From an uncultured Campylobacteraceae bacterium (lineage in GTDB: Bacteria; Campylobacterota; Campylobacteria; Campylobacterales; JALSKU01), in assembly GCA_964556545.1 (NCBI GenBank), contig CAZKWE010000059.1:24481-88480 (forward strand): DNA of 64,000 bases. The letters run 5' to 3'. The notes under the pieces are model-generated. The model did not search any database. It saw nothing but the letters and a program-made list of their open reading frames with translations, and was not told the origin of the DNA. The position numbers and the translations under genes were made by a program. This document shows positions 1 through 64,000 of the stretch, piece by piece. Positions within the stretch are counted from its first letter, which is position 1; each line of letters begins with the position of its first letter.

Positions 1-1
1 T

Positions 2-301
2 ATAGGGTTTATTGCTCTTATGGGAATAAGCTCAAGAAATTCACTTTTGTTGGTTGATTTTGCAAAAGCACTTATAAATGAAAAAGGTATACAAAAAAGA
101 AGGGCTATTGCCATAGCAACCGCAACCAGAGCAAAACCTATCATGCTGACAGCAATTGCTATCATACTCGGATCAGCCTTGCTTGCAAGCGATCCGATAT
201 TCGGAGGGCTTGGAGTAGCTCTTATAGGCGGTACTGTTGCGGCTGTGGCGGTATCCTTAATTTTTATACCGGTTTTAATGGATAATTCAAAAGATATATA
301 A
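2..301 (+). CDS. RND efflux pump inner-membrane subunit, C-terminal fragment (gene starts outside window)
   Basis: The frame is open from the window edge. The tail (...SRNSLLLVDFAK...PIMLTAIAIILGSALLA...GGTVAAVAVSLIFIPVL) looks like the last TM helices of AcrB/CzcA-type RND transporters. Confidence 0.6.
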   Translation: MGFIALMGISSRNSLLLVDFAKALINEKGIQKRRAIAIATATRAKPIMLTAIAIILGSALLASDPIFGGLGVALIGGTVAAVAVSLIFIPVLMDNSKDI

Positions 302-310
302 AGGAAAAAC

Positions 311-874
311 ATGGCAACATATTCAATGGGAGATTTGAAGAAAGGTTTGAAAATAGAGTTAAATGGTATTCCATATAAAATTGTAGAGTATCAGCATGTA
401 AAACCAGGCAAGGGTGCGGCTTTTGTAAGAGTAAAAATCAAGTCATATTTAAACGGCAAGGTTATTGATAAAACTTTTCATGCGGGCGATAAGTGTCAAT
501 CGCCCGATTTGGAAGATAAAGTTATGCAGTATCTTTATAATGATGGTGAAATGCTCCATTTTATGGATACAGCAACTTATGAACAAATCGCATTAAGCGA
601 AGATCAAGTAGGCGATGCCGCCCAATGGCTTATTGATGGTATGAATGTTGATATACTTTTTCATAACGGTAATGCTATCGGAGTCGAAGCTCCAAGCGTG
701 GTTGAGCTTAAAATTGTAGAAACACCGCCAAATTTCAAAGGTGATTCGCAAGGTGGGAAAAAACCGGCAACATTGGAAAGCGGAGCAGTTGTGCAGGTGC
801 CTTTTCATATTTTGGAAGGTGACACCATAAAAGTTGATACTGCAAAAGGTGAATATTTAGAAAAGGTCAAATAA
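311..874 (+). CDS. efp: Elongation factor P
   Basis: 187 aa with the typical EF-P N-terminus ([37 protein letters not shown]), including the conserved KPGKG loop. AGGAAA RBS upstream. Confidence 0.95.
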
Positions 875-892
875 CTCTCAAAGGAGATAAAA

Positions 893-1450
893 ATGGCAAA
901 AGTTTTAGTCCCATTGGCAAACGGTTTTGAAGAGATAGAAGCTATGAGCATTATAGATGTTTTAAGCAGAGCAGGAATTGATGTGGTTGTAGCGGGGCTT
1001 GAAAAAAGAGAAGTCGAAGGGTCTAACACCGGACTTAAAGTGATAGCCCATACTGTTTTGGATGATGTTGACATTGATTTGCTTGATATGATTGTACTTC
1101 CCGGCGGACTTCCCGGGGCTGAATATTTGGCAAAAAGTGAAAAAGTCAAATCTATAATAAAAGAGATGAGTTTAAAAAATAAACCGGTCGGTGCTATTTG
1201 TGCAGCCCCATGGGCATTAAAAGAAGCAGGAGTGCTTGAAGGAAAAAAACATACCAATTATCCAGGTTTCGAGAGCCATACGGGAAAAGATGGTTATATA
1301 GCAAATGAAAAAGTAGTAATTGATGGCAATGTCATAACCTCAAGAGGTCCCGGTACTGCTATATGTTTTGGGCTTGAAATAGTTAAATTGCTTGTTGGCA
1401 ATGAAAAATACGATGAATTAAAAGCCGGTCTTTTAGCAGATTTTTGTTAG
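893..1450 (+). CDS. DJ-1/PfpI (ThiJ) family protein
   Basis: 185 aa. Nucleophile-elbow motif GAICAAPWAL and the ...GNVITSRGPGTA... segment are characteristic of DJ-1/YajL-type proteins. GGAGA RBS. Confidence 0.85.
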   Translation: MAKVLVPLANGFEEIEAMSIIDVLSRAGIDVVVAGLEKREVEGSNTGLKVIAHTVLDDVDIDLLDMIVLPGGLPGAEYLAKSEKVKSIIKEMSLKNKPVGAICAAPWALKEAGVLEGKKHTNYPGFESHTGKDGYIANEKVVIDGNVITSRGPGTAICFGLEIVKLLVGNEKYDELKAGLLADFC

Positions 1451-1582
1451 TTTAAGAGTGTATTTGCAAATAGTAAACTTTCTGCTATGAAGCTTCTGCA
1501 GCCTTTTTGAGTTTTCATTAGAATGGGGTTTCTTTTAGTTGGGTACTTAATTATGATTATATAAAATTACAGGGAGACTTTT

Positions 1583-4500
1583 GTGAGTGATATAAAATTT
1601 ACCCATTTGCATTTACATACTGAATATTCACTTCTTGATGGAGCAAACAAAATCAAACTGCTTGCAAAAACTCTAAAAGAACAGGGTGTCAAAAGTGTAG
1701 CTATTACCGATCATGGCAATATGTTCGGAGCTATTGATTTTTATAAAACCATGAATGCTGAAGGTATAAAGCCCATAATCGGCATAGAGGCTTATATACA
1801 CAATCAAGATGATATTTCCGATAAAACAACGAGACAAAGATTTCATCTTTGTCTGTATGCAAAAAATTTGACCGGATATAAAAATCTTATGTATCTAAGC
1901 TCCCAAAGTTATATACATGGTTTTTATTATTATCCAAGGATCAATAAAAATATTCTTCGCGAATACAGTGAGGGACTTATCTGCTCTTCTGCCTGCTTGC
2001 AAGGGGAGGTTAACTGGCATTTAAATACCAACAATGAAAGAAATAAAAAGTTTGGTGCAAAAGGATATGACAGAGCCAAAGAGATAGCACTTGAATACAA
2101 AGATATCTTCGGAGAGGATTTTTATCTTGAACTTATGAGGCATGGTATCAATGATCAGTTTTTTATTGATGAACAAACCATAAAACTTTCTCTTGAAACC
2201 GGTATAAAGATTATAGCAACCAATGATACTCACTATTTGAAACAAGAAGAAGCAGATGCACATGAAGCTTTTATGTGTATTGCTATGAATAAAGAGTTTG
2301 ATGACCCCAATAGACTAAGACATTCCGTGCATGAATTTTATCTAAAATCTCCCGAAGAGATGGCTAAATTATATATTGATATACCTGAGGCGATAAGCAA
2401 TACCCAAGAAATTGTTGATAAATGCAATCTTAAATTAAACCTTGGCCACCCCACACCTCCAAAGTTTAAATTTACAAAAGAGTATGCGAAAAAAGAGGGG
2501 CTTGATATTCAAAGTGACGATGAATATTTTATATACAAATGTAAAGAAGGATTACTTGAGAGGTTGAAAAATATTCCTGAAAATGAGCATCAGAAATATC
2601 ATGAAAGATTAGAAAGAGAGATAGATATTATCAATAAGATGAAATTTCCAGGATATATGCTAATTGTTTGGGACTTTACAAGAGAGGCAAAAAAAAGAGG
2701 TATTCCCGTTGGTCCGGGCAGAGGTTCGGCTGCCGGTAGTTTGGTGGCTTATGCTTTAAAGATAACAGATATCGATCCGTTAAAATATGACTTGCTTTTT
2801 GAGAGATTTTTAAATCCTGAAAGAGTCAGTATGCCGGATATTGATATGGATTTTTGCCAAGCAAGAAGAGGTGAGATTATAAACTATGTTGTGGAAAAAT
2901 ATGGCAGATACAATGTCGCCCAAGTTATTACTTTTGGCAAGCTTTTGGCAAAGGGAGTTATCAGAGATACGGCAAGAGTTCTTGGTATGCCATACAGTGA
3001 AGCTGACAAAATGGCAAAACTGATACCTGATGAGCTTGGTATTACTCTTGAAAAAGCTTATGAAAAAGAGCCTAAACTAAGAGAACTTATAGAAAAAGAT
3101 TCAGCAGCTGCCAGAGTTTGGAAATTTGCTTTATCTCTTGAGGGGCTTAACAGAAATGCAGGAATGCATGCGGCAGGAGTAGTTTTAAGCAATGAAGAGT
3201 TGTGGCATAAGACACCACTTTATAAGCCATCAGGCGAAGAGCATCTTGTAACGCAGTACTCTTTGAAATATCTTGAAGATGTTGACCTTATAAAATTTGA
3301 CTTTTTGGGACTGAAAACACTTACTGTTATAGATAATGCATTAAAATTGATAAAAAAAAGATATGACAAAGATATAGATTTTTCTACGATAGATGTGAAT
3401 GACCCAAAAATTTACAAACTTATACAAAGCGGCAATACTCTTGGACTGTTTCAAATAGAATCAAGCGGTATGCAGCAATTAAATGAGAGATTGAAGCCTA
3501 CGACTTTTGAGGATATTATTGCGGTATTGGCACTTTATAGACCGGGACCGATGGAAAGCGGAATGCTTGATGACTTTATAGAAAGAAAACATGGCAGAGC
3601 TAAGATAACATATATGTTTCCCGAACTTGAGCCTATACTCAAACCAACTTATGGAGTAATAGTTTACCAAGAGCAGGTTATGCAGATAGTTCAAACCATA
3701 GGTGGCTTTACTCTTGGTGGTGCTGATGTGGTCAGACGGGCAATGGGTAAAAAAATAAAATCCGAAATGGACAGGCTAAAAGGAGAGTTTGCCAATGGTG
3801 CTGTAAAAAAAGGTTTTGATAAGAAAAAAGCCGAAGAATTGTTTGATTTGATAGTGAAGTTTGCAGGATACGGTTTTAACAAGTCACACTCTGCTGCTTA
3901 TGCAATGATAACATTCCAAACAAGTTATTTAAAAGCATATTATCCTCAAGAATTTATGGCCGCACTTTTAACAAGTGAACAGGATAATACCGATAAAATA
4001 GTCAAATATGTAGATGAAGTCAAAAGACTTGGCATAAAACTTTTACCTCCTGATATCAAAAGAAGCCATATAGAATTTTCAGCAATAAATGATAAAGATG
4101 AAAAAGCCATACTGTTTGGACTGGGTGCGATAAAAGGAGTTGGTGAAAAAGCGATAGAGAGTATTATTGAAGCAAGAGAAGAAAAACAGTTTGAGGATTT
4201 AAATGATTTTATATCAAGAATTGATACATCAAAAGTCAATAAAAGAGTTTTGGAATCATTGATAAAATCAGGTAGTTTTGATAGTTTTAAATACTCCAGA
4301 CGGGCTCTTTTAGATCATATAGAGCATATTGTAAATGCAGGTGCAGAATGCACAAGAGCTAAAAAAATGGCTGAAAATTCTCTTTTTGGCAATACTGCCG
4401 AGATGACGGAAGCCAGAGTTGAGATAAATGATATGCCCGAATTTGAAATAAAAGATATTCTTGATTTGGAAAAAGAGACTATGGGTTTTTATGTTTCAGG

Positions 4501-5080
4501 CCATCCGCTTGACAGCTACAGAGAGGAGATAGAAAAAATTCCCCATACTCTCTCAAGTGAAGTAGATACTATAGCTGACGGCAGCAAAGCACTGTTTATA
4601 GGAAAAGTGGAGGATATAACAACTAAAATAAGTAAAAAAGGCAATAAATTTGCAATCATAAATATTATGGATTTTCACGGTAATATTGAATTGACTGTAT
4701 TTGAAAAAATGCTCTATCAGCTTGAAAAAATGGATTTGGAAAAACCTTTGGCCTTTAAGGTGCAGATTAACAAAGATGATCAATTTACAAGGATTAAAAC
4801 TCTTAAAATTATGGGAATAGATGAATCAAAAAAAGAGAATATTCAAACCAAGACAGTTGAAGTTCCAAAAGAGCCTATATTTATCAAGATAAAACTTTCA
4901 CATGAGTTGGATATTATTGACAAACTCTATTCGATAGTAAGAAACTGTCAGGGAAGTAGAGAGTTAAAACTAATTATAAGCTCCAAAAGAGAAGATGTTG
5001 TAATAGATGTGAATGAAAGAGTCAGCGAAGATATAGTAAAAGAGATATCAAAACTTGAGTCATTTGAAGCAGTTGCATAG
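1583..5080 (+). CDS. dnaE: DNA polymerase III alpha subunit
   Basis: 1165 aa. PHP domain start (FTHLHLHTEYSLLDG), catalytic region (PDIDMDF, GRGSAAGSLVAY), and a YGFNKSHSAAYA segment. GTG start preceded by GGGAGA. Confidence 0.95.
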   Translation: MSDIKFTHLHLHTEYSLLDGANKIKLLAKTLKEQGVKSVAITDHGNMFGAIDFYKTMNAEGIKPIIGIEAYIHNQDDISDKTTRQRFHLCLYAKNLTGYKNLMYLSSQSYIHGFYYYPRINKNILREYSEGLICSSACLQGEVNWHLNTNNERNKKFGAKGYDRAKEIALEYKDIFGEDFYLELMRHGINDQFFIDEQTIKLSLETGIKIIATNDTHYLKQEEADAHEAFMCIAMNKEFDDPNRLRHSVHEFYLKSPEEMAKLYIDIPEAISNTQEIVDKCNLKLNLGHPTPPKFKFTKEYAKKEGLDIQSDDEYFIYKCKEGLLERLKNIPENEHQKYHERLEREIDIINKMKFPGYMLIVWDFTREAKKRGIPVGPGRGSAAGSLVAYALKITDIDPLKYDLLFERFLNPERVSMPDIDMDFCQARRGEIINYVVEKYGRYNVAQVITFGKLLAKGVIRDTARVLGMPYSEADKMAKLIPDELGITLEKAYEKEPKLRELIEKDSAAARVWKFALSLEGLNRNAGMHAAGVVLSNEELWHKTPLYKPSGEEHLVTQYSLKYLEDVDLIKFDFLGLKTLTVIDNALKLIKKRYDKDIDFSTIDVNDPKIYKLIQSGNTLGLFQIESSGMQQLNERLKPTTFEDIIAVLALYRPGPMESGMLDDFIERKHGRAKITYMFPELEPILKPTYGVIVYQEQVMQIVQTIGGFTLGGADVVRRAMGKKIKSEMDRLKGEFANGAVKKGFDKKKAEELFDLIVKFAGYGFNKSHSAAYAMITFQTSYLKAYYPQEFMAALLTSEQDNTDKIVKYVDEVKRLGIKLLPPDIKRSHIEFSAINDKDEKAILFGLGAIKGVGEKAIESIIEAREEKQFEDLNDFISRIDTSKVNKRVLESLIKSGSFDSFKYSRRALLDHIEHIVNAGAECTRAKKMAENSLFGNTAEMTEARVEINDMPEFEIKDILDLEKETMGFYVSGHPLDSYREEIEKIPHTLSSEVDTIADGSKALFIGKVEDITTKISKKGNKFAIINIMDFHGNIELTVFEKMLYQLEKMDLEKPLAFKVQINKDDQFTRIKTLKIMGIDESKKENIQTKTVEVPKEPIFIKIKLSHELDIIDKLYSIVRNCQGSRELKLIISSKREDVVIDVNERVSEDIVKEISKLESFEAVA

Positions 5081-5098
5081 AGAGTATCTTGAAATCGT

Positions 5099-6100
5099 TT
5101 ATAAAATTATTTCAAAACCCTTTTGTGTATTTAGTATCTTTATTTTTGCATTGTGTGCATTTAAAATTTCCAAAGAGAGTGCCATTCCAAGTCCATGACC
5201 CTTTGTTTTAGTAGTTTTAAACGGTTCATACAGTATCGAAGCATCTTCTATCGGTGGAGCTGAATCGAGTATAAAAAATGAACTATTTTTAAAAATAATT
5301 TTTATCCATCCTTGATCGTTTTCATCTTCTTCTATTGCATCTATGGCATTAAATATAAAATTTTGAAGTACTATGCTAAAAAGATCAAAGTCAACTTCGA
5401 TATCGGAGTTTTCCAGGTTAAATTCTATATCTATATTTTTAGAATATGTATAATATGCAAGAGCAGTTTGCAACTCTTCTTTGAATTTTTTTACATTTAC
5501 ACAATTTTTATTTACCGATACACCTTTTGTAAAAAGAAGTGTAGCCTTTATAATTCTTTCAACTCTCCAAATAGATTTTTTTATTTCATCTATCAAAGGT
5601 TTGTTTTTTGGAGCTACTCTTTTTGCAAGCGAGGAAGCCATAAGAGAAACTGAGCCTATGGGATTTCTTATCTCATGGGAGAGATGTGCTGCTATTTGCC
5701 CCATAGATGCTAACCTTTCACTTCTTTTTTCCTGTGTTATATCAGTAGCACTGACAATTTTTTTACCAAAGGCTTGACTGATTTTAACAAGATAATAGTT
5801 ATTGTTAAATTCCACTTCATCACTCTCTTTATTTTTATCAATTATTTTGATTAGACCCGGTATTTTTTTGGCTTCAGAATTTTCTAAAAAAATTTCTTTA
5901 TCGTTTTCAATAACCCATATAGCATTCGGCAAAACTTCGACAACCTGTTTGATAAAGTCCTGTAATTCATTGTATGAGTGTTTTAACTCTTTATACTCAT
6001 TTTCAACAGCATAAGTTTGGTCAATCAAGCCTTTTAGTGTCTCTTTGAGTATCTCTTTTTCTTTGGAGTCAAGTTTTTTAAGCATCTCTTTATCTATCAT
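5099..6100 (-). CDS. Soluble sensor histidine kinase (NtrB/FlgS-like)
   Basis: H-box LSHEIRNPIGSV and HATPase_c motifs (NAIDAI, GHGLGMALS), with no obvious TM segment. I prefer the ATG at 6100 (AGGAAA RBS 4 nt upstream) over the track start at 6118. Size and architecture resemble Campylobacter/Helicobacter FlgS, but that identity is not proven. Confidence 0.8.
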   Translation of the reverse strand: MIDKEMLKKLDSKEKEILKETLKGLIDQTYAVENEYKELKHSYNELQDFIKQVVEVLPNAIWVIENDKEIFLENSEAKKIPGLIKIIDKNKESDEVEFNNNYYLVKISQAFGKKIVSATDITQEKRSERLASMGQIAAHLSHEIRNPIGSVSLMASSLAKRVAPKNKPLIDEIKKSIWRVERIIKATLLFTKGVSVNKNCVNVKKFKEELQTALAYYTYSKNIDIEFNLENSDIEVDFDLFSIVLQNFIFNAIDAIEEDENDQGWIKIIFKNSSFFILDSAPPIEDASILYEPFKTTKTKGHGLGMALSLEILNAHNAKIKILNTQKGFEIIL

Positions 6101-6974
6101 ACAGTTTCCTAAAATCACTTAAATCAAAAAGCAGTATATTTCTTTCTTTTTTTAAAGATTTACTAAAGCCGTTTTTTGAAAAAAGAGCAAAGTTAACAAT
6201 TTCAAAATCAAGATTTTTTGCTTTGTTTTGCAGTTTTCTTAAAGTATTTTTGCAAATTTTCTGGTTTGTCCATTTGCATTCGCCCAAGATATATCGATTG
6301 TCTTTGTTTTTCGCAAGTATATCATATTCGGTGTATTTATTCCAGTATCCTCCGCTTTCAACAATATTAAGATTAAAAAATTCTTCTTTTATAAGTTCAT
6401 TTGATAATTCTTCAAAAGTTAAACTTACATATTTTTCAAAACCGTTTTGTATATAATTTATGCAGTCTTGTTTGTATCCTTGCTCCAACTCATCACTAAA
6501 CGGGGAGATAAAAGTATACCAAAATCTATCAAAATTTTTTACAAATTTTATTTTATCCTCAGGATAATATCCTCTAAATTCTTTTTTTATATATCTGTTT
6601 TTTTCTCTTTGGGGTATCTTTTCTCTGGTGGGTTCTTTTTTTATAATATTGTTTTGGTATAACTCTTTATGAAGTATTCTTCCTCTTGTTTGCGAAATTT
6701 CTTTTGTATTTCTGTAGAGCGAATACTGTTTTCTGTCTCCCCCGGCCAATTTTTGCAATATAAGTTTTTTGTCTTTATCAAAATAAAATTTTTCTTTTAT
6801 TTTGTGATAATTTTGCACAACAATTGTTTTTATATTTTCAAATACATTATTATCTAAGGTGATATTGTTTAGTTCAAATCCTTCAAAAACAGCAAAATTT
6901 TCTATCAATTCTTTTGTGTTAAGATAGGCAAATTTGATATAAAAATTTTTAAAATTATTTTTTATATTACTCAT
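6090..6974 (-). CDS. Hypothetical protein with DUF234-like C-terminal domain (no ATPase P-loop seen)
   Basis: 294 aa. The C-terminal segment ...YILGECKWTNQKICKNTLRKLQNKA... resembles the DUF234 module found at the end of archaeal-type DEXX-box ATPases. No Walker A motif is visible. Overlaps the kinase start by 11 nt. Confidence 0.4.
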   Translation of the reverse strand: MSNIKNNFKNFYIKFAYLNTKELIENFAVFEGFELNNITLDNNVFENIKTIVVQNYHKIKEKFYFDKDKKLILQKLAGGDRKQYSLYRNTKEISQTRGRILHKELYQNNIIKKEPTREKIPQREKNRYIKKEFRGYYPEDKIKFVKNFDRFWYTFISPFSDELEQGYKQDCINYIQNGFEKYVSLTFEELSNELIKEEFFNLNIVESGGYWNKYTEYDILAKNKDNRYILGECKWTNQKICKNTLRKLQNKAKNLDFEIVNFALFSKNGFSKSLKKERNILLFDLSDFRKLYDR

Positions 6975-7030
6975 AGATATATTTTACTAAAGTTTTGATA
7001 AAATAATCATTTATGCAAAAAGGATAAAGT

Positions 7031-9856
7031 ATGCAACACTTGTCAACAAAATATAGAGAATTTTACGAAGCTATATCAAAAGTTATACCAAAGAAGCGAA
7101 TTTACACTGATTTGTTAAACACAATCTGCTATGGACATGATGCATCATTTTATAAATTGGTACCTAAGATTGTAATTATCTGCAATAACAGTGATGAAAT
7201 CAGAGAAATACTTTTTTTATCGGATAAACTTTCATTGCCGATAGTTTTCAGGGCAGCCGGAACTTCACTTTCAGGACAAGCTATCAGTGATAGTATTTTG
7301 GTTGTAACTTCAAGAGATAAAAGAGGCGTCAAAGTATCTCATGACGGCAAAAGTATAACTCTTGAGCCTTCGGTTGTAGGATCTTATGCAAATCTGCATT
7401 TAAAAAGATTTCATAAAAAAATCGGACCGGACCCAGCTTCCATAGATGCTTGTATGATAGGAGGTATTGCAGCAAACAATGCAAGTGGAATGTGTTGCGG
7501 TATCGATCAAAACAGTTATAAGACCGTAAAAAGTATGAAAATTATCCTTCAGGACGGTTTTTTGCTTGACACCTCATCAAATGATTCAAAAGAAGAGTTT
7601 AAAAAAACTCATCAGGATATTTGTAAAAAACTTTTATATTTAAGAAAAAAAATTATTGAAGATGAAGATTTAAAAAATTTAATCATTAAAAAATATAAAA
7701 TAAAAAATACATGCGGATATTCTATAAACTCTTTAATAGACTATGAAGATCCGATTGATATACTTTTGCATTTAATGATCGGAAGTGAAGGAACTCTCGG
7801 ATATATAGAAGAGATTACATATCATACGGTTGATGATCCTCCTATAAAAGCAAGTGCTTTGATGCTTTTTGTTGATATAAATAGTGCAGCTATGGCAGTC
7901 CAAAGGCTTAAAACTCTACCAAGGAGTATAGTGCCGGCAGCAGAGTTGATGGATAGGGCGGCATTAAAAAGTGTCGAAAACAAAAAAGGAATGGAGTTTT
8001 TAAAAAAGCTTGGCAGTAATGTAGCCGCACTGCTTGTAGAGAGTGTTTCAACTTCAAAAGAAAAGCTTAAAAGCCAAACCAAAGAGATAATAAAACTGTT
8101 AGAAGGCTTGAAAACTGTAGCTCCCATAGAATTTAGTGATGATGAAAAAGTTTATAAAAGATACTGGGATATAAGAAAGGGACTTTTTCCCGCTGTCGGA
8201 TCTATGAGAAAAACAGGAACGACTTGTATTATAGAGGATATAGCATTTCCAATGAATAAGCTTGACAGTGCCGTTTTGAAATTACAAGAGCTATTTAAAA
8301 AGTATGGTTATGATGAAGCAATTATATTCGGACACTCTTTGGATAGTAATCTTCATTTTGTTTTTAATCAGGATTTTTCAAAGTCACAAGAGGTTGAAAG
8401 ATACAGAGATTTTATGAAAGAGATAACCGATATGGTCGCGATAGATTATAAAGGAAGTCTAAAAGCAGAACACGGTACCGGCAGAAATATGGCTCCTTTC
8501 GTAGAGATGGAGTGGGGTAGAAAAGCTTATGAAATTATGAAAGAGATAAAAGCTATATTAGATCCTAAAAATCTTTTAAATCCCGGTGTGCTTATAAATG
8601 ATGACAGCGAAATATATATAAAAAACTTAAAACCTTTATATCCGAGTAATGACTTGATAGACAAATGTATAGAGTGTGGCTTTTGTGAGCCGAATTGTCC
8701 TTCGAATGTTTTAACTCTTACTCCGAGACAGAGAATAATTGCAAATAGAGAGATAAACAGACTTTTTTCTCAAGAAAAAGATCAAAAAGCTATGAAATTA
8801 TTGAAAGATTTATACAAGTATGAAGCTGTAGATACTTGTGCGGCATGTTCGCTTTGTTCGTTGTCCTGCCCTGTCGGTATAGATACCGCACTCTTGACCA
8901 AAGAGTTAAGAGCAGGAGAAATTAGTCAAAAAAACAGAAAAATAGCTAAAAAAATTATTAGAAATTATGATAAAACTTTGAATCTTGTAAAGTTTACTCT
9001 TATGACAAACTCTCTTGCGAAAACTATTTTTGGTGAAAAAATTATGCAAAAAAGTATGGATTTTGCAAGAGAAATAACAAACGGCAAAATACCAAAATGG
9101 ACCCCGCATCTTCCCCATAAGTCAAATTTTGAAAAAGAGAGAATTTTGGTTAAAAAATCCGATGAAAAAATTGTTTATTTTCCATCTTGCCTTTGCAGAA
9201 CCTTTGGTAAAAAAGATAATCAAAAACTCGAACCGTATGAAGTAATAAACAATATTATAAACAGAGCAGGATATGAAATTATTATCCCAAAACATATCGA
9301 TAAACTCTGTTGCGGAACACCTATGAGTTCAAAAGGATACAAAGATGAGGCAAAAGAACAGCTTAGTGAGCTTGAAGAGGCACTTTTTGAAGCAAGCAAT
9401 GGTGGAAAATATCCTGTATTGTGTGAAACTTCACCTTGTGTCAAAGCAATGGTTTCAGGTTTTAAAAAAGATATAAAAGTATATGAGCCTATTGAATTTA
9501 CACTAAAATTTTTGGTTCCGAAATTAAAATTTAAGAAGTTAGACAAACCTATAACCGTTCACACTACATGTTCTACTGCAAAACTTGGTTTAAAAAACGA
9601 ATTGATAAAACTTGCCAAAATGTGCAGTGACAAGGTTATTGTGCCGACAAATGTTACATGTTGTGGTTTTGCAGGCGATAGAGGTTTTAATTTTCCCGAA
9701 TTAAATGCTTCGGCTTTAAGATGGCTTAAAAGTGATTTAAATAATAGTGTACGAAAAGGTTACTCTACAAGCATTACCTGTGAAATTGGCTTGAGTGAGC
9801 ATAGCGGTATAGATTATGAATCAATATTTTATCTTATAGATGAGTGTACAAGATAA
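7031..9856 (+). CDS. FAD-linked oxidase fused to 4Fe-4S and CCG domains (D-lactate/glycolate dehydrogenase-like respiratory oxidoreductase)
   Basis: 941 aa. N-terminal FAD-binding-4-type region (RAAGTSLSGQA), two ferredoxin cluster motifs (CIECGFCEPNCP, CAACSLCSLSCP), and two cysteine-rich CCG motifs (CCGTPM, CCGFAGDRG). Same architecture as the C. jejuni Cj1585c-type lactate oxidoreductase. Confidence 0.8.
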   Translation: MQHLSTKYREFYEAISKVIPKKRIYTDLLNTICYGHDASFYKLVPKIVIICNNSDEIREILFLSDKLSLPIVFRAAGTSLSGQAISDSILVVTSRDKRGVKVSHDGKSITLEPSVVGSYANLHLKRFHKKIGPDPASIDACMIGGIAANNASGMCCGIDQNSYKTVKSMKIILQDGFLLDTSSNDSKEEFKKTHQDICKKLLYLRKKIIEDEDLKNLIIKKYKIKNTCGYSINSLIDYEDPIDILLHLMIGSEGTLGYIEEITYHTVDDPPIKASALMLFVDINSAAMAVQRLKTLPRSIVPAAELMDRAALKSVENKKGMEFLKKLGSNVAALLVESVSTSKEKLKSQTKEIIKLLEGLKTVAPIEFSDDEKVYKRYWDIRKGLFPAVGSMRKTGTTCIIEDIAFPMNKLDSAVLKLQELFKKYGYDEAIIFGHSLDSNLHFVFNQDFSKSQEVERYRDFMKEITDMVAIDYKGSLKAEHGTGRNMAPFVEMEWGRKAYEIMKEIKAILDPKNLLNPGVLINDDSEIYIKNLKPLYPSNDLIDKCIECGFCEPNCPSNVLTLTPRQRIIANREINRLFSQEKDQKAMKLLKDLYKYEAVDTCAACSLCSLSCPVGIDTALLTKELRAGEISQKNRKIAKKIIRNYDKTLNLVKFTLMTNSLAKTIFGEKIMQKSMDFAREITNGKIPKWTPHLPHKSNFEKERILVKKSDEKIVYFPSCLCRTFGKKDNQKLEPYEVINNIINRAGYEIIIPKHIDKLCCGTPMSSKGYKDEAKEQLSELEEALFEASNGGKYPVLCETSPCVKAMVSGFKKDIKVYEPIEFTLKFLVPKLKFKKLDKPITVHTTCSTAKLGLKNELIKLAKMCSDKVIVPTNVTCCGFAGDRGFNFPELNASALRWLKSDLNNSVRKGYSTSITCEIGLSEHSGIDYESIFYLIDECTR

Positions 9857-9899
9857 AATGATATAATACGAATAAATAAATTACCAAAGGTTGTAACCG

Positions 9900-12035
9900 A
9901 TGACAAAAAATTTTAGTGAAAGAAAAAAAGTTATATTTTATATTGTTTTTGCATATATATTCTCATTTGTTGTCAGGCTTATATGGGTATATCAGTTTGC
10001 GGATGCTTCTTCGTTTAAATTTAATGGTCAATTTATGATAAATACAAATGATGGATACTATTGGGCTGAAGGAGCCAGAGATATACTTGCCGGATTTCAT
10101 CAACTCCATGACTCTTCTCCCGTGCATAGTGCAGCTTCTTTGCTTACGGCTGTTTTTGTAAAGATACTACCGTTTTCTTTTGAGAGTATTATTTTTTATA
10201 TGAGTGCTTTTCTCGGCTCTTTGGTCGTTATTCCTATTATATTGATAGCAAACAGTATTAAAAAAGATGAAATGGGACTTATTGCCGCACTTTTGGCCGG
10301 TATCGCATGGAGTTATTATAATAGGACCATGATAGGGTATTATGATACTGATATGCTAAATATAGTTTTGCCTTTGTTTTTACTTTGGAGTATTATACTG
10401 TCTTTTAAAACTTATCAGGAAAGATATCTTCTGTTTGCAGCTTTGGATATACTGATATACAGATGGTGGTATCCTCAGAGCTATGCACTTGATTTTTCAT
10501 TTTTTGGATTGATTTTATTTTATATATTGGTATTTGATAGAAAAAACATATATCTTTATAAGCTTTTAACAATTATGCTTGTTGCCATGATGATGATAAG
10601 TATGTATATAAGATTTCCTTTGGTTTTGATAATGTATCTCTTGTTTAAAGATAAAAAGTATGATAAGTATATATTTTATCTCTTTTTTGCAGCTGTTTTT
10701 GGACTTTTTGCCAGTGGTGGTTTTTCACCGATATGGAATCAGTTGAAAGGATATGTTTTTAAAACAAGCATCAGCAGGGAAAACGGAGGACTCGGACTTC
10801 ATTTTTTTACTGTTATGCAAACTATAAGAGAAGCTGGAAAGATACCGTTTGATCTATTTGCAAAAAGAATAAGCGGAAGTGTCGTAACTTTTTTTATATC
10901 CTTAGTAGGATATTTGTGGCTGTCTTACAGACACAGGGTTTTTCTTTTTGCACTTCCTATGCTTGGACTTGGATTTATGGCATATACGGGAGGACTTAGA
11001 TTTACCATATATGCTGTACCGGTTATGGCATTTGGAGCTGCTTATATAATAGTTAAAACAGGAGATTTTCTAAAAGACAAAAGATTAAGATATTTATATA
11101 TTGTTTTAGCCACAGTTGCTATTTTGTACCCAAATATCAGACATATAATACACTACAAAGTACCGACTGTTTTTAACTCCTCGGAAGTTGCCGTACTTAA
11201 AAAGCTACATAAAATTGCAAAAAGAGAGGATTATGTTATTTCATGGTGGGATTACGGATATCCTATAAGATATTATGCGGATGTAAAAACTTTGAGCGAT
11301 GGAGGAAAACACAGAGGTGATGTAAATTTTCCGGTTAGCTTTATACTCACTCATCCGCAAGAAATTGCTGCAAAGATGGCAAGACTTGATGTCGAATATA
11401 CTGAAAAAAAGTTTAAGATAGAAGATGAAGATAAAAACAAATCAAAAGAGGAAAAAAGAAAACTGTTTTCAAACATAGAAGAAATGACAAAAGATTATGG
11501 TTTTAAGGATACAAATGATTTTCTTGATGCACTTAAAACCGATATAAAAATGCCAAAGAGTACAAGAGATATTTATATATATCTTCCTTACAGAATGTTA
11601 GATATATATCCGACTATTGAACTTTTTTCAAATATAGATTTAATGAGCGGAATTAAAAAAAGAGGACATTTTCTGTTTCAAAGTTCACGATTTTACAGAA
11701 ATAAAGATATGATAGATTTAGGATCAGGCGTTAAACTGCTTATAAAAGAAGGAAAAATTATTGTAGGAGATAAGATAGTTAGACTGCATAGATTTGTTCA
11801 AACTGTTTATAAAAAAAACGGTATCTTGAGTGTAAAAACAGATAATATTGATTCCAATTCAAATATCAATGTAATTTATATGACAAACTATAGAAAGATA
11901 CTGGTATTGGACGATACGGTTTACAACTCTCTTTATATACAACTTTTTGTATTGCAAAATTATGATAAAAAGTATTTTAAACCGGTTATTTTATCTCCGC
12001 TGGTAAAAGTGTATAAGCTATTAGAGGCACCTTGA
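9900..12035 (+). CDS. pglB: Oligosaccharyltransferase, STT3/PglB family
   Basis: 711 aa. Polytopic N-terminal half plus periplasmic domain with the WWDYGY signature (ISWWDYGYPIRYY). TIxE-type loop motif (MQTIREAG) and NTNDGYYW near the N-terminus. Confidence 0.85.
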   Translation: MTKNFSERKKVIFYIVFAYIFSFVVRLIWVYQFADASSFKFNGQFMINTNDGYYWAEGARDILAGFHQLHDSSPVHSAASLLTAVFVKILPFSFESIIFYMSAFLGSLVVIPIILIANSIKKDEMGLIAALLAGIAWSYYNRTMIGYYDTDMLNIVLPLFLLWSIILSFKTYQERYLLFAALDILIYRWWYPQSYALDFSFFGLILFYILVFDRKNIYLYKLLTIMLVAMMMISMYIRFPLVLIMYLLFKDKKYDKYIFYLFFAAVFGLFASGGFSPIWNQLKGYVFKTSISRENGGLGLHFFTVMQTIREAGKIPFDLFAKRISGSVVTFFISLVGYLWLSYRHRVFLFALPMLGLGFMAYTGGLRFTIYAVPVMAFGAAYIIVKTGDFLKDKRLRYLYIVLATVAILYPNIRHIIHYKVPTVFNSSEVAVLKKLHKIAKREDYVISWWDYGYPIRYYADVKTLSDGGKHRGDVNFPVSFILTHPQEIAAKMARLDVEYTEKKFKIEDEDKNKSKEEKRKLFSNIEEMTKDYGFKDTNDFLDALKTDIKMPKSTRDIYIYLPYRMLDIYPTIELFSNIDLMSGIKKRGHFLFQSSRFYRNKDMIDLGSGVKLLIKEGKIIVGDKIVRLHRFVQTVYKKNGILSVKTDNIDSNSNINVIYMTNYRKILVLDDTVYNSLYIQLFVLQNYDKKYFKPVILSPLVKVYKLLEAP

Positions 12036-12935
12036 TTAAAAATTTAACAGTATCGTATAAAAAACAGGCAGAGTAATAAAAGAAAAAAGTATTCCGTATC
12101 CTACTATGGCATTTGTCAAGGATGGTTTTAAACCGGCTAAACTTGCCATAATGCCGGCTGTTATCATAGGACCCATTCCGGCTTCAAGAATACTTGTTTT
12201 TACTATCATACTCATATCCGTAAAAATTAAGCATAAAATCAGTGCAATTGCAGGTGAAATTACAGTTTTGATAAATATAGCTATCAAGAGTGCTTTTCTC
12301 TCACTGTACGGTACTTTAAATCTTAATTGACAGCCGACACTCATTAGTGCAAAAGGAACCAAAGTGGAACTCAAAGGGTTTAAGACAGTTTTAAATGCTT
12401 GATGCACCCAAAAATCTTTTAGAAAAAATGCCAATAACAAAGATAAAAATGGAGGAAAAAATATAATTTTTTTGACTATATTTAAAAAATTTATGTTTTT
12501 ATTTGTTCCGTATATGCCAGCTATAAGTGATCCGTAAGTTGAAAGTATGAGAAATGATCCTAATTGATCATACAAAAGAGCATACGGTACATAATTGCCG
12601 CCATAAAAAAGTTCAATAAGCGGTACTCCTAAAAAAGAAGTATTTCCTAAAACTGAAACTAAAAGCAAACTTCCTGTTTCTTTTTTTAAGAGAGAATATT
12701 TCTTTGAAAAAAATATCACTACAAAAGGAAGTATAAAAGCCATGACCCATGGCAAAATCACAGGAGTAAGAGTTTTAGACGATATATGAAGAGTGGGGAT
12801 TTTATATAGTACAAGAGCCGGTAAAGAGATATAAATTATACCAATATTTAAAAATTTTGCTATATTTATATCTCTAACAAATCTTAATCCGACTCCTACT
12901 GCAAAGAAAAAGAGAATGACAGTTATATTTTGCAT
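12036..12935 (-). CDS. AEC (auxin efflux carrier) family membrane transporter
   Basis: 299 aa, about 10 hydrophobic segments in two halves. Size and composition are typical of the AEC/MdcF family. Assignment is by general resemblance only. Confidence 0.55.
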   Translation of the reverse strand: MQNITVILFFFAVGVGLRFVRDINIAKFLNIGIIYISLPALVLYKIPTLHISSKTLTPVILPWVMAFILPFVVIFFSKKYSLLKKETGSLLLVSVLGNTSFLGVPLIELFYGGNYVPYALLYDQLGSFLILSTYGSLIAGIYGTNKNINFLNIVKKIIFFPPFLSLLLAFFLKDFWVHQAFKTVLNPLSSTLVPFALMSVGCQLRFKVPYSERKALLIAIFIKTVISPAIALILCLIFTDMSMIVKTSILEAGMGPMITAGIMASLAGLKPSLTNAIVGYGILFSFITLPVFYTILLNF

Positions 12936-12942
12936 CTGCTTT

Positions 12943-14253
12943 TTAAATATCTAAAAACTCTTCACTTATACTTTCATCTTTTCTTGGTTGAGGCAGTATA
13001 AGATTGAGTATGATGCCTATAATTGCACCAAGACCGATACCGCTAAATCCGACTCCTCCAAAATTAAAACTCATACCTCCTATCGCAAATACAAGTATAA
13101 GAGATAAAATTATCATATTTCTCGGGCAGCTAAGATCGGTTTTCGCATTTGCCAATGTTGCCATGCCTACTGAAGCTATAATTCCAAAAAGAAGTAAAAG
13201 TATACCTCCCATTACCGGAACAGGAATCGTTTGTAAAAAACCTCCGAGTTTTCCAAAAAATGCCAAAATTATAGCAAAAATCGCAGCCCATGTCATAATA
13301 GCCGGATTGTATGCTTTAGTTACCGTTACAGCTCCGGTTACTTCAGAATAGGTTGTGTTCGGAGGACCTCCAAGAAGTGAAGCCGCACTTGTAGCCAAGC
13401 CGTCACCAAGCAGTGTATTTTCAAGTCCGGGATTTTTTAAATAATCCTCTTTTGTAACATTGGAAATTGCAAGAATATCTCCTACATGCTCAACTGCAGG
13501 GGCAATGGCAATAGGTAGAATATACAATATTGCTTCCCAGTTTAGCTTGGGAAAGACAAAGTGCGGAACTGCAAACAGAGGTGCTTTTACAAAAGGTGTA
13601 AAATCCACTATTCCAAATATCAAAGCAGTAATATATCCAACTATAACCCCTATAAGTATAGGCAAAAGTCTAATTATGCCTTTTCCTAAAAGTGTGGCAA
13701 GTATCGTAGCGATAAGTGAAATCATAGAGATAATAATCGCAGTTTCAAAAGGAACTAACTGCATTTTTCCGTCACCTGTTTGACCGCTAGCCATATGTAC
13801 CGCAACCGGTGCAAGTATAAGACCTATGGTCATGATAACCGGACCTACTACTATCGGCGGTAAAAGTTTGTGTAAAAATCCGCTTCCTTTTATCCTGATA
13901 GCAAAACTAAGAGCTACATATACCAATCCCGCGGCTGCCAAACCGCTTAGAGTTCCTGCTATACCCCATTTTTGAACTCCGTAAATTATCGGGGCTATAA
14001 AAGCAAAAGAGGAAGCAAGAAAAATCGGAGGAACATTTTTTCTGTTTACTATCTGAAATATAAGTGTTCCAAGACCCGCGGTAAAAAGTGCCACATTACT
14101 GTCAAGTCCTGTTAGGATAGGCACAAGTACCAAAGCACCAAATGCAACAAATAAAAATTGCAAACCTACGACGGAATCTTTCAATCTAAAGTTATAATCT
14201 GTCGGTTTCAAAGAAACTCCTTTTAAAAAAATTGTATTATTGTACAATACCAT
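12943..14253 (-). CDS. uraA: Uracil/xanthine permease (NCS2 family)
   Basis: 436 aa polytopic protein with NCS2-like segments (GGPPNTTYSEVTGAV, LGTLIFQ). Divergently paired with upp, the classic uracil salvage arrangement. Confidence 0.8.
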   Translation of the reverse strand: MVLYNNTIFLKGVSLKPTDYNFRLKDSVVGLQFLFVAFGALVLVPILTGLDSNVALFTAGLGTLIFQIVNRKNVPPIFLASSFAFIAPIIYGVQKWGIAGTLSGLAAAGLVYVALSFAIRIKGSGFLHKLLPPIVVGPVIMTIGLILAPVAVHMASGQTGDGKMQLVPFETAIIISMISLIATILATLLGKGIIRLLPILIGVIVGYITALIFGIVDFTPFVKAPLFAVPHFVFPKLNWEAILYILPIAIAPAVEHVGDILAISNVTKEDYLKNPGLENTLLGDGLATSAASLLGGPPNTTYSEVTGAVTVTKAYNPAIMTWAAIFAIILAFFGKLGGFLQTIPVPVMGGILLLLFGIIASVGMATLANAKTDLSCPRNMIILSLILVFAIGGMSFNFGGVGFSGIGLGAIIGIILNLILPQPRKDESISEEFLDI

Positions 14254-14322
14254 TTATTAGATTTTTATCAATATGTAATTGAATTTTGGGAATAATATAA
14301 AAAATTTTTGGAGAGATGAAAA

Positions 14323-14961
14323 ATGAATGTAATTGTATTAAATCACCCTTTAATAGATCACAAAATGTCACTTCTAAGAGATGAAAAAAGAAGTATGCCC
14401 GAATTTAAAATGCTTCTTGATGAGATAGGTTTGTTAATGGTTTATGAAGTTACAAAAGAGTTGGAACTTGAAGATACTCTTATAAAAACTCCTGTTGCCA
14501 AAGCAAAAACAAAGAAATTAAAATCTCACCCTATTTTGGTCACTATTTTAAGAGCAGGACTTGGTCTTTTGGATCCTTTTATGAAACTTATGCCCAATTC
14601 AAAAGTAGGTTTTTTGGGCATGGATAGAGATGAGATAACTTTACAGCCAAGAAGTTATTATGATAAGATACCTATGCAAGCATTGAAAAATGAAGTATTG
14701 CTTATAGATCCTATGCTTGCAACCGGAGGATCGGCATTGAATGCTATTGATTTTTTGGTATCCAAAGGAGTGAAAAATATAACATTTATCTGTCTTGTTG
14801 CTGCACCCGAAGGCATAAAAGCTATCAATGAAAAATATCCCGATATTAAAATTTTTGCAGCAGCACTTGATGAAAAATTAAATGATAAAGGTTATATCGT
14901 TCCCGGGCTTGGAGATGCCGGAGATAGGATATTTGGTACAGAGGATAATGAAAATCTTTAG
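14323..14961 (+). CDS. upp: Uracil phosphoribosyltransferase
   Basis: 212 aa. PRPP-binding motif VLLIDPMLATGGS and C-terminal YIVPGLGDAGDRIFGT. Confidence 0.92.
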   Translation: MNVIVLNHPLIDHKMSLLRDEKRSMPEFKMLLDEIGLLMVYEVTKELELEDTLIKTPVAKAKTKKLKSHPILVTILRAGLGLLDPFMKLMPNSKVGFLGMDRDEITLQPRSYYDKIPMQALKNEVLLIDPMLATGGSALNAIDFLVSKGVKNITFICLVAAPEGIKAINEKYPDIKIFAAALDEKLNDKGYIVPGLGDAGDRIFGTEDNENL

Positions 14962-14969
14962 GAGATGAA

Positions 14970-16154
14970 ATGACATTGGAAGAAATAGACAAAGAGTATG
15001 TTTTGCATACTTATGGAAGAAGTTATATAAATTTTACATCAGGAAAAAATGCTACTTTGTTTGATAAAAAAGGTGAAGAGTATATAGATTTTACAAGCGG
15101 TATTGGAGTAGTGAGTGTCGGTCATGCAAACAAAATACTCTCTGATGCCATATGCAAACAGGCAAGTGATATTATCCATATATCAAATTTGTATCTTATA
15201 GAACCTCAGGCACAGCTTGCCAAAAGAGTAGTGGAATTGAGCGGATATGATATGAGAGTATTTTTTGCCAACAGCGGAGCCGAAGCAAATGAGGGGGCTA
15301 TCAAGATAGCAAGAAAATACGGAGAAGTGGATGCAGAGCCAAAAAGATACAAAATCATAACTTTGAAAAATTCTTTTCATGGAAGAACAATAACTTCTCT
15401 TAGAGCTACCGGTCAGGAGAAGATGCATAACTTTTTCGGCCCGTATCCGGACGGTTTTGTTTATGCAAAAGATTTGGATGAAATAATATCTCTTTGTGAT
15501 GATAAAACTGTAGGAGTGATGATAGAACTTATACAAGGAGAGGGCGGAGTAGAGCCTCAGGATAAACAAAAGATAAAGCTGCTTGAGAATGAATTAAAAA
15601 AAAGAGATATACTTTTTATGGTTGATGAGGTTCAAACAGGAATTTATAGAACGGGTGAACTTTTTGCATCCAATCTTTATGATATTAGCCCCGATATTAT
15701 AACTGTTGCCAAAGGTCTTGGCGGGGGAGTCCCCATAGGTGCGGTTCTGACAAAACTAAAAGATATATTTTCTCCCGGAGACCACGGAAGTACTTTTGGA
15801 GGAAATTATCTTTCAAGCAGGGCAGGATTGGTGGTGCTTGAAATACTTGAAAGCGAAAAAAATAGCGGCAGACTTGATGAAACGATGCTGTATTTTAGTG
15901 AAAAATTAGAAAAACTTGCAGTAAAATATGAAAAATTGATTGATAAATCTGTCGGTCTTGGTCTTATGAGAGGGCTTAGGATAAAAAGTACGCAAAAGCT
16001 TAATGAGATAGTAAGAGTTGCTATGGCACATAAAGTTTTGGTTTTAAAAGCAGGAAGAAATACATTGAGGTTTTTACCGCCTCTTACCATTACAAAAAAT
16101 GAAATCAATAAAGGTTTTGAAAGGCTTGAGAGTGCTTTTGAGAATATTTCTTAG
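14970..16154 (+). CDS. argD: Acetylornithine (class III) aminotransferase
   Basis: 394 aa. Class-III PLP aminotransferase motifs (FANSGAEANEGAIK, MVDEVQTGIYRTGELFA, and TVAKGLGGG with the PLP lysine). Confidence 0.85.
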   Translation: MTLEEIDKEYVLHTYGRSYINFTSGKNATLFDKKGEEYIDFTSGIGVVSVGHANKILSDAICKQASDIIHISNLYLIEPQAQLAKRVVELSGYDMRVFFANSGAEANEGAIKIARKYGEVDAEPKRYKIITLKNSFHGRTITSLRATGQEKMHNFFGPYPDGFVYAKDLDEIISLCDDKTVGVMIELIQGEGGVEPQDKQKIKLLENELKKRDILFMVDEVQTGIYRTGELFASNLYDISPDIITVAKGLGGGVPIGAVLTKLKDIFSPGDHGSTFGGNYLSSRAGLVVLEILESEKNSGRLDETMLYFSEKLEKLAVKYEKLIDKSVGLGLMRGLRIKSTQKLNEIVRVAMAHKVLVLKAGRNTLRFLPPLTITKNEINKGFERLESAFENIS

Positions 16155-17307
16155 TTTATTTGTTTTAATATCTTTTTTAAATTCCAAAGATATATTGTCT
16201 AAAACACAAAAAGATATAATTAAAAATGAGAAACTGCAAAATGAAAAAAGCAGTGATATTTTAGAGTTTGACTGGGTAAATCCCGTTACTTTTTCTTACA
16301 CTCATACAAAAAATGATAAAACAACTCCTTCACAAACAAGTGATATATTTAGTATATCAATAAACCAACCTATTTTTAGAAGCGGGGGTATATATTATGC
16401 TGTACAGTATGCAAAAGCAAATCGGGAATTTTTAAAACTATCTACATCTTTAAAAGAAAAATCATTGTTAAGTTCGGCTTTTACAACCCTTTTAAATCTT
16501 AAAAATATGGATTTAAAAATACAAAAACAAGAACTCTTGATAAAAAATGCAAAGATAGATATATTGAGAAAAAAAGAGCAATATTTAAACGGAGTGCTTG
16601 ATAGTAGTTTTTTAAACAATGCAATACTTAACAAAAACAGACTTGAAATTACACTTTTGGATATGAAAAGTACAAAAGCGGATCTTTTAAAAACTTTTCA
16701 TACCTTAAGTACATTGGATTATAAAAACATAAAAATTCCGCATTTAAAAATAGTAAATATAGATAAATATATAAAAAATAATATTTTTCTAAAAAATGCC
16801 AATGCAAATATCAAACAGCTTGAGTATTTGAAAAAAATGACCATTTCGAACTATTTGCCAACCGTATCTCTTTTTGCAAACTATAATGACAGTAAAATAA
16901 AGTATTTTAAAACAGAAAATGATAGTTACAAATCATACGGTTTATCAATATCAATGCCACTGTATGACATTAACAGAAAAAAAAATATTGAGTTACAAAA
17001 ATTGAAAGTTTTAAAATCAAAACTTGAAATGATTGATAAAAAGCATAGTGAAAAAGAGCTTTACAAATCCATTATAAAAAAGATAGAGTTTTACAAAAAA
17101 AAGATAGAGTTGGCAAAAGAAGAGGAAAAACTTTATGCATCACTTCTTAAAACAACAAATGATTTATTTAATAGCGGTGAAAAAACCATATATGATGTAA
17201 AAACTATGAAAAATTCACTCAAAAGCACTTTGTTTGATAAGAAAATATACCAAAATGATTTGGATATAGAGCTTTTTAAATTGTATGAGCATGAAGGAAA
17301 AATGTGA
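16099..17307 (+). CDS. TolC-like outer membrane efflux protein
   Basis: 402 aa with an N-terminal signal-like segment and two OEP-type repeats (coiled-coil-rich, ...GEKTIYDVKTMKNSL...). The track start overlaps argD by 56 nt. In-frame GTG/TTG codons at 16126-16138 are alternative starts. Confidence 0.6.
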   Translation: MKSIKVLKGLRVLLRIFLSLFVLISFLNSKDILSKTQKDIIKNEKLQNEKSSDILEFDWVNPVTFSYTHTKNDKTTPSQTSDIFSISINQPIFRSGGIYYAVQYAKANREFLKLSTSLKEKSLLSSAFTTLLNLKNMDLKIQKQELLIKNAKIDILRKKEQYLNGVLDSSFLNNAILNKNRLEITLLDMKSTKADLLKTFHTLSTLDYKNIKIPHLKIVNIDKYIKNNIFLKNANANIKQLEYLKKMTISNYLPTVSLFANYNDSKIKYFKTENDSYKSYGLSISMPLYDINRKKNIELQKLKVLKSKLEMIDKKHSEKELYKSIIKKIEFYKKKIELAKEEEKLYASLLKTTNDLFNSGEKTIYDVKTMKNSLKSTLFDKKIYQNDLDIELFKLYEHEGKM

Positions 17308-18329
17308 AATTTTCTTCATTTATGCAAGAGTGGCTTTATGGTAAAGACGGATATTATGCAAACTTTAAAGCTATCGGAAAAGAGGGGGATTTTTATACAG
17401 CTGTTAGCACTACACCATTTTTCGGAGGAAGTATAGCCAAACGCATCATAAAAGTTATAGAAGATGGTTTTTTGCCTGAAAACTCAACAATATTGGAAAT
17501 TGGAGCCCATCAGGGGTATTTGATCGCAGATATAATACAATTTATTTATACATTAAAGCCAAAACTGTTAAATACTTTGAAGTTTTCCATACTTGAAAAG
17601 CAGAAAAATATACTGAATATACAAAAAGAGTATATGAAAAACTCTTTTGGCAATGCTGTAAAATTTGACTATTTTACGAGTATTGAGGAGATATCTTTAG
17701 AAAATGCTTTTATCATTTCCAATGAAATTTTTGATGCATTTCCATGTGAAGTGATAAAAGATGATAAAATGCTTTATGTTAAAAATTTTGAAGTTAATTT
17801 TTTTGATTTGTCTTCTTATGCAAAAAATATTAAAAAAAAATACTCTATAGAAAAAGGTGAAGTTGCAATAGGTTATGAAGATTTTGCATTTAGTTTGTCA
17901 AAAAGTATCAAGAGATTTGAGTTTGTAACATTTGATTACGGTGAAAAAGATATCAGAAATGATTTTTCTATAAGAATTTATGATAAACACAAAGTTTACC
18001 CGTTTTTTTCGCTAACCAAGTTTGCTATAAATGAGAAATTGAAAAAAGAGGGTATTGGCTTAAAATCCCTGTTTAAAAAAAGTGATATTACTTATGACGT
18101 AAATTTTTTACATTTGATAGATGCTTTTAAGGAAAACGGTATACAAAATATAATTTATACAACTCAAAATAGAGCTTTGGTAAAATTTGGCATTATAGAG
18201 CTTTTGGAAATTTTAAGGCAAAATAGCAATGAAAAAGCATATTTAAATGCATTGAATAAGGTAAAAGTTTTAATAGACCCGGCTTTTATGGGAGAGAGAT
18301 TTAAGTGCCTGATATTTAGAACAAATTAA
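17304..18329 (+). CDS. SAM-dependent methyltransferase, DUF185/MidA family
   Basis: 341 aa. The N-terminal motif ...YYANFKAIGKEGDFYTAVSTTPFFG... and EIGAHQGYL are typical of the DUF185 (NDUFAF7/MidA-like) family. Start overlaps the upstream stop (ATGTGA). Confidence 0.7.
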   Translation: MKFSSFMQEWLYGKDGYYANFKAIGKEGDFYTAVSTTPFFGGSIAKRIIKVIEDGFLPENSTILEIGAHQGYLIADIIQFIYTLKPKLLNTLKFSILEKQKNILNIQKEYMKNSFGNAVKFDYFTSIEEISLENAFIISNEIFDAFPCEVIKDDKMLYVKNFEVNFFDLSSYAKNIKKKYSIEKGEVAIGYEDFAFSLSKSIKRFEFVTFDYGEKDIRNDFSIRIYDKHKVYPFFSLTKFAINEKLKKEGIGLKSLFKKSDITYDVNFLHLIDAFKENGIQNIIYTTQNRALVKFGIIELLEILRQNSNEKAYLNALNKVKVLIDPAFMGERFKCLIFRTN

Positions 18330-18366
18330 GCTCACCTCTAATAACCTGTATTTTTTAGAGGCAACT

Positions 18367-18741
18367 TTAATGAAAAAGTTTTTTCAAATCACTTGCTTTT
18401 ATATAGGCAACAGCTATCGCATACTCTTTTTCATGGGTTATGGAAAGAGAAGTTTCGGTTATTTTATACTCTTGTACAATATGCTTTGGAAGAGTAAAAT
18501 AGGGAGCATTTATTTGAGTTTTATGGATATGTATATCATGAAATGAAAGTTTGCTTCCTATCCCGCACCCCAAAGCTTTGGAAACAGCTTCTTTTGCCGC
18601 ATAAAATCCGGCAAGTGTTTCAATCTTCTTTTTTGAAAGCTTTATCTCTTCCGTACTTAAAAATCTCTCAAGTGCTTTTTGTTGAAATTTTTTATAAAAT
18701 TTTTCAAATCTTTTTATATTTATTAAGTCAATTCCAATCAT
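18367..18741 (-). CDS. acpS: Holo-[acyl-carrier-protein] synthase
   Basis: 124 aa. MIGIDLINIKRFE start, ...FYAAKEAVSKALG..., and a C-terminal SLSITHEKEYAIA segment typical of AcpS. Confidence 0.85.
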   Translation of the reverse strand: MIGIDLINIKRFEKFYKKFQQKALERFLSTEEIKLSKKKIETLAGFYAAKEAVSKALGCGIGSKLSFHDIHIHKTQINAPYFTLPKHIVQEYKITETSLSITHEKEYAIAVAYIKASDLKKLFH

Positions 18742-19275
18742 TTACTGCACAACAAATTCTGTGAAAAATATATTTTTTACTTGGCCGTCAGCCAAAACGG
18801 CATTGATTCTATCAACCAATTCATCTTTTAATTTTTCTTTTCCTCTGTTGGTGCTGACTTCTTGAAAAGTTTTGGAAGAGAGTGTTCTTATGACTATATC
18901 TCTTATAAGAGGCTTCTTTTTATCAAGTTCGGCAGTAAGCTCAGGTCCGCTTAATTCCAAATCCATTTTGACTTTTAAAAATCTACTCCCCCCTTCACTA
19001 AGCAGATTGACTATAAATTGATCCAGCGGATATATTGGACCAATTTCAAGTAAATCGGAATTCCTTGAAACTTTGGATTTTTTTATCTGTTTGGATTGTG
19101 GTTGCTGTTGTTTGGCCGGTTGGTCTTCGGAGTTATCACTTAGCAAAAAGTATGCAGCCAATCCACCTCCTACCAAAATAAGAACTAAAAGTATCACTAT
19201 GATAATAAGTACAAGATTTGATCCTGATTTTTTTTCTTTTTTTTCTTCATTTTTTTCTTCATCAGCCATTATCAT
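18742..19275 (-). CDS. fliL: Flagellar basal-body-associated protein FliL
   Basis: 177 aa with a single N-terminal TM. Conserved FliL core IYPLDQFIVNL...RFLKVKMDLEL. Confidence 0.85.
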   Translation of the reverse strand: MIMADEEKNEEKKEKKSGSNLVLIIIVILLVLILVGGGLAAYFLLSDNSEDQPAKQQQPQSKQIKKSKVSRNSDLLEIGPIYPLDQFIVNLLSEGGSRFLKVKMDLELSGPELTAELDKKKPLIRDIVIRTLSSKTFQEVSTNRGKEKLKDELVDRINAVLADGQVKNIFFTEFVVQ

Positions 19276-19358
19276 TCCTTTTGTTTTTGGTTCATATTGT
19301 ACAATATCTTATACTATATCGTATATTTTAGAAATTATTTAAGAGATATCCTTAAGTA

Positions 19359-19646
19359 TTACATAGTGCATTGGCCGATTTTAAGATCTTTTATAATTTT
19401 TTCAAAAAATTCACCGGATTCTTTGTCGTAATCATCATGAAATTCAATGATATAGATACCTTCGTCTTGATTGTCGCTGTTATGTTCTACTACAATATCA
19501 GGAGAAACTTCAAACTCTTTTATAGCATTTACAACTGCATTGTTTATTTGTAAACTTTGGTTTTTATCGAAAAATCTAATTTCGAGCATTGCATATCTTT
19601 CTTCCATTTCATGATAAGCTTCTATGCATGGTTTGGTTTTGCTCAT
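19359..19646 (-). CDS. Hypothetical small acidic protein
   Basis: 95-aa ORF in an otherwise empty gap downstream of radA. No motif recognised. Confidence 0.4.
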   Translation of the reverse strand: MSKTKPCIEAYHEMEERYAMLEIRFFDKNQSLQINNAVVNAIKEFEVSPDIVVEHNSDNQDEGIYIIEFHDDYDKESGEFFEKIIKDLKIGQCTM

Positions 19647-19718
19647 TTTAAGCCTTTGTGTATTTGTTTTGATAGGAAAAATTATATCTAATTAAAATAA
19701 ATTAATTATAAAATATCT

Positions 19719-21077
19719 TTACATCCAATCTATAAGTTTTGAAACCTCTTTTACTTCAAAATATTTCAAACCGTCCATAGGTGAAACAGGCTTTGAAGGG
19801 ATTATAGCTTTTTTAAATTTTTGCACTGCAGCTTCTTTAAGTCTTAAATCAAGATTAAAAATATCTCTTACATTGCCTATAAGAGTAATTTCTCCAAGAA
19901 AAACAGTATCTTTGCTTAAAGGTCTGTTTCTAAAACTGCTTATAATCGCAGCAACGATAGCTATATCGCAAGCTGTTTCATTTATTTTTATACCTCCTGC
20001 GATATTGATGAAAACATCATAATTGTTTAAGGGAAGTCCCAATTTTTTTTCAAGCAGAGCTAAAAGCATATTGAGCCTGTTTAGCTCAAATCCGGTTGCA
20101 CTTCTTTTGGGATTTGGAAAATTACTTTCACTTACAAGTGCCTGTACTTCAAGTATGATGGCTCGTGTGCCTTCCATGGCAACTGTTATGGCAGATCCCG
20201 GTTGGCTTGCATCTCTGGAAAAAAACTTTTTTGATATATTTTCCGCACTTATCAAGCCTTTTTGAGTCATTTCAAATATTCCTACTTCGCTGGTTGAACC
20301 GAAACGATTCTTTATGCTTCTTAAAAGTCTTATCTCTTTTGAAGTATCCCCCTCAAAATATAAAACCGTATCTACCATATGTTCAAGTATCCTCGGACCT
20401 GCGATTGAGCCTTCTTTGGTGATATGTCCTATGATAAACACTGCTGTGGAGTTTTCTTTTCCCCACCTCATAAGATCAAAAGTTATCTCTCTCACCTGTG
20501 ATACGCTTCCCGGTGCGGCGGTAAGTTTGTTTGAGTATAAAGTTTGAATAGAATCAACTATAAGCATATCATAATGATTTTTTTCAAGCTCGATAAATAC
20601 ATTTTCAAGTTCAATTTCAGTTAAAAGATATATATTGTCATGGTTTACTTCAAGCCTGTTTGCTCTTAGTTTTATTTGTGATTTTGACTCTTCCCCGCTT
20701 ACATATAAAACTTTTTGACCGCTTTTTGCCAAATTACCTGCAATTTTTAAAAGAAGAGTTGATTTGCCAACCCCGGGACTGCCCCCTATGAGTACCAAAC
20801 TACCGGGTACTATGCCACCGCCAAGTACAAGATCCAATTCTTTAGAATTTGATGAATATCTTTGTATATTTTCTTCTTTGATTTGTGTTAGCGGTTCAGC
20901 TGATTGGATCTCTTTTTTATGTTGAGAAGTTTGTTTAAGAATTTCAATTTGTGTTTTGCTTAATTCGACTATCTGTTCCCATGCACCGCAATTCGGACAC
21001 TTTCCCATCCACTTTGAAGTCTGATATCCGCATGCCTGGCATTCAAAAAGCTGTTTTGATTTAGCCATCTTGCCCAT
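19719..21077 (-). CDS. radA: DNA repair protein RadA/Sms
   Basis: 452 aa. N-terminal zinc finger [21 protein letters not shown], Walker [11 protein letters not shown], a RadA-type motif region, and a Lon-like C-terminus. Confidence 0.95.
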
Positions 21078-21948
21078 TTGTAAAAAAAGAATCCAAAAGC
21101 CCGTCTACGAACTCATTCGGGTCAAATTTCACCAAATCATTCTCTTTTTCACCCATGCCTATGTATAAAATAGGAAGTTTCAGTTCGCTTGCTATACTAA
21201 AAAGTGCTCCGCCTTTGGCAGTTCCGTCCAACTTGGTAATGATAATCGCATCTATACCTACAATTTCCTTAAAAGCTTTTGCCTGATTTATTGCCGAGTT
21301 TCCCTGTGTTCCGTCAAGTATAAGTATTTTTTGGTGCGGTGCTCCTTCTTTTGCCTTGTTGCAAATACGCACAATTTTTTTTATCTCATTTGAAAGATTT
21401 GTCTGATTGTGAAGCCTGCCCGCAGTATCAATCAGAACATTGTCATATCCTTTGGCAATTGCGGATTTTATGGTATCGTAAGCTACTGCCGAAGGATCAT
21501 GTCCTTGTTTGGTAGCAATCACGGGGATATCAAGTTTTTGTGCCCATTTTTTTAGCTGTTCTACCGCAGCTGCTCTAAAAGTATCACTGGCTCCGAGCAT
21601 CACTTTTTTACCTGATTTTTTATAAAAGTTGGCAAGTTTGGCTATGGTGGTAGTTTTGCCGGCACCATTAACCCCGAGTATTAATTCCACAAATGGTTTT
21701 ATATCATTTTTGGGATTATTTTTTATTTCCAAAAAATATGATAAAAGTACTCTTTTAAGATCATCTCTTTTTACCCATTCACCTGCAGGAAGATAGAGTA
21801 TTATCTCTTCAACTGTCTCATAAGTAACATCAGCTTCAAGAAGTATATCTTCCAAGTCTTCTTTGGTAATTTTTTCTTTTTTTTGCGGAGCAATATGTTT
21901 TATAGCTTCAGTTGTTTTTTTAAGAGATTTTTTTATAAAACTTATCAT
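21061..21948 (-). CDS. ftsY: Signal recognition particle receptor FtsY
   Basis: 295 aa. SRP GTPase motifs [22 protein letters not shown] and [10 protein letters not shown]. Confidence 0.92.
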
Positions 21949-22520
21949 TTGCCAATCTCTTTTTGTATATCGGAATTTATCATCTCTTCGGGTATTATGC
22001 CTATATAGTGAGTAATAGTTTGACCATTTTTATCGTAAAGTATCATAAAAGGTATATTTTGTATCCCACCTAAAATATTTGACAGTTTAAAGTTATTTTT
22101 ATCGTTTGTTACAGTATAATTGATATGGTTATAGTCTATAAAACTTTGTATTTCACTGTCAGGTTTGTCATCTTCTAAAAGGATAGATATAACTTTCAGT
22201 TTATTTTTGTATTTTTTTTGAAGATTAATCAAATGGGGAATTTCTGCTTTGCAAGGCGGACACCAAGTGGCAAAAAAGTTTAAAAGTATGATTTTCCCGT
22301 TATTGTCTTTTAACTTTAAGTTATTTTTATCTTTTATAAAAATAATATCTTTTGCATTAACACTATGAAGTTTTAATTTGATTGTATCATAATGTTTTTG
22401 TGATAGTTTCTCAATCGAAGAATTGTTTATTTTTTCTTTTTTATCCTCTTTTTTATCGTTAGAACACCCTGATATTCCAAATGTCAATAAAGCCAAAAGT
22501 ATAAGAGATAATATTTTCAT
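21945..22520 (-). CDS. TlpA/ResA-like thiol:disulfide oxidoreductase lipoprotein
   Basis: 191 aa. Lipobox (FGISGC) and thioredoxin-fold active site [12 protein letters not shown]. Confidence 0.8.
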
Positions 22521-22598
22521 ATAAATAAAAGCCTTTTTGTAAAATAATTTTTGGTATTATATCAAGATATTATAAAATTATCCCAAAGGTCTGAAATT

Positions 22599-23252
22599 AT
22601 GTTGGTCAGTAAAGCGGTATTTAGAGAACAGTGTAAAAAAAGATTATTGAAAAGCTCTAAAATATCAAAGTATTATAAAGATAAAATGATCGAAAAACAC
22701 TTGGAAAAAGTTATAAACATTTACAATCCTAAAAATATTCTTGCATATATACCTTTTGGATTTGAAGCTGATATTGTGACATTTATAAACAAATTAAGAA
22801 AAAAATATAACATATTTGTCCCATTTATGGAAGGTGTCAGTTTTAAAATTGTAAAATATAGACTGCCATTATGTGAAAAAAGATTTTCTATAAAAGAACC
22901 GGGCAACTCTTTTTTTAAGTTTGTAAGAGTTGATATAGCTATAGTTCCTGTCTTAGGAGTTGGCAAGAATTGTAAAAGAGTAGGTTTTGGCAAAGGTATG
23001 TATGATAGATATTTTGCAAGTCTTGACTACAAGCCGATAATTATTTTTGTACAGATTGAAAAATGTTTTAATAAAAATGCTACTACTGATAAATACGACA
23101 TACAATCTGATTATTATATAACTCCTAAAAAAATTTATATAACAAGGGGAAAAAGATATGATAGTAGAGATATCATTGGCAGCGGCAAGCCTTATTGTAG
23201 GAGGAGTTTTAGGAGCATTGGTTCAAAAAAAGCTCGAATCTTCAAAATTTGA
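22599..23252 (+). CDS. 5-formyltetrahydrofolate cyclo-ligase
   Basis: GFGKGMYDRYF motif and overall 5-FCL pattern. I prefer the ATG at 22599 (AAAGG upstream) to the TTG at 22551. The 3' tail overlaps the rny start by 95 nt. Confidence 0.7.
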   Translation: MLVSKAVFREQCKKRLLKSSKISKYYKDKMIEKHLEKVINIYNPKNILAYIPFGFEADIVTFINKLRKKYNIFVPFMEGVSFKIVKYRLPLCEKRFSIKEPGNSFFKFVRVDIAIVPVLGVGKNCKRVGFGKGMYDRYFASLDYKPIIIFVQIEKCFNKNATTDKYDIQSDYYITPKKIYITRGKRYDSRDIIGSGKPYCRRSFRSIGSKKARIFKI

Positions 23253-24726
23253 AGTTTACGAAGCAGGTGCAAAAGCAAAAGCAAAAGCCATAGAGCATGA
23301 AGCTGAACTGATACTTAGAAATGCAAATCTTAAAGCAAAAGATTTGGAGCTTGAAGCAAAAAACAGATTTGAAGAGGAAGCAAGAGAATTAAAAAAAGAG
23401 TATGAGCAGAAAATGGCTCAACTTGAAAAAAAAGATAACGCCTTAAATGATCTTTTTAAAGATGAACTTAAAAATATAACAAAAGAGAAAGATGAAATTA
23501 AAATAATAAAAAAAGAGGTAGAAGAAAAGTCTAAAGAAATCGAAGAACTTAAAAAAGAGTATCAAGATAAATTAAATGATGCACTGAAAGTTCTTGAAAG
23601 GTCAGCCGGTTTAACTGAGAAAGAAGCAAGAGAGATAGTCTTAAAAAAGGTTGAAGAAAACTCCAGAGCCGATATAGCCCATATAGTAAGAAAATATGAA
23701 GAACAAGCAAAACAAGAAGCAAAGAAAAAAGCTAATTTTATCATTGCTCAAGCAACTACAAGATATGCAGGCGACTATGCTGCTGAGAGACTTATAAATG
23801 TAGTGAGTCTCCCAAATGATGATCTCAAAGGCAGAATTATAGGAAAAGAGGGAAGAAATATCAAAACTCTTGAAATGCTTTTAGGTGTTGATGTTATTAT
23901 AGATGATACTCCGGGAGCTATTATCTTGAGCAGTTTCAATCTCTACAGAAGAGCAATTGCAACGAAAGTTATAGAATTGCTTGTGGAAGACGGAAGAATA
24001 CAGCCTGCAAGAATAGAAGATATATATGAAAAAGTAAAAACCGAATTCGATCAGAGTCTTATGGATGAGGGTCAGGATATTGTAGTTGATATGGGTCTTA
24101 CAAAAATTCATCCGGAGATTGTAAAACTTATCGGAAGATTGAAATTTCGTGCAAGTTACGGTCAAAATGCACTTGGACACTCTTTGGAAGTTGCTCATCT
24201 TGCAGGTATCATAGCAGCAGAACTTGGCGGAGATGAACAACTTGCAAAAAGAGCGGGATTGCTACATGATATAGGAAAAGCTTTGACTCATGATTTTGCA
24301 GGAAGCCATGTGGATCTTGGTGCGGATCTTTGCAAAAGATATAAAGAGCATCCTATTGTTATCAATGCCATATATGCTCATCACGGACACGAGGAGCCTA
24401 CAAGTGTAGAATCAGCCGCTGTTTGTGCGGCAGATACATTAAGTGCCGCAAGACCGGGAGCGAGAAGAGAAGTGCTTGAAGCATTTTTAAAGAGGGTTCA
24501 AGAGATTGAAGAGATAGCAACTTCAAAAGATGGTATAAAACAAGCTTATGCAATCAATGCAGGAAGAGAAATAAGAGTTATAGCCAATGCCAAACTTGTA
24601 AATGATGATGAAGCTGTACTTATTTCAAAAGAGATAGCAAAAGAGATTGAGGAAAAAGTTCAATATCCGGGAGAAATAAAAGTAAATGTCATAAGAGAGC
24701 TAAGAGCCGTAGGATATGCAAGATAA
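23158..24726 (+). CDS. rny: Ribonuclease Y
   Basis: 522 aa. N-terminal TM, long K/E-rich coiled coil, KH domain (GRIIGKEGRNIKTLE), and HD domain (LLHDIGKA...HHG). AAGGGGA RBS. Confidence 0.92.
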   Translation: MIVEISLAAASLIVGGVLGALVQKKLESSKFEVYEAGAKAKAKAIEHEAELILRNANLKAKDLELEAKNRFEEEARELKKEYEQKMAQLEKKDNALNDLFKDELKNITKEKDEIKIIKKEVEEKSKEIEELKKEYQDKLNDALKVLERSAGLTEKEAREIVLKKVEENSRADIAHIVRKYEEQAKQEAKKKANFIIAQATTRYAGDYAAERLINVVSLPNDDLKGRIIGKEGRNIKTLEMLLGVDVIIDDTPGAIILSSFNLYRRAIATKVIELLVEDGRIQPARIEDIYEKVKTEFDQSLMDEGQDIVVDMGLTKIHPEIVKLIGRLKFRASYGQNALGHSLEVAHLAGIIAAELGGDEQLAKRAGLLHDIGKALTHDFAGSHVDLGADLCKRYKEHPIVINAIYAHHGHEEPTSVESAAVCAADTLSAARPGARREVLEAFLKRVQEIEEIATSKDGIKQAYAINAGREIRVIANAKLVNDDEAVLISKEIAKEIEEKVQYPGEIKVNVIRELRAVGYAR

Positions 24727-24797
24727 TATTTTTTCATTAGAGCTCTTTTAAAATTTAGCAAAAAAAGCTTGGAAAATTTCATGGATTTTTATATTTT

Positions 24798-24827
24798 ATT
24801 CAGCAGTATTTTTTTGTACTGCTGAAT
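24798..24827. terminator. Perfect 11-bp stem / 8-nt loop hairpin downstream of rny
   Basis: ATTCAGCAGTA-TTTTTTTG-TACTGCTGAAT lies about 70 nt after the rny stop. The T-rich stretch is in the loop rather than trailing, so function as an intrinsic terminator is uncertain. Confidence 0.3.
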
Positions 24828-25012
24828 GTAATTATAGATAAAAAAATTATATTTTTTAGACAATATAGATAAACTTTCTCACAATTATATAAAATTCATT
24901 ACAACCTTGTTTAATTTTTCATTTCTTCTTTCTGCAAATTATATAATAATATAATCAAATAAAATATACATAAATATAATATTATGATATAATTACATAT
25001 TTATGATATATT

Positions 25013-25900
25013 TTGGGAGAGGTTTTGTTTAAAAAATTTTTTTTATATTTTGTTGTTATTTTTATTTTTTCGGGATGTGGGGGCGATTCTTCTAAAAAAC
25101 CGTTGATTATCGTATCAAATGCATGGATTGGATATGCTCCTTTATTTTATGCACAAGAAAAAGGTTATTTAAAAGAAGTAGATATAAATGTTATTTCGGT
25201 TGTTTCTCTTGCTGAGGCGATGGATGTTTTTATGGTCGGCAGAGCCGATATGGTTACTACTACTGAGCATGAATATAAAAAAATAAAACGGCAGTTTCAA
25301 GACTTTGTGCCTATTATTTTACTGGATAGATCCGACGGTGGAGATATGATACTTTCCAATAAAACCATTCGGGAATTAAAACAAAGCAACCAAATTGATG
25401 CATATTTGGAAGTGGATAGTATAAACTTTGACATATTGAGCGAGTTTTTAAAAAAAGAAGGTATTTCCAAAAAAAAGATAATTTTTCACAATGAAGACCA
25501 GGCATCCATGCAATCTTTAAAGTACAGATCAATTCCAACGATTATAGTTACTTATGTGCCATATGATTATACATTTAAAAAAAAGGGATATTTCGAAGTT
25601 GCTTCAACAAGCAATTTAAAAACAATCGTTGTTATAGATGCATTGTGTACCACAAAGGGTATTGTAAAAAAATATAAAAATAGATTGCTCAAGTTAAAAA
25701 ATATCATAGATAAATCTATAAAAGAGATTACGGTCGATAAGAAAAAATCATACAAGATGGTTGCACCGTATATTGATAATATATTCTATAAAGAATATAT
25801 AGATGCATTTAAAACTCTTAAGTGGATAAATCACCCTGATGATAAAATTTTAAATGTTATAAAAAAACTCGGATATGAAACAGGTGATATGATAAAATGA
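25013..25900 (+). CDS. Periplasmic substrate-binding-protein-like lipoprotein (NMT1/SsuA-like)
   Basis: 295 aa. Lipobox IFSGCGG. ...IIVSNAWIGYAPLFYAQEKGYLK... resembles ABC aliphatic sulfonate/nitrate-type binding proteins. The stop overlaps the start of the GGDEF-EAL gene (ATGA). The start codon (TTG at 25013 or 25025) is uncertain. Confidence 0.55.
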   Translation: MGEVLFKKFFLYFVVIFIFSGCGGDSSKKPLIIVSNAWIGYAPLFYAQEKGYLKEVDINVISVVSLAEAMDVFMVGRADMVTTTEHEYKKIKRQFQDFVPIILLDRSDGGDMILSNKTIRELKQSNQIDAYLEVDSINFDILSEFLKKEGISKKKIIFHNEDQASMQSLKYRSIPTIIVTYVPYDYTFKKKGYFEVASTSNLKTIVVIDALCTTKGIVKKYKNRLLKLKNIIDKSIKEITVDKKKSYKMVAPYIDNIFYKEYIDAFKTLKWINHPDDKILNVIKKLGYETGDMIK

Positions 25901-27885
25901 AGCATAAGATATCGATTCGTTTTTTTATACTTATATTTTTATTGATTATGGGATTTGTCCAAATTGTATCTCTTTATCAATTTTACCATAAAGAAAAAAG
26001 AATTGTTGGCCATTTGGCTTCTGTTTCTGTAAAAGAAACTATTTTAAATGTATACCATATTGTCAAAAAAACATTGCAAAAGCAACAGGATATAAAAAAA
26101 TCAAAAGCAAAAATTGACAATATAAAAATAAGCAATAATTTTATAAAAAATATCATTATAACTGATGATAAAGCCCATATAATATATTCTTCGCAAAGAT
26201 CAAAGACAAAAATACCAAAAAATGTATGTAACAATTTAAAAAAATATGATAAAAATACTATTTTTTTATATAGTGCTTATAAAAAAGATATAGAGTTATA
26301 CCGTGGCATAAAAAGATATGTATATTTTGTATATGTTGTTACCGATAAAGATTATATCAATAAGCTTGTTATGAATGCTCTGTATGAAACATTGATATAT
26401 TTTTTCATAATGGCAATTATAACTATCGGTCTGTTTTGGGTATTTTTTGAAAGAGATATTATAATACCTTTGGAAAAACTAAGACAATTTGCCTATTATC
26501 ATACGCAAAAACCAAAAGAATTTCTTATAAAAGAACTTGAGAGCATCAGATATTCTCTTGATATAACTTTTGACAGACTTGAAAAGGAGCAAAGGGAGTT
26601 ATATAATCTCTCCACAAAAGATTCTCTTAGCGGGTTATATAACAGACTGAGTCTTTTTGATAAGATAGATTGGTTGATTTCAAAATCCAAAAGAGATCAG
26701 CAGAAGTTTGCAATTTTATTTATAGATTTGGATGATTTTAAAAATATCAATGACTTTTTAGGGCATGATATCGGAGATGAAGTTTTAAAAATTATAGCCA
26801 ACACCATTGAGCAGTCTGTTAGAGATATTGATTTTGTTGCAAGAATTGGTGGAGATGAATTTGTAGTTGTTCTGCCGGAATATGATAATAATATGCAAAT
26901 TGTGGAAGTTGCCAACAGAATTATAAATAATATATCAAAGCCCATAACGATAAATGATAAAAGTTTTACAATCGGTGCAAGTATCGGTATAGTTACATAT
27001 CCTAAAAACGCAAAAGATAAAACTGAACTTATAAAATATGCTGATATAGCCATGTACAAAGCAAAAGAATCTGGCAAGAATCAGTTTTACTTTTTTACAA
27101 GCAAATTAAATGAAAGCTTGCATGAAAAGTTAAGTATACAGCAAAAAATAAAAAAAGCTTTGAAAAATAATTACTTTGAACTTTACTATCAGCCAAAAGT
27201 TGATATGAAAAGTCAAAAGATTGTCGGATGTGAAGCACTTATAAGATGGAATGATCCTGTGCTTGGTTTTGTAACACCTGATAAGTTTATATCTATTGCG
27301 GAAGAAAACGGATATATAGTTGAAATTGGGGAATGGGTTTTGAAAGAAGCGGCACAACAGATCAAAAAATGGCAGGATACTCCTTTGAAAAACCTCAAAC
27401 TTTCATTTAATGTTTCTGCCAAACAATTTCAAGATATACATTTTTATGAAAAAATATACGAATACACAAAAGATATAGAAAAACAAAAACTTGATATCGA
27501 AATTACAGAATCTGTATTTCTGGATAATACTAAAAAACATATAGCAATTATACAAAAAATTAAAAAACTTGGTATTACTTTTTCGCTTGATGACTTTGGA
27601 ACCGGTTATTCTTCTTTGTCCTATCTAAGAGATATACCTCTTGATACTATTAAGATAGACAAAAGTTTTTTAGATAATTTTGACAATGAAAGCGGTAAAT
27701 CATTTATAAAAATGATTATAAACATAGGAAAAATTCTATCTATGGAAGTTGTTGCAGAGGGAGTGGAAAAAATAGAACAAATTGAGTTTTTAAAATCAAA
27801 CGAGTGTGATATATATCAGGGATATTATTTCTCAAAACCTCTTAAACTTCAAGAATTTGAAGAGCTTGTTTTCAGGCAGTTGTGA
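25897..27885 (+). CDS. Membrane-anchored diguanylate cyclase/phosphodiesterase (GGDEF + EAL)
   Basis: 662 aa with two TM segments flanking a periplasmic region. Intact GGDEF (ARIGGDEF) with RxxD I-site (RDID) five residues upstream. EAL domain motifs present: EALIRW, DDFGTGYSSL, KIDKSF, EGVE, QGYYFSKP. Confidence 0.9.
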   Translation: MKHKISIRFFILIFLLIMGFVQIVSLYQFYHKEKRIVGHLASVSVKETILNVYHIVKKTLQKQQDIKKSKAKIDNIKISNNFIKNIIITDDKAHIIYSSQRSKTKIPKNVCNNLKKYDKNTIFLYSAYKKDIELYRGIKRYVYFVYVVTDKDYINKLVMNALYETLIYFFIMAIITIGLFWVFFERDIIIPLEKLRQFAYYHTQKPKEFLIKELESIRYSLDITFDRLEKEQRELYNLSTKDSLSGLYNRLSLFDKIDWLISKSKRDQQKFAILFIDLDDFKNINDFLGHDIGDEVLKIIANTIEQSVRDIDFVARIGGDEFVVVLPEYDNNMQIVEVANRIINNISKPITINDKSFTIGASIGIVTYPKNAKDKTELIKYADIAMYKAKESGKNQFYFFTSKLNESLHEKLSIQQKIKKALKNNYFELYYQPKVDMKSQKIVGCEALIRWNDPVLGFVTPDKFISIAEENGYIVEIGEWVLKEAAQQIKKWQDTPLKNLKLSFNVSAKQFQDIHFYEKIYEYTKDIEKQKLDIEITESVFLDNTKKHIAIIQKIKKLGITFSLDDFGTGYSSLSYLRDIPLDTIKIDKSFLDNFDNESGKSFIKMIINIGKILSMEVVAEGVEKIEQIEFLKSNECDIYQGYYFSKPLKLQEFEELVFRQL

Positions 27886-27982
27886 TATGCTTGCAAGTAC
27901 CCAGCCAAAAATCTCGACTAATAGCACAAAAAAACTTTACTTTTATTTGTCGATTTTTATATAAGCAAATAAAAAATTGCAA

Positions 27983-28540
27983 TCAAGGATGAGGAATTTT
28001 AATCTTTGAGTTTAAGAGATAACCGGTTAAAATGATAAGAGAAAGTATAATAAAACCATTTTGTATGATAGCAAAATACCACAAAAGATAGTATATCCAC
28101 AAAAGTATGGCTCCAAGCGGAGTTGGAATACCCATAAAATACTTGCTTACTTCTCCGGCATTATTTTGCAGATTAAATATAATAAGTCTTCTAATACCGC
28201 TTATGTAATAGTATATTAAAGTGATACCGGCTATCATTTCATAAAAAAAGCTACTATTGTTAAAAATTGCATAAAAGATAAACATAACAGGTACCAAGAC
28301 AAAGCTTAAAGAATCGGCAAAAGAGTCAAGCTGTACTCCAAACTCGGTTGAAAGATTGTATTTTCTGGCAATTTTTCCATCAAATATATCAAAAGCACCT
28401 CCAAGCCATGCAAAAAGTGCAGCCTGGAAAAACTGAGTGTGTGTGATAAAATATATGGCTATCAGCCCAAAAGAGATATTGGCAAATGTAAAAATATTTG
28501 CCAAATTAAAGTGAGAGTTTTTGTTGTATAAAAAATTCAT
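27983..28540 (-). CDS. CDP-alcohol phosphatidyltransferase (phosphatidylserine synthase-like)
   Basis: 185 aa polytopic protein. CDP-OH-P motif DIFDGKIARKYNLSTEFGVQLDSFADSLSF. Confidence 0.8.
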   Translation of the reverse strand: MNFLYNKNSHFNLANIFTFANISFGLIAIYFITHTQFFQAALFAWLGGAFDIFDGKIARKYNLSTEFGVQLDSFADSLSFVLVPVMFIFYAIFNNSSFFYEMIAGITLIYYYISGIRRLIIFNLQNNAGEVSKYFMGIPTPLGAILLWIYYLLWYFAIIQNGFIILSLIILTGYLLNSKIKIPHP

Positions 28541-29826
28541 TTGTTTACCTTTTCAAAATATTGTTCAAGCATATCTTGTTCAAATTCATCATTGCTACTG
28601 TATTCATAGCCAAAACATTCTTTCCACAAGGAGTGAGGTTCCATACAAAGATAGAAAAAAACTTTTTTATGCCAATTTTTAAATGCTTCGTATGAAGTTT
28701 TGAACATTTCAATTTTTGTATCTGTTTTGTATGATAATTTCCCTTTCACATCAACAAGAGGAATTTGATGTATCTTTGTTTTAAATTCTCTATCTCTTAT
28801 CTGTTTTAAAACAGGTTTTATAAATGTAAGAGTTCCAAAAGAAACCATGGCAACTTCACTACTTGAAAATTCATCCTGTAATCTTTTGTAAATTGCTGTA
28901 TAATCTTTCAAATAATTTTCATATTCTACTATGGGATGAAAATGAAAACCTACTTTAATGCCTTTATCGGCTACTTTTCTTGCCGAAGAGATTCTTTTGT
29001 CAAGTTTTGCGGTTAAATGTTCTTCGTTTTCTATGATTACCGGGGTGTTTAAAGACCAAGTGACTATAACATTTTTGGGGATATTGTTTTCAAGAAGGTA
29101 TTTGATATTGTCTGATTTTGTTTTAAGCTCAAGAATAATATTTTGATGCTTCTTTGCAAAATCAAAAACAGCATCTAAAATTCCTTCTTTGTTTCCCCAC
29201 ATTAGAGAGTCTGAGCTTTGACCTGTGCCTATATGGTATCTTTTGTTCGGATCAAGTTTTATCTCTTTTAGTTTTTTATCAAAATTTTTATTGAAAATTA
29301 CTTGATTTTGGTTATAAAATGATTGGATAGAACAGTAAGAACAGTCAAATCCGCAACTCTCAACCGCATCAAGTGTAAAAAGATTGCAACATCTTGTTTT
29401 TTCACTTGCTACAGGGCATTGTCCAAGCCCAAGGGAATTTTTTTCAACTGTTTTTGTTGTAACTCCTTTTGGATGATACTCTTCTTTGGATGAAAAATTT
29501 GAGTAACTGTTTGGTTTTGTTTTTAACTCTTCATATCTTTTATATAGATTATTTAGCAACTCTTTTTTGGTGTGTTTTATATCATCACTTTTTTTTACCG
29601 GTATTTTTAAAAATTTATTTATATTTCCTTCATCCCATATATTGATATCATTTGCTATGGTTATGAGATTTTTTATCTCGGATACACTTAGTAAAAAATC
29701 CAAGCTGAACTTTTTTATAAAATTTTGCTCATCTTTGGATAATTTTTTAAAATTTGTATGTTTTATGGCATTATCAAATTTATCTGATTGTTTTTGCATA
29801 AGCAACATAAGTTTTTTATTTTTCAC
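28537..29826 (-). CDS. Radical SAM protein, spore-photoproduct-lyase (SplB/COG1533)-like, with about 130-aa N-terminal extension
   Basis: 429 aa. CxxxCxxC cluster motif CGFDCSYCSIQSFY preceded by CPVASEKTRCCNLFTLD, as in SPL-family enzymes. 4-nt overlap with the downstream phosphatidyltransferase gene. Confidence 0.65.
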   Translation of the reverse strand: MKNKKLMLLMQKQSDKFDNAIKHTNFKKLSKDEQNFIKKFSLDFLLSVSEIKNLITIANDINIWDEGNINKFLKIPVKKSDDIKHTKKELLNNLYKRYEELKTKPNSYSNFSSKEEYHPKGVTTKTVEKNSLGLGQCPVASEKTRCCNLFTLDAVESCGFDCSYCSIQSFYNQNQVIFNKNFDKKLKEIKLDPNKRYHIGTGQSSDSLMWGNKEGILDAVFDFAKKHQNIILELKTKSDNIKYLLENNIPKNVIVTWSLNTPVIIENEEHLTAKLDKRISSARKVADKGIKVGFHFHPIVEYENYLKDYTAIYKRLQDEFSSSEVAMVSFGTLTFIKPVLKQIRDREFKTKIHQIPLVDVKGKLSYKTDTKIEMFKTSYEAFKNWHKKVFFYLCMEPHSLWKECFGYEYSSNDEFEQDMLEQYFEKVNK

Positions 29827-29890
29827 CTGAAAATATCCTTTTTGTCAGAAAATAAAATCATAAAAGGTTCATTCTTAATCGGAATTGTAC

Positions 29891-30586
29891 TCAACCCTTC
29901 TTTTTATCTATCTTAAAAAGTTGGGGTTCTATGGTTATATCGGTTGAGATAAAGCTTTGTTTTTTTTGAATTATATCTTTTATGAGGTTTGCTATATCTG
30001 TCGGATTTATAAAACTTAAATTGTCTTTTGAGGGACAAAAATCAAGTTCGTTAAAAAATGAAGTATTTGTTATATCCGGATTAATATTGATAATTTTTAT
30101 ACCACTTTTTCTTGCTTCGTAAAATAATGAGATGCCAAAATGTCTCAAAGCTGCTTTTGTTGCTCCGTAGACTGCACCTCTTGGGGCCGGTTTTATGCCT
30201 GAGATGGAGTTGATATTGAAAATATAACCTCTGTTTTTTTTGATAGATCTTAAAAATATTTTACTTAAAAGCAATGGGGCGGTTAAGTTTACCTCTATCA
30301 TATTTTCTATATCTTTTATACTCAATTCTTCATGCGGAGCAAATCTTCCAAGTCCGGCACAATTGATAAGTATGTCGACATCCTTTTTTTTATAAGTTTC
30401 AATAAATCTGTGAAGTTCTTTTTTATCGCTCAAATCGCACACTATGGGAATAAAGTTTTCATTTTTTATATTGCATTGTTTAAAATTTCTACCTATCCCC
30501 AGGACTTTATATCCGCAAGAAAGTAAAGCTTTTGCTATTTCTTTGCCTATACCGCTGCTTGCACCGCTGATAACAACATTTTTCAT
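29891..30586 (-). CDS. Short-chain dehydrogenase/reductase (SDR)
   Basis: 231 aa. Cofactor motif ISGASSGIGKEIA, NCAG, and catalytic YGATKAAL (YxxxK). Confidence 0.85.
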   Translation of the reverse strand: MKNVVISGASSGIGKEIAKALLSCGYKVLGIGRNFKQCNIKNENFIPIVCDLSDKKELHRFIETYKKKDVDILINCAGLGRFAPHEELSIKDIENMIEVNLTAPLLLSKIFLRSIKKNRGYIFNINSISGIKPAPRGAVYGATKAALRHFGISLFYEARKSGIKIININPDITNTSFFNELDFCPSKDNLSFINPTDIANLIKDIIQKKQSFISTDITIEPQLFKIDKKKG

Positions 30587-31122
30587 ATATCTATCTCGCT
30601 TATATTTTGTTTTATTAAATTATATATAAAATTATTTGTTATATGTTCGGTGGATAGGTAGTCTGATATAATTTTGTATATTTTTATATTTTCTTTATTT
30701 GTAAAAATTTTTGCGGCTTTATAAAAGCCGTATCCTTCCATATCTATAAGGATATTTTTTTTTAAACTCTCTTTTTTATAAACAATATTATCAAAAGTAT
30801 ATAGGATTTCTCCTTTTTTTGCAATAGATATTTTTTTGCCGGTTGTTGCATCTATAACAGCTTTTATATCGCAAAGAGAGCCTTTTTCTTTCATAATATT
30901 ATTGGTACCGCAAATACCTATATTTACTATCTTTTTTATCTGTTTGTCTTTTGCTATATATGTTGTGGCAATGGCAGAATTCAATTTTCCCATTCCGCTT
31001 ACAATAAGCGATATATTATCATTGGCATATATCAAAAAAGGTTTTTTATCTATTTGTTTTAAGCCAAAATATTCTATCAAACCTTTGGCTTCGCTAAAAA
31101 TAGCAGTTACTATACATATCAT
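30583..31122 (-). CDS. Nucleoside phosphorylase/nucleosidase superfamily protein (MTAN/futalosine-hydrolase-like)
   Basis: 179 aa. PNP_UDP_1-like pattern (...LIVSGMGKLNSAIATTY...VNIGICG...IDMEGYGFYKAA). Shorter than typical MTAN or MqnB. Confidence 0.55.
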   Translation of the reverse strand: MICIVTAIFSEAKGLIEYFGLKQIDKKPFLIYANDNISLIVSGMGKLNSAIATTYIAKDKQIKKIVNIGICGTNNIMKEKGSLCDIKAVIDATTGKKISIAKKGEILYTFDNIVYKKESLKKNILIDMEGYGFYKAAKIFTNKENIKIYKIISDYLSTEHITNNFIYNLIKQNISEIDI

Positions 31123-31177
31123 AATGATATTTTATCAAAATTTTGGCAAAATATAATAAAAATTAAGGTGTATAGAA

Positions 31178-32938
31178 TTGATATATAGTTTTAAAAAAAT
31201 TTTAAACGAATTGTTAAAATATAAAAAAGAGTTTATTACAGCAAATATCATAGCTGTTGTAGCAGTTTTGGTAAGTACTCCCGCACCTCTATTGATGCCT
31301 TTGCTGGTTGATGAAGTATTGCTGAAGAAACCGGGATTTTTGACTAATCATATAGATAGATTGTTTGGCCATCAAGAAGCATATATTTATATCATTATAG
31401 TTTTAATAATGACTATCCTTTTAAGGGCAATGTTTTTTGGTCTGACCGTATGGCATGATTATATATTTTCAAAGATTTCAAAAAATATGACTTATAAAAT
31501 AAGAAAAGATATGCTTTCTCATCTTTCAAAACTTTCTTTAAATGAATATGAAAGTTTTGGAAGCGGCAAGATATCATCTTTGTTTTTGATTGATGTGGCA
31601 ACTGTTGAAACTTTTTTGGGTATGAGTATAAGCAAACTTATAGTATCCGTGCTTACGGTCCTTGGTGTTGCGATAGTGCTTTTGCTGATAAACTGGAAAT
31701 TGGCTCTTTTTATATTGTTGGTCAATCCATTTGTTGTAGTACTTAGTAAAAAATTTGCAAGAAAAGTCAGTATTTATAAGAAAGAGGAAAATAAAACTTT
31801 TGAAGCTTTTAGTGAAGCTTTGGGAGAGACACTTGATTTGTTTTGGCAAATAAGAGCTTCAAACCAGGAGAAAAACTTTATAAAAAAACTTTATAAAAAA
31901 AGCAATGAAATAAAAGATGCCGGTATCAGTTTTGCATACAAAAGTGATGCTGCCATAAGATTTTCTTTTTTGCTTTTTTTGGGCGGATTTGAAATTTTTA
32001 GAGCCGCTTCCATATTTACCGTTGCATACGGAAATTTAAGTATCGGTTTAATGCTTGCAATTTTTGGATATCTTTGGGTAATGATGGGACCTGTTCAAGA
32101 GATACTCAATATACAGTACTCTTATCATAATGCAAAAAGAGCATTAAACAGAATAAACAAGATATTTGAAATGGAAAAAGAACCTGCTTATGCACATATT
32201 GAAAATCCTTTTAAAAACAGCAGAACAAATTCTGTAACTCTAAAAGATGTGTACTTTTCATACGATAAGAAAAATATGATATTGAAAGATATAAATATGC
32301 ATATAAAAAAAGGTACCCATGTTGCCATAGTAGGAGCCAGCGGAAGTGGGAAGACTACACTTGCACAGATTATGGTAGGTTTTTATCCTCTGCATAAAGG
32401 CGAGCTTTTTTATGACGGTATCAATATAAAAGAGATAGGGTTGGATGTGGTAAGAGAAAATGTTTTTTTGGTTTTGCAAAATCCTATGCTTTTTAATGAT
32501 ACTGTGAGATTCAATCTTACTTTGGGAAAAGAGATAGAAGATGAAAAGATTTGGGAGGCATTAAGAATTGCACAATTGGAAAATATAGTTGCAAGTTTTG
32601 ATAAAAAACTTGATACCTATGTAGGCAAAAACGGTATCAAGCTTTCAGGAGGGCAAAGACAACGTATAAGCATAGCCAGAATGATACTGCAAGATCCGAA
32701 TGTTATAATCTTTGATGAGTCAACCAGTGCACTTGATATACATACGGAAGAGTCTCTTTTTAAAGCTTTGCAAGATATATTAAAAGAAAAAACGGTTATA
32801 ATAATAGCCCACAGACTAAGTACAATAAAACAGGCAGACTATATATATATGCTTGAAGGCGGAAAAATAATAGAAGAAGGAACCAAAGAGGAACTTATCA
32901 AAAAAGAGGGCAAGTTTGCCAAACATATAGGAGGTTAG
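31178..32938 (+). CDS. ABC exporter, fused permease/ATPase (MsbA-like type)
   Basis: 586 aa. Six-TM N-terminal half, Walker A GASGSGKTT, signature LSGGQRQR, Walker B IIIFDEST. TTG start. Confidence 0.9.
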   Translation: MIYSFKKILNELLKYKKEFITANIIAVVAVLVSTPAPLLMPLLVDEVLLKKPGFLTNHIDRLFGHQEAYIYIIIVLIMTILLRAMFFGLTVWHDYIFSKISKNMTYKIRKDMLSHLSKLSLNEYESFGSGKISSLFLIDVATVETFLGMSISKLIVSVLTVLGVAIVLLLINWKLALFILLVNPFVVVLSKKFARKVSIYKKEENKTFEAFSEALGETLDLFWQIRASNQEKNFIKKLYKKSNEIKDAGISFAYKSDAAIRFSFLLFLGGFEIFRAASIFTVAYGNLSIGLMLAIFGYLWVMMGPVQEILNIQYSYHNAKRALNRINKIFEMEKEPAYAHIENPFKNSRTNSVTLKDVYFSYDKKNMILKDINMHIKKGTHVAIVGASGSGKTTLAQIMVGFYPLHKGELFYDGINIKEIGLDVVRENVFLVLQNPMLFNDTVRFNLTLGKEIEDEKIWEALRIAQLENIVASFDKKLDTYVGKNGIKLSGGQRQRISIARMILQDPNVIIFDESTSALDIHTEESLFKALQDILKEKTVIIIAHRLSTIKQADYIYMLEGGKIIEEGTKEELIKKEGKFAKHIGG

Positions 32939-32941
32939 GAT

Positions 32942-33604
32942 ATGAAAAAAATTATATATATATTTATGCTGATTGTCGCAGTTGCTTTGTATGCCGGGCA
33001 AAAGCAAGAAAGTATAATTATAGCGGCAGCAGATATTATGAATGACATTATGAGTATTCCTGAAAAATCAATACCGCCAAAATTACTTAAAAATGCTAAA
33101 GCCATAGCAATTATCCCGCATGTTATAAAAGCAGGTTTGGTTGTGGGTGGAAGATTTGGAAGAGGAGTGTTGCTTATAAAACGAAATGGAAAATACAGTG
33201 CCCCATGCTTTATTAACTTAACGGGAGGAAGTCTTGGATGGCAAATAGGAGTTCAATCAAGTGATATTATACTGGTTTTTAAAAATGCCAATGCGGTAGA
33301 TGGGATAGTAAGCGGAAAGTTTACTTTGGGAGCCGATGCGGCAGTTGCTGCCGGACCTGTAGGAAGAAATGCACTGGCTGCTACTGATGCATCACTACAG
33401 GCTGAGATATATTCTTATTCAAGATCAAAAGGACTTTTTGCGGGTATCGCACTTGATGGCACCGCTTTAAGTGTAAATGATGATTATAATGAAATATATT
33501 ACAAAAAAGAGGTGTATCCTACCGATATATTTAAAGGATATCACATAAGAGTACCAAAAAGCGGGCAAGTTTTGATAGAGACCGTATCAAGATATACAAG
33601 ATAA
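32942..33604 (+). CDS. SYLF (DUF500/Ysc84-like) lipid-binding domain protein, secreted
   Basis: 220 aa with a signal peptide. ...GGSLGWQIGVQSSDIILVF...YSYSRSKGLFAGIALDG... matches the SYLF repeat pattern. Confidence 0.6.
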   Translation: MKKIIYIFMLIVAVALYAGQKQESIIIAAADIMNDIMSIPEKSIPPKLLKNAKAIAIIPHVIKAGLVVGGRFGRGVLLIKRNGKYSAPCFINLTGGSLGWQIGVQSSDIILVFKNANAVDGIVSGKFTLGADAAVAAGPVGRNALAATDASLQAEIYSYSRSKGLFAGIALDGTALSVNDDYNEIYYKKEVYPTDIFKGYHIRVPKSGQVLIETVSRYTR

Positions 33605-33614
33605 AAGCCAAATC

Positions 33615-34175
33615 ATGAATGATATCTTTACTTCACTTTCTACTTATGGGTATGTTATACTCTTTTTGTATTCTTTTGGGGGAGGATTTTTTGCTTTGGT
33701 TGCTGCCGGGATACTCTCATATGCCGGCAAAATGGATATAACAATATCCATAATAGTAGCTTTTACAGCAAACTTTATAGGAGACTTAACTCTTTTTTAT
33801 ATAGCAAGATATAACAAATCCATAGTTATGCCTTATATTAAAAAGCACAGAAGAAAACTTGCACTTAGTTCAATTATGATGAAAAAATATGGTGATAAGA
33901 TTATATTTTTTCAAAAGTTTATATACGGAGTAAAAACTCTTGTTCCCATTGCCATAGGATTGACAAGATATAATTTTAAAAAATTTACGATTTACAATCT
34001 TATATCAGCTTTTATATGGGCATTGCTATTTGGTCTTGGCAGTTTTTACAGCGGAAAATACCTCTTGGAAGCAGTAATTTATTTAAAAAATCATATATGG
34101 ATTACTCCTGTATTGCTTATGGTGCTTTTATATCTTATGTGGCTGTATATGGAAAAAGCAACCAAAAAGAGGTAG
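33615..34175 (+). CDS. DedA family membrane protein
   Basis: 186 aa. SNARE-associated/DedA-type pattern (...KYGDKIIFFQKFIYGVKTLVPIAIGLTRY...). Confidence 0.75.
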   Translation: MNDIFTSLSTYGYVILFLYSFGGGFFALVAAGILSYAGKMDITISIIVAFTANFIGDLTLFYIARYNKSIVMPYIKKHRRKLALSSIMMKKYGDKIIFFQKFIYGVKTLVPIAIGLTRYNFKKFTIYNLISAFIWALLFGLGSFYSGKYLLEAVIYLKNHIWITPVLLMVLLYLMWLYMEKATKKR

Positions 34176-34178
34176 ATT

Positions 34179-35444
34179 TCAGACCATCTCTATGGCATGT
34201 TTGACGATATCTACGCCATATCTTCTTCTTAATTTATCTATATTTTCATATAGCTTTTTTTCCGTACGATCACTTCGTATATGCAAAAGAGAGTAAGTGC
34301 TGTTTTTTATATTGTTGAAATTTGTCAATGAAAGGGAGAGCCTTATAATCTTGCTACTTTTATAGATATCTATCTCTTCAAAAAGTTTTATAAACTCTCT
34401 TTTTAAAAAAGATTCCGTAAAAATTCTATTGTAAGTTTTATGCTTTTTGGATTTCTCTTTAAACTCATATTTAATGCTTAAAAATATCGTCGAAGCTCTA
34501 TATCCGCTTCTGTTTAATATGAAAGATATGTGCCTTATGAGTATATGGAGTCTTCTTTTTATCTCATTTCTATCTCCTACGGGATCGAATGTTCTTGATA
34601 TGCCTATGGATTTTCTCTCTTTTTTAGGGATAACTTTATCTCTGTCCGAACCGCTTATGCGATCATACAGCTCTTTTGATTCTCTTCCTTGCGAATAGAA
34701 AAAAGTTTTTGAATTGTAAATATCTCCAAGAGTGCCCTTTTTGTAGCTCTGCAATCTTTTTGCCCAAGATTTGCCTATACCCGGAAACTTCTCTATCGGT
34801 ATATCTTTTATAAAATCGTATATTTTATCCTGATCGACCATCTTGATGCCCTCCGGTTTGGCAAAAGATGTGGCGAGTTTGGCTATCCATTTCGTCTGTG
34901 CGATACCTATGGATATGGGAAGATTTAGCCTATCTTTTACGATTTTTTTTATTTGGTATGCAAAAAAAATTACCTTATCATCCTCTATAAAACCGGAAAG
35001 ATCTGCAAAAAATTCATCTATACTATACTGTTCTACGATAGGCATATATCTCTTTAGAAGATGGTTCAATCTAAAAGATAGAGTATGATACAGTATATGA
35101 TTGGGAGGTAAAACTATCAAATTGGGACATAAAGATACGGCTTCTTTTATGCTCATACCTGTTTTTATACCGTAAGCCCTTGCTTCGTAGCTTGCGGTTA
35201 TGACGATACCTCTTATTCTATCTCCGTCAAGAAAATAGGATCTTCCTTTAAATCCGTCTTTTGAAAAAAATAGCGAGGGTACGAAAGCACCTCTGTTTGC
35301 CGTCATAGCCTTTTTGTAACCCTTTTGTTCAAATATAAACCGATCGCTTCTTCCTCCGACAATAACTTTTTTGTTTAAAAGTGTTCTATCTTTCGTTCTC
35401 TCTGCCGAAACGAAAAAAGAGTCAAGATCAAGATGCAATATCAT
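34179..35444 (-). CDS. Y-family translesion DNA polymerase (DinB/UmuC-like)
   Basis: 421 aa. N-terminal catalytic motif MILHLDLDSFFVSAE, and SIDEFFADL later. AGAAGG RBS. Confidence 0.85.
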   Translation of the reverse strand: MILHLDLDSFFVSAERTKDRTLLNKKVIVGGRSDRFIFEQKGYKKAMTANRGAFVPSLFFSKDGFKGRSYFLDGDRIRGIVITASYEARAYGIKTGMSIKEAVSLCPNLIVLPPNHILYHTLSFRLNHLLKRYMPIVEQYSIDEFFADLSGFIEDDKVIFFAYQIKKIVKDRLNLPISIGIAQTKWIAKLATSFAKPEGIKMVDQDKIYDFIKDIPIEKFPGIGKSWAKRLQSYKKGTLGDIYNSKTFFYSQGRESKELYDRISGSDRDKVIPKKERKSIGISRTFDPVGDRNEIKRRLHILIRHISFILNRSGYRASTIFLSIKYEFKEKSKKHKTYNRIFTESFLKREFIKLFEEIDIYKSSKIIRLSLSLTNFNNIKNSTYSLLHIRSDRTEKKLYENIDKLRRRYGVDIVKHAIEMV

Positions 35445-35582
35445 CTGCCTTCTCTTAAAAAATTGCCTCTCCTATTTTAGAAAAACGGTCTATCAAATTT
35501 TCAAGAAAGCGATCTGCTATTTTTATAACCAACATATTATCTCCTTTTTATTGCAAATTGTATTATTTTTCTAAACAATAGC

Positions 35583-35613
35583 ATAAATATATTTCATTAT
35601 GAAATATATTTAT
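35583..35613. promoter_or_regulatory. Perfect 15-bp inverted repeat (candidate operator) in the divergent polymerase/repressor promoter region
   Basis: ATAAATATATTTCAT-T-ATGAAATATATTTAT. The arms are exact reverse complements. It ends 8 nt upstream of an extended -10 element (TGcTATAAT, 35622-35630), about 30 nt before the repressor ATG. Confidence 0.5.
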
Positions 35614-35659
35614 AAAAAATATGCTATAATATTTTTTATATTAAAATATTGGAGATAGT

Positions 35660-36313
35660 ATGAAAGATATAAATGACATATTTGAAATAATGAAAGATAT
35701 ATTGTCTTCTGAAATAGGTGAAAAAAAAGTATATGACAAGGACTTGGCAAAAGTTTTGGGAATCAATCATTTAACTTTAGCTACAATGAAAAAAAGAGGT
35801 AAACTTCCTTATGATAAAATACTTGATTTTTGTGCCAAGAGAAAGATATCCATAAACTGGCTTTTGTATGACCAGGTAATTGAAAGCATAAGAGATGAAA
35901 CTGAAAAGTTTGCCCGCATAAGGTATTTTGGTGATATTTATGCAAGTGCCGGGGGAGGAGCTTTTAATTGGGACGAAGAGAGTGAGTATATAAATATTGA
36001 CAAAAAGATGCTTGAGCATTTAGGAGTGATAAACACAAAAGAGATAGATGCCATTAATGTTATGGGCGAGTCAATGGAGCCGACTTTAAAAGAAGGAAGT
36101 GTGGTATTTGTTGACAAAAGTGATACAAATATAAAAAAAGGAGGTATTTTTATACTCTCCACCAATGATGGTCTTTTTATAAAGAGAGTTTTATATAGAG
36201 TTGACGGAAGTTGTGATATTATTTCTGACAACCCTGCATATCCTCCTCAAAGGATACTGCAGGGAAGTTTTCAAATCATAGGAAAAGTTGTGGGACTTAT
36301 AAGCAACTTTTAG
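35660..36313 (+). CDS. HTH + S24 peptidase repressor (LexA / phage CI-like)
   Basis: 217 aa. N-terminal CI-type HTH (LAKVLGINHLTLATMKKRGKLP), candidate Ala-Gly cleavage site (YASAGGG), catalytic Ser (GESMEPT) and Lys (LFIKRV). GGAGA RBS. Confidence 0.8.
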   Translation: MKDINDIFEIMKDILSSEIGEKKVYDKDLAKVLGINHLTLATMKKRGKLPYDKILDFCAKRKISINWLLYDQVIESIRDETEKFARIRYFGDIYASAGGGAFNWDEESEYINIDKKMLEHLGVINTKEIDAINVMGESMEPTLKEGSVVFVDKSDTNIKKGGIFILSTNDGLFIKRVLYRVDGSCDIISDNPAYPPQRILQGSFQIIGKVVGLISNF

Positions 36314-36430
36314 ATTTATAAAAATATGCTACCAATACGATAAAAATAAAACAAGTTTTATAAATTTTAAGGTTTTTTTTGATAAAATAAATCACTATAT
36401 GCTATAAAAACAATAAGATAAGGTTTAATT

Positions 36431-37438
36431 ATGTTTCTTAAAAGAGTAATTTTTTATATTTTTTTTATATTTTTTGCACTTTTTTTTATAAACGGATGTG
36501 CAAAAACACAAGAGCAAAGAGAGTTAAAAACAGTTGAAAATAATGTAACCATAAGAATCGAAGGAGCAGTATATCCTATAAAAAAACAAGATGTTATATC
36601 ATCTGTTTCCGGTTATATAAAAGATATATATATCAAAAATGGAGATAGAGTTAAAAAAGGAGATAGGATTTACTCTCTTGATAAAGAGTTAATAAGGCTT
36701 GATATAGAAAACAAAAAGATGGAAATTTCCTCTTTAGAGCAAATAAGAGATCATATATATTCAAGAAAAAAAGGTGGAGACGGAAATGTACCTGCAATAA
36801 ATCTTTCAGCAATGCAACTTAAAAAAATCTCTTATTTAAGATCAAAAGGATATGCCGGTGATTTTGAAGAGGATAAATATAAGAAAAATTATATAAATGC
36901 ACTATATAACAACAATAAAAATAACAATACGGACAATTATGAAAAATTAAAAAATTTAAATAAGCAGATTCAAACTGCAAAAATAGATCTTAAAAAGTTA
37001 GAATTCAAATTAAAACATGCTGATGCTTATTCGGAAATTAACGGTTTTGTTACAGGTTTAGATATAAATAAAAGAGAGATGATCGGTGCAAATCAAAAAA
37101 TATGCTCTATTGTTGATATTGATAAAGTTTTGGTTAAAGCGGGTTTTTCAACAGGATTATTGCCATTTATATATTCCGGGAAAAAGATAAATATTTCTTT
37201 CGTTACGACTCCTCCTTATAGCACCGTCTCTAAAATAACTCAGGTAAATCCTATTGTAAATCCTAAATTTGAAAGAATGACTATAGAGGCGATTGTGCCT
37301 AACCATAACTATATACTCCAATCAGGTACAAGGGCTTTGGTAACGATACCATTGTCAAAAAAAGGTCAAAAAGAGGTCAAAAAATACTTTTTAAATAACA
37401 AAAGAGATATAACATTGGAAATTAAATCCAAAATCTAA
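36431..37438 (+). CDS. HlyD/membrane-fusion-protein-like lipoprotein
   Basis: 335 aa. Lipobox-like FINGC, biotinyl-lipoyl-like hairpin (GYIKDIYIKNGDRVKKGDRIYSLD), a coiled-coil stretch, and a second lipoyl half (INGFVTGLDI). Confidence 0.5.
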   Translation: MFLKRVIFYIFFIFFALFFINGCAKTQEQRELKTVENNVTIRIEGAVYPIKKQDVISSVSGYIKDIYIKNGDRVKKGDRIYSLDKELIRLDIENKKMEISSLEQIRDHIYSRKKGGDGNVPAINLSAMQLKKISYLRSKGYAGDFEEDKYKKNYINALYNNNKNNNTDNYEKLKNLNKQIQTAKIDLKKLEFKLKHADAYSEINGFVTGLDINKREMIGANQKICSIVDIDKVLVKAGFSTGLLPFIYSGKKINISFVTTPPYSTVSKITQVNPIVNPKFERMTIEAIVPNHNYILQSGTRALVTIPLSKKGQKEVKKYFLNNKRDITLEIKSKI

Positions 37439-38850
37439 TCTTTTTCATATAAAAATACTCTTCCTGTCGGTAGTTTTTTTTGAGTAAAAGTATCTTTTTC
37501 GTATGATATTTTAATGGTAACGGAGTGTTTGCCACTTTTTATCCAATTGTCATCGTATGGATTGTAGATAAATTTATTGTTCGGTATAAAATCAGATGTA
37601 ATTTTGATATATTTATTTTTATTGTAAGCTTCACTTGCAACAACAAAACCATTTGTATAAAATCTTATATATATATCATACGGGTTTATTTTTATATATT
37701 TTTTTCCTAATACACTACCTAAATCATAAAAATATACACTATCTTTTTCCAACTCTTTATTTTTAGAAATTTGTGCATAAACTATATTGTTTGTAAGTTT
37801 TGCCATAGCATATCCAAAATATATTGCATTTTTTGGTTTTTTAAGTCTATAGATAGGCATAGTGCTATAAACTCTTTCATACTTAGGTGCAATATAATTT
37901 AAATATATAAAATTCTTAAAGCCATATTTCTTATATTTGTTTTTATATGATGTAAGTATATCTATAAAATGCAAAGAATCTTTTATGGATTTGGAATTTT
38001 TGTATATCGGATAGTAATCGGTAGTATCGACAAGATGAATCCATCCCTTGCCTACAATTTGTATATCCATTTTTTTTGTACGGTTGGTGGTGATATAGCT
38101 TTCAGTCATATCATAGATTATATTTTTAAGCAGATACTTTTCTTGCCTAAAAGCTTGATTGGTTACAAAAAATATTTTTTCTTTTTTTAGTTTCTTATAA
38201 AATTTTGCAATTTGTATAAAATAGTTTTTTTTCTTATGTTTTTTTTCAAAATTATTTTTCATTATTTTAAAATTTTTATTATTTATAAAACTACCGGATG
38301 CCCAATCAAAAAAGAGTCCGTTAAATCCGCTTCTTTTTAAATTTTTCATTAAGTTTTCGACTCTTTTGTCTATAAGCAATTCGTTGCCATAATCATAGTA
38401 ATAATCTTTGCACCAGTTATAATGATTTTTTTTACAATGAACGAAAGGACCGTTCGGATTTAGTGTCAGATGAAATCTATCCGTGTATAACCACTTTACA
38501 AAATCTCTATTTTCTCCATTTGTGTAATAATATGTCGCTGGCATCCAGTCATATCCGATGTGATATTTGATATTTAATATTCCTCTTTTTTTTAAAAGTT
38601 CTTTTGTTATTTTAAAATCATCAACTCCTCCCATTTCTACCATTTGAAAATTTTTTGCCCATTTTATATCTTTTTTTTCACTTAAAGCCGGTATGAGTGT
38701 ATAGTCACCTTTTTTGATAGCTATTTTACCATTGTGTATAATAGTGTTGTATGATGATTCTTTTGTTATTTTAAAATTATATTTTTGTGCAAACAATAGA
38801 GTAGCCGTAAAGTATAAAATAAAAAAAATAGTAGTTTTAACTCTTTTCAT
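37435..38850 (-). CDS. Secreted protein, candidate GH114-like / PelA-hydrolase-like TIM-barrel glycosidase
   Basis: 471 aa with a signal peptide. The segment order ...KKRGILNIKYHIGY...VENLMKNLKRSGFNGLFFDW...IFFVTNQA... parallels the GH114/GHL pattern (..icYis.G.., ..kGfDGvflD.., ..v..KN). Resemblance by eye only. Confidence 0.4.
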   Translation of the reverse strand: MKRVKTTIFFILYFTATLLFAQKYNFKITKESSYNTIIHNGKIAIKKGDYTLIPALSEKKDIKWAKNFQMVEMGGVDDFKITKELLKKRGILNIKYHIGYDWMPATYYYTNGENRDFVKWLYTDRFHLTLNPNGPFVHCKKNHYNWCKDYYYDYGNELLIDKRVENLMKNLKRSGFNGLFFDWASGSFINNKNFKIMKNNFEKKHKKKNYFIQIAKFYKKLKKEKIFFVTNQAFRQEKYLLKNIIYDMTESYITTNRTKKMDIQIVGKGWIHLVDTTDYYPIYKNSKSIKDSLHFIDILTSYKNKYKKYGFKNFIYLNYIAPKYERVYSTMPIYRLKKPKNAIYFGYAMAKLTNNIVYAQISKNKELEKDSVYFYDLGSVLGKKYIKINPYDIYIRFYTNGFVVASEAYNKNKYIKITSDFIPNNKFIYNPYDDNWIKSGKHSVTIKISYEKDTFTQKKLPTGRVFLYEKD

Positions 38851-39748
38851 TTTTTATCAATTCCTTAAATTTGATATCTTTTACCAATAAAAATATATAC
38901 AACATTATAAAATCAATAGCAAAAATCAATATATGATAGAGTGTTGCACTCATAAGTACATTTACTTTGTTTACTCCATGACTTGTTAGAAAGAGTACTA
39001 TTGTTCCCTCAAAAGTACCCAGTCCTGCAGGTGTTATGGGAATAGATAGAGCTATTGTAAAAAATATAAAAAGTTCTAATGTTTCTTGAAAAGATAGATG
39101 AAAATTTACTCCGTACATAAAAAATACGGTATTACTCAAGAGATATGTCATCCATAAACAAGTAGTCCAAAATAGAGTAGGGTAAGGTGTTTTTAAAAGT
39201 TTTTTTATATTTTTATAAATTTTCTGTGTGTAAACTCTTAAGAACTTGAAAGGAATTTTCTTCAATAAAATTGATATCTTTTGTGAATTAAAAAATAGTG
39301 TGGTGATCAATATAAAAATAGATAAAATCAATATGCCCGATTTGATGGAATTGTTGGATATGTATTCGTATGCACAAAAACACATTATTAAAAATAGCAT
39401 AACTATGTCAAAAAATCTCTCTATAAAAATAATGGAAAGAGTTTTATGGTATTTGTAATTATAAAATTTTTTTAAGTAAAATGCTTTAGATAATTCTCCA
39501 AGTCTTGCCGGTAAAAGAATATTTAAAGCACTTGAAACGATAATTGTTTCAAGAGATTTTTTAAAATTTATTTTTGACATGACCGACCATCTGATAGAGA
39601 GTATGATTTGGGATAAAAATATGGATAATATTGTCAAAAAAAGACCCATTTTGCTAAAAATAGAAATATCCAATTTGCTTATATCAATACCATAAAGAAG
39701 ATATATGCTTATGGCGACAAGAAATAATATTTGAACTATTTTATTCAT
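38837..39748 (-). CDS. UPF0104 / LPG_synthase_TM (MprF-flippase-like) membrane protein, copy 1
   Basis: 303 aa polytopic protein. Hallmark motif ...SSALNILLPARLGELSKAFYLKK... followed by ...FIERFFDIVML.... Confidence 0.7.
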   Translation of the reverse strand: MNKIVQILFLVAISIYLLYGIDISKLDISIFSKMGLFLTILSIFLSQIILSIRWSVMSKINFKKSLETIIVSSALNILLPARLGELSKAFYLKKFYNYKYHKTLSIIFIERFFDIVMLFLIMCFCAYEYISNNSIKSGILILSIFILITTLFFNSQKISILLKKIPFKFLRVYTQKIYKNIKKLLKTPYPTLFWTTCLWMTYLLSNTVFFMYGVNFHLSFQETLELFIFFTIALSIPITPAGLGTFEGTIVLFLTSHGVNKVNVLMSATLYHILIFAIDFIMLYIFLLVKDIKFKELIKNEKS

Positions 39749-40008
39749 TTTTTAAGATACTCTTTATAGACAAGATTGTGATACATTCCGTGACAAGCTA
39801 TCTCTATATTGTTATTAGATATCTTTTTTATGATGTTGGGATATTTTTTGGCAAATGTTCCGAGTACGAAAGCGGTAGTTTTAAAATTGCCTCTTAATTT
39901 TATGAAATTTTCTATATTTTTTTCATAATCAATAATTGGCTGATCATGCCACTTTACATTGAAATTCATATCGGTTGCTTCTTCTATATCTATGGTTACC
40001 CAGATCAT
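39745..40008 (-). pseudogene. Truncated CE4 polysaccharide deacetylase (N-terminal 87 aa only)
   Basis: Aligns by eye with the first third of the full-length 249-aa paralog at 44477-45226 (VTIDIEE.. vs ITIDFEYD; CHGMYH vs THGHNH). It stops right after the His-His motif, and the remaining NodB motifs are absent. The stop overlaps the next gene's ATG. Confidence 0.55.
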
Positions 40009-40928
40009 AAATCCACCAAATATTTACAAAGCTTAGGTCCTATAAAATCAGTAATATTTTTCGGAAGTTTTTTCCATATATTTGAGGCAAAAGAGTATTT
40101 TGAATAGATATCTTTTTGTTCAGAGCTGATAGTTTCTATTTTTATGGGGTATGCTCCAAAGCGATGTTTAAATATATATCCTCCGCTATTATAAGGAGAT
40201 CTTCCAAAGTCAAAAATCTCAATATTTTTATACGAACAAAGATGTTTTATGATACTCCAATATGAAAAATGACCCAAAAGCTTATCTCTATAACTATCCA
40301 ATGCACCGCCCCAAGAGCCATATGCGATTTTTTCATCTAAAAAAACACAGTATGCTGAAATAATCTTTTCTTCATCATAACAATTATAAAATATGACTCT
40401 TTCTTGCAGTTTTTCGGTAAATAAAAAAAATAGCTTTTTATCTAATGCCGGAGTTCCGTGCTTTTTCATAACATAAGAGAAGATTTTATAAAAATCCTCT
40501 ATCATATTTTTATCTCTGCCGTATTTGAAGATAAAATTATTTTTTCTTATAGAATTTTTTATAATTTTTCTATATTTTGATTTCATATCCGATAAAATTT
40601 GTTCACTACTTTTATCTTTTATATCAAGTCTCATAGTTACAGTATCACCATCTTGTAGTTCATTTGAGTTAAAATCCAATACTCTGATTTGAAAATCTGT
40701 ATCTTTTGACAACTCTTTTAAATCTTCTATATTATTTATGTCTCTATCGGTATAGCTTAAAAGAGACAGATATCTAAGTGTTTTTTTTCCACTAACAAGT
40801 GAAGGTATTATCAAAAAATCCATATATTCGCCATAGTTGTAAAAATCTTTTAAAAGGTTTCTAAAATCTTTTATAAAATCTATTGAAAAAGTTATATTAT
40901 TTACATTTTTTTGCTCTGTTTTTTGCAT
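40005..40928 (-). CDS. FemAB/CelD-like GNAT-fold acyl(aminoacyl)transferase, copy 1
   Basis: 307 aa. C-terminal pattern ...AYGSWGGALDSYRDKLLGHFSYWSIIKH...IEIFDFGRSPYNSGGYIFKHRFGAYP... is typical of the FemAB / Acetyltransf_6 (CelD) families. Paralog of 42725-43606. Confidence 0.6.
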   Translation of the reverse strand: MQKTEQKNVNNITFSIDFIKDFRNLLKDFYNYGEYMDFLIIPSLVSGKKTLRYLSLLSYTDRDINNIEDLKELSKDTDFQIRVLDFNSNELQDGDTVTMRLDIKDKSSEQILSDMKSKYRKIIKNSIRKNNFIFKYGRDKNMIEDFYKIFSYVMKKHGTPALDKKLFFLFTEKLQERVIFYNCYDEEKIISAYCVFLDEKIAYGSWGGALDSYRDKLLGHFSYWSIIKHLCSYKNIEIFDFGRSPYNSGGYIFKHRFGAYPIKIETISSEQKDIYSKYSFASNIWKKLPKNITDFIGPKLCKYLVDL

Positions 40929-41223
40929 CTTCTCTCACAATTTTCGTAATTATTATGTTATTGTTATAGACTCTGACATACAAAATAATGCTTACCAGGC
41001 TGATCAAAGAGACTGTGATATATAGTATTAAGTCTTTTCCGGTGCCAATAGAGAAAAAGTGTGCAACTTTATCGGAGTATTGAGGGAAAAGTATAAAAAA
41101 GAATAAAATAAAATATCCAAAAATCACACTTAGTCTTTGAAGTATTTTAAGCTTGGAAGAGAAAGCAAAGATTATAAAAACGATAGATAGAATTAGAATT
41201 AGAAAAAATTTAATAAAAATCAT
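40897..41223 (-). CDS. DUF2304-like small membrane protein (GT2-associated)
   Basis: 108 aa with 3-4 TM segments. ...FFSIGTGKDLILYITVSLISL...ITKIVREDA resembles DUF2304, which usually follows DPM1-like GT2 genes. Confidence 0.5.
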   Translation of the reverse strand: MIFIKFFLILILSIVFIIFAFSSKLKILQRLSVIFGYFILFFFILFPQYSDKVAHFFSIGTGKDLILYITVSLISLVSIILYVRVYNNNIIITKIVREDAKNRAKKCK

Positions 41224-41905
41224 TTTGTCATATTTCCCACAAAAAAGTCTAAGATAATATTTATGCTATTCCATATAGATTGTCCCTTTTCAAGAGAGTA
41301 TTTACTATATTTTATGGTGCAAGGCATCTCGATATATCTCATATTAATTTTTTTATTATACCTATAATTTCAGATGCATACGACATTCTGTTTTACCTGA
41401 TTTCAAAATCCGGAAAATCTTTAATATTTATGACTCTAAATCCATTATGCGAATCACTTAGCCATATTCCGGTAGTAATCCAAGTAAAAATTCTTGAAAA
41501 CTTTAAAAGTATTTTTTTCTTTTTCGCCATATTTTCCGTTTTTCCAAGAAATCTCGAACCGAGTATAATATCGTAATTATCTTTGCTTAACTCTTTTATA
41601 AAAGTTTTTATATCTTCGGGGGAGTGCTGTCCGTCCGAATCAAAAGTAATGACATATTTGCATCCTATTTGTTTTGCAAATTCAATACCGGTTTGCAATG
41701 TGGCACCTTGACCGAGATTGACAGAGTGTTTTAAAAGGTATATATCCTCCAAACAAGCCTCTTTATAACTGTTATCGGTAGATTTATCATCAACAACTAT
41801 AATGGCGAAAGCAGGGTACATTTCTTTTAATTGTATAAGTATATTTCGTATAACTTTTTCTTCGTTATAAAGAGGAATAATTATAGCATTTTCATATTTA
41901 TTCAT
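41220..41905 (-). pseudogene. DPM1/GtrB-like family 2 glycosyltransferase, disrupted (in-frame TAA plus frameshift)
   Basis: The 170-aa ORF (IIIPLYNEE..., VVDDKSTD, FDSDGQH, SDSHNGFRV) ends at TAA 41393-41395. The same frame continues NRMSYASEIIGIIKKLI. The conserved C-terminus (MRYIEMPCTIKYSKYSLEKGQSIWNSINIILDFF...) is in another frame, which one extra base in the T7 run at 41348-41354 would restore. Its stop overlaps the DUF2304 ATG. Confidence 0.7.
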
Positions 41906-42110
41906 ATTGTGTATCGTTATTGCTATTTTGTAAAATTGGCATTTTATTCCTTTAAAGCCATTTTGTACTTTTATAGGTTTTTAATATGATATATTATACC
42001 TATTTTTCTTTAAAATCCAATTTGTGTTATAAGTTTTTAAACAATATAAGTAAATAATTATTTATCTAATGGTATCATAATGATTAAATAAAAAAGTAAA
42101 AAGATATTGT

Positions 42111-42689
42111 ATGTCGAAAAAAGAGTATAGAAAAGGTGAAAAAGTATTTGATTTTGTCTATCCGCTGATTTTTATAATATATCTATTTTTAAAAATTTTA
42201 CCGGATTTTTTCAGTAAATTTTTATGGGCAATTTTTAGAGAAATACCGGGATATTTAGGTATTGGATTGAGATATATCGTGTTAAAAAGATTATGCAAAG
42301 AGTGCGGTAAAAATATCGCTATCTTTCCCTCATCCTATTTTAAAATAGGTAAAAACTTAAAGATGGGAAGTCACATATCCATAAGAGAACATACATATAT
42401 TGATGGCGACAATCTTGAGATCGGAGATAATGTTATGATTTCTCATGGATCTTCCGTGATAACCGGATCTCATGTGTATAACAGGAAGATACCTATGAGG
42501 GACACACTTGAAGATAGACCCGTCAAGATAGGAAGCAATGTTTGGATTGGTGCAGGAGCAAGAATTATAGGGGAAACAAGTATTGGAAATGATGTTATTA
42601 TAGGTGCCAATAGTGTTGTAACGAAGCCTATTCCATCAAATGTTGTTGCAGTAGGAGTACCTGCTAAAATCATAAAAATACTCAAATAA
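42111..42689 (+). CDS. Hexapeptide-repeat (LbH) acetyltransferase with N-terminal membrane anchor
   Basis: 192 aa. Left-handed beta-helix repeats (IGDNVMISHGSSVITG..., IGSNVWIGAGARIIGETSIGNDVIIGANSVV) as in WcaF/WbbJ-type sugar O-acetyltransferases. Confidence 0.8.
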   Translation: MSKKEYRKGEKVFDFVYPLIFIIYLFLKILPDFFSKFLWAIFREIPGYLGIGLRYIVLKRLCKECGKNIAIFPSSYFKIGKNLKMGSHISIREHTYIDGDNLEIGDNVMISHGSSVITGSHVYNRKIPMRDTLEDRPVKIGSNVWIGAGARIIGETSIGNDVIIGANSVVTKPIPSNVVAVGVPAKIIKILK

Positions 42690-42724
42690 AATTTATTGTA
42701 TAGCATACAAAATAAAGGTCGATA

Positions 42725-43606
42725 ATGCAAAATAACCAAAGAGTTTATAGTAAAGATTTTGTAGAAAAATTTAAAAAGGCACTTGTTAAAACTTATCATT
42801 ATAAAGAGTATATGGATTTTTTAATTGTCCCTTCGCTGACTTTTTCAAAAATTTTATCATATATACCGGCATTGAGCTATACGGATAGAACAAGTGATGA
42901 TATTGATGACTTGATTGAGCTATCACATGGAAATAACTATCAAATTAAAACTTTAAATTTTAAATATAATGACTTCAAAGATAATGATCCGGTTACTATG
43001 AGGTTGAGTCTTAACAAAGAGATGGATCTGTTAAATTGCTATAAAAGTAGAACGAGAAATTATGTGAGAAAGTCTCTCAAAAACTCTTTTGAATTGAGAG
43101 AAAATATAGAAAATTTAGATGATTTTTATATCATCTTAAGAAAAACTTACAAAAAGCATGGTGCTCCTTTGATTTCAAAAAAATTATTTTTAAATCTTTT
43201 TTTTTATTTTCGTGAGGATTTGCATCTATTTACATTATATAAAGATAATCAAATTGCCGCCGCTATGTTTATACTAAAAGATAAAGAGCTTTCTTGGTAT
43301 GGTTGGGGTGGTGTAGATGAAAAATATGCTAAAGAGCGGGCCGGATACTGTATATATCATCTTGCGATAGAAAATATGCTTTTAAATCATAATATAAAAA
43401 TTTTTGATTTTGGAAGATCTCCTTACAATGGAGGTACATATAGATTTAAATCACATTTTGGAGCAAAACCTGTAAAGATAGATATATTTGAACCTATAGA
43501 AAAAGATATATATTCGACTTATAGCAGAGCCACAACATTATATAAAAAATTACCTTTTTGGATTTCAGATAGGATAGGTCCTGTTATCAGGAAGCATTTT
43601 CCTTAG
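42725..43606 (+). CDS. FemAB/CelD-like GNAT-fold acyl(aminoacyl)transferase, copy 2
   Basis: 293 aa, clearly paralogous to 40005-40928 (YKEYMDFLIVPSL.., ..LSWYGWGGVDEKYAKERAGYCIYH.., IKIFDFGRSPYNGGTYRFKSHFGAKP). Confidence 0.6.
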   Translation: MQNNQRVYSKDFVEKFKKALVKTYHYKEYMDFLIVPSLTFSKILSYIPALSYTDRTSDDIDDLIELSHGNNYQIKTLNFKYNDFKDNDPVTMRLSLNKEMDLLNCYKSRTRNYVRKSLKNSFELRENIENLDDFYIILRKTYKKHGAPLISKKLFLNLFFYFREDLHLFTLYKDNQIAAAMFILKDKELSWYGWGGVDEKYAKERAGYCIYHLAIENMLLNHNIKIFDFGRSPYNGGTYRFKSHFGAKPVKIDIFEPIEKDIYSTYSRATTLYKKLPFWISDRIGPVIRKHFP

Positions 43607-44480
43607 ATTTGTATTTGAGTGATAAAATTTTATAAAATATATGAAAAACTAAAATAAATAAAATAGTAAAACCTGTGTTATCCAAAAAAGACAATAAAAA
43701 AGCACTTTCTTTGTAAATACCGATTTTTGTTAGATAATATATAAAAACTCCTTCTCTGACTCCAATGCCGGATATTGATATTGGTATGATTGCTATCAAA
43801 GCACCCATTATTGAAACGGCACTAAGATAAAAAAAGTTTACCTCTATATTTAAAGATAGAGCCAAACAGTAATATTGTAGAAAATATGTTATATATGTTA
43901 TAAAATTTATTAAAAACAGTATGAAATCGGTTTTTATATCCACTTTTTTAAACTCATCTATCTTAAATCTTTTAAAAACATTAAGAAGTAATCTATTTCT
44001 AAAAACATATAGCAGTACTATAAAAACTATAAATACTATAAAATATAAATTAATAGGCAATTTAAGTATAAAGACAAAAGAAATTATACCAAGAAGTGCC
44101 ATAAAGTATAGATCTTGAAATCTATCATATATATAGGTTATGGTTCCTATCTTTTTGGAAACTCCGGATTTATCATATAAAAAAAGTATCTTGACGGAAT
44201 CCCCAATTCTTGAAGGTGTAACAAAGCCAAGATATTGTGATTCGATAGTTGCTCCAAAAACTTCAAAAAAGGGCGGATGTTCTCCATAATGATTTAAAAT
44301 ATACTTAAATCTTGCAACTTTCAATAATAAAAATATCGTATAAGAAGCTATGTAGAGTACAATATATTTTAGATCAATCGATTTTAATATTTCAAATAAT
44401 TTACCATATTTTAGAGTGGATAAAATATAAATAAGTACTATAATTCCTAAAATTCTTATATAAAAGAGTAATTTCTTCAT
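43587..44480 (-). CDS. UPF0104 / LPG_synthase_TM (MprF-flippase-like) membrane protein, copy 2
   Basis: 297 aa polytopic protein. ...GFVTPSRIGDSVKILFL...IYDRFQDLYFM... corresponds to the P-x-R-x-G-[ED] motif of copy 1. Last gene of the long minus-strand operon. Confidence 0.65.
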   Translation of the reverse strand: MKKLLFYIRILGIIVLIYILSTLKYGKLFEILKSIDLKYIVLYIASYTIFLLLKVARFKYILNHYGEHPPFFEVFGATIESQYLGFVTPSRIGDSVKILFLYDKSGVSKKIGTITYIYDRFQDLYFMALLGIISFVFILKLPINLYFIVFIVFIVLLYVFRNRLLLNVFKRFKIDEFKKVDIKTDFILFLINFITYITYFLQYYCLALSLNIEVNFFYLSAVSIMGALIAIIPISISGIGVREGVFIYYLTKIGIYKESAFLLSFLDNTGFTILFILVFHIFYKILSLKYKSKENAS

Positions 44481-45226
44481 AATTTGTTATTTTTAATTAA
44501 AAATTCGATTGAATTTGAATTTTGTATTATATTGCTAAGAGTTGAATACATATTTCCAAATCTGCTAAGATAAAATATTAAAACATAAAGTGCTATTTTA
44601 TTTTTATTGTAAAGTTTAAATACTTCTTTTATCGATAGAAAATCAAAAGGGTGAGCATATATGATATGTGGCGGTTTGCCTGTTAATTTTTGACCAAATA
44701 GATTTATCCATTTGATGCCTGAAGGAAACCTATCTCTTATAGTCGAAATAGATATATAGATAAGTTTTTTTGAATTTGCATATTGCATTGGAGCATATCT
44801 ATGTTTCATTTTGGATTGAGTTGTGCTTGCATCATATAAAAAATCAAGCTTTTCTAAAATATCATCTGTGTATTTACTTCTTTTAAATCCCGGAGTTCTA
44901 TATCCCAATACTTTCTTTTGTATTATATCTTCGAGTAATTTTTTTGAAGTATCTATTTGATAAAAAAGCTCATCTTCTGTTTTAATATCATAATCCAATG
45001 TATGATTGTGACCATGGGTGGCTATTTCGTGACCTTCTTTTTGAATCATTTGTATGTATTTTTTTGAGCGAGGTAGAGTTTCCGTAGATATAAAAAAAGT
45101 GCCTTTCGCTTTATATTTATCGAAAATTTCTAAAATCTTTTCAGTTGTATGTGTTATGGCATAATCACTCTTTAGTCTGCTTCCCCAATCATACTCAAAA
45201 TCGATTGTAATGCTCTTAGCAATCAC
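44477..45226 (-). CDS. CE4 (NodB-type) polysaccharide deacetylase, full length
   Basis: 249 aa. ITIDFEYDWG (D-x-E/D metal motif), ATHGHNH (His-His motif), and GYRTPGF. The N-terminus resembles the DVEDY-type deacetylase subfamily found in EPS loci. Confidence 0.75.
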   Translation of the reverse strand: MIAKSITIDFEYDWGSRLKSDYAITHTTEKILEIFDKYKAKGTFFISTETLPRSKKYIQMIQKEGHEIATHGHNHTLDYDIKTEDELFYQIDTSKKLLEDIIQKKVLGYRTPGFKRSKYTDDILEKLDFLYDASTTQSKMKHRYAPMQYANSKKLIYISISTIRDRFPSGIKWINLFGQKLTGKPPHIIYAHPFDFLSIKEVFKLYNKNKIALYVLIFYLSRFGNMYSTLSNIIQNSNSIEFLIKNNKL

Positions 45227-46091
45227 GATTTATAATCTCCATTCTTATGTTGTTTATCTGTTCGGCAAGAAGTGAAAATACAAACATTATGATAGCATTT
45301 GAATATAAAAAAATTGTTGTACTTGTTAAATTGACATAATAAAGATCATGTAAAAAAGAGAATGTTCCTAAAATTGCAAATACAAAGCTCAATGGAAGAA
45401 CTACTCTTAGTGGCTTAAACACCATACCGAGTTCCAATATCTTCAATATCGTTCTAAAACCGGTTTTAAAACTTACTTGACTTGCACCTCCGGCTCTTTT
45501 TTGTACATCTATGGGAATATAAATTAGATCATATTTGTTGGAAATATATGCTATGGTTATGGATGTCGTAAAGCTAAATCTTTCGGAACAGAGGTGCAAA
45601 TATTTACTTGCAGTTTTTTTGCTAAAAACTCTAAAACCTGAGTTAATATCCGGAATATCCTCTTTAAAGATAAAATTTGCTATTTTATGCAATAAAATTT
45701 TACCAAGAATTCTACTGGCTTTTGTTTGATATATTTTTCTTTCACCTATTACCATAGTTCCAAATCCGTCATATGCTTCAAGAAGCTTAGGTATGTCTTC
45801 CGGTTTATGTTGTCCGTCAGAATCCATTATAACTATCGTGTCATATTTTGCATTTTTTATACCTGTTTTCAATGCCCCACCATATCCTCTGTTTTTTTTA
45901 TGATGAATTACTCTTATGCCTTTAAAATTATTTAATATATTTCCGCTATTGTCTGTAGATTTGTCATCTATACAAATAATCTCATAATTGTACTTTTTGG
46001 AACTTAAATAGTTTTGCAATCTTTTTAAAGCTTCCTCTATACTATCTTCTTCATTGTAAACAGGGATAACTATTGAAAAGTTATTATGCAT
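45216..46091 (-). CDS. Family 2 glycosyltransferase with C-terminal TM helices (polyprenyl-phosphate sugar synthase type: ArnC/GtrB/DPM1-like)
   Basis: 291 aa. SIVIPVYNEE, CIDDKSTDNS, RGYGGALKTG, and MDSDGQH (DxD), plus two C-terminal hydrophobic helices. Confidence 0.85.
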   Translation of the reverse strand: MHNNFSIVIPVYNEEDSIEEALKRLQNYLSSKKYNYEIICIDDKSTDNSGNILNNFKGIRVIHHKKNRGYGGALKTGIKNAKYDTIVIMDSDGQHKPEDIPKLLEAYDGFGTMVIGERKIYQTKASRILGKILLHKIANFIFKEDIPDINSGFRVFSKKTASKYLHLCSERFSFTTSITIAYISNKYDLIYIPIDVQKRAGGASQVSFKTGFRTILKILELGMVFKPLRVVLPLSFVFAILGTFSFLHDLYYVNLTSTTIFLYSNAIIMFVFSLLAEQINNIRMEIINRDC

Positions 46092-47592
46092 GTTGCTCTC
46101 CTGTGGTAGCTTTTAATTTTTCAATTTTATTTTTGATGGATTTTTCAGTATCTAAAAAAACATTTACAATGACATCATTAAACATTTTATTTCTCGATTT
46201 TTCTATCTCTTTGATTGCTTCCTCATGTGTTCTTCCTTTTTTGTATGATCTGTCACTTGTAATTCCGGCATAAAATTCTCCAACCGATACAACTTGTGCC
46301 TCTATTGGGATTTGAGACTCTTTCAATCCAAAAGGATAGCCTTTTCCGTCAAATCTTTCATGGTGATATTTTATGATATCCGAGATCGGATAAATATGTG
46401 CGATAGGTTCAGTCATAATGCTCCCGACAAGAGGATGTTCTTTGATGAGATCCATCTCTTTTTCGCCAAATTGTTTGCTATTTAATGCGACAAGCAAATC
46501 CCCGATCATGCCTATATCATGTAAATATGCTCCAAGAGATATCGTATCGATCTCCTCTTCAGACAAAAAGAGTGATTTTGCAATTTCGACAGATACTATC
46601 TGAACTATTTTTGAGTGATTTTTATAATATTTATTTTCTAATTCAATAGCTTCATTTGTAAATTTCAATAAATCAATATAATTCCTTACCATTTCACTAT
46701 CTTTATCTATATTTTCCAAAAAAGCACCGGACATATCTAAAAATGATCCTATTTGAGTTATTGTATCATTTTTCAATGGTTTGTCACTAAAAAATTCAAG
46801 TTTATACGGAGTATTTCTTATATAAAAAATTTTCTGTTTTTGAGCTGATTTATCCGATAACTGTTCAAATATCAATTCATCATTTTTTGTTAATAATCTT
46901 GCTCCTTTGGCTTTTGTGAGTTTAACTATCAATGCTATAAAAAATTTGAAAAATTGATATTTATCCATTTGAAGCTTTATAAGAGATATGGAGGTTTCCT
47001 TACTGACATTTGATAGTGCTTGTGATCCTTTTGATTTTAGATTGAATATTAAATTTTCATAGTATCCGAGAATAATGCCGTAAAACCCTTCATATCTATC
47101 TCTTTTTATCTCTTTTCTTGCAAATAGAATGAGTAGAAATTTTTTATCATAGCTATTGAAAAAAGATATATTGTAATTTCCGCTTTTTGTAAAGTTTGAT
47201 ATATTTTTTTTTCCGATTCTCAATGGGGCGGCAAGAGCTTTTTCGTTTATGGTGTCTGATTCGATTAGTACATATGTTTCTCCTCTTAATTCATAAATGG
47301 CACCATAGTTTGCTTTTACCAATTTACAACTTTTAAGTAAAAAGTTTTCCACATCTTTTATATCTTTTTTACCGCTAAGATTTTTATAGTATTCATCAAA
47401 ATATTTTAATTCAAGTTTAAGTTGAAAATTTTTTCTAAAAATATTCATATTGATTATTATCAACAGAATTAAAAAAATAAAAAAAATCCACCAGTATTGA
47501 CCTAAAAAGTTGTTAAGTTGATCTAAATTTGAAAATATGATATTTGGCAAAATATAATTAAAATAATATCTGCTTTGTTCGAATATGTTCAT
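46084..47592 (-). CDS. TM + GAF-like + HD-GYP domain protein (c-di-GMP phosphodiesterase/receptor type)
   Basis: 502 aa. One N-terminal TM, GAF-like stretches (ANYGAIYELRGETYVLIES), and a C-terminal HD-GYP with intact HDIGM ... HHERFDGKGYPFG. Confidence 0.85.
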   Translation of the reverse strand: MNIFEQSRYYFNYILPNIIFSNLDQLNNFLGQYWWIFFIFLILLIIINMNIFRKNFQLKLELKYFDEYYKNLSGKKDIKDVENFLLKSCKLVKANYGAIYELRGETYVLIESDTINEKALAAPLRIGKKNISNFTKSGNYNISFFNSYDKKFLLILFARKEIKRDRYEGFYGIILGYYENLIFNLKSKGSQALSNVSKETSISLIKLQMDKYQFFKFFIALIVKLTKAKGARLLTKNDELIFEQLSDKSAQKQKIFYIRNTPYKLEFFSDKPLKNDTITQIGSFLDMSGAFLENIDKDSEMVRNYIDLLKFTNEAIELENKYYKNHSKIVQIVSVEIAKSLFLSEEEIDTISLGAYLHDIGMIGDLLVALNSKQFGEKEMDLIKEHPLVGSIMTEPIAHIYPISDIIKYHHERFDGKGYPFGLKESQIPIEAQVVSVGEFYAGITSDRSYKKGRTHEEAIKEIEKSRNKMFNDVIVNVFLDTEKSIKNKIEKLKATTGEQHA

Positions 47593-49302
47593 TTTTCAAC
47601 CTTTTTTTTCTTTTTATTTTTCTAATTTTTTCTACATATTTGCTGTTGTCTATCTCGTAAACACTAATGGTTTCTGTCTTATAGTATACCCATTATGTTT
47701 TCTTTTGTCAAATAACTATTAGCGTAAACAGTAATGGTTTCTGTCTTATAGTATACCCTAATATTGCTGTGATTTGCACTATATAAGGCTATCCAACTTT
47801 TTAAATCGTTTTGTATATTACCCCTCTATCTATAATACCACTCATCTTTGCCTTTATATGGATTTGGAAAATTTTCCACAAAAATATATATTTTAGATGC
47901 ATCTGTCTTTAACTCTTTGTCTTGAGGATTGTATTTTAAGAGAAAGCTTTGAGTGTTTATATGATATCCTTTGTTTCTTACTTTCGCATACTCTTGTACA
48001 TAAGATATAACAGTCCAAGTAAAGGGTCTATTATCTTTATTTATTTTTAAAATAATATTGGGAATTGCGGTATATTCAATAGAGTTTAAATTTTTCCAAA
48101 AATATTTCGTATCCATCCATCTTAGAATCAATAAAACCATAAAAATAAAAATGGTATATGTTATAAATAAAATAGCTAATCTTGCATATTTTTTAAACAA
48201 AAGAAAAATAGGTTTATATATAAAGTAAAAAAAATAAAAAGCAAAAAGAAGGGTAATGCCAAAAAATAGATATTCTGCAAGTCTGCTTTGATTGGCGAGC
48301 AATGACATACCGGCATTTGGTCCAAAATATGAGATAAAAATCCCTACGATTATAAGCATGTATGAGGTATTGATAAATCTTCTTTTTGTAAAAAGTGAGA
48401 AGATAAAAGCTATTATAATCATAGAAAAAAGAATTAGGTGAATTTTATTGATTGTTGCTATCGTAATGGCTTGAAATCCCAATTTTACAATATGTTGCAT
48501 ATTTACTTTCGTATTAAATAATTTATCTAAAAGCCGGAATAATCTTTTATGACATAATATATTGAAAGATATAGTGCTATCAATAGCAAAATAGGATAAA
48601 GACTAAATGAAATTATAGGATCAATATTGGTAAAAGTTGTTACAAAAAAATCCATAATCGCCTGACCGTAAAAGTCGGCACTAATCCTTAAATCCGCATA
48701 TAAAATATTATTTTGAAGATTGTTTACCCATTCTATAAATTGTGATGTATCCGGGATCGGATTGCCATAGCTTGAGAGTCCTCTTGCCATTAGAACGGAT
48801 ATGATATAAAAAAATATGGAAAAAAAAGTATATTTTGTAAAGCATTGTAAAAGGTGATGGATTTTATATAATTTATCAATCTATTTTCAAGATATTCAAT
48901 TTTAGATTTCTTAACCTCTTTTGTTCTATCCATCAGTATAAAAAGTTTATTCATAATGGAGTTTTTTAAATCGTCAAAAATCGGTAAAATATCTTTGTGA
49001 TAATAAAATTTTAAAAATAGTAATTTTGTAAAAATTAATGAAAAAATAAATAGCAATATGCTAAAAGCTTTTATAAATATCAAAAAAGTGACTACAATTT
49101 CGATATATGAAACCATATAGATAAAGTTGATAACTATCTTTTCAATTCCTTTACCTGTATATTTTTGAGGAAATATCTTGATAGGAACCCAGTAAAAAAA
49201 TAGATAAGCCACTATAAGTAATTTAAATAAATACCATAAATTTTTTAAAAATATTTGATAAATTATATCAATATCGATAAAGTATATATTTTGTGACATC
49301 AT
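47593..49302 (-). pseudogene. Decayed tandem paralog of the 727-aa membrane protein gene
   Basis: Track ORFs 48790-49302, 48527-48790 and 47826-48500 align by eye with residues about 1-170, 175-265 and 455-685 of the 49330-51513 product. Lesions are a frameshift at the A7 run 48808-48814, loss of about 190 central codons, and TAG (47826-47828) where the intact copy has Trp (YYRW). The C-terminal remnant also carries a duplicated segment. Confidence 0.8.
47656..47758. repeat. Two 36-nt direct repeats (35/36 identical) spaced 67 nt, inside the pseudogene 3' remnant
   Basis: CGTAAACACTAATGGTTTCTGTCTTATAGTATACCC (47656-47691) and CGTAAACAGTAATGGTTTCTGTCTTATAGTATACCC (47723-47758). Both encode the ...VYYKTETI(T/S)VY... 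segment on the minus strand. Confidence 0.85.
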
Positions 49303-49329
49303 GTTGCTATAATGGAACCATAAACAATA

Positions 49330-51513
49330 TTATTTTTTTTCATTTTTCATTTTTTCTTTTAAATAGTTCAAATAATCATTGTTGTTGATTTCGTAAACGG
49401 TAACTGTTTTTGTTTTATAATATATTGATATATTTTTATGTGTTTGATTGTATATGGCAATCCAACTTTTTAGACTATTTTGTATATCTCCTCTCCATCT
49501 ATAATACCATTCATTCATTCCTTTGTAGGGATTTGGAAAATTCTCTATAAAAATAAAAACTTTAGAAGTGGGAACTCTAAGATATTTATCTTTCGGGTTA
49601 TATTTAAGAAGAAAGTTTTGTGTATTGATATGGTAACCTATATTTTTGACTTTTGCATACTCTTGTATATATGAAATAACTGTCCAAGTAAAAGGTCTAT
49701 TTTGTTGATTTATCTTCAAAATAATATCCGGGATGGAGGTATATTCGATCTCGTTTAAATTTTTCCAAAACAAATTTGAATTTAGCCATTTGGGCATAGT
49801 TAAAGATAATATTGTAAAAAGTATAAAGCTTATTATCAACATTATAATCTTAGTATATTTTTTTAGTAACATTGATATAGGTTTGTAAAAAAAATAACTG
49901 TAATAAAAAGAAAACAGAAGTGTAATGCCAAACAATAGATATTCTGCAAGCCTGCTTTGTTTTGTTAAAAGAGGAAAACCTAAATTTGTTCCAAAATATG
50001 TAATAAATATAGCAATGACAATCATAATATATGAACTATTTAAAAATCTTTTCTTGGTAAAAAAAGAGAAAATAAAAGCAAATGCCAATAGTGCAAATAA
50101 CATAATATGAAAATTATTTATCTGAGATATTGAGATAAATTCTATATTCGGTGTTGTAATGGTATCGGTATTGTTTCTTGTTTTAAGAAGTTTATCTATA
50201 ATAGGTGCAGCCGCACCTATTCGTTGTGGAACTCCATATCTAATCATAGATAACAACCACATATTTCCTACAATGGAAGCTAAGAAAATTCCTAACAATC
50301 CTTTTTTAAGTAAATGTAAATTTAATTTACCAAAGATAATAGCATTTATGGTTACTAAAATACTCATAATAACCAATATAATCGCTCCACCTCCATGAAA
50401 AGTAAAAACAAGCATAAGTGTCAATGAATAAAGAAGCAAATATCTGTCTAAATGTGTTTGAAATATTTTGATAAGAAAATAGATATTTAAAAATACGAAA
50501 ATCGAAGCATGCTCATATGCCATACCGCTTATATATCTCATATATGGGATATATCCATTTAAAAAACCACTATGTTGCAAACTATATGTTGTAGGGATAT
50601 AAAAGTTTAATCCGTACCAATGCACAAGCATAGGGTTGGATGTTGTAACAATTTTTCCAAGTATGTCATTTGCCAGAGGAGTCATAAGCACCAATCCATG
50701 TATTATTACGGCAAATAGTGCAACATATTTTGAATCGCTAAAATCTTTTATGATATAGTAAATAGTGAAATATAATGCTATAAGAAGTAATACCGGATAT
50801 AGACTAAAAAGAATGATTTGATTGATATTTGTAAAAAGATTGATAAAAAATATCATTATAGACATACCGTAAAAATCAGCACCAAATGTTTTATTTATCG
50901 GGTAAAGCATATTTTTTTGTAAAAAATCCACCCATTCTATAAATTGAGAGGTATCGGAAACAGGATCGCTATAGCTATATATTCCTCTTGCGATAAGAAT
51001 GGAAATAATATAAAAAAATACTACAAAAAAGAGTATTTTTTGTGATAGTGTATATAATGTTAAAGATCTTTGTAACTCTAAACTTTTTCTTTTTATAAAA
51101 CTCCAAAATTTATTTTTGAGTTCTTTTGGATTGTCAAGTATATCTAAAGAGTAAAGCATTATGCTGATTCTTATGCGATTTAACAATAAAATCGTATCTT
51201 TTTTATAGTACCATTGTAAAAAAGCAAGTTTTGTAAGAATAATTATAAATATAAATAAAAGTATAGAAAAAATTTTAATAAAAATTAAAAAAGGTACAAT
51301 TATTTCAACATAGGCAACCATATATATAAAATTATAAATGATTTTTTGCATTCCCTCTCCGGTATATTCTTGAGGAAAAATTTTAGTCGGTAGCCAATAA
51401 AATAAAGTATATGCTACGATTAATATTTTAGATGTATACCAGATATTTTTAGCAAATATTTGATATATGATATTTAAATCTATAAAATAAAAATCGTAAG
51501 CATGTGAAAACAT
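49330..51513 (-). CDS. Large polytopic membrane protein of unknown family with C-terminal soluble domain (candidate GT-C-like/YfhO-like transferase)
   Basis: 727 aa with more than 12 hydrophobic segments and a C-terminal non-membrane region of about 120 aa (...NRPFTWTVISYIQEYAKV...ENFPNPYKGMNEWYYRWRGD...). I recognise no diagnostic motif. The coding call is strong, the function is speculative. Confidence 0.5.
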   Translation of the reverse strand: MFSHAYDFYFIDLNIIYQIFAKNIWYTSKILIVAYTLFYWLPTKIFPQEYTGEGMQKIIYNFIYMVAYVEIIVPFLIFIKIFSILLFIFIIILTKLAFLQWYYKKDTILLLNRIRISIMLYSLDILDNPKELKNKFWSFIKRKSLELQRSLTLYTLSQKILFFVVFFYIISILIARGIYSYSDPVSDTSQFIEWVDFLQKNMLYPINKTFGADFYGMSIMIFFINLFTNINQIILFSLYPVLLLIALYFTIYYIIKDFSDSKYVALFAVIIHGLVLMTPLANDILGKIVTTSNPMLVHWYGLNFYIPTTYSLQHSGFLNGYIPYMRYISGMAYEHASIFVFLNIYFLIKIFQTHLDRYLLLYSLTLMLVFTFHGGGAIILVIMSILVTINAIIFGKLNLHLLKKGLLGIFLASIVGNMWLLSMIRYGVPQRIGAAAPIIDKLLKTRNNTDTITTPNIEFISISQINNFHIMLFALLAFAFIFSFFTKKRFLNSSYIMIVIAIFITYFGTNLGFPLLTKQSRLAEYLLFGITLLFSFYYSYFFYKPISMLLKKYTKIIMLIISFILFTILSLTMPKWLNSNLFWKNLNEIEYTSIPDIILKINQQNRPFTWTVISYIQEYAKVKNIGYHINTQNFLLKYNPKDKYLRVPTSKVFIFIENFPNPYKGMNEWYYRWRGDIQNSLKSWIAIYNQTHKNISIYYKTKTVTVYEINNNDYLNYLKEKMKNEKK

Positions 51514-51518
51514 AAAAA

Positions 51519-52826
51519 TTATTTCCTAATAATTACAAAATCAACTCGTCTATTTAATGCTCTTCCTTTGTCTGTTTTATTGGTTGCTATCGGTTTATCT
51601 TCTCCATAGCCTATAGTCATAATTCTTAATGGATAGATACCCATTTTTACCAATTCTTTTTTAACGGAATCGGCTCTGTTTTTTGATAGTTTTTGGTTAT
51701 ATTTTCTCGAAGCAATACTATCGGTATTGCCTTCAATTCGTATTTTATAGCTTGGATGCTCTTTTAAATATTTTGCGATCGGTTTTAAAAGTTTTATACT
51801 CTCAGGTGTCAGTTGATAAGAGTTATATGCAAAGTGAAGATTGTGAAGACTGAGTGTCAAGCCATTATCAAATCTATCTTTTACGGTTTGGTATTTGTTG
51901 TTTGTATCAAGATACATTCTATTTAGTAGAAAAAATATCAATTTCCATCTTAAAAGTTCACCATCATACATAGTGTCTTGAAATTCAAACGGTCTTAAAA
52001 ATACAACTCCACCCTTTCCGTATCTTACAAAAGATACCAGCGGTTTTCCGCTTTTTGATTTTAAAAGATATGTTCCATCTGGTATAAAATCCACACTCAT
52101 AAAATTTTTAGTGATAATTTGTAAATTTTTTATATCTTTAAAATATTCGATATCACTTTTTGTTTTATATTTTAATTTCAAAGGTTTATAATTTATAAAA
52201 TCAAGTTTTTTACTTTTGTATATATAGGTTTTTACCTTTCTATCAAAAAATTTCAAATTTCTACTTTTTCTTATCATTTTAGAATTTATAGCTTTTTCGT
52301 CGATTTCCCCACTCTTTTTAAAAGTATCGTATCTTGTTGAATATATACCGCCCTCTATCCATAAAATACCCCCTTCTCCTATCCACCATTTCAGAATCTC
52401 TTGCTCTTTTGTCGAAAGATTATATGTATATCCGATATCTTCAAACAAATCATCGGATACTCTTTTAAACTCATTTACCCAAGTAGGTAAAACATATATA
52501 AAATCTTCAGCAAACGGATTTGTTCTAAGTTTCCAAAAATCCACATCTTTTATATTGTCATATTTATATCTATAATCTATCTTGTTATAAAATTGATTTG
52601 AAAATTTTCCCCTAAAGTCAATAATTGGTCTATATGAGATAAACGGAAACCCTTTCAATAATTTTCTACCATTGTTGATATCCGGCCAAATATTATCAAC
52701 TGATACATCGTATATCTCCACTTGCTCCGGGGTCAATACCTTTTTTTCAAATACTCTATCGCTTTTTGTAGCACATCCGCTCAAAAGAAGAAGAGCTAAA
52801 GAAAAACCAAATATATATTTTTTCAT
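51519..52826 (-). CDS. Lipoprotein with C-terminal OmpA-like peptidoglycan-binding domain
   Basis: 435 aa. Lipobox LLSGC. C-terminal OmpA_C motifs (IRIEGNTDSIASRKYNQKLSKNRADSV...NRRVDFVI). The N-terminal domain of about 300 aa is unassigned. Confidence 0.75.
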   Translation of the reverse strand: MKKYIFGFSLALLLLSGCATKSDRVFEKKVLTPEQVEIYDVSVDNIWPDINNGRKLLKGFPFISYRPIIDFRGKFSNQFYNKIDYRYKYDNIKDVDFWKLRTNPFAEDFIYVLPTWVNEFKRVSDDLFEDIGYTYNLSTKEQEILKWWIGEGGILWIEGGIYSTRYDTFKKSGEIDEKAINSKMIRKSRNLKFFDRKVKTYIYKSKKLDFINYKPLKLKYKTKSDIEYFKDIKNLQIITKNFMSVDFIPDGTYLLKSKSGKPLVSFVRYGKGGVVFLRPFEFQDTMYDGELLRWKLIFFLLNRMYLDTNNKYQTVKDRFDNGLTLSLHNLHFAYNSYQLTPESIKLLKPIAKYLKEHPSYKIRIEGNTDSIASRKYNQKLSKNRADSVKKELVKMGIYPLRIMTIGYGEDKPIATNKTDKGRALNRRVDFVIIRK

Positions 52827-52838
52827 TGAAAATCCTTT

Positions 52839-54419
52839 CTAAAATGATGAATAGTAATAAAAATCTAATTTTTTAAGCATATTTACAGTATATCTGAAAC
52901 TAAGTACCCAAAATAGTATGCTTCCGACAAAAAGGCCGAAAACTGCATACTCAAGTCCAAACATTCTGCTTAAAATCATACCTATTGTTATATTTACAAA
53001 TGTAGCAATAAGTATAGCTTTAACCGAAAAGTTTTGTCTGGAAAAAGAAAATATAAATAAAACATTCATTAGTCCATTTATCATAAAAGCATAAGAGATT
53101 GCTCCAACCCAATAAACAAATGGAGTATAACTTGTAAAAAAGTTTTGTATATAAGTAAAATTAAAAAATTTATACATAAAAAATACTGTAAAATAAACTA
53201 CGAATATAATAACAACAGAGAGTATGAGATATATTAAATTAAATTTTTTAAAAAAAGCATATATTGAATTATTAAATTTTTGATAATCTCTATATTTGTA
53301 CTGTAATATGGTATCATTTATCCTGTACATAAATTCATGTATGCTAATTTCCGTTAAACCCATAAGTAAAACTAATGTCACAAGAGCCCAATCCAAACCG
53401 AGTTCATAAGGAACATCAAACCAAATAAAATATGGTTTTGCCACTACATTGCTACTCCAAGCTACGATTCTATCGGTTAATAAAAAAATAAAATATAAAA
53501 AGCCATACATATAAAAAGGTATCAAAGAGTAAAAAAGTATAGAAGCTCTTGGTGTTCCTTCACCTTCGGAAGATATATTTTTCTTTTTTAAATTTCTAAT
53601 TTTTATATATGCGAAAATTGAAATGATTATATTCAAAATAACCAAAGCTGCAAATTGTGCTTCCGGTAGTTTTATCTTTAAAATACTGTGTGTTATATAG
53701 ACAAAGACAATACCTATGAGAAAAAAATATAATATTTTAGTGTACTCCTCAAACATATAGTATATAGAAATGTTTAAAAATAAAAAAGATAACAAAAAAT
53801 AAAACATTATTATAATAAAGAAGTAATATGGTGGTAAAATTTCAAAGAAAAAATTTAAAACTATGAGGATAAATCCTATGGATAAAACAAAGACTATTCC
53901 GGTATTAAATAAAACTTTTGTAACATTCGATGCCAGTATCATTTCTTCTTGCTTAAGGTAAAAAAGACCTTTTCTGCCTATAGCTTGAGCAGATGCTCCT
54001 GTAACTATCAAGGCAAGAAAAGTGCCAAGAGCAATAACGGTAGCTTTTGTCTTATCCATATTTATTCCCGACCAAATTGCATAACCTATGGAAAGGGTGA
54101 AAAATATTTGGACAAACATAGGCATTGCAAAAGCCAAACCCCTTATATAATTTTTAAAGATTCTTATTGCAAAAGAGGGCAATTCTTCCCATTTGACAAG
54201 GGATTTGGAGGGGTAAGTTTTAAAATCCACATATTTTTGCATATATTTTGCCATTTCAAAAACATTATCAAAATTATAATCTTTTTTTGCATCTATATCT
54301 CTGATGCCGTATATTTCAAGTAGTGCCGCAATCTCCCAATGATCAAGCGGCTTTCCTTTGTCTTTTGTTATTTTGTCATAAAGAATGCTTAAATCTTGAC
54401 CATCTCTGCTTGTTGCCAT
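52839..54419 (-). CDS. Polytopic membrane protein, PelG-like candidate (polysaccharide exporter position)
   Basis: 526 aa, about 12 TM segments after a 90-aa cytoplasmic N-terminus. It lies immediately downstream of and overlapping the PelF-like gene, as pelG does in pel operons. The ...TDRIVAWSS...YELGLDWALVTLVLLMGLTEISIHEFMYR... region loosely resembles PelG. Similarity not verified. Confidence 0.4.
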   Translation of the reverse strand: MATSRDGQDLSILYDKITKDKGKPLDHWEIAALLEIYGIRDIDAKKDYNFDNVFEMAKYMQKYVDFKTYPSKSLVKWEELPSFAIRIFKNYIRGLAFAMPMFVQIFFTLSIGYAIWSGINMDKTKATVIALGTFLALIVTGASAQAIGRKGLFYLKQEEMILASNVTKVLFNTGIVFVLSIGFILIVLNFFFEILPPYYFFIIIMFYFLLSFLFLNISIYYMFEEYTKILYFFLIGIVFVYITHSILKIKLPEAQFAALVILNIIISIFAYIKIRNLKKKNISSEGEGTPRASILFYSLIPFYMYGFLYFIFLLTDRIVAWSSNVVAKPYFIWFDVPYELGLDWALVTLVLLMGLTEISIHEFMYRINDTILQYKYRDYQKFNNSIYAFFKKFNLIYLILSVVIIFVVYFTVFFMYKFFNFTYIQNFFTSYTPFVYWVGAISYAFMINGLMNVLFIFSFSRQNFSVKAILIATFVNITIGMILSRMFGLEYAVFGLFVGSILFWVLSFRYTVNMLKKLDFYYYSSF

Positions 54420-55903
54420 TCTTTTTCCTCTGCTTGTAAATATTCGGTATATAGATTTTTATATACATTATGATAATTATCTACCATATCTTCAATAGTA
54501 AAACCATTCAATACGAATTCTCTTGCTTCCGCACCCATCTCTTTTGCAATTTTTGGATTTTTTAAAACATATATAACTTTATCGGCAAATGCTTGATAAT
54601 CTTTAGGTTTTATTACATATCCGAAATTTTCCAATACTTCTTTGGTGCCTCCAACATCTGAAGAAACAACAACTTTTTCACAGGCCATAGCCTCTATAAC
54701 AACAAAAGGAAATGCTTCGGATATACTGGTAAGCATAACAACATCTCCACTATTGTATGCAGTTTCCGGACTATTTGTAAGACCGGCAAATTCAAAATTG
54801 TTTTGCAAATTCAATTTATCGACCAACTCAGCACAAGTGTTATAATACTTTCTGTCTATAATCGGACCGTAAAGCCTAAACAAAACATTAGGTATCTCTT
54901 TTGCAACAAGTTGGGCAGTTTTTATAAAAGTTTCTATATCTTTTAACGGATCAATTCTTGCAACCATAACTACCGTCGGTCTATCAGATTTTTCAACATC
55001 AATTTTTTTGAATTTACTGGTGTCTATTCCATTGTATATCGTATGTATTTTAGATTTTTTTACACCCCATTTTTTTTCCCATCTTGAATTGTAGTTGCAA
55101 ACAGGTGATACGATATCGGCAAAATGAAAATTTAGTTTTGATACGAGTGTAATAAGTCCCATCATAAATTCTTTTGTTCTATAAGGCATAAGATTTCTTG
55201 AAGCCGCGAGATATTGTTCTCTTATATATACACCATGTTCAGTCAATAAAAATTTACTTTTATATTTTTTCTTAGCAATGATACAAGATAATCCACAAAA
55301 AGCCGCAGCAGATGAATGATATATGTGAGCTTTTGGCAGATCCGGCAAAAGGGCTATAAAAAATCTATACAGATATCTTAATCCCTCCACCATATCAAAT
55401 ACCGTAGGTATATCTTCTTCTATGTCTTTGTAATGTTCAAGTATATATTCTCTATATATATTCCATAGTTCTTCATCTCTAAATGTTTCATAATAGTCAT
55501 ATTTATGAAAATATTCGTAAAAATCATATATTGCATCGCCAAGAAGATCAAGATCTTCTTTTTTTCTAAAGATGTGATCAAGAATCAAAATCATTATCGG
55601 TTTTATTTTTTCGATTGATTTTGTGGTTTGTGTTCTTATTTTGGCTTCGTAAATTCTTGCAAAATCCACCTGTCTTATATACTCAATAGGCTCTTCCGTT
55701 CCCCAAAGGGGTACATTTATAATATTGGTTACATTAGGTGGTATTTCAAATTTGAGTTTTACATACGGATGCATTTGAATCGGAATAAGTGTAAAGTCTA
55801 TATTTTTTAGTTCATGTACTAAAATATCCGCCCAAGTGCTAACTCCTCCGGTAACATACGGATATGTTCCCTCTCCGGTCCATGCTACTTTAATTCTGCT
55901 CAT
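54389..55903 (-). CDS. PelF-like glycosyltransferase (DUF3492 N-terminal domain + GT4)
   Basis: 504 aa. The N-terminus VAWTGEGTYPYVTGGVSTWADIL matches the PelF/DUF3492 hallmark (EGTWPYVRGGVSSW in P. aeruginosa PelF, from memory). C-terminal GT4 EX7E motif EAFPFVVIE. Confidence 0.8.
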   Translation of the reverse strand: MSRIKVAWTGEGTYPYVTGGVSTWADILVHELKNIDFTLIPIQMHPYVKLKFEIPPNVTNIINVPLWGTEEPIEYIRQVDFARIYEAKIRTQTTKSIEKIKPIMILILDHIFRKKEDLDLLGDAIYDFYEYFHKYDYYETFRDEELWNIYREYILEHYKDIEEDIPTVFDMVEGLRYLYRFFIALLPDLPKAHIYHSSAAAFCGLSCIIAKKKYKSKFLLTEHGVYIREQYLAASRNLMPYRTKEFMMGLITLVSKLNFHFADIVSPVCNYNSRWEKKWGVKKSKIHTIYNGIDTSKFKKIDVEKSDRPTVVMVARIDPLKDIETFIKTAQLVAKEIPNVLFRLYGPIIDRKYYNTCAELVDKLNLQNNFEFAGLTNSPETAYNSGDVVMLTSISEAFPFVVIEAMACEKVVVSSDVGGTKEVLENFGYVIKPKDYQAFADKVIYVLKNPKIAKEMGAEAREFVLNGFTIEDMVDNYHNVYKNLYTEYLQAEEKEWQQAEMVKI

Positions 55904-57737
55904 AGAATTTTTTCTTTCCGACCAATATAGACAAAAGGGAAATCTCTTTTATATAGTTTTGATCCATTTTTATTAATTGATTTTTATAATTTAAAAATTT
56001 GGATAGTGCATCAGAATAGTTCTTGTATGGAGATACTCCACTCAAATATCTCTCAGTTAAAATTTTTAATTTTTTTGAAGAAAGCTTTACAAGTTCAAAT
56101 AAATACAGTTTTTGTTTTTTTATTCTTTTTATTTCATTGTATGATTTTTCAACTTGAGATAAGATTGCTCTTTGTTTCGCTGATAAAATCCTTTTTTGTT
56201 TTAGTATATTATATCTATCTCTTTCTTTGGATAAAATGATATCTTTTCTTTGGTATATCGGTATTTTAAAGTTCAATCCAAGAGACCAGAATGTACCTCT
56301 ACCGGCTCCTGAGAGAGTAAAAATATCATCTTTGTTTAATCCGTATCCTATATTGGAAGTAAAATTAATTTTCGGATAGTACCTTCTTTGATCGTTTTGC
56401 AGATCCGTTTCTTTGATCTTAAGAATATTTGACTGTATGGCGATATCGCTACTTTGCTTAATAGCCTCTTTTTGTAATATTTTTAAAGAGTTTGTGTTTA
56501 GTTCTATTTTTGCGGGATAGAGCTTAAAAGGTTTTTTGCTTCTTGATTTTATGCTCTGTCTCAATATATAGTCATTATATTTATATCTGTATTTTGCATC
56601 CAAAACATTTCTTTGTATATTGATAAGATCATCATGTGAGCTTATATGATCAAGTATGGAATTTGCACCTTTTTTATAGCTTTCATCAATAATCTTTGTT
56701 AAAATCTTCTGTTGTTTCAAAATCTTACTATACATTTTTAACTCTTCTTGAGCAGTATAAAGATCAGTATATATTGATGTACCGAGAATCAATAGTTTCT
56801 CTTTCGCATTTATCTCTTTGATTTGAGCGAGTCTTTTGTATAAAATATCATAAGTATGTTTTGTTAGCCAATACCGCCCGTCATATAAAAGTTTGTTTGC
56901 ATTTAAAGAAACTCCGGCATTGGTATAATCACCGTTTCCCTCGATATTATTTCCATTTGTCGAGACACTTGTACCGGTTCTAAGATAGCCATCCACATAG
57001 ATATCAAAACCGTATTTGTCTTTTTTTATTTCAGATAAAACATAATCAATCTTTTTTTGATAGTATGCCTCTTTTGCAGAATCATTATAATTAAAAAGTG
57101 CATCTATATATTTTCTTAAATTCAATATATCATATATGTTGGTATCTGATGTTTTATATTTATCCGGAATTTGATAAGATTCCAATATTTTAGGTTCGTT
57201 GAGTTTAGGTTTGTTATTTATATAAGAAATTTTTTTTGAAGTAAGAGGTATATGAAAATCATTTATATTAATTTTAGGTTCATTTTTTATAGATATGGGA
57301 TTTATAGGGCTTTTCTCTTCAATATTTTCTTGAATAAGCTCTTTTTTAGTTTTAGATATATTGTTTTTCTTATTTAATTTTACAGGTATTAAAGGGGGTG
57401 TTTTTATCTGTTGAAATTTTATAATTTCTATTTTTTTTTTATTTTTACTCAAAGATATATTTTTTTTATTATCTTTATCAAAAACTATAAACGAATCATG
57501 ATAATATTTTTTTATATTTTTCAATATTTTTTTAGCTTCTGTATAGTTTTTGATATGATTGATTTTAAAAGTATAATATTTTTTTTGTTTTTCAATAATT
57601 CCGTTCGGTATGATTTTAAAGAATTTTTCTTTGTCCTTATCATAAACGACTTTTGTTGAAAAAAGTATAATGTTATATTGTTTTGCTTGAAGTAAAGTTA
57701 TCATAAAAAAAAGCAATAAAAATCTCAAAAATTTCAT
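55890..57737 (-). CDS. Outer membrane protein: SPOR-like N-terminal domain fused to TolC/OEP-like domain
   Basis: 615 aa with a signal peptide. Residues about 20-90 follow a SPOR-like pattern (YNIILFST...YYTFKINHIKNYTEAKKILKNIKK..DSFIV). The C-terminal 400 aa show OEP-type repeats (...ERYLSGVSPYKNYSDALSKFLNYKNQL...). First gene of the operon. Confidence 0.6.
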   Translation of the reverse strand: MKFLRFLLLFFMITLLQAKQYNIILFSTKVVYDKDKEKFFKIIPNGIIEKQKKYYTFKINHIKNYTEAKKILKNIKKYYHDSFIVFDKDNKKNISLSKNKKKIEIIKFQQIKTPPLIPVKLNKKNNISKTKKELIQENIEEKSPINPISIKNEPKININDFHIPLTSKKISYINNKPKLNEPKILESYQIPDKYKTSDTNIYDILNLRKYIDALFNYNDSAKEAYYQKKIDYVLSEIKKDKYGFDIYVDGYLRTGTSVSTNGNNIEGNGDYTNAGVSLNANKLLYDGRYWLTKHTYDILYKRLAQIKEINAKEKLLILGTSIYTDLYTAQEELKMYSKILKQQKILTKIIDESYKKGANSILDHISSHDDLINIQRNVLDAKYRYKYNDYILRQSIKSRSKKPFKLYPAKIELNTNSLKILQKEAIKQSSDIAIQSNILKIKETDLQNDQRRYYPKINFTSNIGYGLNKDDIFTLSGAGRGTFWSLGLNFKIPIYQRKDIILSKERDRYNILKQKRILSAKQRAILSQVEKSYNEIKRIKKQKLYLFELVKLSSKKLKILTERYLSGVSPYKNYSDALSKFLNYKNQLIKMDQNYIKEISLLSILVGKKKFYEQN

Positions 57738-57832
57738 TTTGCACCATTCAATTTAAAAATATTTTATATGTATTTTTTGCATAAAACACTTATCATATTA
57801 TTATATCAGTTTATTTCTTAAAAAATACTTTT

Positions 57833-59311
57833 ATCCCCAATAATTCCATACCAAATTAAACAATAAGCCAATTTACTCTATAATTAGGTACTTTAAAACG
57901 AAAAAGTCACACCTAAAACTTTCACCTATTTGGTACGACTTTTTCAATTACAACAGGTAAGAATTATAACACAAACTATCTTAAATTTCAAACTACAATC
58001 CACAAATGAGAAATTAACACCAAGAACAGGTGTGGCAATATTAGGTGAATACCTTAAAGGTATGAAGCTTGAGAGATTATGTAATGAGAATCTTCCAAAA
58101 GCTAAACACAATAATGGTTACTTGGCATTTGAGTTTATTTACCCTCTTATCTTAATGCTTCACAGTGGTGGTCGTTTTCTTGATGATATCAAAGAGATAA
58201 AAGCAGATAAAGCACTCTCTGCACTTCTAAAAATAAAAAATATACCTACAGCAAATGCCTTCTCAAAGTATCTTCGTAAACATGGAACTAATGGTGAAGA
58301 AGGGATGAGAAAAATAAACAAGAAATATTTTAAACGATTTCTAAAAAGTATTGAGAATGAAGAACTGATTCTTGATATAGATGCAACATTTATAGAAGCT
58401 CATAAAAACACAGCTAAATGGTCATATAAAGATGCTCCCGGATATATGCCCATGGTGGGACATATCAATGGAGGCTATGTAATTGATGTAGATTTTAAAG
58501 AAGGTAATGAAGCACCGGCATCAAAGAACTTAGAGTTTATCAAGCAGTGTGTATTACAATTGCCATTAGGAAAACACTTTGATAGATTCAGAGCAGACAG
58601 TGCATCCTATCAAGCTGATATATTTAACTATTGTGAAGAGAAAAATATACTTTTTACAGTTACAGCCAAAAAGAACAAAAATGTGTTTGATTCTATCAAA
58701 AGTATTAAAGATGAAGAGTGGCAACCTTTCTCAAAAAGAGAAAAGATAGCAGAGTTTATCCATACAATGGGTAGTGTAAAATAAAATCAAAGAACTGAAA
58801 AATGGTTTCAATATGAGCTATCTGCCATCATCAAATTTTGATGCTAATGCTTTTTACTTTTACATAGGTACAGTGGCTTATAATCTATTTTTACTTTTTA
58901 AACAAATACTTGACAAGAATCTTCAAAAGCATACTGTTAAGACTATCGGATATAAACTATATAATATCGCTGGTAAGGTTATCTCTCATGCAAGAGAGAC
59001 TATACTTAAAGTCAATGATGAGTTTATAAAACTATCGCAAACAATACGGCAAAGAGCTTACGAAGAGAGTTTACAATGATAAAAAATCTAAACCTGAAAA
59101 AGCCATATATTAGCATCTTGAAGTTTATTACAATAGAAAAATATTGTCCAAAAAATATAAATATGACACCAAAAGCACAAAATTTAATACTTATGGAGTT
59201 AAAAATATGTAAAAAGGATTTTATGTCTAAGATAGGTGCTTCCAAAGTCAAAGAAAGATGGAATTTTTATGAATTTGGATACAGGTTGAATCTTATGGAA
59301 TTATTTGGGAT
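57833..59311 (+). mobile_element. Degraded IS1380-family insertion sequence
   Basis: Terminal inverted repeats ATCCCCAATAATTCCATA (57833-57850) and TATGGAATTATTTGGGAT (59294-59311) match 17/18 as reverse complements. They enclose a broken DDE transposase gene. No flanking direct repeat identified. Confidence 0.7.
57930..59079 (+). pseudogene. IS1380-family DDE transposase, split and internally deleted
   Basis: ORF1 (284 aa) has LILDIDATFIEAHK and FRADSASYQ (DDE D residues). ORF2 (88 aa, different frame) carries the ...IKELKNGF...AYNLF... C-terminal region. The combined length is shorter than I expect for IS1380 transposases, and the segment between the two parts is missing. Confidence 0.7.
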
Positions 59312-59472
59312 TATTGTTAGTCTTTAGTCATAAAAGTAAGTTTTATATGACTATTTGCAGTAATATCCCAAGTTGATATTGTAATAATTAATTATAAATA
59401 TTATTTCTTGTAAGAAAAAATTTCTTAGGTAAAATCTATCGATAAATGCATATTTCTACTTTATAATAGTTA

Positions 59473-59964
59473 TTATATATTTTTTTTAATATCTATAGAG
59501 TTTATTTTGTCTCCCTGCTTTAAAGAATCCAAAACTTCAAAACTCTTTTTGTCATCTTTTTCTATACCGCCAAAAACCGTATGCACTCCGTCAAGATGTG
59601 GTTGGGGAGCAAAGCAGATAAAAAACTGGCTTCCTCCGGTATCTCTTCCGGCATGTGCCATAGAAAGTGTGCCTTTTTCATGTTTATGGATATTGTTGTC
59701 GCATTCGCATGCTATATTCCAACCGGGGCCTCCCATGCCTGTTCCGTGTGGGCATCCGCCCTGAGCTACAAAACCGGGAATTACCCTGTGAAAATTTAGA
59801 TTGTCATAAAAGCCTTCATTTGCCAAAGTGGCAAAATTAGCTACGGTATTTGGTGCCTCTTCAGGATAGAGTCTTAGTTTTATATCTCCTTTTTCTGTAT
59901 GTATGATCGCATACTTAAATTTTTCTAATTCATCTTTTGTATAATCATAAGTTTTTAATGACAT
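59473..59964 (-). CDS. ppiB: Peptidyl-prolyl cis-trans isomerase, cyclophilin type
   Basis: [24 protein letters not shown] and SQFFI motifs. The start is taken at ATG 59964 (MSLKTYDY...), because the longer track ORF would run into the tRNA. Confidence 0.9.
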
Positions 59965-59982
59965 TTGTTTCCTTTTAAAAAA

Positions 59983-60059
59983 TGGTCGGAACGACTGGAC
60001 TTGAACCAGCGACCTCACCCACCCCAAGGGTGCGCGCTACCAGGCTGCGCTACGCTCCG
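59983..60059 (-). tRNA. tRNA-Pro, anticodon read as GGG
   Basis: The 77-nt reverse complement folds as a cloverleaf: CGGAGCG TA GCGC AGCCTGGTA GCGC G CACCC TTGGGGT GGGTG AGGTC GCTGG TTCAAGT CCAGT CGTTCCG A CCA. The 7-bp acceptor stem has one G-T pair. Anticodon loop positions 34-36 are GGG and G37 is typical of tRNA-Pro. CCA is encoded. Confidence 0.9.
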
Positions 60060-60060
60060 A

Positions 60061-60786
60061 TTAGTATTTTATTTTTGTCAGATATAAACCATTTGGAGGT
60101 GCCAAAGTGGTTGAGAATATATCTTTTTTTTCAAGTTGTAATTTTAACTCATTTTTACTTAATTTTCCATCAGATATTTGAAGTAAAAAACTAACCATCA
60201 TTCTTATCTGTGATCTTAAAAAACCATTTGCCTCAAAATAAAAAATGTATAAATCTTTATATTTATAAAAATCCGCTTTATAGATATGTCTTATATAGTT
60301 TTTTGTATCGCTTCCTGTTTTTTTAAAATATTCAAAATCATGTTTTCCTTCAAACAGTTTTATAGATTCTTTAATACTTTTAAAATCAATACTTTTAACA
60401 AAAGTTACATATGAATTAAAAAATACAGTAGGTTTTTGAGCTGATACGATATATCTGTAAACTCTTTTTTTTGCATCATATCTGGCATGAAAATTTTTAT
60501 TGACTTTTTCTATCCTTTTTATACGAATTTCAGGGTAGAGTATTTTGTTTAAAGAGTATGCCAATTTATCAAAATCATTCCAAAAACTTGGAAGATTTAT
60601 ATGTATGACCTGACCGGTCGCATGAACTCCTTTATCAGTTCTGCCGCTGGCAATGGGTATATCTGATATATTTAAAATTTTTAAGGAATTTTGTATCCTC
60701 TTGGCAACGGTATTTTTAATTTTTTTTTGTATTTGATATCCGTAAAATTTGCTTCCGTCATATTCAAGAGTTATTTTTACTCTCAT
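60061..60786 (-). CDS. truA: tRNA pseudouridine(38-40) synthase
   Basis: 241 aa. MRVKITLEYDGSKFYGYQ start and the catalytic GRTDKGVHA motif. Confidence 0.9.
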   Translation of the reverse strand: MRVKITLEYDGSKFYGYQIQKKIKNTVAKRIQNSLKILNISDIPIASGRTDKGVHATGQVIHINLPSFWNDFDKLAYSLNKILYPEIRIKRIEKVNKNFHARYDAKKRVYRYIVSAQKPTVFFNSYVTFVKSIDFKSIKESIKLFEGKHDFEYFKKTGSDTKNYIRHIYKADFYKYKDLYIFYFEANGFLRSQIRMMVSFLLQISDGKLSKNELKLQLEKKDIFSTTLAPPNGLYLTKIKY

Positions 60787-61806
60787 TTAGTATCTTTTTA
60801 AAATTTTTCTCTTAAAAAATATAATTGAAAATGCAAGTGTTATTGCAGGAACCAGCACAATACTCAAAAGAGGGTTTATTGATATAAGATAATACATTAG
60901 TACATAATAAGAAAAAATTGTTAAAAATATATAGGTATATGCATTGCTTTTTTCATATCTGGGGTTAAATATGCCTATGGTAACAGAGAGTAAAAATGCA
61001 AAAAGAGGAAATAATGAGACAAGTATGAAAGTTGCAAAATCTTTTGCTCTTCCTTTATCTTTAATCCCCTTAAGCCAATATGACAACACCCCTTTACTGC
61101 CTGATATTTCAAGGTTTTTACTATTGTATATATCCATTGTTTTATAATCTGTTTGTTTTATACTCTCTTTTTCAATCACGAAGGCTTTTCCGTTTTGCAA
61201 ATGTAAACTCAATACACCTTTGGAATTTTTTATAGAAGCATTTTTAGCTATAATAAAATCCTCTTTGTTTTTATCTTTTGAATACATAATAATATCTTGA
61301 AAGTTATTTTGTTTTTTTGATTTGTTGATAAAAACAAGCCAATTTGAAAATTTTTGACCAAATTCCATGGCTGATATATTCAATTTTGCTTCAGCTTTTT
61401 TAACATCTACGAAACTTCTGTAAAGTTGTTTGGAAATAGGTATCAAAAAAACAGCATTTATCAGTAAAGAAAGTGAAGTTGCAAGAGAGAGTACAAAAAA
61501 TATTTTTACAATTTTTTTGGGCGATACCCCGAAAGAAAATATTACACTTATTTCATTGTCTTTAGACATTTTTGTCAGGGTGATTGCAATAGCTATAAAA
61601 AATACTATCGGAAATGTATATATAATTATCCTTGGTAGTATAAACAGGTAAAGCTCACCAAGCTCCAAAAATGTTACTTTTATGACGGCTGTTATCTGAG
61701 CAATTTTTATAAAATATATTATTGACACCATAAAAAAAAGAGTGAAAAATATAGGATTAAATGATTCGGTAAAATTTTTTAAAATATATTTGCTTATTTT
61801 ATTCAT
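60787..61806 (-). CDS. LptF/LptG (YjgP/YjgQ) family LPS export permease
   Basis: 339 aa. Three TM segments, then a periplasmic beta-jellyroll-sized insert, then three TM segments. The N-terminus ILKNFTESFNPIFFTLFF is typical of the family. Confidence 0.6.
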   Translation of the reverse strand: MNKISKYILKNFTESFNPIFFTLFFMVSIIYFIKIAQITAVIKVTFLELGELYLFILPRIIIYTFPIVFFIAIAITLTKMSKDNEISVIFSFGVSPKKIVKIFFVLSLATSLSLLINAVFLIPISKQLYRSFVDVKKAEAKLNISAMEFGQKFSNWLVFINKSKKQNNFQDIIMYSKDKNKEDFIIAKNASIKNSKGVLSLHLQNGKAFVIEKESIKQTDYKTMDIYNSKNLEISGSKGVLSYWLKGIKDKGRAKDFATFILVSLFPLFAFLLSVTIGIFNPRYEKSNAYTYIFLTIFSYYVLMYYLISINPLLSIVLVPAITLAFSIIFFKRKILKRY

Positions 61807-62543
61807 CTATATAACCATTCAAAAAGTTTTAAAACATATCCGTCAAGCATATATGTAATGAAAAGAGCAAGTGCCAAAAATGGTATAAAGGGGAGCTGAA
61901 TATCTTTTTTGCCTACTATGATAAAAACCGGCAGTGCTATAACGGCAGATAAAAATATTGTAAAAAGTCCAAGTTTGATTCCTACCATGGCTCCTATGGT
62001 TGCGGCTATCATGATATCGGCTTCACCCAAAGCTTCTTTTTTGATAATAAATGACACATAAAATCTTAAAAGTGTAAAACCTCCGGCAAACAAAAGAGCA
62101 TTTGTCAAAGAGACAATAATATTCCCTGTGAAAACTGATAAACTCAGTGCCAAAAGATTTAAACTATCCGGTACCGCTTTGTATCTAAAATCTATCAAAG
62201 ATAGTGCCAAAAGCAGATCAAATACTAATGCTACAATCAAACCCTCTGTAAATGAAATAGTTTTTGCATAAGAAATAATAAATATAACCGTACTCGCAAG
62301 CTCTACCAAAGGGTACTGTATAGAGATATTTTTCTTGCAGTAATGGCATTTGCCTTTCAGTATGATATAAGATATCAAAGGTATATTGTGCCACCATTTT
62401 AAAGGTTTATTGCAGTGAGTGCAATGAGAGGCCGGAAATGCTATATTTTCTTCTTTTGGTATTCTAAAAATCACCACATTTAAAAATGATCCTATTGCCA
62501 AACCCAAAAGTGCCGTTATAAGCATATAAGCATAATTCATCAA
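61803..62543 (-). CDS. Prepilin peptidase (A24 family)
   Basis: 246 aa. N-terminal Cys-rich DiS-P-DiS region (CTHCNKPLKWWHNIPLISYIILKGKCHYCKKNI) and a polytopic A24 domain with the GEADIM region. Confidence 0.8.
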   Translation of the reverse strand: MMNYAYMLITALLGLAIGSFLNVVIFRIPKEENIAFPASHCTHCNKPLKWWHNIPLISYIILKGKCHYCKKNISIQYPLVELASTVIFIISYAKTISFTEGLIVALVFDLLLALSLIDFRYKAVPDSLNLLALSLSVFTGNIIVSLTNALLFAGGFTLLRFYVSFIIKKEALGEADIMIAATIGAMVGIKLGLFTIFLSAVIALPVFIIVGKKDIQLPFIPFLALALFITYMLDGYVLKLFEWLYR

Positions 62544-63217
62544 ATGCCGCCAAAATTTCTTTTTATAGTTTTAAATTTTCTAATGATACCATCAAGCTCT
62601 TCAGTTGAAAAATCCGGCCAAAGAGTATTGGTAAAAAAAAGTTCACTATATGAGCATTGCCATAAAAGAAAATTTGACAGTCTTTGTTTTCCTCCTGTTC
62701 TTATCAGTATGTCAACAGGGGGCATATCTTTTGTGTCAAGGTTTTTTTCAATTGTTTCAATACTTATTTTTTCTTTGTTTTTGCATATTTTTTCTACTGC
62801 TCTTTTTATCTCGTCTTTAGAGCCGTAGTTTATAGCAAGACACTGAGTAAGTCCTGTACAGTGTTTTGTTTTTTCTATGGTTTGCGAAACTCTTTTTTGC
62901 AGTTTTGAAGAAAATTTGCTTATATCGCCTATAATGTTAAATTTGACATTATGTTTAAGATATGTCGGCAACTCTTTTTTGAGATAATTATCCAGTAATT
63001 TCATTAGAAAATCAATTTCAACTTTTGGTCTTTTCCAATTTTCTGTACTAAAGGCATAAAGTGTCAAATAACCGATATTTTTTTTTGAGGCATGTATAGT
63101 TATGTTTTTAACGGTATTTGCACCTTTTTCATGTCCGAAAATTCTTTTTTTACCTTTAAGATTTGCCCACCTTCCGTTGCCATCCATTATGATAGCAATG
63201 TGTTTTATGTCATTCAC
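62540..63217 (-). CDS. uppS: Undecaprenyl diphosphate synthase
   Basis: 225 aa. HIAIIMDGNGRWA, TLYAFSTENWKRP and RTGGKQRLSNFLLWQ motifs. Confidence 0.95.
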   Translation of the reverse strand: MNDIKHIAIIMDGNGRWANLKGKKRIFGHEKGANTVKNITIHASKKNIGYLTLYAFSTENWKRPKVEIDFLMKLLDNYLKKELPTYLKHNVKFNIIGDISKFSSKLQKRVSQTIEKTKHCTGLTQCLAINYGSKDEIKRAVEKICKNKEKISIETIEKNLDTKDMPPVDILIRTGGKQRLSNFLLWQCSYSELFFTNTLWPDFSTEELDGIIRKFKTIKRNFGGI

Positions 63218-63219
63218 TT

Positions 63220-63930
63220 TTAACCTTTCAAGTCAAGTATATTTTCCGATATTTCACACAGCGGTTCTATTTTGTTTTTTTTGATAAAAATAATATCACT
63301 ATATATTTTGATATCAATAATATTGTTATAATTTGATACAAGCAGTATTTGAGAGTTTTTTCGTATCTCTCCTTCAAAACCGCCATAATTTTTAAATGCA
63401 AAATAATATTGTACACTTTTTTCATTTAAATTTTGATTTATAATTTTAAACTGCAACAGCATTTTTTCGCCGTTAAAAAAAAGAGGATATGAGAGTATAT
63501 TCTTTTGAAGGCAAAATATAAATTTATTTATCATATTTTTATTGATATTTTTTTGTGAATAAAGTATGTCCGTATAGTATTGTTTAAAATTTTTAATCTT
63601 TAGGTTTTCAATAATTCTTTTAAACGGTATGTCAAAAGAAAAAAAAGTATTGTTTTGAAAAAAATCAGGTTGCTTGTGTAAATTTGAGAGTATAATAACT
63701 CCATCAGTATCTTTAGATATTATGCACCAGTAATTTTTTGATACTTCAAGCTCTTTGTGCGATATGCAGATATTTTTTTTTGAATTGATAAAAAGTTCAT
63801 ATCTTTTTCGGTCAATTTTTTTATCTATTTTTATAGATACCAAAGGAGAATTTTTTAGTGTAATATGTCTGTTCGTCCCTGCTTTGAAAAGTAAATTGAA
63901 AAAAAGATTTAAAAACTCTTCAATATTCAA
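63220..63930 (-). CDS. Hypothetical protein
   Basis: 236-aa ORF tightly preceding uppS. No motif recognised. Confidence 0.4.
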   Translation of the reverse strand: MNIEEFLNLFFNLLFKAGTNRHITLKNSPLVSIKIDKKIDRKRYELFINSKKNICISHKELEVSKNYWCIISKDTDGVIILSNLHKQPDFFQNNTFFSFDIPFKRIIENLKIKNFKQYYTDILYSQKNINKNMINKFIFCLQKNILSYPLFFNGEKMLLQFKIINQNLNEKSVQYYFAFKNYGGFEGEIRKNSQILLVSNYNNIIDIKIYSDIIFIKKNKIEPLCEISENILDLKG

Positions 63931-64000
63931 AAATTTTATCCTTATATCTTTTTTGCCAATTCGATAATTTTAAAAGATATGGATAATTTTGTATCTTTTT

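What the first reader, a model, noticed from the sequence alone, without database searches (positions are those of the whole stretch)
34179..36313. SOS-like cassette: Y-family polymerase divergent from an autocleavable HTH-S24 repressor, with a perfect 15-bp palindrome operator candidate
**Seen:**
- A DinB/UmuC-type polymerase (minus strand) and a CI/LexA-like protein with HTH, Ala-Gly site, Ser (GESMEPT) and Lys (FIKRV) (plus strand) share a 215-bp AT-rich control region.
- That region contains ATAAATATATTTCAT-T-ATGAAATATATTTAT (35583-35613) directly upstream of an extended -10 (TGcTATAAT).

**Known:**
- The best-studied Campylobacterota (C. jejuni, H. pylori) lack LexA and a classical SOS response.
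- Known LexA boxes (CTGT-N8-ACAG, GAAC-N4-GTTC) do not match this palindrome.

**Inference:** this is a self-contained damage-inducible mutagenesis module, possibly of mobile or phage origin, with a novel operator sequence.
Basis: partly seen in the sequence, partly recalled or inferred. Interest (0 to 1): 0.6.

Follow-up and report, generated by a model that had tools for sequence, protein, structure and literature searches.

The report
LexA-like repressor controlling a mutagenic polymerase
A phage-type, self-cleaving repressor sits back-to-back with an error-prone DNA polymerase and shares a conserved operator with it; the same repressor, operator and polymerase recur across non-pathogenic Campylobacterota, a phylum usually said to lack an SOS regulator.

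Summary
A 421-aa Y-family polymerase (34179-35444, -) and a 217-aa HTH + S24 repressor (35660-36313, +) diverge from a 215-bp region holding a perfect 15-1-15 palindrome (35583-35613).

- **Palindrome not chance:** it is the longest in the window; 0 of 100 simulations reached 15 nt.
- **Conserved operator:** its 21-bp core (AATATkkCA-N3-TGmmATATT) lies upstream of the repressor gene in about 77 of 81 loci across the phylum.
- **Polymerase is a target:** the motif also lies upstream of this polymerase clade where the repressor is not adjacent. There it ends 25 nt before the -10, the same spacing as in the window. No outgroup DinB locus has it.
- **Repressor type:** a CI-type helical HTH (not the LexA winged helix), with invariant Ala97-Gly98, Ser138 and Lys175.

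The regulatory link and a non-LexA-box operator hold. Here, however, the repressor is a syntenic chromosomal gene that is usually unlinked to the polymerase, with no mobile-element genes nearby. Plasmid copies of the cassette do exist elsewhere.

This is a new member of the known class of non-canonical SOS-like repressors (HdiR, UmuDAb, Bacteroidetes LexA, FddR). Damage induction is untested.

The parts
34179..35444 (-). Y-family DNA polymerase, 421 aa, of a Campylobacterota-specific clade. Catalytic LDLD is residues 5-8 (within 35412-35432) and SIDEFF is residues 141-146 (35007-35024). A clade-specific insertion of about 48 aa spans residues 32-79 (35208-35351).
   Evidence: - Pfam IMS, IMS_C and IMS_HHH hits.
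- NCBIfam: nearest models are DinB, but all score below cut-off; the best is 214 bits against 399. UmuC scores 82 against 431.
- Best PDB match is DNA polymerase IV 7yll, E = 2.6e-39. That alignment skips query residues 36-66.
- D6, D8, D143 and E144 are invariant in 12 clade members, and the insertion is conserved.
35455..35535 (-). Small ORF of 26 aa (MLVIKIADRFLENLIDRFSKIGEAIF). It has a GGAGA ribosome-binding site and ends 10 nt before the polymerase ATG. It is probably co-transcribed with the polymerase. Its function is unknown.
   Evidence: - Homologous ORFs of 23-33 aa occupy the same place in L128, L083/84, L081/82, L097, L014 and L011.
- In L083/84 and L014 the stop overlaps the polymerase start as TAATG.
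- Codon-position differences summed over 6 pairs are 65/24/92 for positions 1/2/3, which is a coding pattern.
35557..35562 (-). Predicted -10 hexamer (TACAAT) of the small-ORF/polymerase promoter. The predicted transcription start is near 35550.
   Evidence: - The hexamer is conserved in an alignment of five intergenic regions.
- It lies exactly 25 nt from O1. This is the same spacing as between operator and -10 in ten unlinked polymerase loci, and in L083, L128, L081 and L097.
- This is an inference; no transcript data are available.
35547..35567 (.). O2, a weaker second operator-like site (TTTATTGCAAATTGTATTATT). It lies 41 bp centre-to-centre from O1 and overlaps the predicted polymerase -10.
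   Evidence: - It scores 13.3 bits and is one of only two sites at or above 10 bits in the 64-kb window. Shuffles give 0.92 such sites per window.
- The best left half-site upstream of O1 lies at exactly -41 or -42 bp in 38 of 73 repressor loci.
- Of 14 loci with a second full site of at least 5 bits, 8 have it at -41 or -42 and 2 at -82 or -83.
35588..35608 (.). O1, the main operator (TATATTTCATTATGAAATATA). It is the conserved core of the 15-1-15 palindrome at 35583-35613.
   Evidence: - It scores 20.7 bits against the family matrix.
- The core TATTTCA-N3-TGAAATA is exact in L001-L010.
- TATnnCA-N3-TGnnATA is present upstream of the repressor gene in about 77 of 81 loci, with CA and TG near-invariant.
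35609..35650 (+). A 42-bp segment absent from the four nearest relatives. It carries the extended -10 TGcTATAAT (35622-35630) of the repressor promoter. The predicted transcription start is near 35637, which puts the O1 centre at about -39.
   Evidence: - Intergenic alignment of the window with its nearest relatives.
- In those relatives TGgTATAAT lies immediately upstream of O1.
- The window's spacing, O1 then 16 nt then TATAAT, is the usual one in Sulfurovum and Sulfurimonas loci.
35660..36313 (+). Repressor, 217 aa, with a CI-type helical HTH domain (about residues 1-81) and an S24 autopeptidase domain. The predicted cleavage site is Ala97-Gly98 (35948-35953). The predicted nucleophile is Ser138 (36071-36073) and the general base Lys175 (36182-36184). 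The ribosome-binding site GGAG is at 35651-35654.
   Evidence: - Pfam PF07022 and PF00717 hits.
- TIGR00498 lexA scores 33 bits against a cut-off of 111.
- A97, G98, S138 and K175 are invariant in 56 sequences.
- hhalign places S138 on LexA S119 and K175 on LexA K156.
- The AlphaFold2 model (pLDDT 77) has six N-terminal helices, no wing, and a beta-rich C-terminal domain.
- Foldseek top hits are the lambda-186 hybrid repressor, LexA, 186 CI and lambda CI.

Best explanation
The 217-aa protein is a chromosomal LexA-like repressor of non-canonical type, with a CI-type HTH joined to an S24 autopeptidase domain. It belongs to a family found across non-pathogenic Campylobacterota.

**Proposed mechanism (all steps inferred)**
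- As a dimer it binds the palindrome core TATnnCA-N3-TGnnATA at O1 (35588-35608).
- It probably binds cooperatively to the weaker O2 (35547-35567), which lies four helical turns away.
- The two sites lie between and over two back-to-back promoters. Binding therefore holds down both its own gene and an operon made of a 26-aa ORF plus a clade-specific Y-family polymerase.
- After DNA damage, RecA filaments would stimulate self-cleavage at Ala97-Gly98 by the Ser138/Lys175 dyad. This would release both promoters and allow translesion synthesis.

**What is shown**
- The genes and their domains.
- Conservation of the catalytic and cleavage residues.
- Conservation, specificity and fixed spacing of the operator in front of both genes across the phylum.

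**What is inferred**
- DNA binding itself.
- The direction of regulation (repression).
- Cooperativity between O1 and O2.
- RecA dependence and damage induction.
For: **Motif upstream of the repressor gene**
- It was found in about 77 of 81 loci spanning Sulfurospirillum, Sulfurovum, Nitratifractor, Arcobacter, Sulfuricurvum and Sulfurimonas.
- Nautiliaceae keep a variant, TTAACA-N3-TGTTAA, with the same CA-N3-TG core.

**Specificity**
- Only two sites at or above 10 bits occur in the 64-kb window, and both are in this intergenic region.
- All 84 sites at or above 15 bits in 786 kb of related loci lie upstream of the repressor or the polymerase.

**The polymerase as a target**
- 16 in-clade polymerase loci without an adjacent repressor carry a site. 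Ten of these have it exactly 37 bp from the ATG.
- None of about 50 outgroup DinB loci carries a site.
- The 25-nt spacing between O1 and the polymerase -10 is the same in the window.

**Repression geometry**
- In the nearest relatives O1 lies directly after the repressor's own -10 and covers the transcription start.

**Autocleavage features**
- A97-G98, S138 and K175 are invariant.
- These residues align with the LexA catalytic residues.
- The fold matches LexA and CI.

**Precedents**
- HdiR-umuC, UmuDAb and the Bacteroidetes non-canonical LexA (PMC8565304).
- Divergent fddR-dinB modules in Francisella (PMC13148647).
Against: **No experimental data**
- There is no binding, cleavage or expression evidence for any member of this family.

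**Operator position is not classic for repression**
- Relative to the polymerase promoter, O1 is centred near -48. This holds in the window and in unlinked loci.
- Relative to the window's repressor promoter, O1 is centred near -39.
- These positions are not the classic steric-repression position and could also suit an activator.

**O2 is weak**
- In some close relatives (L128, L081) the O2 position scores below 8 bits.

**Regulon size is unknown**
- No recA or other SOS gene was available to test, so whether this is a full SOS network or a two-gene circuit is open.

**Cleavage is not guaranteed by fold**
- Phage 186 CI, a top structural match, is to my knowledge not cleaved via RecA. Fold alone therefore does not prove cleavage.

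**Promoters are predicted only**
- The promoter scan did not list either proposed promoter, because neither has a -35 hexamer.
Confidence: 0.65

Rival explanations
1. The cassette is cargo of a mobile element (plasmid, ICE or prophage remnant). On this view it is a self-contained repressor-polymerase unit that arrived by horizontal transfer and is not part of a host network.
For: - The same divergent arrangement occurs on Aliarcobacter cibarius pACIB, next to a transposase.
- It also occurs on Sulfurospirillum diekertiae pSDCE1, with a related operator.
- A decayed copy lies on Sulfurimonas aquatica pSULFM1.
- The polymerase is present or absent at the same chromosomal site in close relatives.
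- PMC13148647 describes such units as prone to lateral transfer.
Against: - The repressor sits in a gene order (ABC transporter, Ysc84, VTT, then repressor) that is kept in relatives down to 57% identity, with or without the polymerase.
- None of the six genes scanned here, or the flanking genes called in syntenic relatives, hit integrase, transposase or phage families.
- GC content is ordinary.
- The window's operator is the family motif, which is also used at unlinked polymerase genes.
- Plasmid repressors are only 41-50% identical, so they are paralogues.
Confidence: 0.15
2. The protein is a repressor that does not respond to DNA damage. Its S24-like domain would serve only for dimerisation, as in phage 186 CI, and the circuit would answer to some other signal.
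For: - Structural matches include the phage 186 repressor and its hybrid.
- No damage data exist for any family member.
- Literature searches found no study of this family.
Against: - Ala-Gly, Ser and Lys are invariant in 56 sequences that are otherwise only 52-85% identical to the window protein. This would not be expected if catalysis were dispensable.
- Pfam Peptidase_S24 matches at 1.2e-21.
- The one recurring target is a translesion polymerase, a core SOS gene (PMC8565304).
Confidence: 0.15
3. The protein is a dual regulator in the manner of lambda CI. Bound at O1 it would activate one of the two promoters (its own in this window, or the polymerase's) rather than simply repressing both.
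For: - O1 is centred near -39 of the window's repressor promoter.
- O1 is centred near -48 of the polymerase promoter. Activators commonly occupy such positions.
- The two operators are 41 bp apart, which would permit cooperative binding.
Against: - In the nearest relatives the same operator covers the repressor's transcription start, a plain repression layout.
- Activating a mutagenic polymerase through a protein that damage destroys makes little biological sense.
- All transcription-start positions are predictions.
Confidence: 0.15
4. The palindrome is a chance feature of AT-rich DNA, or a structural element such as a hairpin or terminator, with no operator role.
For: - The region is AT-rich and holds many weak inverted repeats.
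Against: - No simulation reached arms of 15 nt.
- The core is conserved at the same place in about 77 loci, with covarying half-sites.
- The core also occurs upstream of unlinked polymerase genes.
- No terminator-like site was found in the region.
Confidence: 0.01

Closest known systems
HdiR with its divergent umuC cassette (Lactococcus lactis, Streptococcus uberis, S. thermophilus), as summarised in PMC8565304
   Same: - A phage-CI-type HTH joined to an S24 repressor, in a lineage without a described canonical LexA.
- It regulates itself and a Y-family polymerase.
- The network is small.
   Different: - It is a different protein family and a different phylum.
- The operator is different.
- Here the polymerase is a DinB-like clade with a 48-aa insertion, not UmuC.
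- Here the repressor is mostly unlinked to the polymerase.
- HdiR needs further Clp processing, which is unknown for this protein.
Non-canonical LexA of Bacteroidetes (Sanchez-Osuna et al. 2021, PMC8565304)
   Same: - It is chromosomal and phylum-wide.
- The N-terminal domain is CI-like and the C-terminal domain is S24.
- It binds a fixed-spacer palindrome.
- It is autoregulated and controls translesion polymerases.
- Operator variants track the clades of the repressor.
   Different: [quoted passage not shown]
- A full SOS regulon (recA and others) is shown there and is untested here.
- EMSA and RT-qPCR evidence exists there and none exists here.
- Homology between the two families was not tested, because no reference sequence was available.
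FddR of Francisella, including divergent fddR-dinB modules (Perez-Varela et al. 2026, PMC13148647)
   Same: - A phage-type S24 repressor is divergently paired with dinB, with a palindromic operator between them.
- The modules are found on both a chromosome and a plasmid.
   Different: - FddR is reported to be confined to one genus, whereas this family spans a phylum.
- In Francisella the main FddR partner is a gene of unknown function.
- Here there is an extra 26-aa ORF, and unlinked targets predicted to be leaderless.
Canonical LexA with dinB or umuDC (Escherichia coli)
   Same: - S24 domain with an Ala-Gly site and a Ser/Lys dyad.
- Autoregulation through a palindromic box.
- Control of an error-prone polymerase.
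   Different: - The DNA-binding domain here is not the winged helix PF01726.
- TIGR00498 scores far below its cut-off.
- The operator is unrelated to CTGT-N8-ACAG.
- There is no UmuD partner.
'epsilon-prot PolIV-like' Y-family group of Timinskas and Venclovas 2019 (PMC6511836)
   Same: - It is a distinct cluster of Y-family polymerases from Campylobacterota, with Arcobacter nitrofigilis ADG92494.1 as representative.
- The window polymerase has 47-48% identical relatives in Arcobacter.
   Different: - That paper only labels the cluster in a figure legend.
- It does not describe regulation, the insertion or the small ORF.

Membership tests
Canonical LexA (TIGR00498; PF01726 + PF00717) | [quoted passage not shown] | tested here: not met
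   - Pfam gives PF07022 Phage_CI_repr instead, with no PF01726 hit at E up to 0.01.
- The AlphaFold2 model has six helices and no beta wing in residues 1-81.
Canonical LexA (TIGR00498; PF01726 + PF00717) | Score at or above the NCBIfam equivalog cut-off | tested here: not met
   33.3 bits against a cut-off of 110.95.
Canonical LexA (TIGR00498; PF01726 + PF00717) | S24 domain with Ser/Lys dyad and an Ala-Gly cleavage site | tested here: met
   - PF00717 hit at 1.2e-21.
- A97-G98, S138 and K175 are invariant in 56 sequences.
Canonical LexA (TIGR00498; PF01726 + PF00717) | RecA-stimulated self-cleavage and induction by DNA damage | not testable with these tools
   This needs biochemistry or expression data. 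No paper on this family was found.
Non-canonical SOS-like S24 repressors (HdiR, UmuDAb, Bacteroidetes LexA, FddR; a functional class) | S24 domain fused to a non-LexA (CI/XRE-type) DNA-binding domain | tested here: met
   - Pfam PF07022 and PF00717 hits.
- PHROG phrog_4 transcriptional repressor at 4e-37.
- Foldseek hits to the lambda-186 hybrid repressor, 186 CI, lambda CI and LexA.
Non-canonical SOS-like S24 repressors (HdiR, UmuDAb, Bacteroidetes LexA, FddR; a functional class) | Encoded by the host chromosome, outside a prophage | tested here: met
   - The neighbours are housekeeping genes in an order shared with relatives.
- Viral contigs hold only relatives at 27-37% identity.
- Phage records hold relatives at 39% identity or less.
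Non-canonical SOS-like S24 repressors (HdiR, UmuDAb, Bacteroidetes LexA, FddR; a functional class) | One palindromic motif upstream of both its own gene and a translesion polymerase gene | tested here: met
   - Motif upstream of the repressor gene.
- Motif upstream of the polymerase.
- Motif specificity.
- This is computational evidence only.
Non-canonical SOS-like S24 repressors (HdiR, UmuDAb, Bacteroidetes LexA, FddR; a functional class) | Control of a wider SOS set (recA, uvrA, cell-division inhibitor) | not tested
   - No recA gene is present in the window or in any fetched locus.
- Whole genomes could not be scanned with the tools available.
DinB / DNA polymerase IV | IMS catalytic core and little-finger domain with the catalytic Asp, Asp and Glu | tested here: met
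   - Pfam IMS, IMS_C and IMS_HHH hits.
- D6, D8, D143 and E144 are invariant.
DinB / DNA polymerase IV | Score at or above an NCBIfam DinB equivalog cut-off | tested here: not met
   - The best score is 214 bits against 399, and all nine DinB models fall below their cut-offs.
- A conserved insertion of about 48 aa is absent from solved DinB structures.
umuDC (Pol V) operon | UmuC-type polymerase co-transcribed with a UmuD that lacks a DNA-binding domain | tested here: not met
   - The UmuC model scores 82 bits against 431.
- The S24 protein carries an HTH domain and is transcribed divergently.
Prophage, ICE or plasmid cargo module | Integrase, transposase, phage or plasmid genes flanking the cassette | tested here: not met
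   - None of the six window ORFs scanned (32942-38850) hit a mobile-element family.
- The gene tables of syntenic loci (L083, L085/86, L097) also list none beside the cassette.
- The feature is met in other genomes, on the plasmids pACIB and pSDCE1.

The most novel reading that the evidence does not exclude
This repressor is the master regulator of an unrecognised SOS-like response shared by the free-living Campylobacterota (Sulfurospirillum, Arcobacter, Sulfurimonas, Sulfurovum, Nautiliaceae and others). It would be a further independent takeover of SOS control by a phage-type S24 repressor, with its own operator family, TATnnCA-N3-TGnnATA. Its conserved target would be a clade-specific translesion polymerase that is expressed from leaderless transcripts in many genomes. 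Where the two genes are linked, that polymerase would be paired with a conserved micro-protein of about 26 aa acting as a new accessory factor.
Probability: 0.35. Interest if true: 0.72.

Novelty: new member of a known kind. Interest (0 to 1): 0.55.

Why it matters
- **A gap in the phylum.** My literature searches found no study of a LexA-like regulator anywhere in the phylum.
- **What is now testable.** The data give a candidate regulator, a precise operator with two sites and fixed spacing, and a conserved target polymerase. Simple experiments in culturable relatives such as Sulfurospirillum, Aliarcobacter or Sulfurimonas could test all three.
- **Evolutionary interest.** If confirmed, this adds another independent case to those in Streptococcaceae, Bacteroidetes, Moraxellaceae and Francisella, where a non-LexA S24 protein controls induced mutagenesis. 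That bears on how SOS networks are lost and rebuilt.
- **Practical interest.** The family shows the cassette in three states: linked on the chromosome, unlinked, and carried on plasmids. Plasmid-borne inducible mutagenesis modules in Aliarcobacter, a food-borne genus, may be relevant to the evolution of resistance.

Tried and rejected
**Searches that led nowhere**
- **Source contig:** an exact look-up of the contig encoding the window repressor found nothing.
- **Repressor against PDB by sequence:** nothing significant, with a best E of 0.25. I therefore used Pfam, hhalign and a predicted structure instead.
the written half-site has only chance-level extra matches in the window. The 17-bp core at up to 2 mismatches is likewise at chance level.
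- **Further targets of the motif:** a scan of 786 kb of related loci found none. Every strong site belongs to the repressor or the polymerase.
- **recA:** no recA gene is present in the window or any fetched locus, so recA regulation could not be examined.
- **Other partner genes:** a survey of the repressor's upstream neighbours found no recurring divergent partner apart from the polymerase. Sixty of 79 neighbours are co-directional housekeeping genes.
- **Promoter scan:** the sigma-70 scan did not list either proposed promoter, because neither has a -35 hexamer. The promoters were therefore inferred from conservation.

**Readings considered and rejected**
- **umuDC-type operon:** rejected on orientation, the presence of an HTH domain, and the UmuC model score.
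- **Terminator or hairpin role for the palindrome:** rejected.
- **Recent phage origin:** rejected, because the nearest phage repressors are 39% identical or less.


Full report

Yes. The minus strand carries a 421-aa ORF at 34179-35444, and the plus strand a 217-aa ORF at 35660-36313.

- The first ORF hits Pfam IMS (1.7e-41), IMS_C and IMS_HHH. The second hits Peptidase_S24 (1.2e-21) and the Phage_CI_repr HTH domain (1.5e-07).
- The start codons are 215 bp apart.
- ATAAATATATTTCAT-T-ATGAAATATATTTAT lies at 35583-35613 with perfectly complementary 15-nt arms. TGcTATAAT follows at 35622-35630.
- It is the longest perfect palindrome in the window. None of 100 first-order Markov simulations exceeded 13-nt arms.

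**2. The repressor belongs to a large chromosomal family.**

A search with the repressor returned 2969 proteins at E of 1e-5 or better. The named ones come from Sulfurospirillum, Campylobacterales and 'Epsilonproteobacteria'.

- A genome scan gave at least 437 loci. The best 80 span Sulfurospirillum, Sulfurovum, Nitratifractor, Nautiliaceae, Arcobacter, Sulfuricurvum and Sulfurimonas at 44-80% identity.
- Ala97, Gly98, Ser138 and Lys175 are invariant in 56 members.
- The family is not canonical LexA. TIGR00498 scores 33 bits against a cut-off of 111, and the N-terminal domain is PF07022, not the LexA winged helix.
- An AlphaFold2 model (pLDDT 77) shows six helices and no wing, followed by a beta-rich domain.
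- Foldseek finds the lambda-186 hybrid repressor, 186 CI, lambda CI and LexA.

**3. The palindrome core is the family's operator.**

- The core TATTTCA-N3-TGAAATA is exact upstream of the repressor gene in the ten closest genome loci. TATnnCA-N3-TGnnATA occurs in most others.
- A 21-bp matrix, AATATkkCAwwwTGmmATATT, converged on 77 of 81 upstream regions, with CA and TG nearly invariant.
- Nautiliaceae have TTAACA-N3-TGTTAA, which keeps the CA-N3-TG core.
- In the 64-kb window only two sites score 10 bits or more, and both lie in this intergenic region. O1 at 35588-35608 scores 20.7 bits and O2 at 35547-35567 scores 13.3 bits. Shuffled sequence gives 0.92 such sites per window.
- In 786 kb of related loci, all 84 sites at 15 bits or more lie upstream of the repressor or the polymerase.
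- O2 lies 41 bp from O1. The best half-site upstream of O1 is at exactly -41 or -42 bp in 38 of 73 loci. Second full sites also cluster at -41/-42 and at -82/-83. A two-operator layout on one face of the helix is therefore a feature of the family.

**4. The polymerase is a conserved target, whether linked or not.**

- Starting from the repressor, a polymerase of this clade is adjacent in only 7 of the 80 genome loci.
- Starting from the polymerase, I examined about 31 in-clade loci from metagenomes and complete genomes. Eight have the divergent repressor.
- Sixteen others carry a motif site within 300 bp upstream. Ten of these have it exactly 37 bp from the ATG.
- None of about 50 outgroup DinB loci has a site.
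- In the unlinked loci the layout is operator, 25 nt, TAnAAT, 6 nt, ATG. This predicts leaderless polymerase mRNA.
- In the window, the minus-strand TACAAT (35562 to 35557) lies exactly 25 nt from O1. The equivalent hexamer does so in L083, L128, L081 and L097. This fixes the likely polymerase promoter and shows that O1 serves it.

**5.

- **A small ORF.** A 26-aa ORF at 35455-35535 (-), with a ribosome-binding site, ends 10 nt before the polymerase ATG.
  - Homologous ORFs of 23-33 aa sit in the same place in L128, L083/84, L081/82, L097 (Sulfurospirillum sp. 1307), L014 (Arcobacter) and L011. In L083/84 and L014 the stop and start overlap as TAATG.
  - Codon-position differences are 65/24/92, which indicates a coding sequence.
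- **A lineage-specific insertion.** Compared with its four nearest relatives, the window has an extra 42 bp (35609-35650) between O1 and the repressor's ribosome-binding site. This segment carries TGcTATAAT.
  - In the relatives TGgTATAAT lies immediately upstream of O1, so that O1 covers the transcription start. In the window that older -10 has decayed.
  - The window's layout, O1 then 16 nt then TATAAT, is the usual one in Sulfurovum and Sulfurimonas.
- **The outer palindrome bases.** The outer 5 bases of each palindrome arm are specific to this lineage.

**6. Is it mobile or of phage origin?**

Not at this locus.

- The gene order adh_short, PNP_UDP, ABC transporter, Ysc84, VTT/DedA, then the repressor recurs in relatives at 57-72% repressor identity.
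- L085/86 have the same order without the polymerase. The repressor is therefore the stable gene, and the polymerase is gained or lost beside it.
- GC content is unremarkable.
- The cassette does travel elsewhere. It occurs on Aliarcobacter cibarius pACIB beside a transposase.
- It also occurs on Sulfurospirillum diekertiae pSDCE1, with the operator TTTATTTCACAGTGTAATATT. A decayed copy lies on Sulfurimonas aquatica pSULFM1.
- The closest phage repressors are from Campylobacter phage CAM-P21 (39%) and Helicobacter prophages (31-38%). Viral contigs hold only relatives at 27-37%. This fits an old phage ancestry.

**7. Mechanism.**

The best reading is a dimeric repressor bound at O1 and, more weakly, at O2. 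The two sites lie between back-to-back promoters. Binding would hold down both its own gene and the operon of the small ORF and the polymerase, and self-cleavage after DNA damage would relieve this.

- Binding, the direction of regulation and damage dependence are all inferred.
- One point is unexplained. O1 is centred near -48 of the polymerase promoter and near -39 of the window's repressor promoter. These are not classic repression positions.
- In the window O2 overlaps the polymerase -10 and may do the blocking. Unlinked loci, however, show only the -48 site.

**8. Comparison with known systems.**

- The kind is established: HdiR with umuC, UmuDAb and the Bacteroidetes non-canonical LexA (PMC8565304), and FddR with divergent fddR-dinB modules (PMC13148647).
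- The polymerase probably belongs to the 'epsilon-prot PolIV-like' cluster, which is labelled but not studied in PMC6511836.
- Six literature searches found nothing on a LexA-like regulator in Campylobacterota.
- I therefore rate this a new member of a known kind, of moderate to good interest.

Noticed in passing
window 35455-35535 (-); also L128, L083/84, L081/82, L097, L014, L011: A conserved small ORF of 23-33 aa lies immediately upstream of the polymerase, with its own ribosome-binding site. In L083/84 and L014 its stop overlaps the polymerase start (TAATG). Substitutions follow a coding pattern. It occurs only where the polymerase is divergent from the repressor. Its function is unknown; it could be an accessory subunit or a leader peptide.
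   Followed up: partly
window 35609-35650: A 42-bp segment carrying TGcTATAAT is absent from the four nearest relatives. In those relatives the repressor's -10 lies on the other side of the operator, so the repressor promoter appears to have moved in this lineage.
   Followed up: partly
L099, L101, L106, L107, L108, L111, L113, L119, L127, L136 (upstream of the polymerase ATG at about 3001 or its equivalent): Where the polymerase is unlinked to the repressor, a TAnAAT hexamer ends exactly 6 nt before the ATG and no ribosome-binding site is visible. This predicts a leaderless polymerase mRNA. The operator is fixed 25 nt upstream of the hexamer.
   Followed up: partly
window 35208-35351 (polymerase residues 32-79): A conserved insertion of about 48 aa (RSDxFIF...GAFVPS...YF.D..RIRG) lies between the VGG motif and the SYEAR motif. 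It is shared by all 12 clade members aligned. The best solved DinB (7yll) has no counterpart for query residues 36-66.
   Followed up: no
window 34278-34295 (polymerase residues 384-389, YSLLHI): This is a possible beta-clamp-binding motif. The same alignment column reads QLSLFSF in P0152 and similar in other members. It lies about 30 residues before the C-terminus rather than at the end.
   Followed up: no
L085/L086 versus L083/L084 and L097: Close relatives share the gene order ABC transporter, Ysc84, VTT, then repressor. They differ in whether the polymerase sits between VTT and the repressor, so this is a presence/absence polymorphism at one site.
   Followed up: partly
L182 (Aliarcobacter cibarius pACIB, NZ_CP043858.1, 1598-3666); L181/L183 (Sulfurospirillum diekertiae pSDCE1, NZ_CP059996.1); L180 (Sulfurimonas aquatica pSULFM1, NZ_CP046073.1): Plasmids carry copies of the divergent polymerase-repressor cassette. 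The pACIB copy lies beside a transposase and has a different palindrome. The pSULFM1 copy has lost the intergenic region and both 5' ends, and its repressor is frameshifted.
   Followed up: partly
L019 3777-3982: The intergenic region between polymerase and repressor in this Nautiliaceae locus holds a short C-rich repeat run (CCACCCATCCACCCATCCACTCATCTTCTCATCTTCCCATCCACC). This is unlike the other loci.
   Followed up: no
window 37435-38850 (-): A 471-aa ORF near the cassette has no Pfam hit at E of 0.01 or better.
   Followed up: no
L044, L062, L067, L071, L074, L079 (about 300 bp upstream of the repressor): In six Arcobacter-type loci the repressor is divergent from a small predicted membrane protein of about 89 aa rather than from the polymerase. 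Whether that gene shares the operator was not examined.
   Followed up: no

Follow-up and report, generated by a model that had tools for sequence, protein, structure and literature searches.

A membrane-anchored HD-GYP protein with a conservedly altered active site in a PelF/PelG-based gene cluster of Campylobacterota

Introduction

Pel-type polysaccharides are major constituents of the biofilm matrix, and their synthesis is activated post-translationally by PelD, the c-di-GMP receptor of the Pel system in Pseudomonas aeruginosa and Bacillus cereus, which has four N-terminal transmembrane (TM) helices, a GAF domain and a degenerate GGDEF domain whose RxxD I-site binds c-di-GMP. To our knowledge, PelD is so far the sole c-di-GMP-reading route for Pel-type polysaccharides. 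HD-GYP proteins normally degrade c-di-GMP. The window (the whole 64,000-nt stretch of DNA analysed here, from an uncultured Campylobacteraceae bacterium) encodes an HD-GYP protein together with PelF and a PelG-like protein, which raises the question of whether such a protein degrades c-di-GMP beside a glycan machine or reads it on behalf of that machine. A sequence-only reading of this DNA had placed the protein in a regulatory slot analogous to that of PelD and had kept both alternatives, sink or receptor. In the literature, we found no description of such a cluster, nor of an HD-GYP protein within a pel locus. The stalk cluster of Zetaproteobacteria was considered as a counterpart and judged not comparable.

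Results

Architecture of the HD-GYP protein

The gene is present exactly as the sequence-only reading had delimited it in the ORF list, and its product is divided as follows.

46084..47592 (−): HD-GYP gene, 502 aa, ATG start (ORF list; Pfam HD_5 and HD; AF2 model, pLDDT 82.9)
47509..47592 (−): conserved N-terminal helix, aa 1–28 (consensus FEQSRYYFN..LP over 70 homologues; AF2 helix 3–32)
47434..47508 (−): TM segment, about aa 29–53 (hydropathy scan; AF2 continuous helix 34–73, running on as a stalk)
47002..47361 (−): GAF-like module 1, aa 78–197 (AF2 secondary structure; Foldseek matches to PDE2A/PDE5A and PmGH)
46711..46962 (−): GAF-like module 2, aa 211–294 (AF2; invariant columns; motifs common to Thermodesulfovibrionales members)
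46093..46695 (−): HD-GYP domain, aa 300–500 (Pfam, PDB sequence alignments, residue table of family versus generic proteins, Foldseek)

The hydropathy scan found a single hydrophobic segment (aa 28–56), in agreement with the one TM segment proposed earlier, and the positive-inside rule predicts a periplasmic location for the N-terminal helix preceding it. The HD-GYP assignment is likewise secure. Pfam HD_5 (PF13487), for which the cut-off is 27.2 bits, scored 88.5 bits over aa 313–469 (E = 5.7e-25) and matched all 70 relatives, and the closest PDB sequence match of the domain was PmGH from Persephonella marina (4MCW, E = 9e-22). Both motifs named in the sequence-only reading were found, HDIGM at aa 358–362 and HHERFDGKGYP at aa 410–420. 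No GGDEF match was obtained for the protein.

The GAF-like regions of the earlier reading stood by fold but not by sequence. The AF2 model contains two helix/beta-sheet/helix modules N-terminal of the HD-GYP domain, each with the antiparallel sheet and flanking helices of a GAF-type fold and joined by long connecting helices; the sheet of module 2 has four strands only. Foldseek matched them, with probability 1.00, to the tandem-GAF segments of PDE2A (1e-5), PDE5A GAF-A/B (5e-4) and 1mc0 (1e-3), and also to phytochrome GAF-PHY and to the GAF/HD-GYP protein PmGH. Pfam gave no GAF match at E ≤ 1 for the window protein or any of the 70 relatives, only weak PHY matches in three family members, and a profile of the N-terminal region had zero matches in the PDB at E ≤ 10. 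As sequence-level detection was negative throughout, we prefer the label "GAF-like fold", and membership of the GAF domain family was dropped. Module 2 holds the best-conserved N-terminal motifs, IGSFLD and QKxFYIRNT; in the latter, K254, F256, I258 and N260 are invariant, and R259 and T261 are conserved in at least 90%.

The protein has about 117 full-length homologues and belongs to a family, with members of approximately 500 aa, that is found in Campylobacterota and, as outliers, in Thermodesulfovibrionales. Relatives at 70–74% identity come from Campylobacterales metagenome-assembled genomes, and the out-of-phylum members still recognisably carry the N-terminal FEQSRYYFN..LP motif. A search with the N-terminal 300 aa among 1.84 billion representatives returned 16 matches, all with the same architecture and none with the module fused to another output. 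The N-terminal module is thus exclusive to one architecture, which argues for a specialised component and against a generic sensor.

A PelF/PelG-based gene cluster

The neighbouring genes of the cluster in the window are as follows.

55890..57737 (−): OEP, TolC-like outer-membrane factor, first gene of the array (Pfam OEP)
54389..55903 (−): PelF, DUF3492 plus GT4 glycosyltransferase (NCBIfam PelF equivalog; Pfam DUF3492 and Glycos_transf_1)
52839..54419 (−): PelG-like polytopic membrane protein (Pfam PelG, nearly full length, below threshold)
51519..52826 (−): lipoprotein X, with lipobox LSGC, an N-terminal domain of no recognised family and, at the C-terminus, an OmpA-like peptidoglycan-binding domain
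49330..51513 (−): Y, polytopic GT-C-fold glycosyltransferase of 727 aa (AF2 pLDDT 88.9, pTM 0.90; Foldseek)
47633..49302 (−): Y', decayed tandem paralogue of Y in three frames (translations; tblastn of Y)
45216..46091 (−): GT2 with C-terminal TM helices (Pfam; NCBIfam AglJ, PgfS, ArnC-like, PpgS)
44477..45226 (−): CE4-type polysaccharide deacetylase (Pfam Polysacc_deac_1), present in most related clusters
43587..44480 (−): LPG_synthase_TM-family membrane protein (Pfam PF03706), recurring in related clusters
42725..43606 (+): FemAB-like/Acetyltransf_6 protein (Pfam), a recurrent member present in most related loci
37435..38850 (−): U471, secreted 471-aa protein, a recurrent member by synteny, with a signal-peptide-like N-terminus and no TM segment

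PelF exceeds the cut-off of its NCBIfam equivalog model (168.2 bits against 100). For the PelG-like protein, Pfam PelG was the sole match, and its scores in four orthologues (24.3, 20, 14.9 and 11.9 bits) fall below the gathering score of 29. Lipoprotein X, which is conserved in the array, has OmpA-like matches at aa 315–433 in NCBIfam and the PDB and a further match to Pfam OmpA. Y has no sequence match in Pfam, NCBIfam or the PDB; its AF2 model shows the membrane fold of GT-C enzymes and, at the C-terminus, a periplasmic domain, and Foldseek aligned it over 560–750 columns with STT3 (3.7e-6), PglB (5e-5), AftA and ArnT. The gap that separates intact Y from the HD-GYP gene is filled by Y', which retains 53–63% amino acid identity to Y in frames −3/−2/−1 (tblastn) and lacks the region of Y residues ~260–437. 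The small ORFs at 47826–49302 are pieces of this paralogue and were excluded as extra cluster genes. U471 has no family match in Pfam or NCBIfam. The GT2, read earlier as an EPS synthase, is better described otherwise: its best NCBIfam matches are polyprenyl-phosphate sugar transferases, and it looks like an enzyme of that type.

None of PelA, PelB, PelC, PelD and PelE, and no TPR protein, was detected in the cluster of the window, which has in their place the TolC-like OEP, the OmpA-like lipoprotein, the GT-C enzyme, the CE4 deacetylase and the GT2. PelD and PelE were detected in none of the related loci searched either. The clusters of distant relatives add GH114 or Spherulin4-like genes, a hint of a Pel-like glycan, which would be expected to consist of α-1,4-GalNAc/GalN. 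The HD-GYP protein is the only c-di-GMP-type protein found in the cluster. A GGDEF-EAL protein is encoded elsewhere in the window, and c-di-GMP is therefore made in the host organism. A scan for promoters and terminators detected no terminator, and its promoter-like matches stood at chance level (75 found, 67 ± 8 expected); one sigma-70-like match lies about 90 nt upstream of the HD-GYP gene.

Conserved linkage

The GT2 ORF overlaps the stop of the HD-GYP gene by 8 nt (ATGCATAA), so the junction agrees with the overlap described in the sequence-only reading. The translational coupling deduced from it is lineage-specific: GT2 is adjacent in 17 of 36 loci, lies on the opposite strand in 9 of 36 and varies in position relative to the HD-GYP gene, and these counts rule it out as a conserved coupled partner. 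The conserved partner is the OEP–PelF–PelG-like–lipoprotein X–GT-C Y array. Y is immediately upstream of the HD-GYP gene in 34/34 loci; in 24/24, all four of PelF, PelG, X and Y lie upstream on the same strand, with OEP collinear in 23. The array genes were absent from 33 control loci of generic HD-GYP proteins, with one weak GT2-like match as the exception. The linkage is kept across phyla and through four gene orders, among them a Nitratiruptor type with a convergent GT2 block, a type with the HD-GYP gene at the distal end (L083/L084) and the X-Y-U471-HDGYP order of Thermodesulfovibrionales, where U471 sits between Y and the HD-GYP gene. The PelF/PelG-based cluster is widespread in chemolithoautotrophic Campylobacterota of vents and sulfidic habitats, and the specialised HD-GYP protein is always present in it. 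The complete genome of Nitratiruptor sp. YY09-18 (AP023065) carries the cluster, and thermophilic orthologues of the HD-GYP protein occur in Nitratiruptor and Caminibacter. What the gene adjacency supports is a functional link with PelF, PelG and Y and not a physical complex with them.

Residues kept and replaced in the HD-GYP domain

The sequence-only reading had described an intact HD and had proposed an alignment with characterised HD-GYP enzymes. We compared 70 family members with 34 generic HD-GYP proteins and tabulated five out-group members separately. The window protein keeps H326, H358, D359, H386, H410, H411, E412, D415, G418-Y419-P420 and R448, so that the HD, HHE and GYP motifs are as described. 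H358-D359, H410-H411-E412, D415 and G418-Y419-P420 are invariant in 70/70, and G416 is Gly in 67 members and Ala in three. In PmGH numbering, the positions invariant in 70/70 are H189, H221, D222, H250, H276, H277, E278, D281, GYP and R314; K317 is likewise invariant in the family. Of the seven shared metal ligands of HD-GYP proteins (PmGH H189, H221, D222, H250, H276, H277 and D305), the six His/Asp ligands other than D305 are identical and D305 is replaced by Glu, which could still bind metal. The invariance of the ligand-site residues argues that the metal/nucleotide site is under selection.

Elsewhere, the site is not simply intact. From PmGH to the window protein, D183 becomes N320, E185 becomes Y322, K225 becomes M362, D305 becomes E439 and D308 becomes A442, and the KPG motif is lost. 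The Met of HDIGM, which went unnoticed in the earlier reading, thus occupies the position of a Lys essential in PmGH. These are family-wide replacements. K225 is Met in 68/70 members and all five out-group members, against Lys in 31/34 generic proteins; at D305, 70/70 members and likewise the five out-group members have Glu, whereas 34/34 generic proteins have Asp; D308 is Ala, Val, Ile or Thr in the family, against Asp in 30/34. At D183, Asp occurs in 0/70 Campylobacterota members, which have Asn, Ser, Thr or Met, against 31/34 generic proteins; two out-group members keep Asp. Position 185 is Tyr or Phe in the family, against E185 in PmGH. In PmGH, Ala mutants of K225, D308 and D183 each abolish activity, D305A keeps some activity, the KPG motif contacts the second guanine of c-di-GMP, and the GYP loop, HHExxDG, R314 and K317 contact c-di-GMP. 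The catalytic/second-shell set needed in PmGH (D183, K225 and D308) is therefore not kept by the family. Judged by its residues, this conservedly altered site suggests signal sensing rather than simple degradation, and it shifts weight within the earlier alternative of sink or receptor toward a receptor or trigger.

Discussion

Comparison with PelD and a proposed role

Like PelD, the HD-GYP protein is inner-membrane-anchored, has a GAF-type fold and a domain of the c-di-GMP family, and is encoded with PelF and a PelG-like protein. It has one TM helix and two minimal GAF-like modules, whereas PelD has four helices and one GAF domain; its output domain is HD-GYP instead of a degenerate GGDEF with an RxxD I-site; and its gene follows the GT-C gene or closes the cluster, whereas pelD lies between the genes for PelC and PelE. 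Homology to PelD is ruled out by the missing GGDEF, the single TM segment and the N-terminal module that is never fused to other outputs. The PelD-analogous slot of the sequence-only reading is consequently retained for a dedicated cluster member and not as a slot homologous to that of PelD. Because PelD and PelE are absent and the HD-GYP protein is the sole c-di-GMP-type component, a PelD-like role is a reasonable functional analogy, and the protein is likely the post-translational control point of the cluster.

We propose, with a probability of about 0.5, that the HD-GYP protein is a cluster-dedicated c-di-GMP-sensing subunit, a receptor or slow "trigger" hydrolase that is an analogue and not a homologue of PelD. 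In this view, an envelope-glycan machine related to Pel and comprising PelF, the PelG-like protein, lipoprotein X, Y as the GT-C transferase, the TolC-like channel and a polyprenyl-phosphate sugar branch would have the HD-GYP protein as its dedicated, co-inherited subunit for signalling. One TM helix would anchor the protein in the inner membrane with the short conserved N-terminal helix outside, and, like PmGH, it would probably dimerise by way of its two GAF-like modules in tandem and the long linker helices. The cytoplasmic HD-GYP domain would still be able to bind metal, as well as a cyclic dinucleotide that is most likely c-di-GMP; catalysis would be reduced, and since the residues for fast hydrolysis are replaced, the domain is proposed to be a receptor or a slow trigger. 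We infer that the protein contacts the machine and that control runs from nucleotide occupancy, which would be passed on, to the membrane glycan-assembly complex. The job of PelD would thus be done by an unrelated domain.

Alternative explanations

The main rival is a fully active local sink, in which a competent binuclear HD-GYP c-di-GMP phosphodiesterase tethered beside the glycan machine would keep local c-di-GMP low, and the machine would stay off until an inhibitory signal reached the GAF-like modules or the periplasmic helix; a separate receptor would read the nucleotide. We consider this possible, if somewhat doubtful. The invariant core ligands, HHE, GYP and R314/K317, the HD_5 score far over threshold and the conservative change of D305 to Glu, with PmGH D305A being partly active, are what an enzyme would have. 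A pure receptor, moreover, would make the six retained His/Asp ligands and the Glu at D305 superfluous, given that the receptor DvhD needs no metal, so that the intact metal site fits an enzyme better. Position 185 puts the family in the Y/F (binuclear) subgroup, which includes the active enzymes PA4781 and VCA0681; the PmGH mutational data come from one trinuclear enzyme, second-shell needs may differ, and the Met, Glu and hydrophobic residues that have come in could compensate and leave the site active. GAF-regulated HD-GYP phosphodiesterases such as Tlr0485 are known, and a local role agrees with the synteny. The sink nevertheless has to accommodate the replacement of K225 and D308, and of D183 in nearly all members, each essential in PmGH, as well as the loss of KPG. 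The cluster also encodes no candidate c-di-GMP receptor (PelD, PilZ, degenerate GGDEF/EAL), so that, with nothing but a sink, the machine would have no sensor.

The loss of KPG, which holds the second guanine, could instead mean another nucleotide. Taken with the family-wide second-shell remodelling, it is compatible with a site that acts on or senses another dinucleotide, cyclic or linear (cGAMP, pGpG), a phosphoester of the pathway, for instance a polyprenyl-diphosphate-linked intermediate, or redox state or gas at a di-iron site. HD superfamily chemistries are diverse, and the cluster is rich in lipid-linked-sugar enzymes (the polyprenyl-phosphate transferase-like GT2 and the GT-C enzyme), although we know of no HD-GYP protein that acts on lipid substrates. 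In the AF2 model, the catalytic domain is soluble, and over 200 residues separate it from the membrane anchor. cGAMP-specific HD-GYP relatives exist (V-cGAP3, 5z7c), but the residues that contact c-di-GMP in PmGH (the GYP loop, HHExxDG, R314 and K317) are invariant here, and a different ligand seems unlikely. A generic cellular phosphodiesterase with an incidental neighbourhood is the least credible account by far. HD-GYP proteins are common as stand-alone signalling enzymes, and in the window the pseudogene splits the gene from those upstream while a sigma-70-like match precedes it; yet such matches are no more frequent than chance, the N-terminal module is confined to the family, and the linkage, seen in 34/34 and 24/24 loci and kept in different phyla and gene orders, is missing from the control loci bar one weak GT2-like match.

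Relation to other c-di-GMP proteins

PmGH is the top match of the family in both sequence and fold (Foldseek 1.9e-16). They have in common the order GAF, long helix, HD-GYP and the residues H189, H221, D222, H250, H276, H277, HHE, GYP, R314 and K317. They differ in that PmGH is soluble, with one GAF domain and a trinuclear site (E185), whereas the family is membrane-anchored with two GAF-like modules and Y/F at 185, replaces D183, K225, D305 and D308 and lacks KPG.

A precedent for an HD-GYP domain as c-di-GMP receptor is DvhD of Desulfovibrio vulgaris (PDB 9RBZ/9RC0), a LapD-like receptor that has lost its metal ligands (HD to SQ, HH to MN) and binds c-di-GMP metal-free without hydrolysis; its other domains include dCache and PAS, and it regulates a protease/adhesin system. 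Its fold is close to that of the window protein (Foldseek 2.5e-10), and the likeness proposed for the family is that of a membrane protein whose HD-GYP domain would serve as a c-di-GMP reader dedicated to a surface structure. Unlike DvhD, the family keeps all metal-ligand positions and is tied to a glycan cluster.

The trigger concept describes a phosphodiesterase-type protein specific for one exopolysaccharide machine, with binding and slow turnover as the signal. In Escherichia coli, PdeK/DgcC at the cellulose synthase and PdeR are such local source/sink modules, or "trigger" phosphodiesterases. In contrast to the present family, proteins of this type are EAL proteins with canonical catalytic residues and are not known as conserved members of synthase operons across phyla.

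Significance

If the HD-GYP protein is the c-di-GMP sensor of the machine, the effector repertoire would gain an HD-GYP domain that acts as receptor or trigger while its metal site is intact, and its natural substitution set (K→M, D→E, D→A/V, D→N) would be of use for separating hydrolysis from sensing in HD-GYP domains. We suggest only tentatively that this would be a third, independently evolved c-di-GMP control of a glycan machine after PilZ domains and the PelD I-site, with a metal-containing, re-tuned HD-GYP receptor/trigger replacing PelD/PelE in a previously undescribed hybrid of PelF/PelG, GT-C and polyprenyl-phosphate sugar enzymes. The make-up of the cluster suggests that lipid-linked-sugar chemistry of the GT-C type can be joined to PelF/PelG modules, which bears on the question of how Pel is polymerised and exported.

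Gene cluster containing the HD-GYP gene

The HD-GYP gene is a 502-aa ORF with an ATG start (window 46084..47592, minus strand); at its stop, 8 nt (ATGCATAA) are shared with the beginning of a 291-aa GT2 ORF (45216..46091). It belongs to a densely packed minus-strand array, in which genes overlap or lie at most 27 nt apart, one pseudogene excepted, and in which no terminator-like sites were found.

Genes of the minus-strand array (window coordinates, strand, assignment).
55890-57737 (-), TolC-like OEP (Pfam OEP)
54389-55903 (-), PelF (NCBIfam PelF equivalog, 168 bits against 100)
52839-54419 (-), PelG-like membrane protein (sole match Pfam PelG, near full length; in four orthologues it stays under the threshold)
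51519-52826 (-), X, a lipoprotein with an OmpA-like C-terminal domain
49330-51513 (-), Y, a 727-aa polytopic protein
47826-49302 (-), three small membrane ORFs of 170, 87 and 224 aa, fragments of Y′, a decayed Y paralogue
46084-47592 (-), HD-GYP gene
45216-46091 (-), GT2 (best matches are the polyprenyl-phosphate sugar transferases AglJ, PgfS, ArnC-like and PpgS)
44477-45226 (-), CE4 deacetylase
43587-44480 (-), LPG_synthase_TM protein

PelF and a distantly PelG-like protein tie the cluster to Pel systems, but it is not a canonical pel operon; no PelD, PelE, PilZ or GGDEF protein is encoded inside it. The window also encodes a 665-aa GGDEF-EAL protein (25888-27882, plus strand; Pfam GGDEF 172 bits, EAL 241 bits) with intact GGDEF and EALIR motifs, which gives this organism enzymes of c-di-GMP turnover close to the cluster.

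Y has no sequence match in Pfam, NCBIfam or PDB. Its very confident AlphaFold model (pLDDT 88.9, pTM 0.90) pairs over most of its length with GT-C-fold enzymes (STT3 3.7e-6, PglB 5e-5, AftA 7.5e-3, ArnT 1.6e-2). The three small membrane ORFs were rejected as extra cluster genes; together with the apparently intergenic stretch 47593-47825 they constitute Y′ (47633-49302, minus strand), which retains Y residues 18-167, 159-259 and 438-715 at 53-63% amino acid identity in three different frames and has lost residues ~260-437. Two intact tandem Y paralogues are present on one contig in several relatives. Two copies of a ~35-nt direct repeat (GGGTATACTATAAGACAGAAACCATTA[C/G]TGTTTACG) at 47633-47760 (minus strand) double the coding remnant of the C-terminus of Y. 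The top sigma-70-like match of the 9-kb region (TTGACA-17-TATACT, 47711..47683) overlaps this repeat, ~90 nt ahead of where the HD-GYP gene starts, in a region where promoter-like matches are at chance level overall.

Domain structure and distribution of the HD-GYP family

The sequence-only reading had described one TM segment, GAF-like regions and a C-terminal HD-GYP domain. The ORF, its GT2 overlap, the single hydrophobic segment (aa 28-56), the domain (Pfam HD_5, aa 313-469, E=5.7e-25, 88.5 bits with the cut-off at 27.2) and the motifs HDIGM (358-362) and HHERFDGKGYP (410-420) were all confirmed. The closest solved structure is that of PmGH, a GAF/HD-GYP phosphodiesterase (4mcw, E=9e-22); next come PA4781, DvhD and V-cGAP3. 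The GAF-like regions hold by fold but not by sequence: no Pfam GAF model matched the protein or any of 70 relatives, and a PDB search with a profile of the N-terminal region gave no match at E<=10. The AlphaFold2 model, for which 70 homologues were the input (mean pLDDT 82.9), has two modules of helix/beta-sheet/helix build (aa 78-197 and 211-294) with long helices between them. Foldseek pairs it with the tandem-GAF regulatory segments of PDE2A (1e-5), PDE5A GAF-A/B (5e-4) and 1mc0 (1e-3), with phytochrome GAF-PHY modules, and with PmGH over 453 columns. The GAF resemblance is thus real at the fold level only. The invariant QKxFYIRNT and IGSFLD of the second GAF-like module and a conserved N-terminal helix, predicted to be periplasmic, are candidate ligand or partner interfaces; the positive-inside rule suggests an N-out/C-in topology.

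Homologues of ~500 aa are conserved from end to end and form a family with ~117 full-length members, at identities down to 33%. The named members belong to the Campylobacterota (Sulfurimonas, Nitratiruptor, Caminibacter, and Arcobacteraceae/Helicobacteraceae MAGs), and the closest relatives (70-74% identity) are from hydrothermal "Campylobacteraceae/Campylobacterales" MAGs. Outside the phylum, full-length members occur in two Thermodesulfovibrionales MAGs, one "Pacearchaeota"-binned contig and two more metagenomic clusters (29-30% identity). The contig binned as 'Candidatus Pacearchaeota archaeon' (L047, JAWCMS010000004.1) carries a full bacterial PelF/PelG/X/Y/U471/HD-GYP cluster, U471 being a secreted 471-aa protein, closely resembles the Thermodesulfovibrionales loci and is probably a misbinned bacterial contig. 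A search of 1.84 billion representative proteins with the N-terminal 300 residues alone gave 16 matches, all of them ~500-aa proteins of the same architecture or their fragments; the TM and tandem-GAF-like module was thus never joined to GGDEF or another output. By sequence, this module is private to the family and has no detectable relation to PelD.

Conserved neighbours

Homologues of the window genes were placed by tblastn in 76 loci from species-representative genomes and in additional targeted contigs, and synteny was counted over non-redundant HD-GYP family loci. Wherever 600 nt or more of upstream sequence was available (34/34 loci), Y directly precedes the HD-GYP gene on its strand. 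Where this sequence reached 7.5 kb or more, PelF, the PelG-like gene, X and Y all precede it on that strand (24/24 loci), with a collinear OEP gene in 23. Coupling to GT2, which the sequence-only reading had noted, holds in the window but not as a conserved partnership, the conserved partner being the GT-C gene Y: GT2 adjoins the HD-GYP gene on the same strand in only 17 of 36 loci, lies 2.6-3.4 kb off on the same strand in seven, is on the opposite strand in nine (Nitratiruptor-type, convergent) and was undetected in three. The 8-nt overlap is lineage-specific; ancestrally the HD-GYP gene overlaps Y, a junction kept in the window only against the pseudogene copy. Among 33 control loci with generic HD-GYP proteins, no array genes were found, save one weak GT2-like match.

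Gene order changes in distant versions. The Thermodesulfovibrionales have X-Y-U471-HDGYP with divergent PelG, PelF and OEP genes, and clusters with the most distant Y homologues read GH114-OEP-PelF-PelG-X-Y-Fem-GT2-deacetylase-LPG_synthase_TM-345aa-HDGYP, with the HD-GYP gene at the far end. The linkage outlasts rearrangement, and the HD-GYP protein is therefore a co-inherited component of the whole supra-cluster.

The HD-GYP domain's active site

PmGH was aligned with 70 members of the family and with the 34 generic HD-GYP proteins of the control loci, and residue roles were taken from the PmGH paper (PMC4159591) and Galperin & Chou. In PmGH numbering, H189, H221, D222, H250, H276, H277, E278, D281, G284, Y285, P286 and R314 are invariant in the family, and position 317 is K or R throughout.

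Positions replaced in the HD-GYP family (PmGH numbering; family, n=70; generic HD-GYP proteins, n=34).
K225: family, M in 68; generic, K in 31
D305 (metal ligand): family, E in 70; generic, D in 34
D308: family, A/V/I/T; generic, D in 30
D183: family, N/S/T/M, no Asp; generic, D in 31
KPG motif (contacts the second guanine): family, lost; generic, K in 34, P and G in 16 each

The sequence-only reading had described the HD as intact; the HD-GYP site as a whole is not simply so. With Y/F in place of the third-metal ligand E185, the family falls into the binuclear Y/F subgroup. M at 225, E at 305 and a hydrophobic residue or Thr at 308 are shared by all five members from outside the phylum, two of which keep D183. 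In PmGH, D183A, K225A and D308A abolish activity as fully as metal-ligand mutations, whereas D305A and E185A leave some activity (PMC4159591). DvhD, a proven HD-GYP receptor, has lost its metal ligands (HD→SQ, HH→MN) and binds c-di-GMP metal-free without hydrolysis. The family is therefore not a canonical enzyme, and it is not a degenerate receptor of the DvhD kind either. Sequence and motifs place the window protein in the HD-GYP superfamily with a non-matching catalytic residue set, and the alignment argues for a metal and nucleotide site under strong selection with a systematically re-tuned catalytic second shell.

Met at position 225 also occurs in 3/34 generic proteins. Across these 34, position 183 has two S and one N, and position 189 has two R and one K; the counts are compatible with the same three proteins lacking all three residues and, if so, would hint at degenerate HD-GYP lineages of independent origin.

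Possible role in the glycan machine

An architecture with a private N-terminal module, conserved active-site substitutions and obligate linkage to a PelF/PelG/GT-C cluster without PelD and PelE characterise the family. We favour, at a probability of about 0.5, a cluster-dedicated c-di-GMP receptor or "trigger" hydrolase in the role that PelD has in canonical Pel systems. The protein would dimerise, as PmGH does, through its linker helices and its GAF-like modules, and may bind c-di-GMP at the HD-GYP site; hydrolysis there would be slow or absent, and nucleotide occupancy would be passed on to the membrane glycan machine. The intact metal site speaks for a catalytically competent local sink instead, but such a sink would leave the machine without any encoded sensor, and we regard it as possible though clearly less probable. 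An altered substrate or ligand of this re-tuned site seems unlikely, and an incidental neighbourhood is effectively excluded beside the conserved linkage.

The PelD-analogous position proposed by the sequence-only reading survives as an analogy, in a PelF/PelG cluster without PelD and PelE, but not as homology: the four TM helices, GGDEF I-site and PelE partner of PelD were all absent. Its observations were thus confirmed and its interpretation partly supported. Conceptual precedents exist for both of its alternatives, DvhD for an HD-GYP receptor and, on the sink side, local sinks of the EAL type or trigger phosphodiesterases, so that the finding is not categorically new. It is stronger than could be known from the window, because the family is phylum-spanning and cluster-locked and has a diagnostic active-site signature. 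Pel loci with an HD-GYP gene go unmentioned in a systematic pel-operon survey and its companion paper, as do Campylobacterota, and full-text literature searches found no published description of the HD-GYP/PelF-PelG-GT-C arrangement.

Possible product and flanking genes

GH114 (the endo-alpha-1,4-polygalactosaminidase family) and Spherulin4-like families are tied to GalNAc/GalN polymers, Pel and fungal GAG among them. Distant cluster versions carry a GH114 gene, and a Spherulin4-like gene lies just upstream in the Nitratiruptor locus (L083 2516-3331, L084 2489-3289 and L001 1002-1721), hinting at a GalNAc-type polymer as the product.

A second batch of cluster-type genes lies downstream, at window 37435-42800, on both strands.
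37435-38850, U471
38837-39748, second LPG_synthase_TM protein
40005-40928, FemAB-like protein
41393-41905, apparently truncated 170-aa GT2, alongside a 108-aa ORF (40897-41223)
42111-42689, hexapeptide acyltransferase

U471 recurs in related clusters, and its motif GFNGLFFDW is reminiscent of TIM-barrel polysaccharide hydrolases. The OEP end of the cluster is immediately followed by a DDE transposase fragment (DDE_Tnp_1_4, 284 aa, TTG start; 57930-58784, plus strand). In one comparison locus (L085, 6431-8605), a lone Y paralogue stands beside a hybrid histidine kinase/response-regulator pair with a NIT sensor, and PelF, PelG and HD-GYP genes are absent from its surroundings, indicating that cluster membership is not universal among Y homologues.
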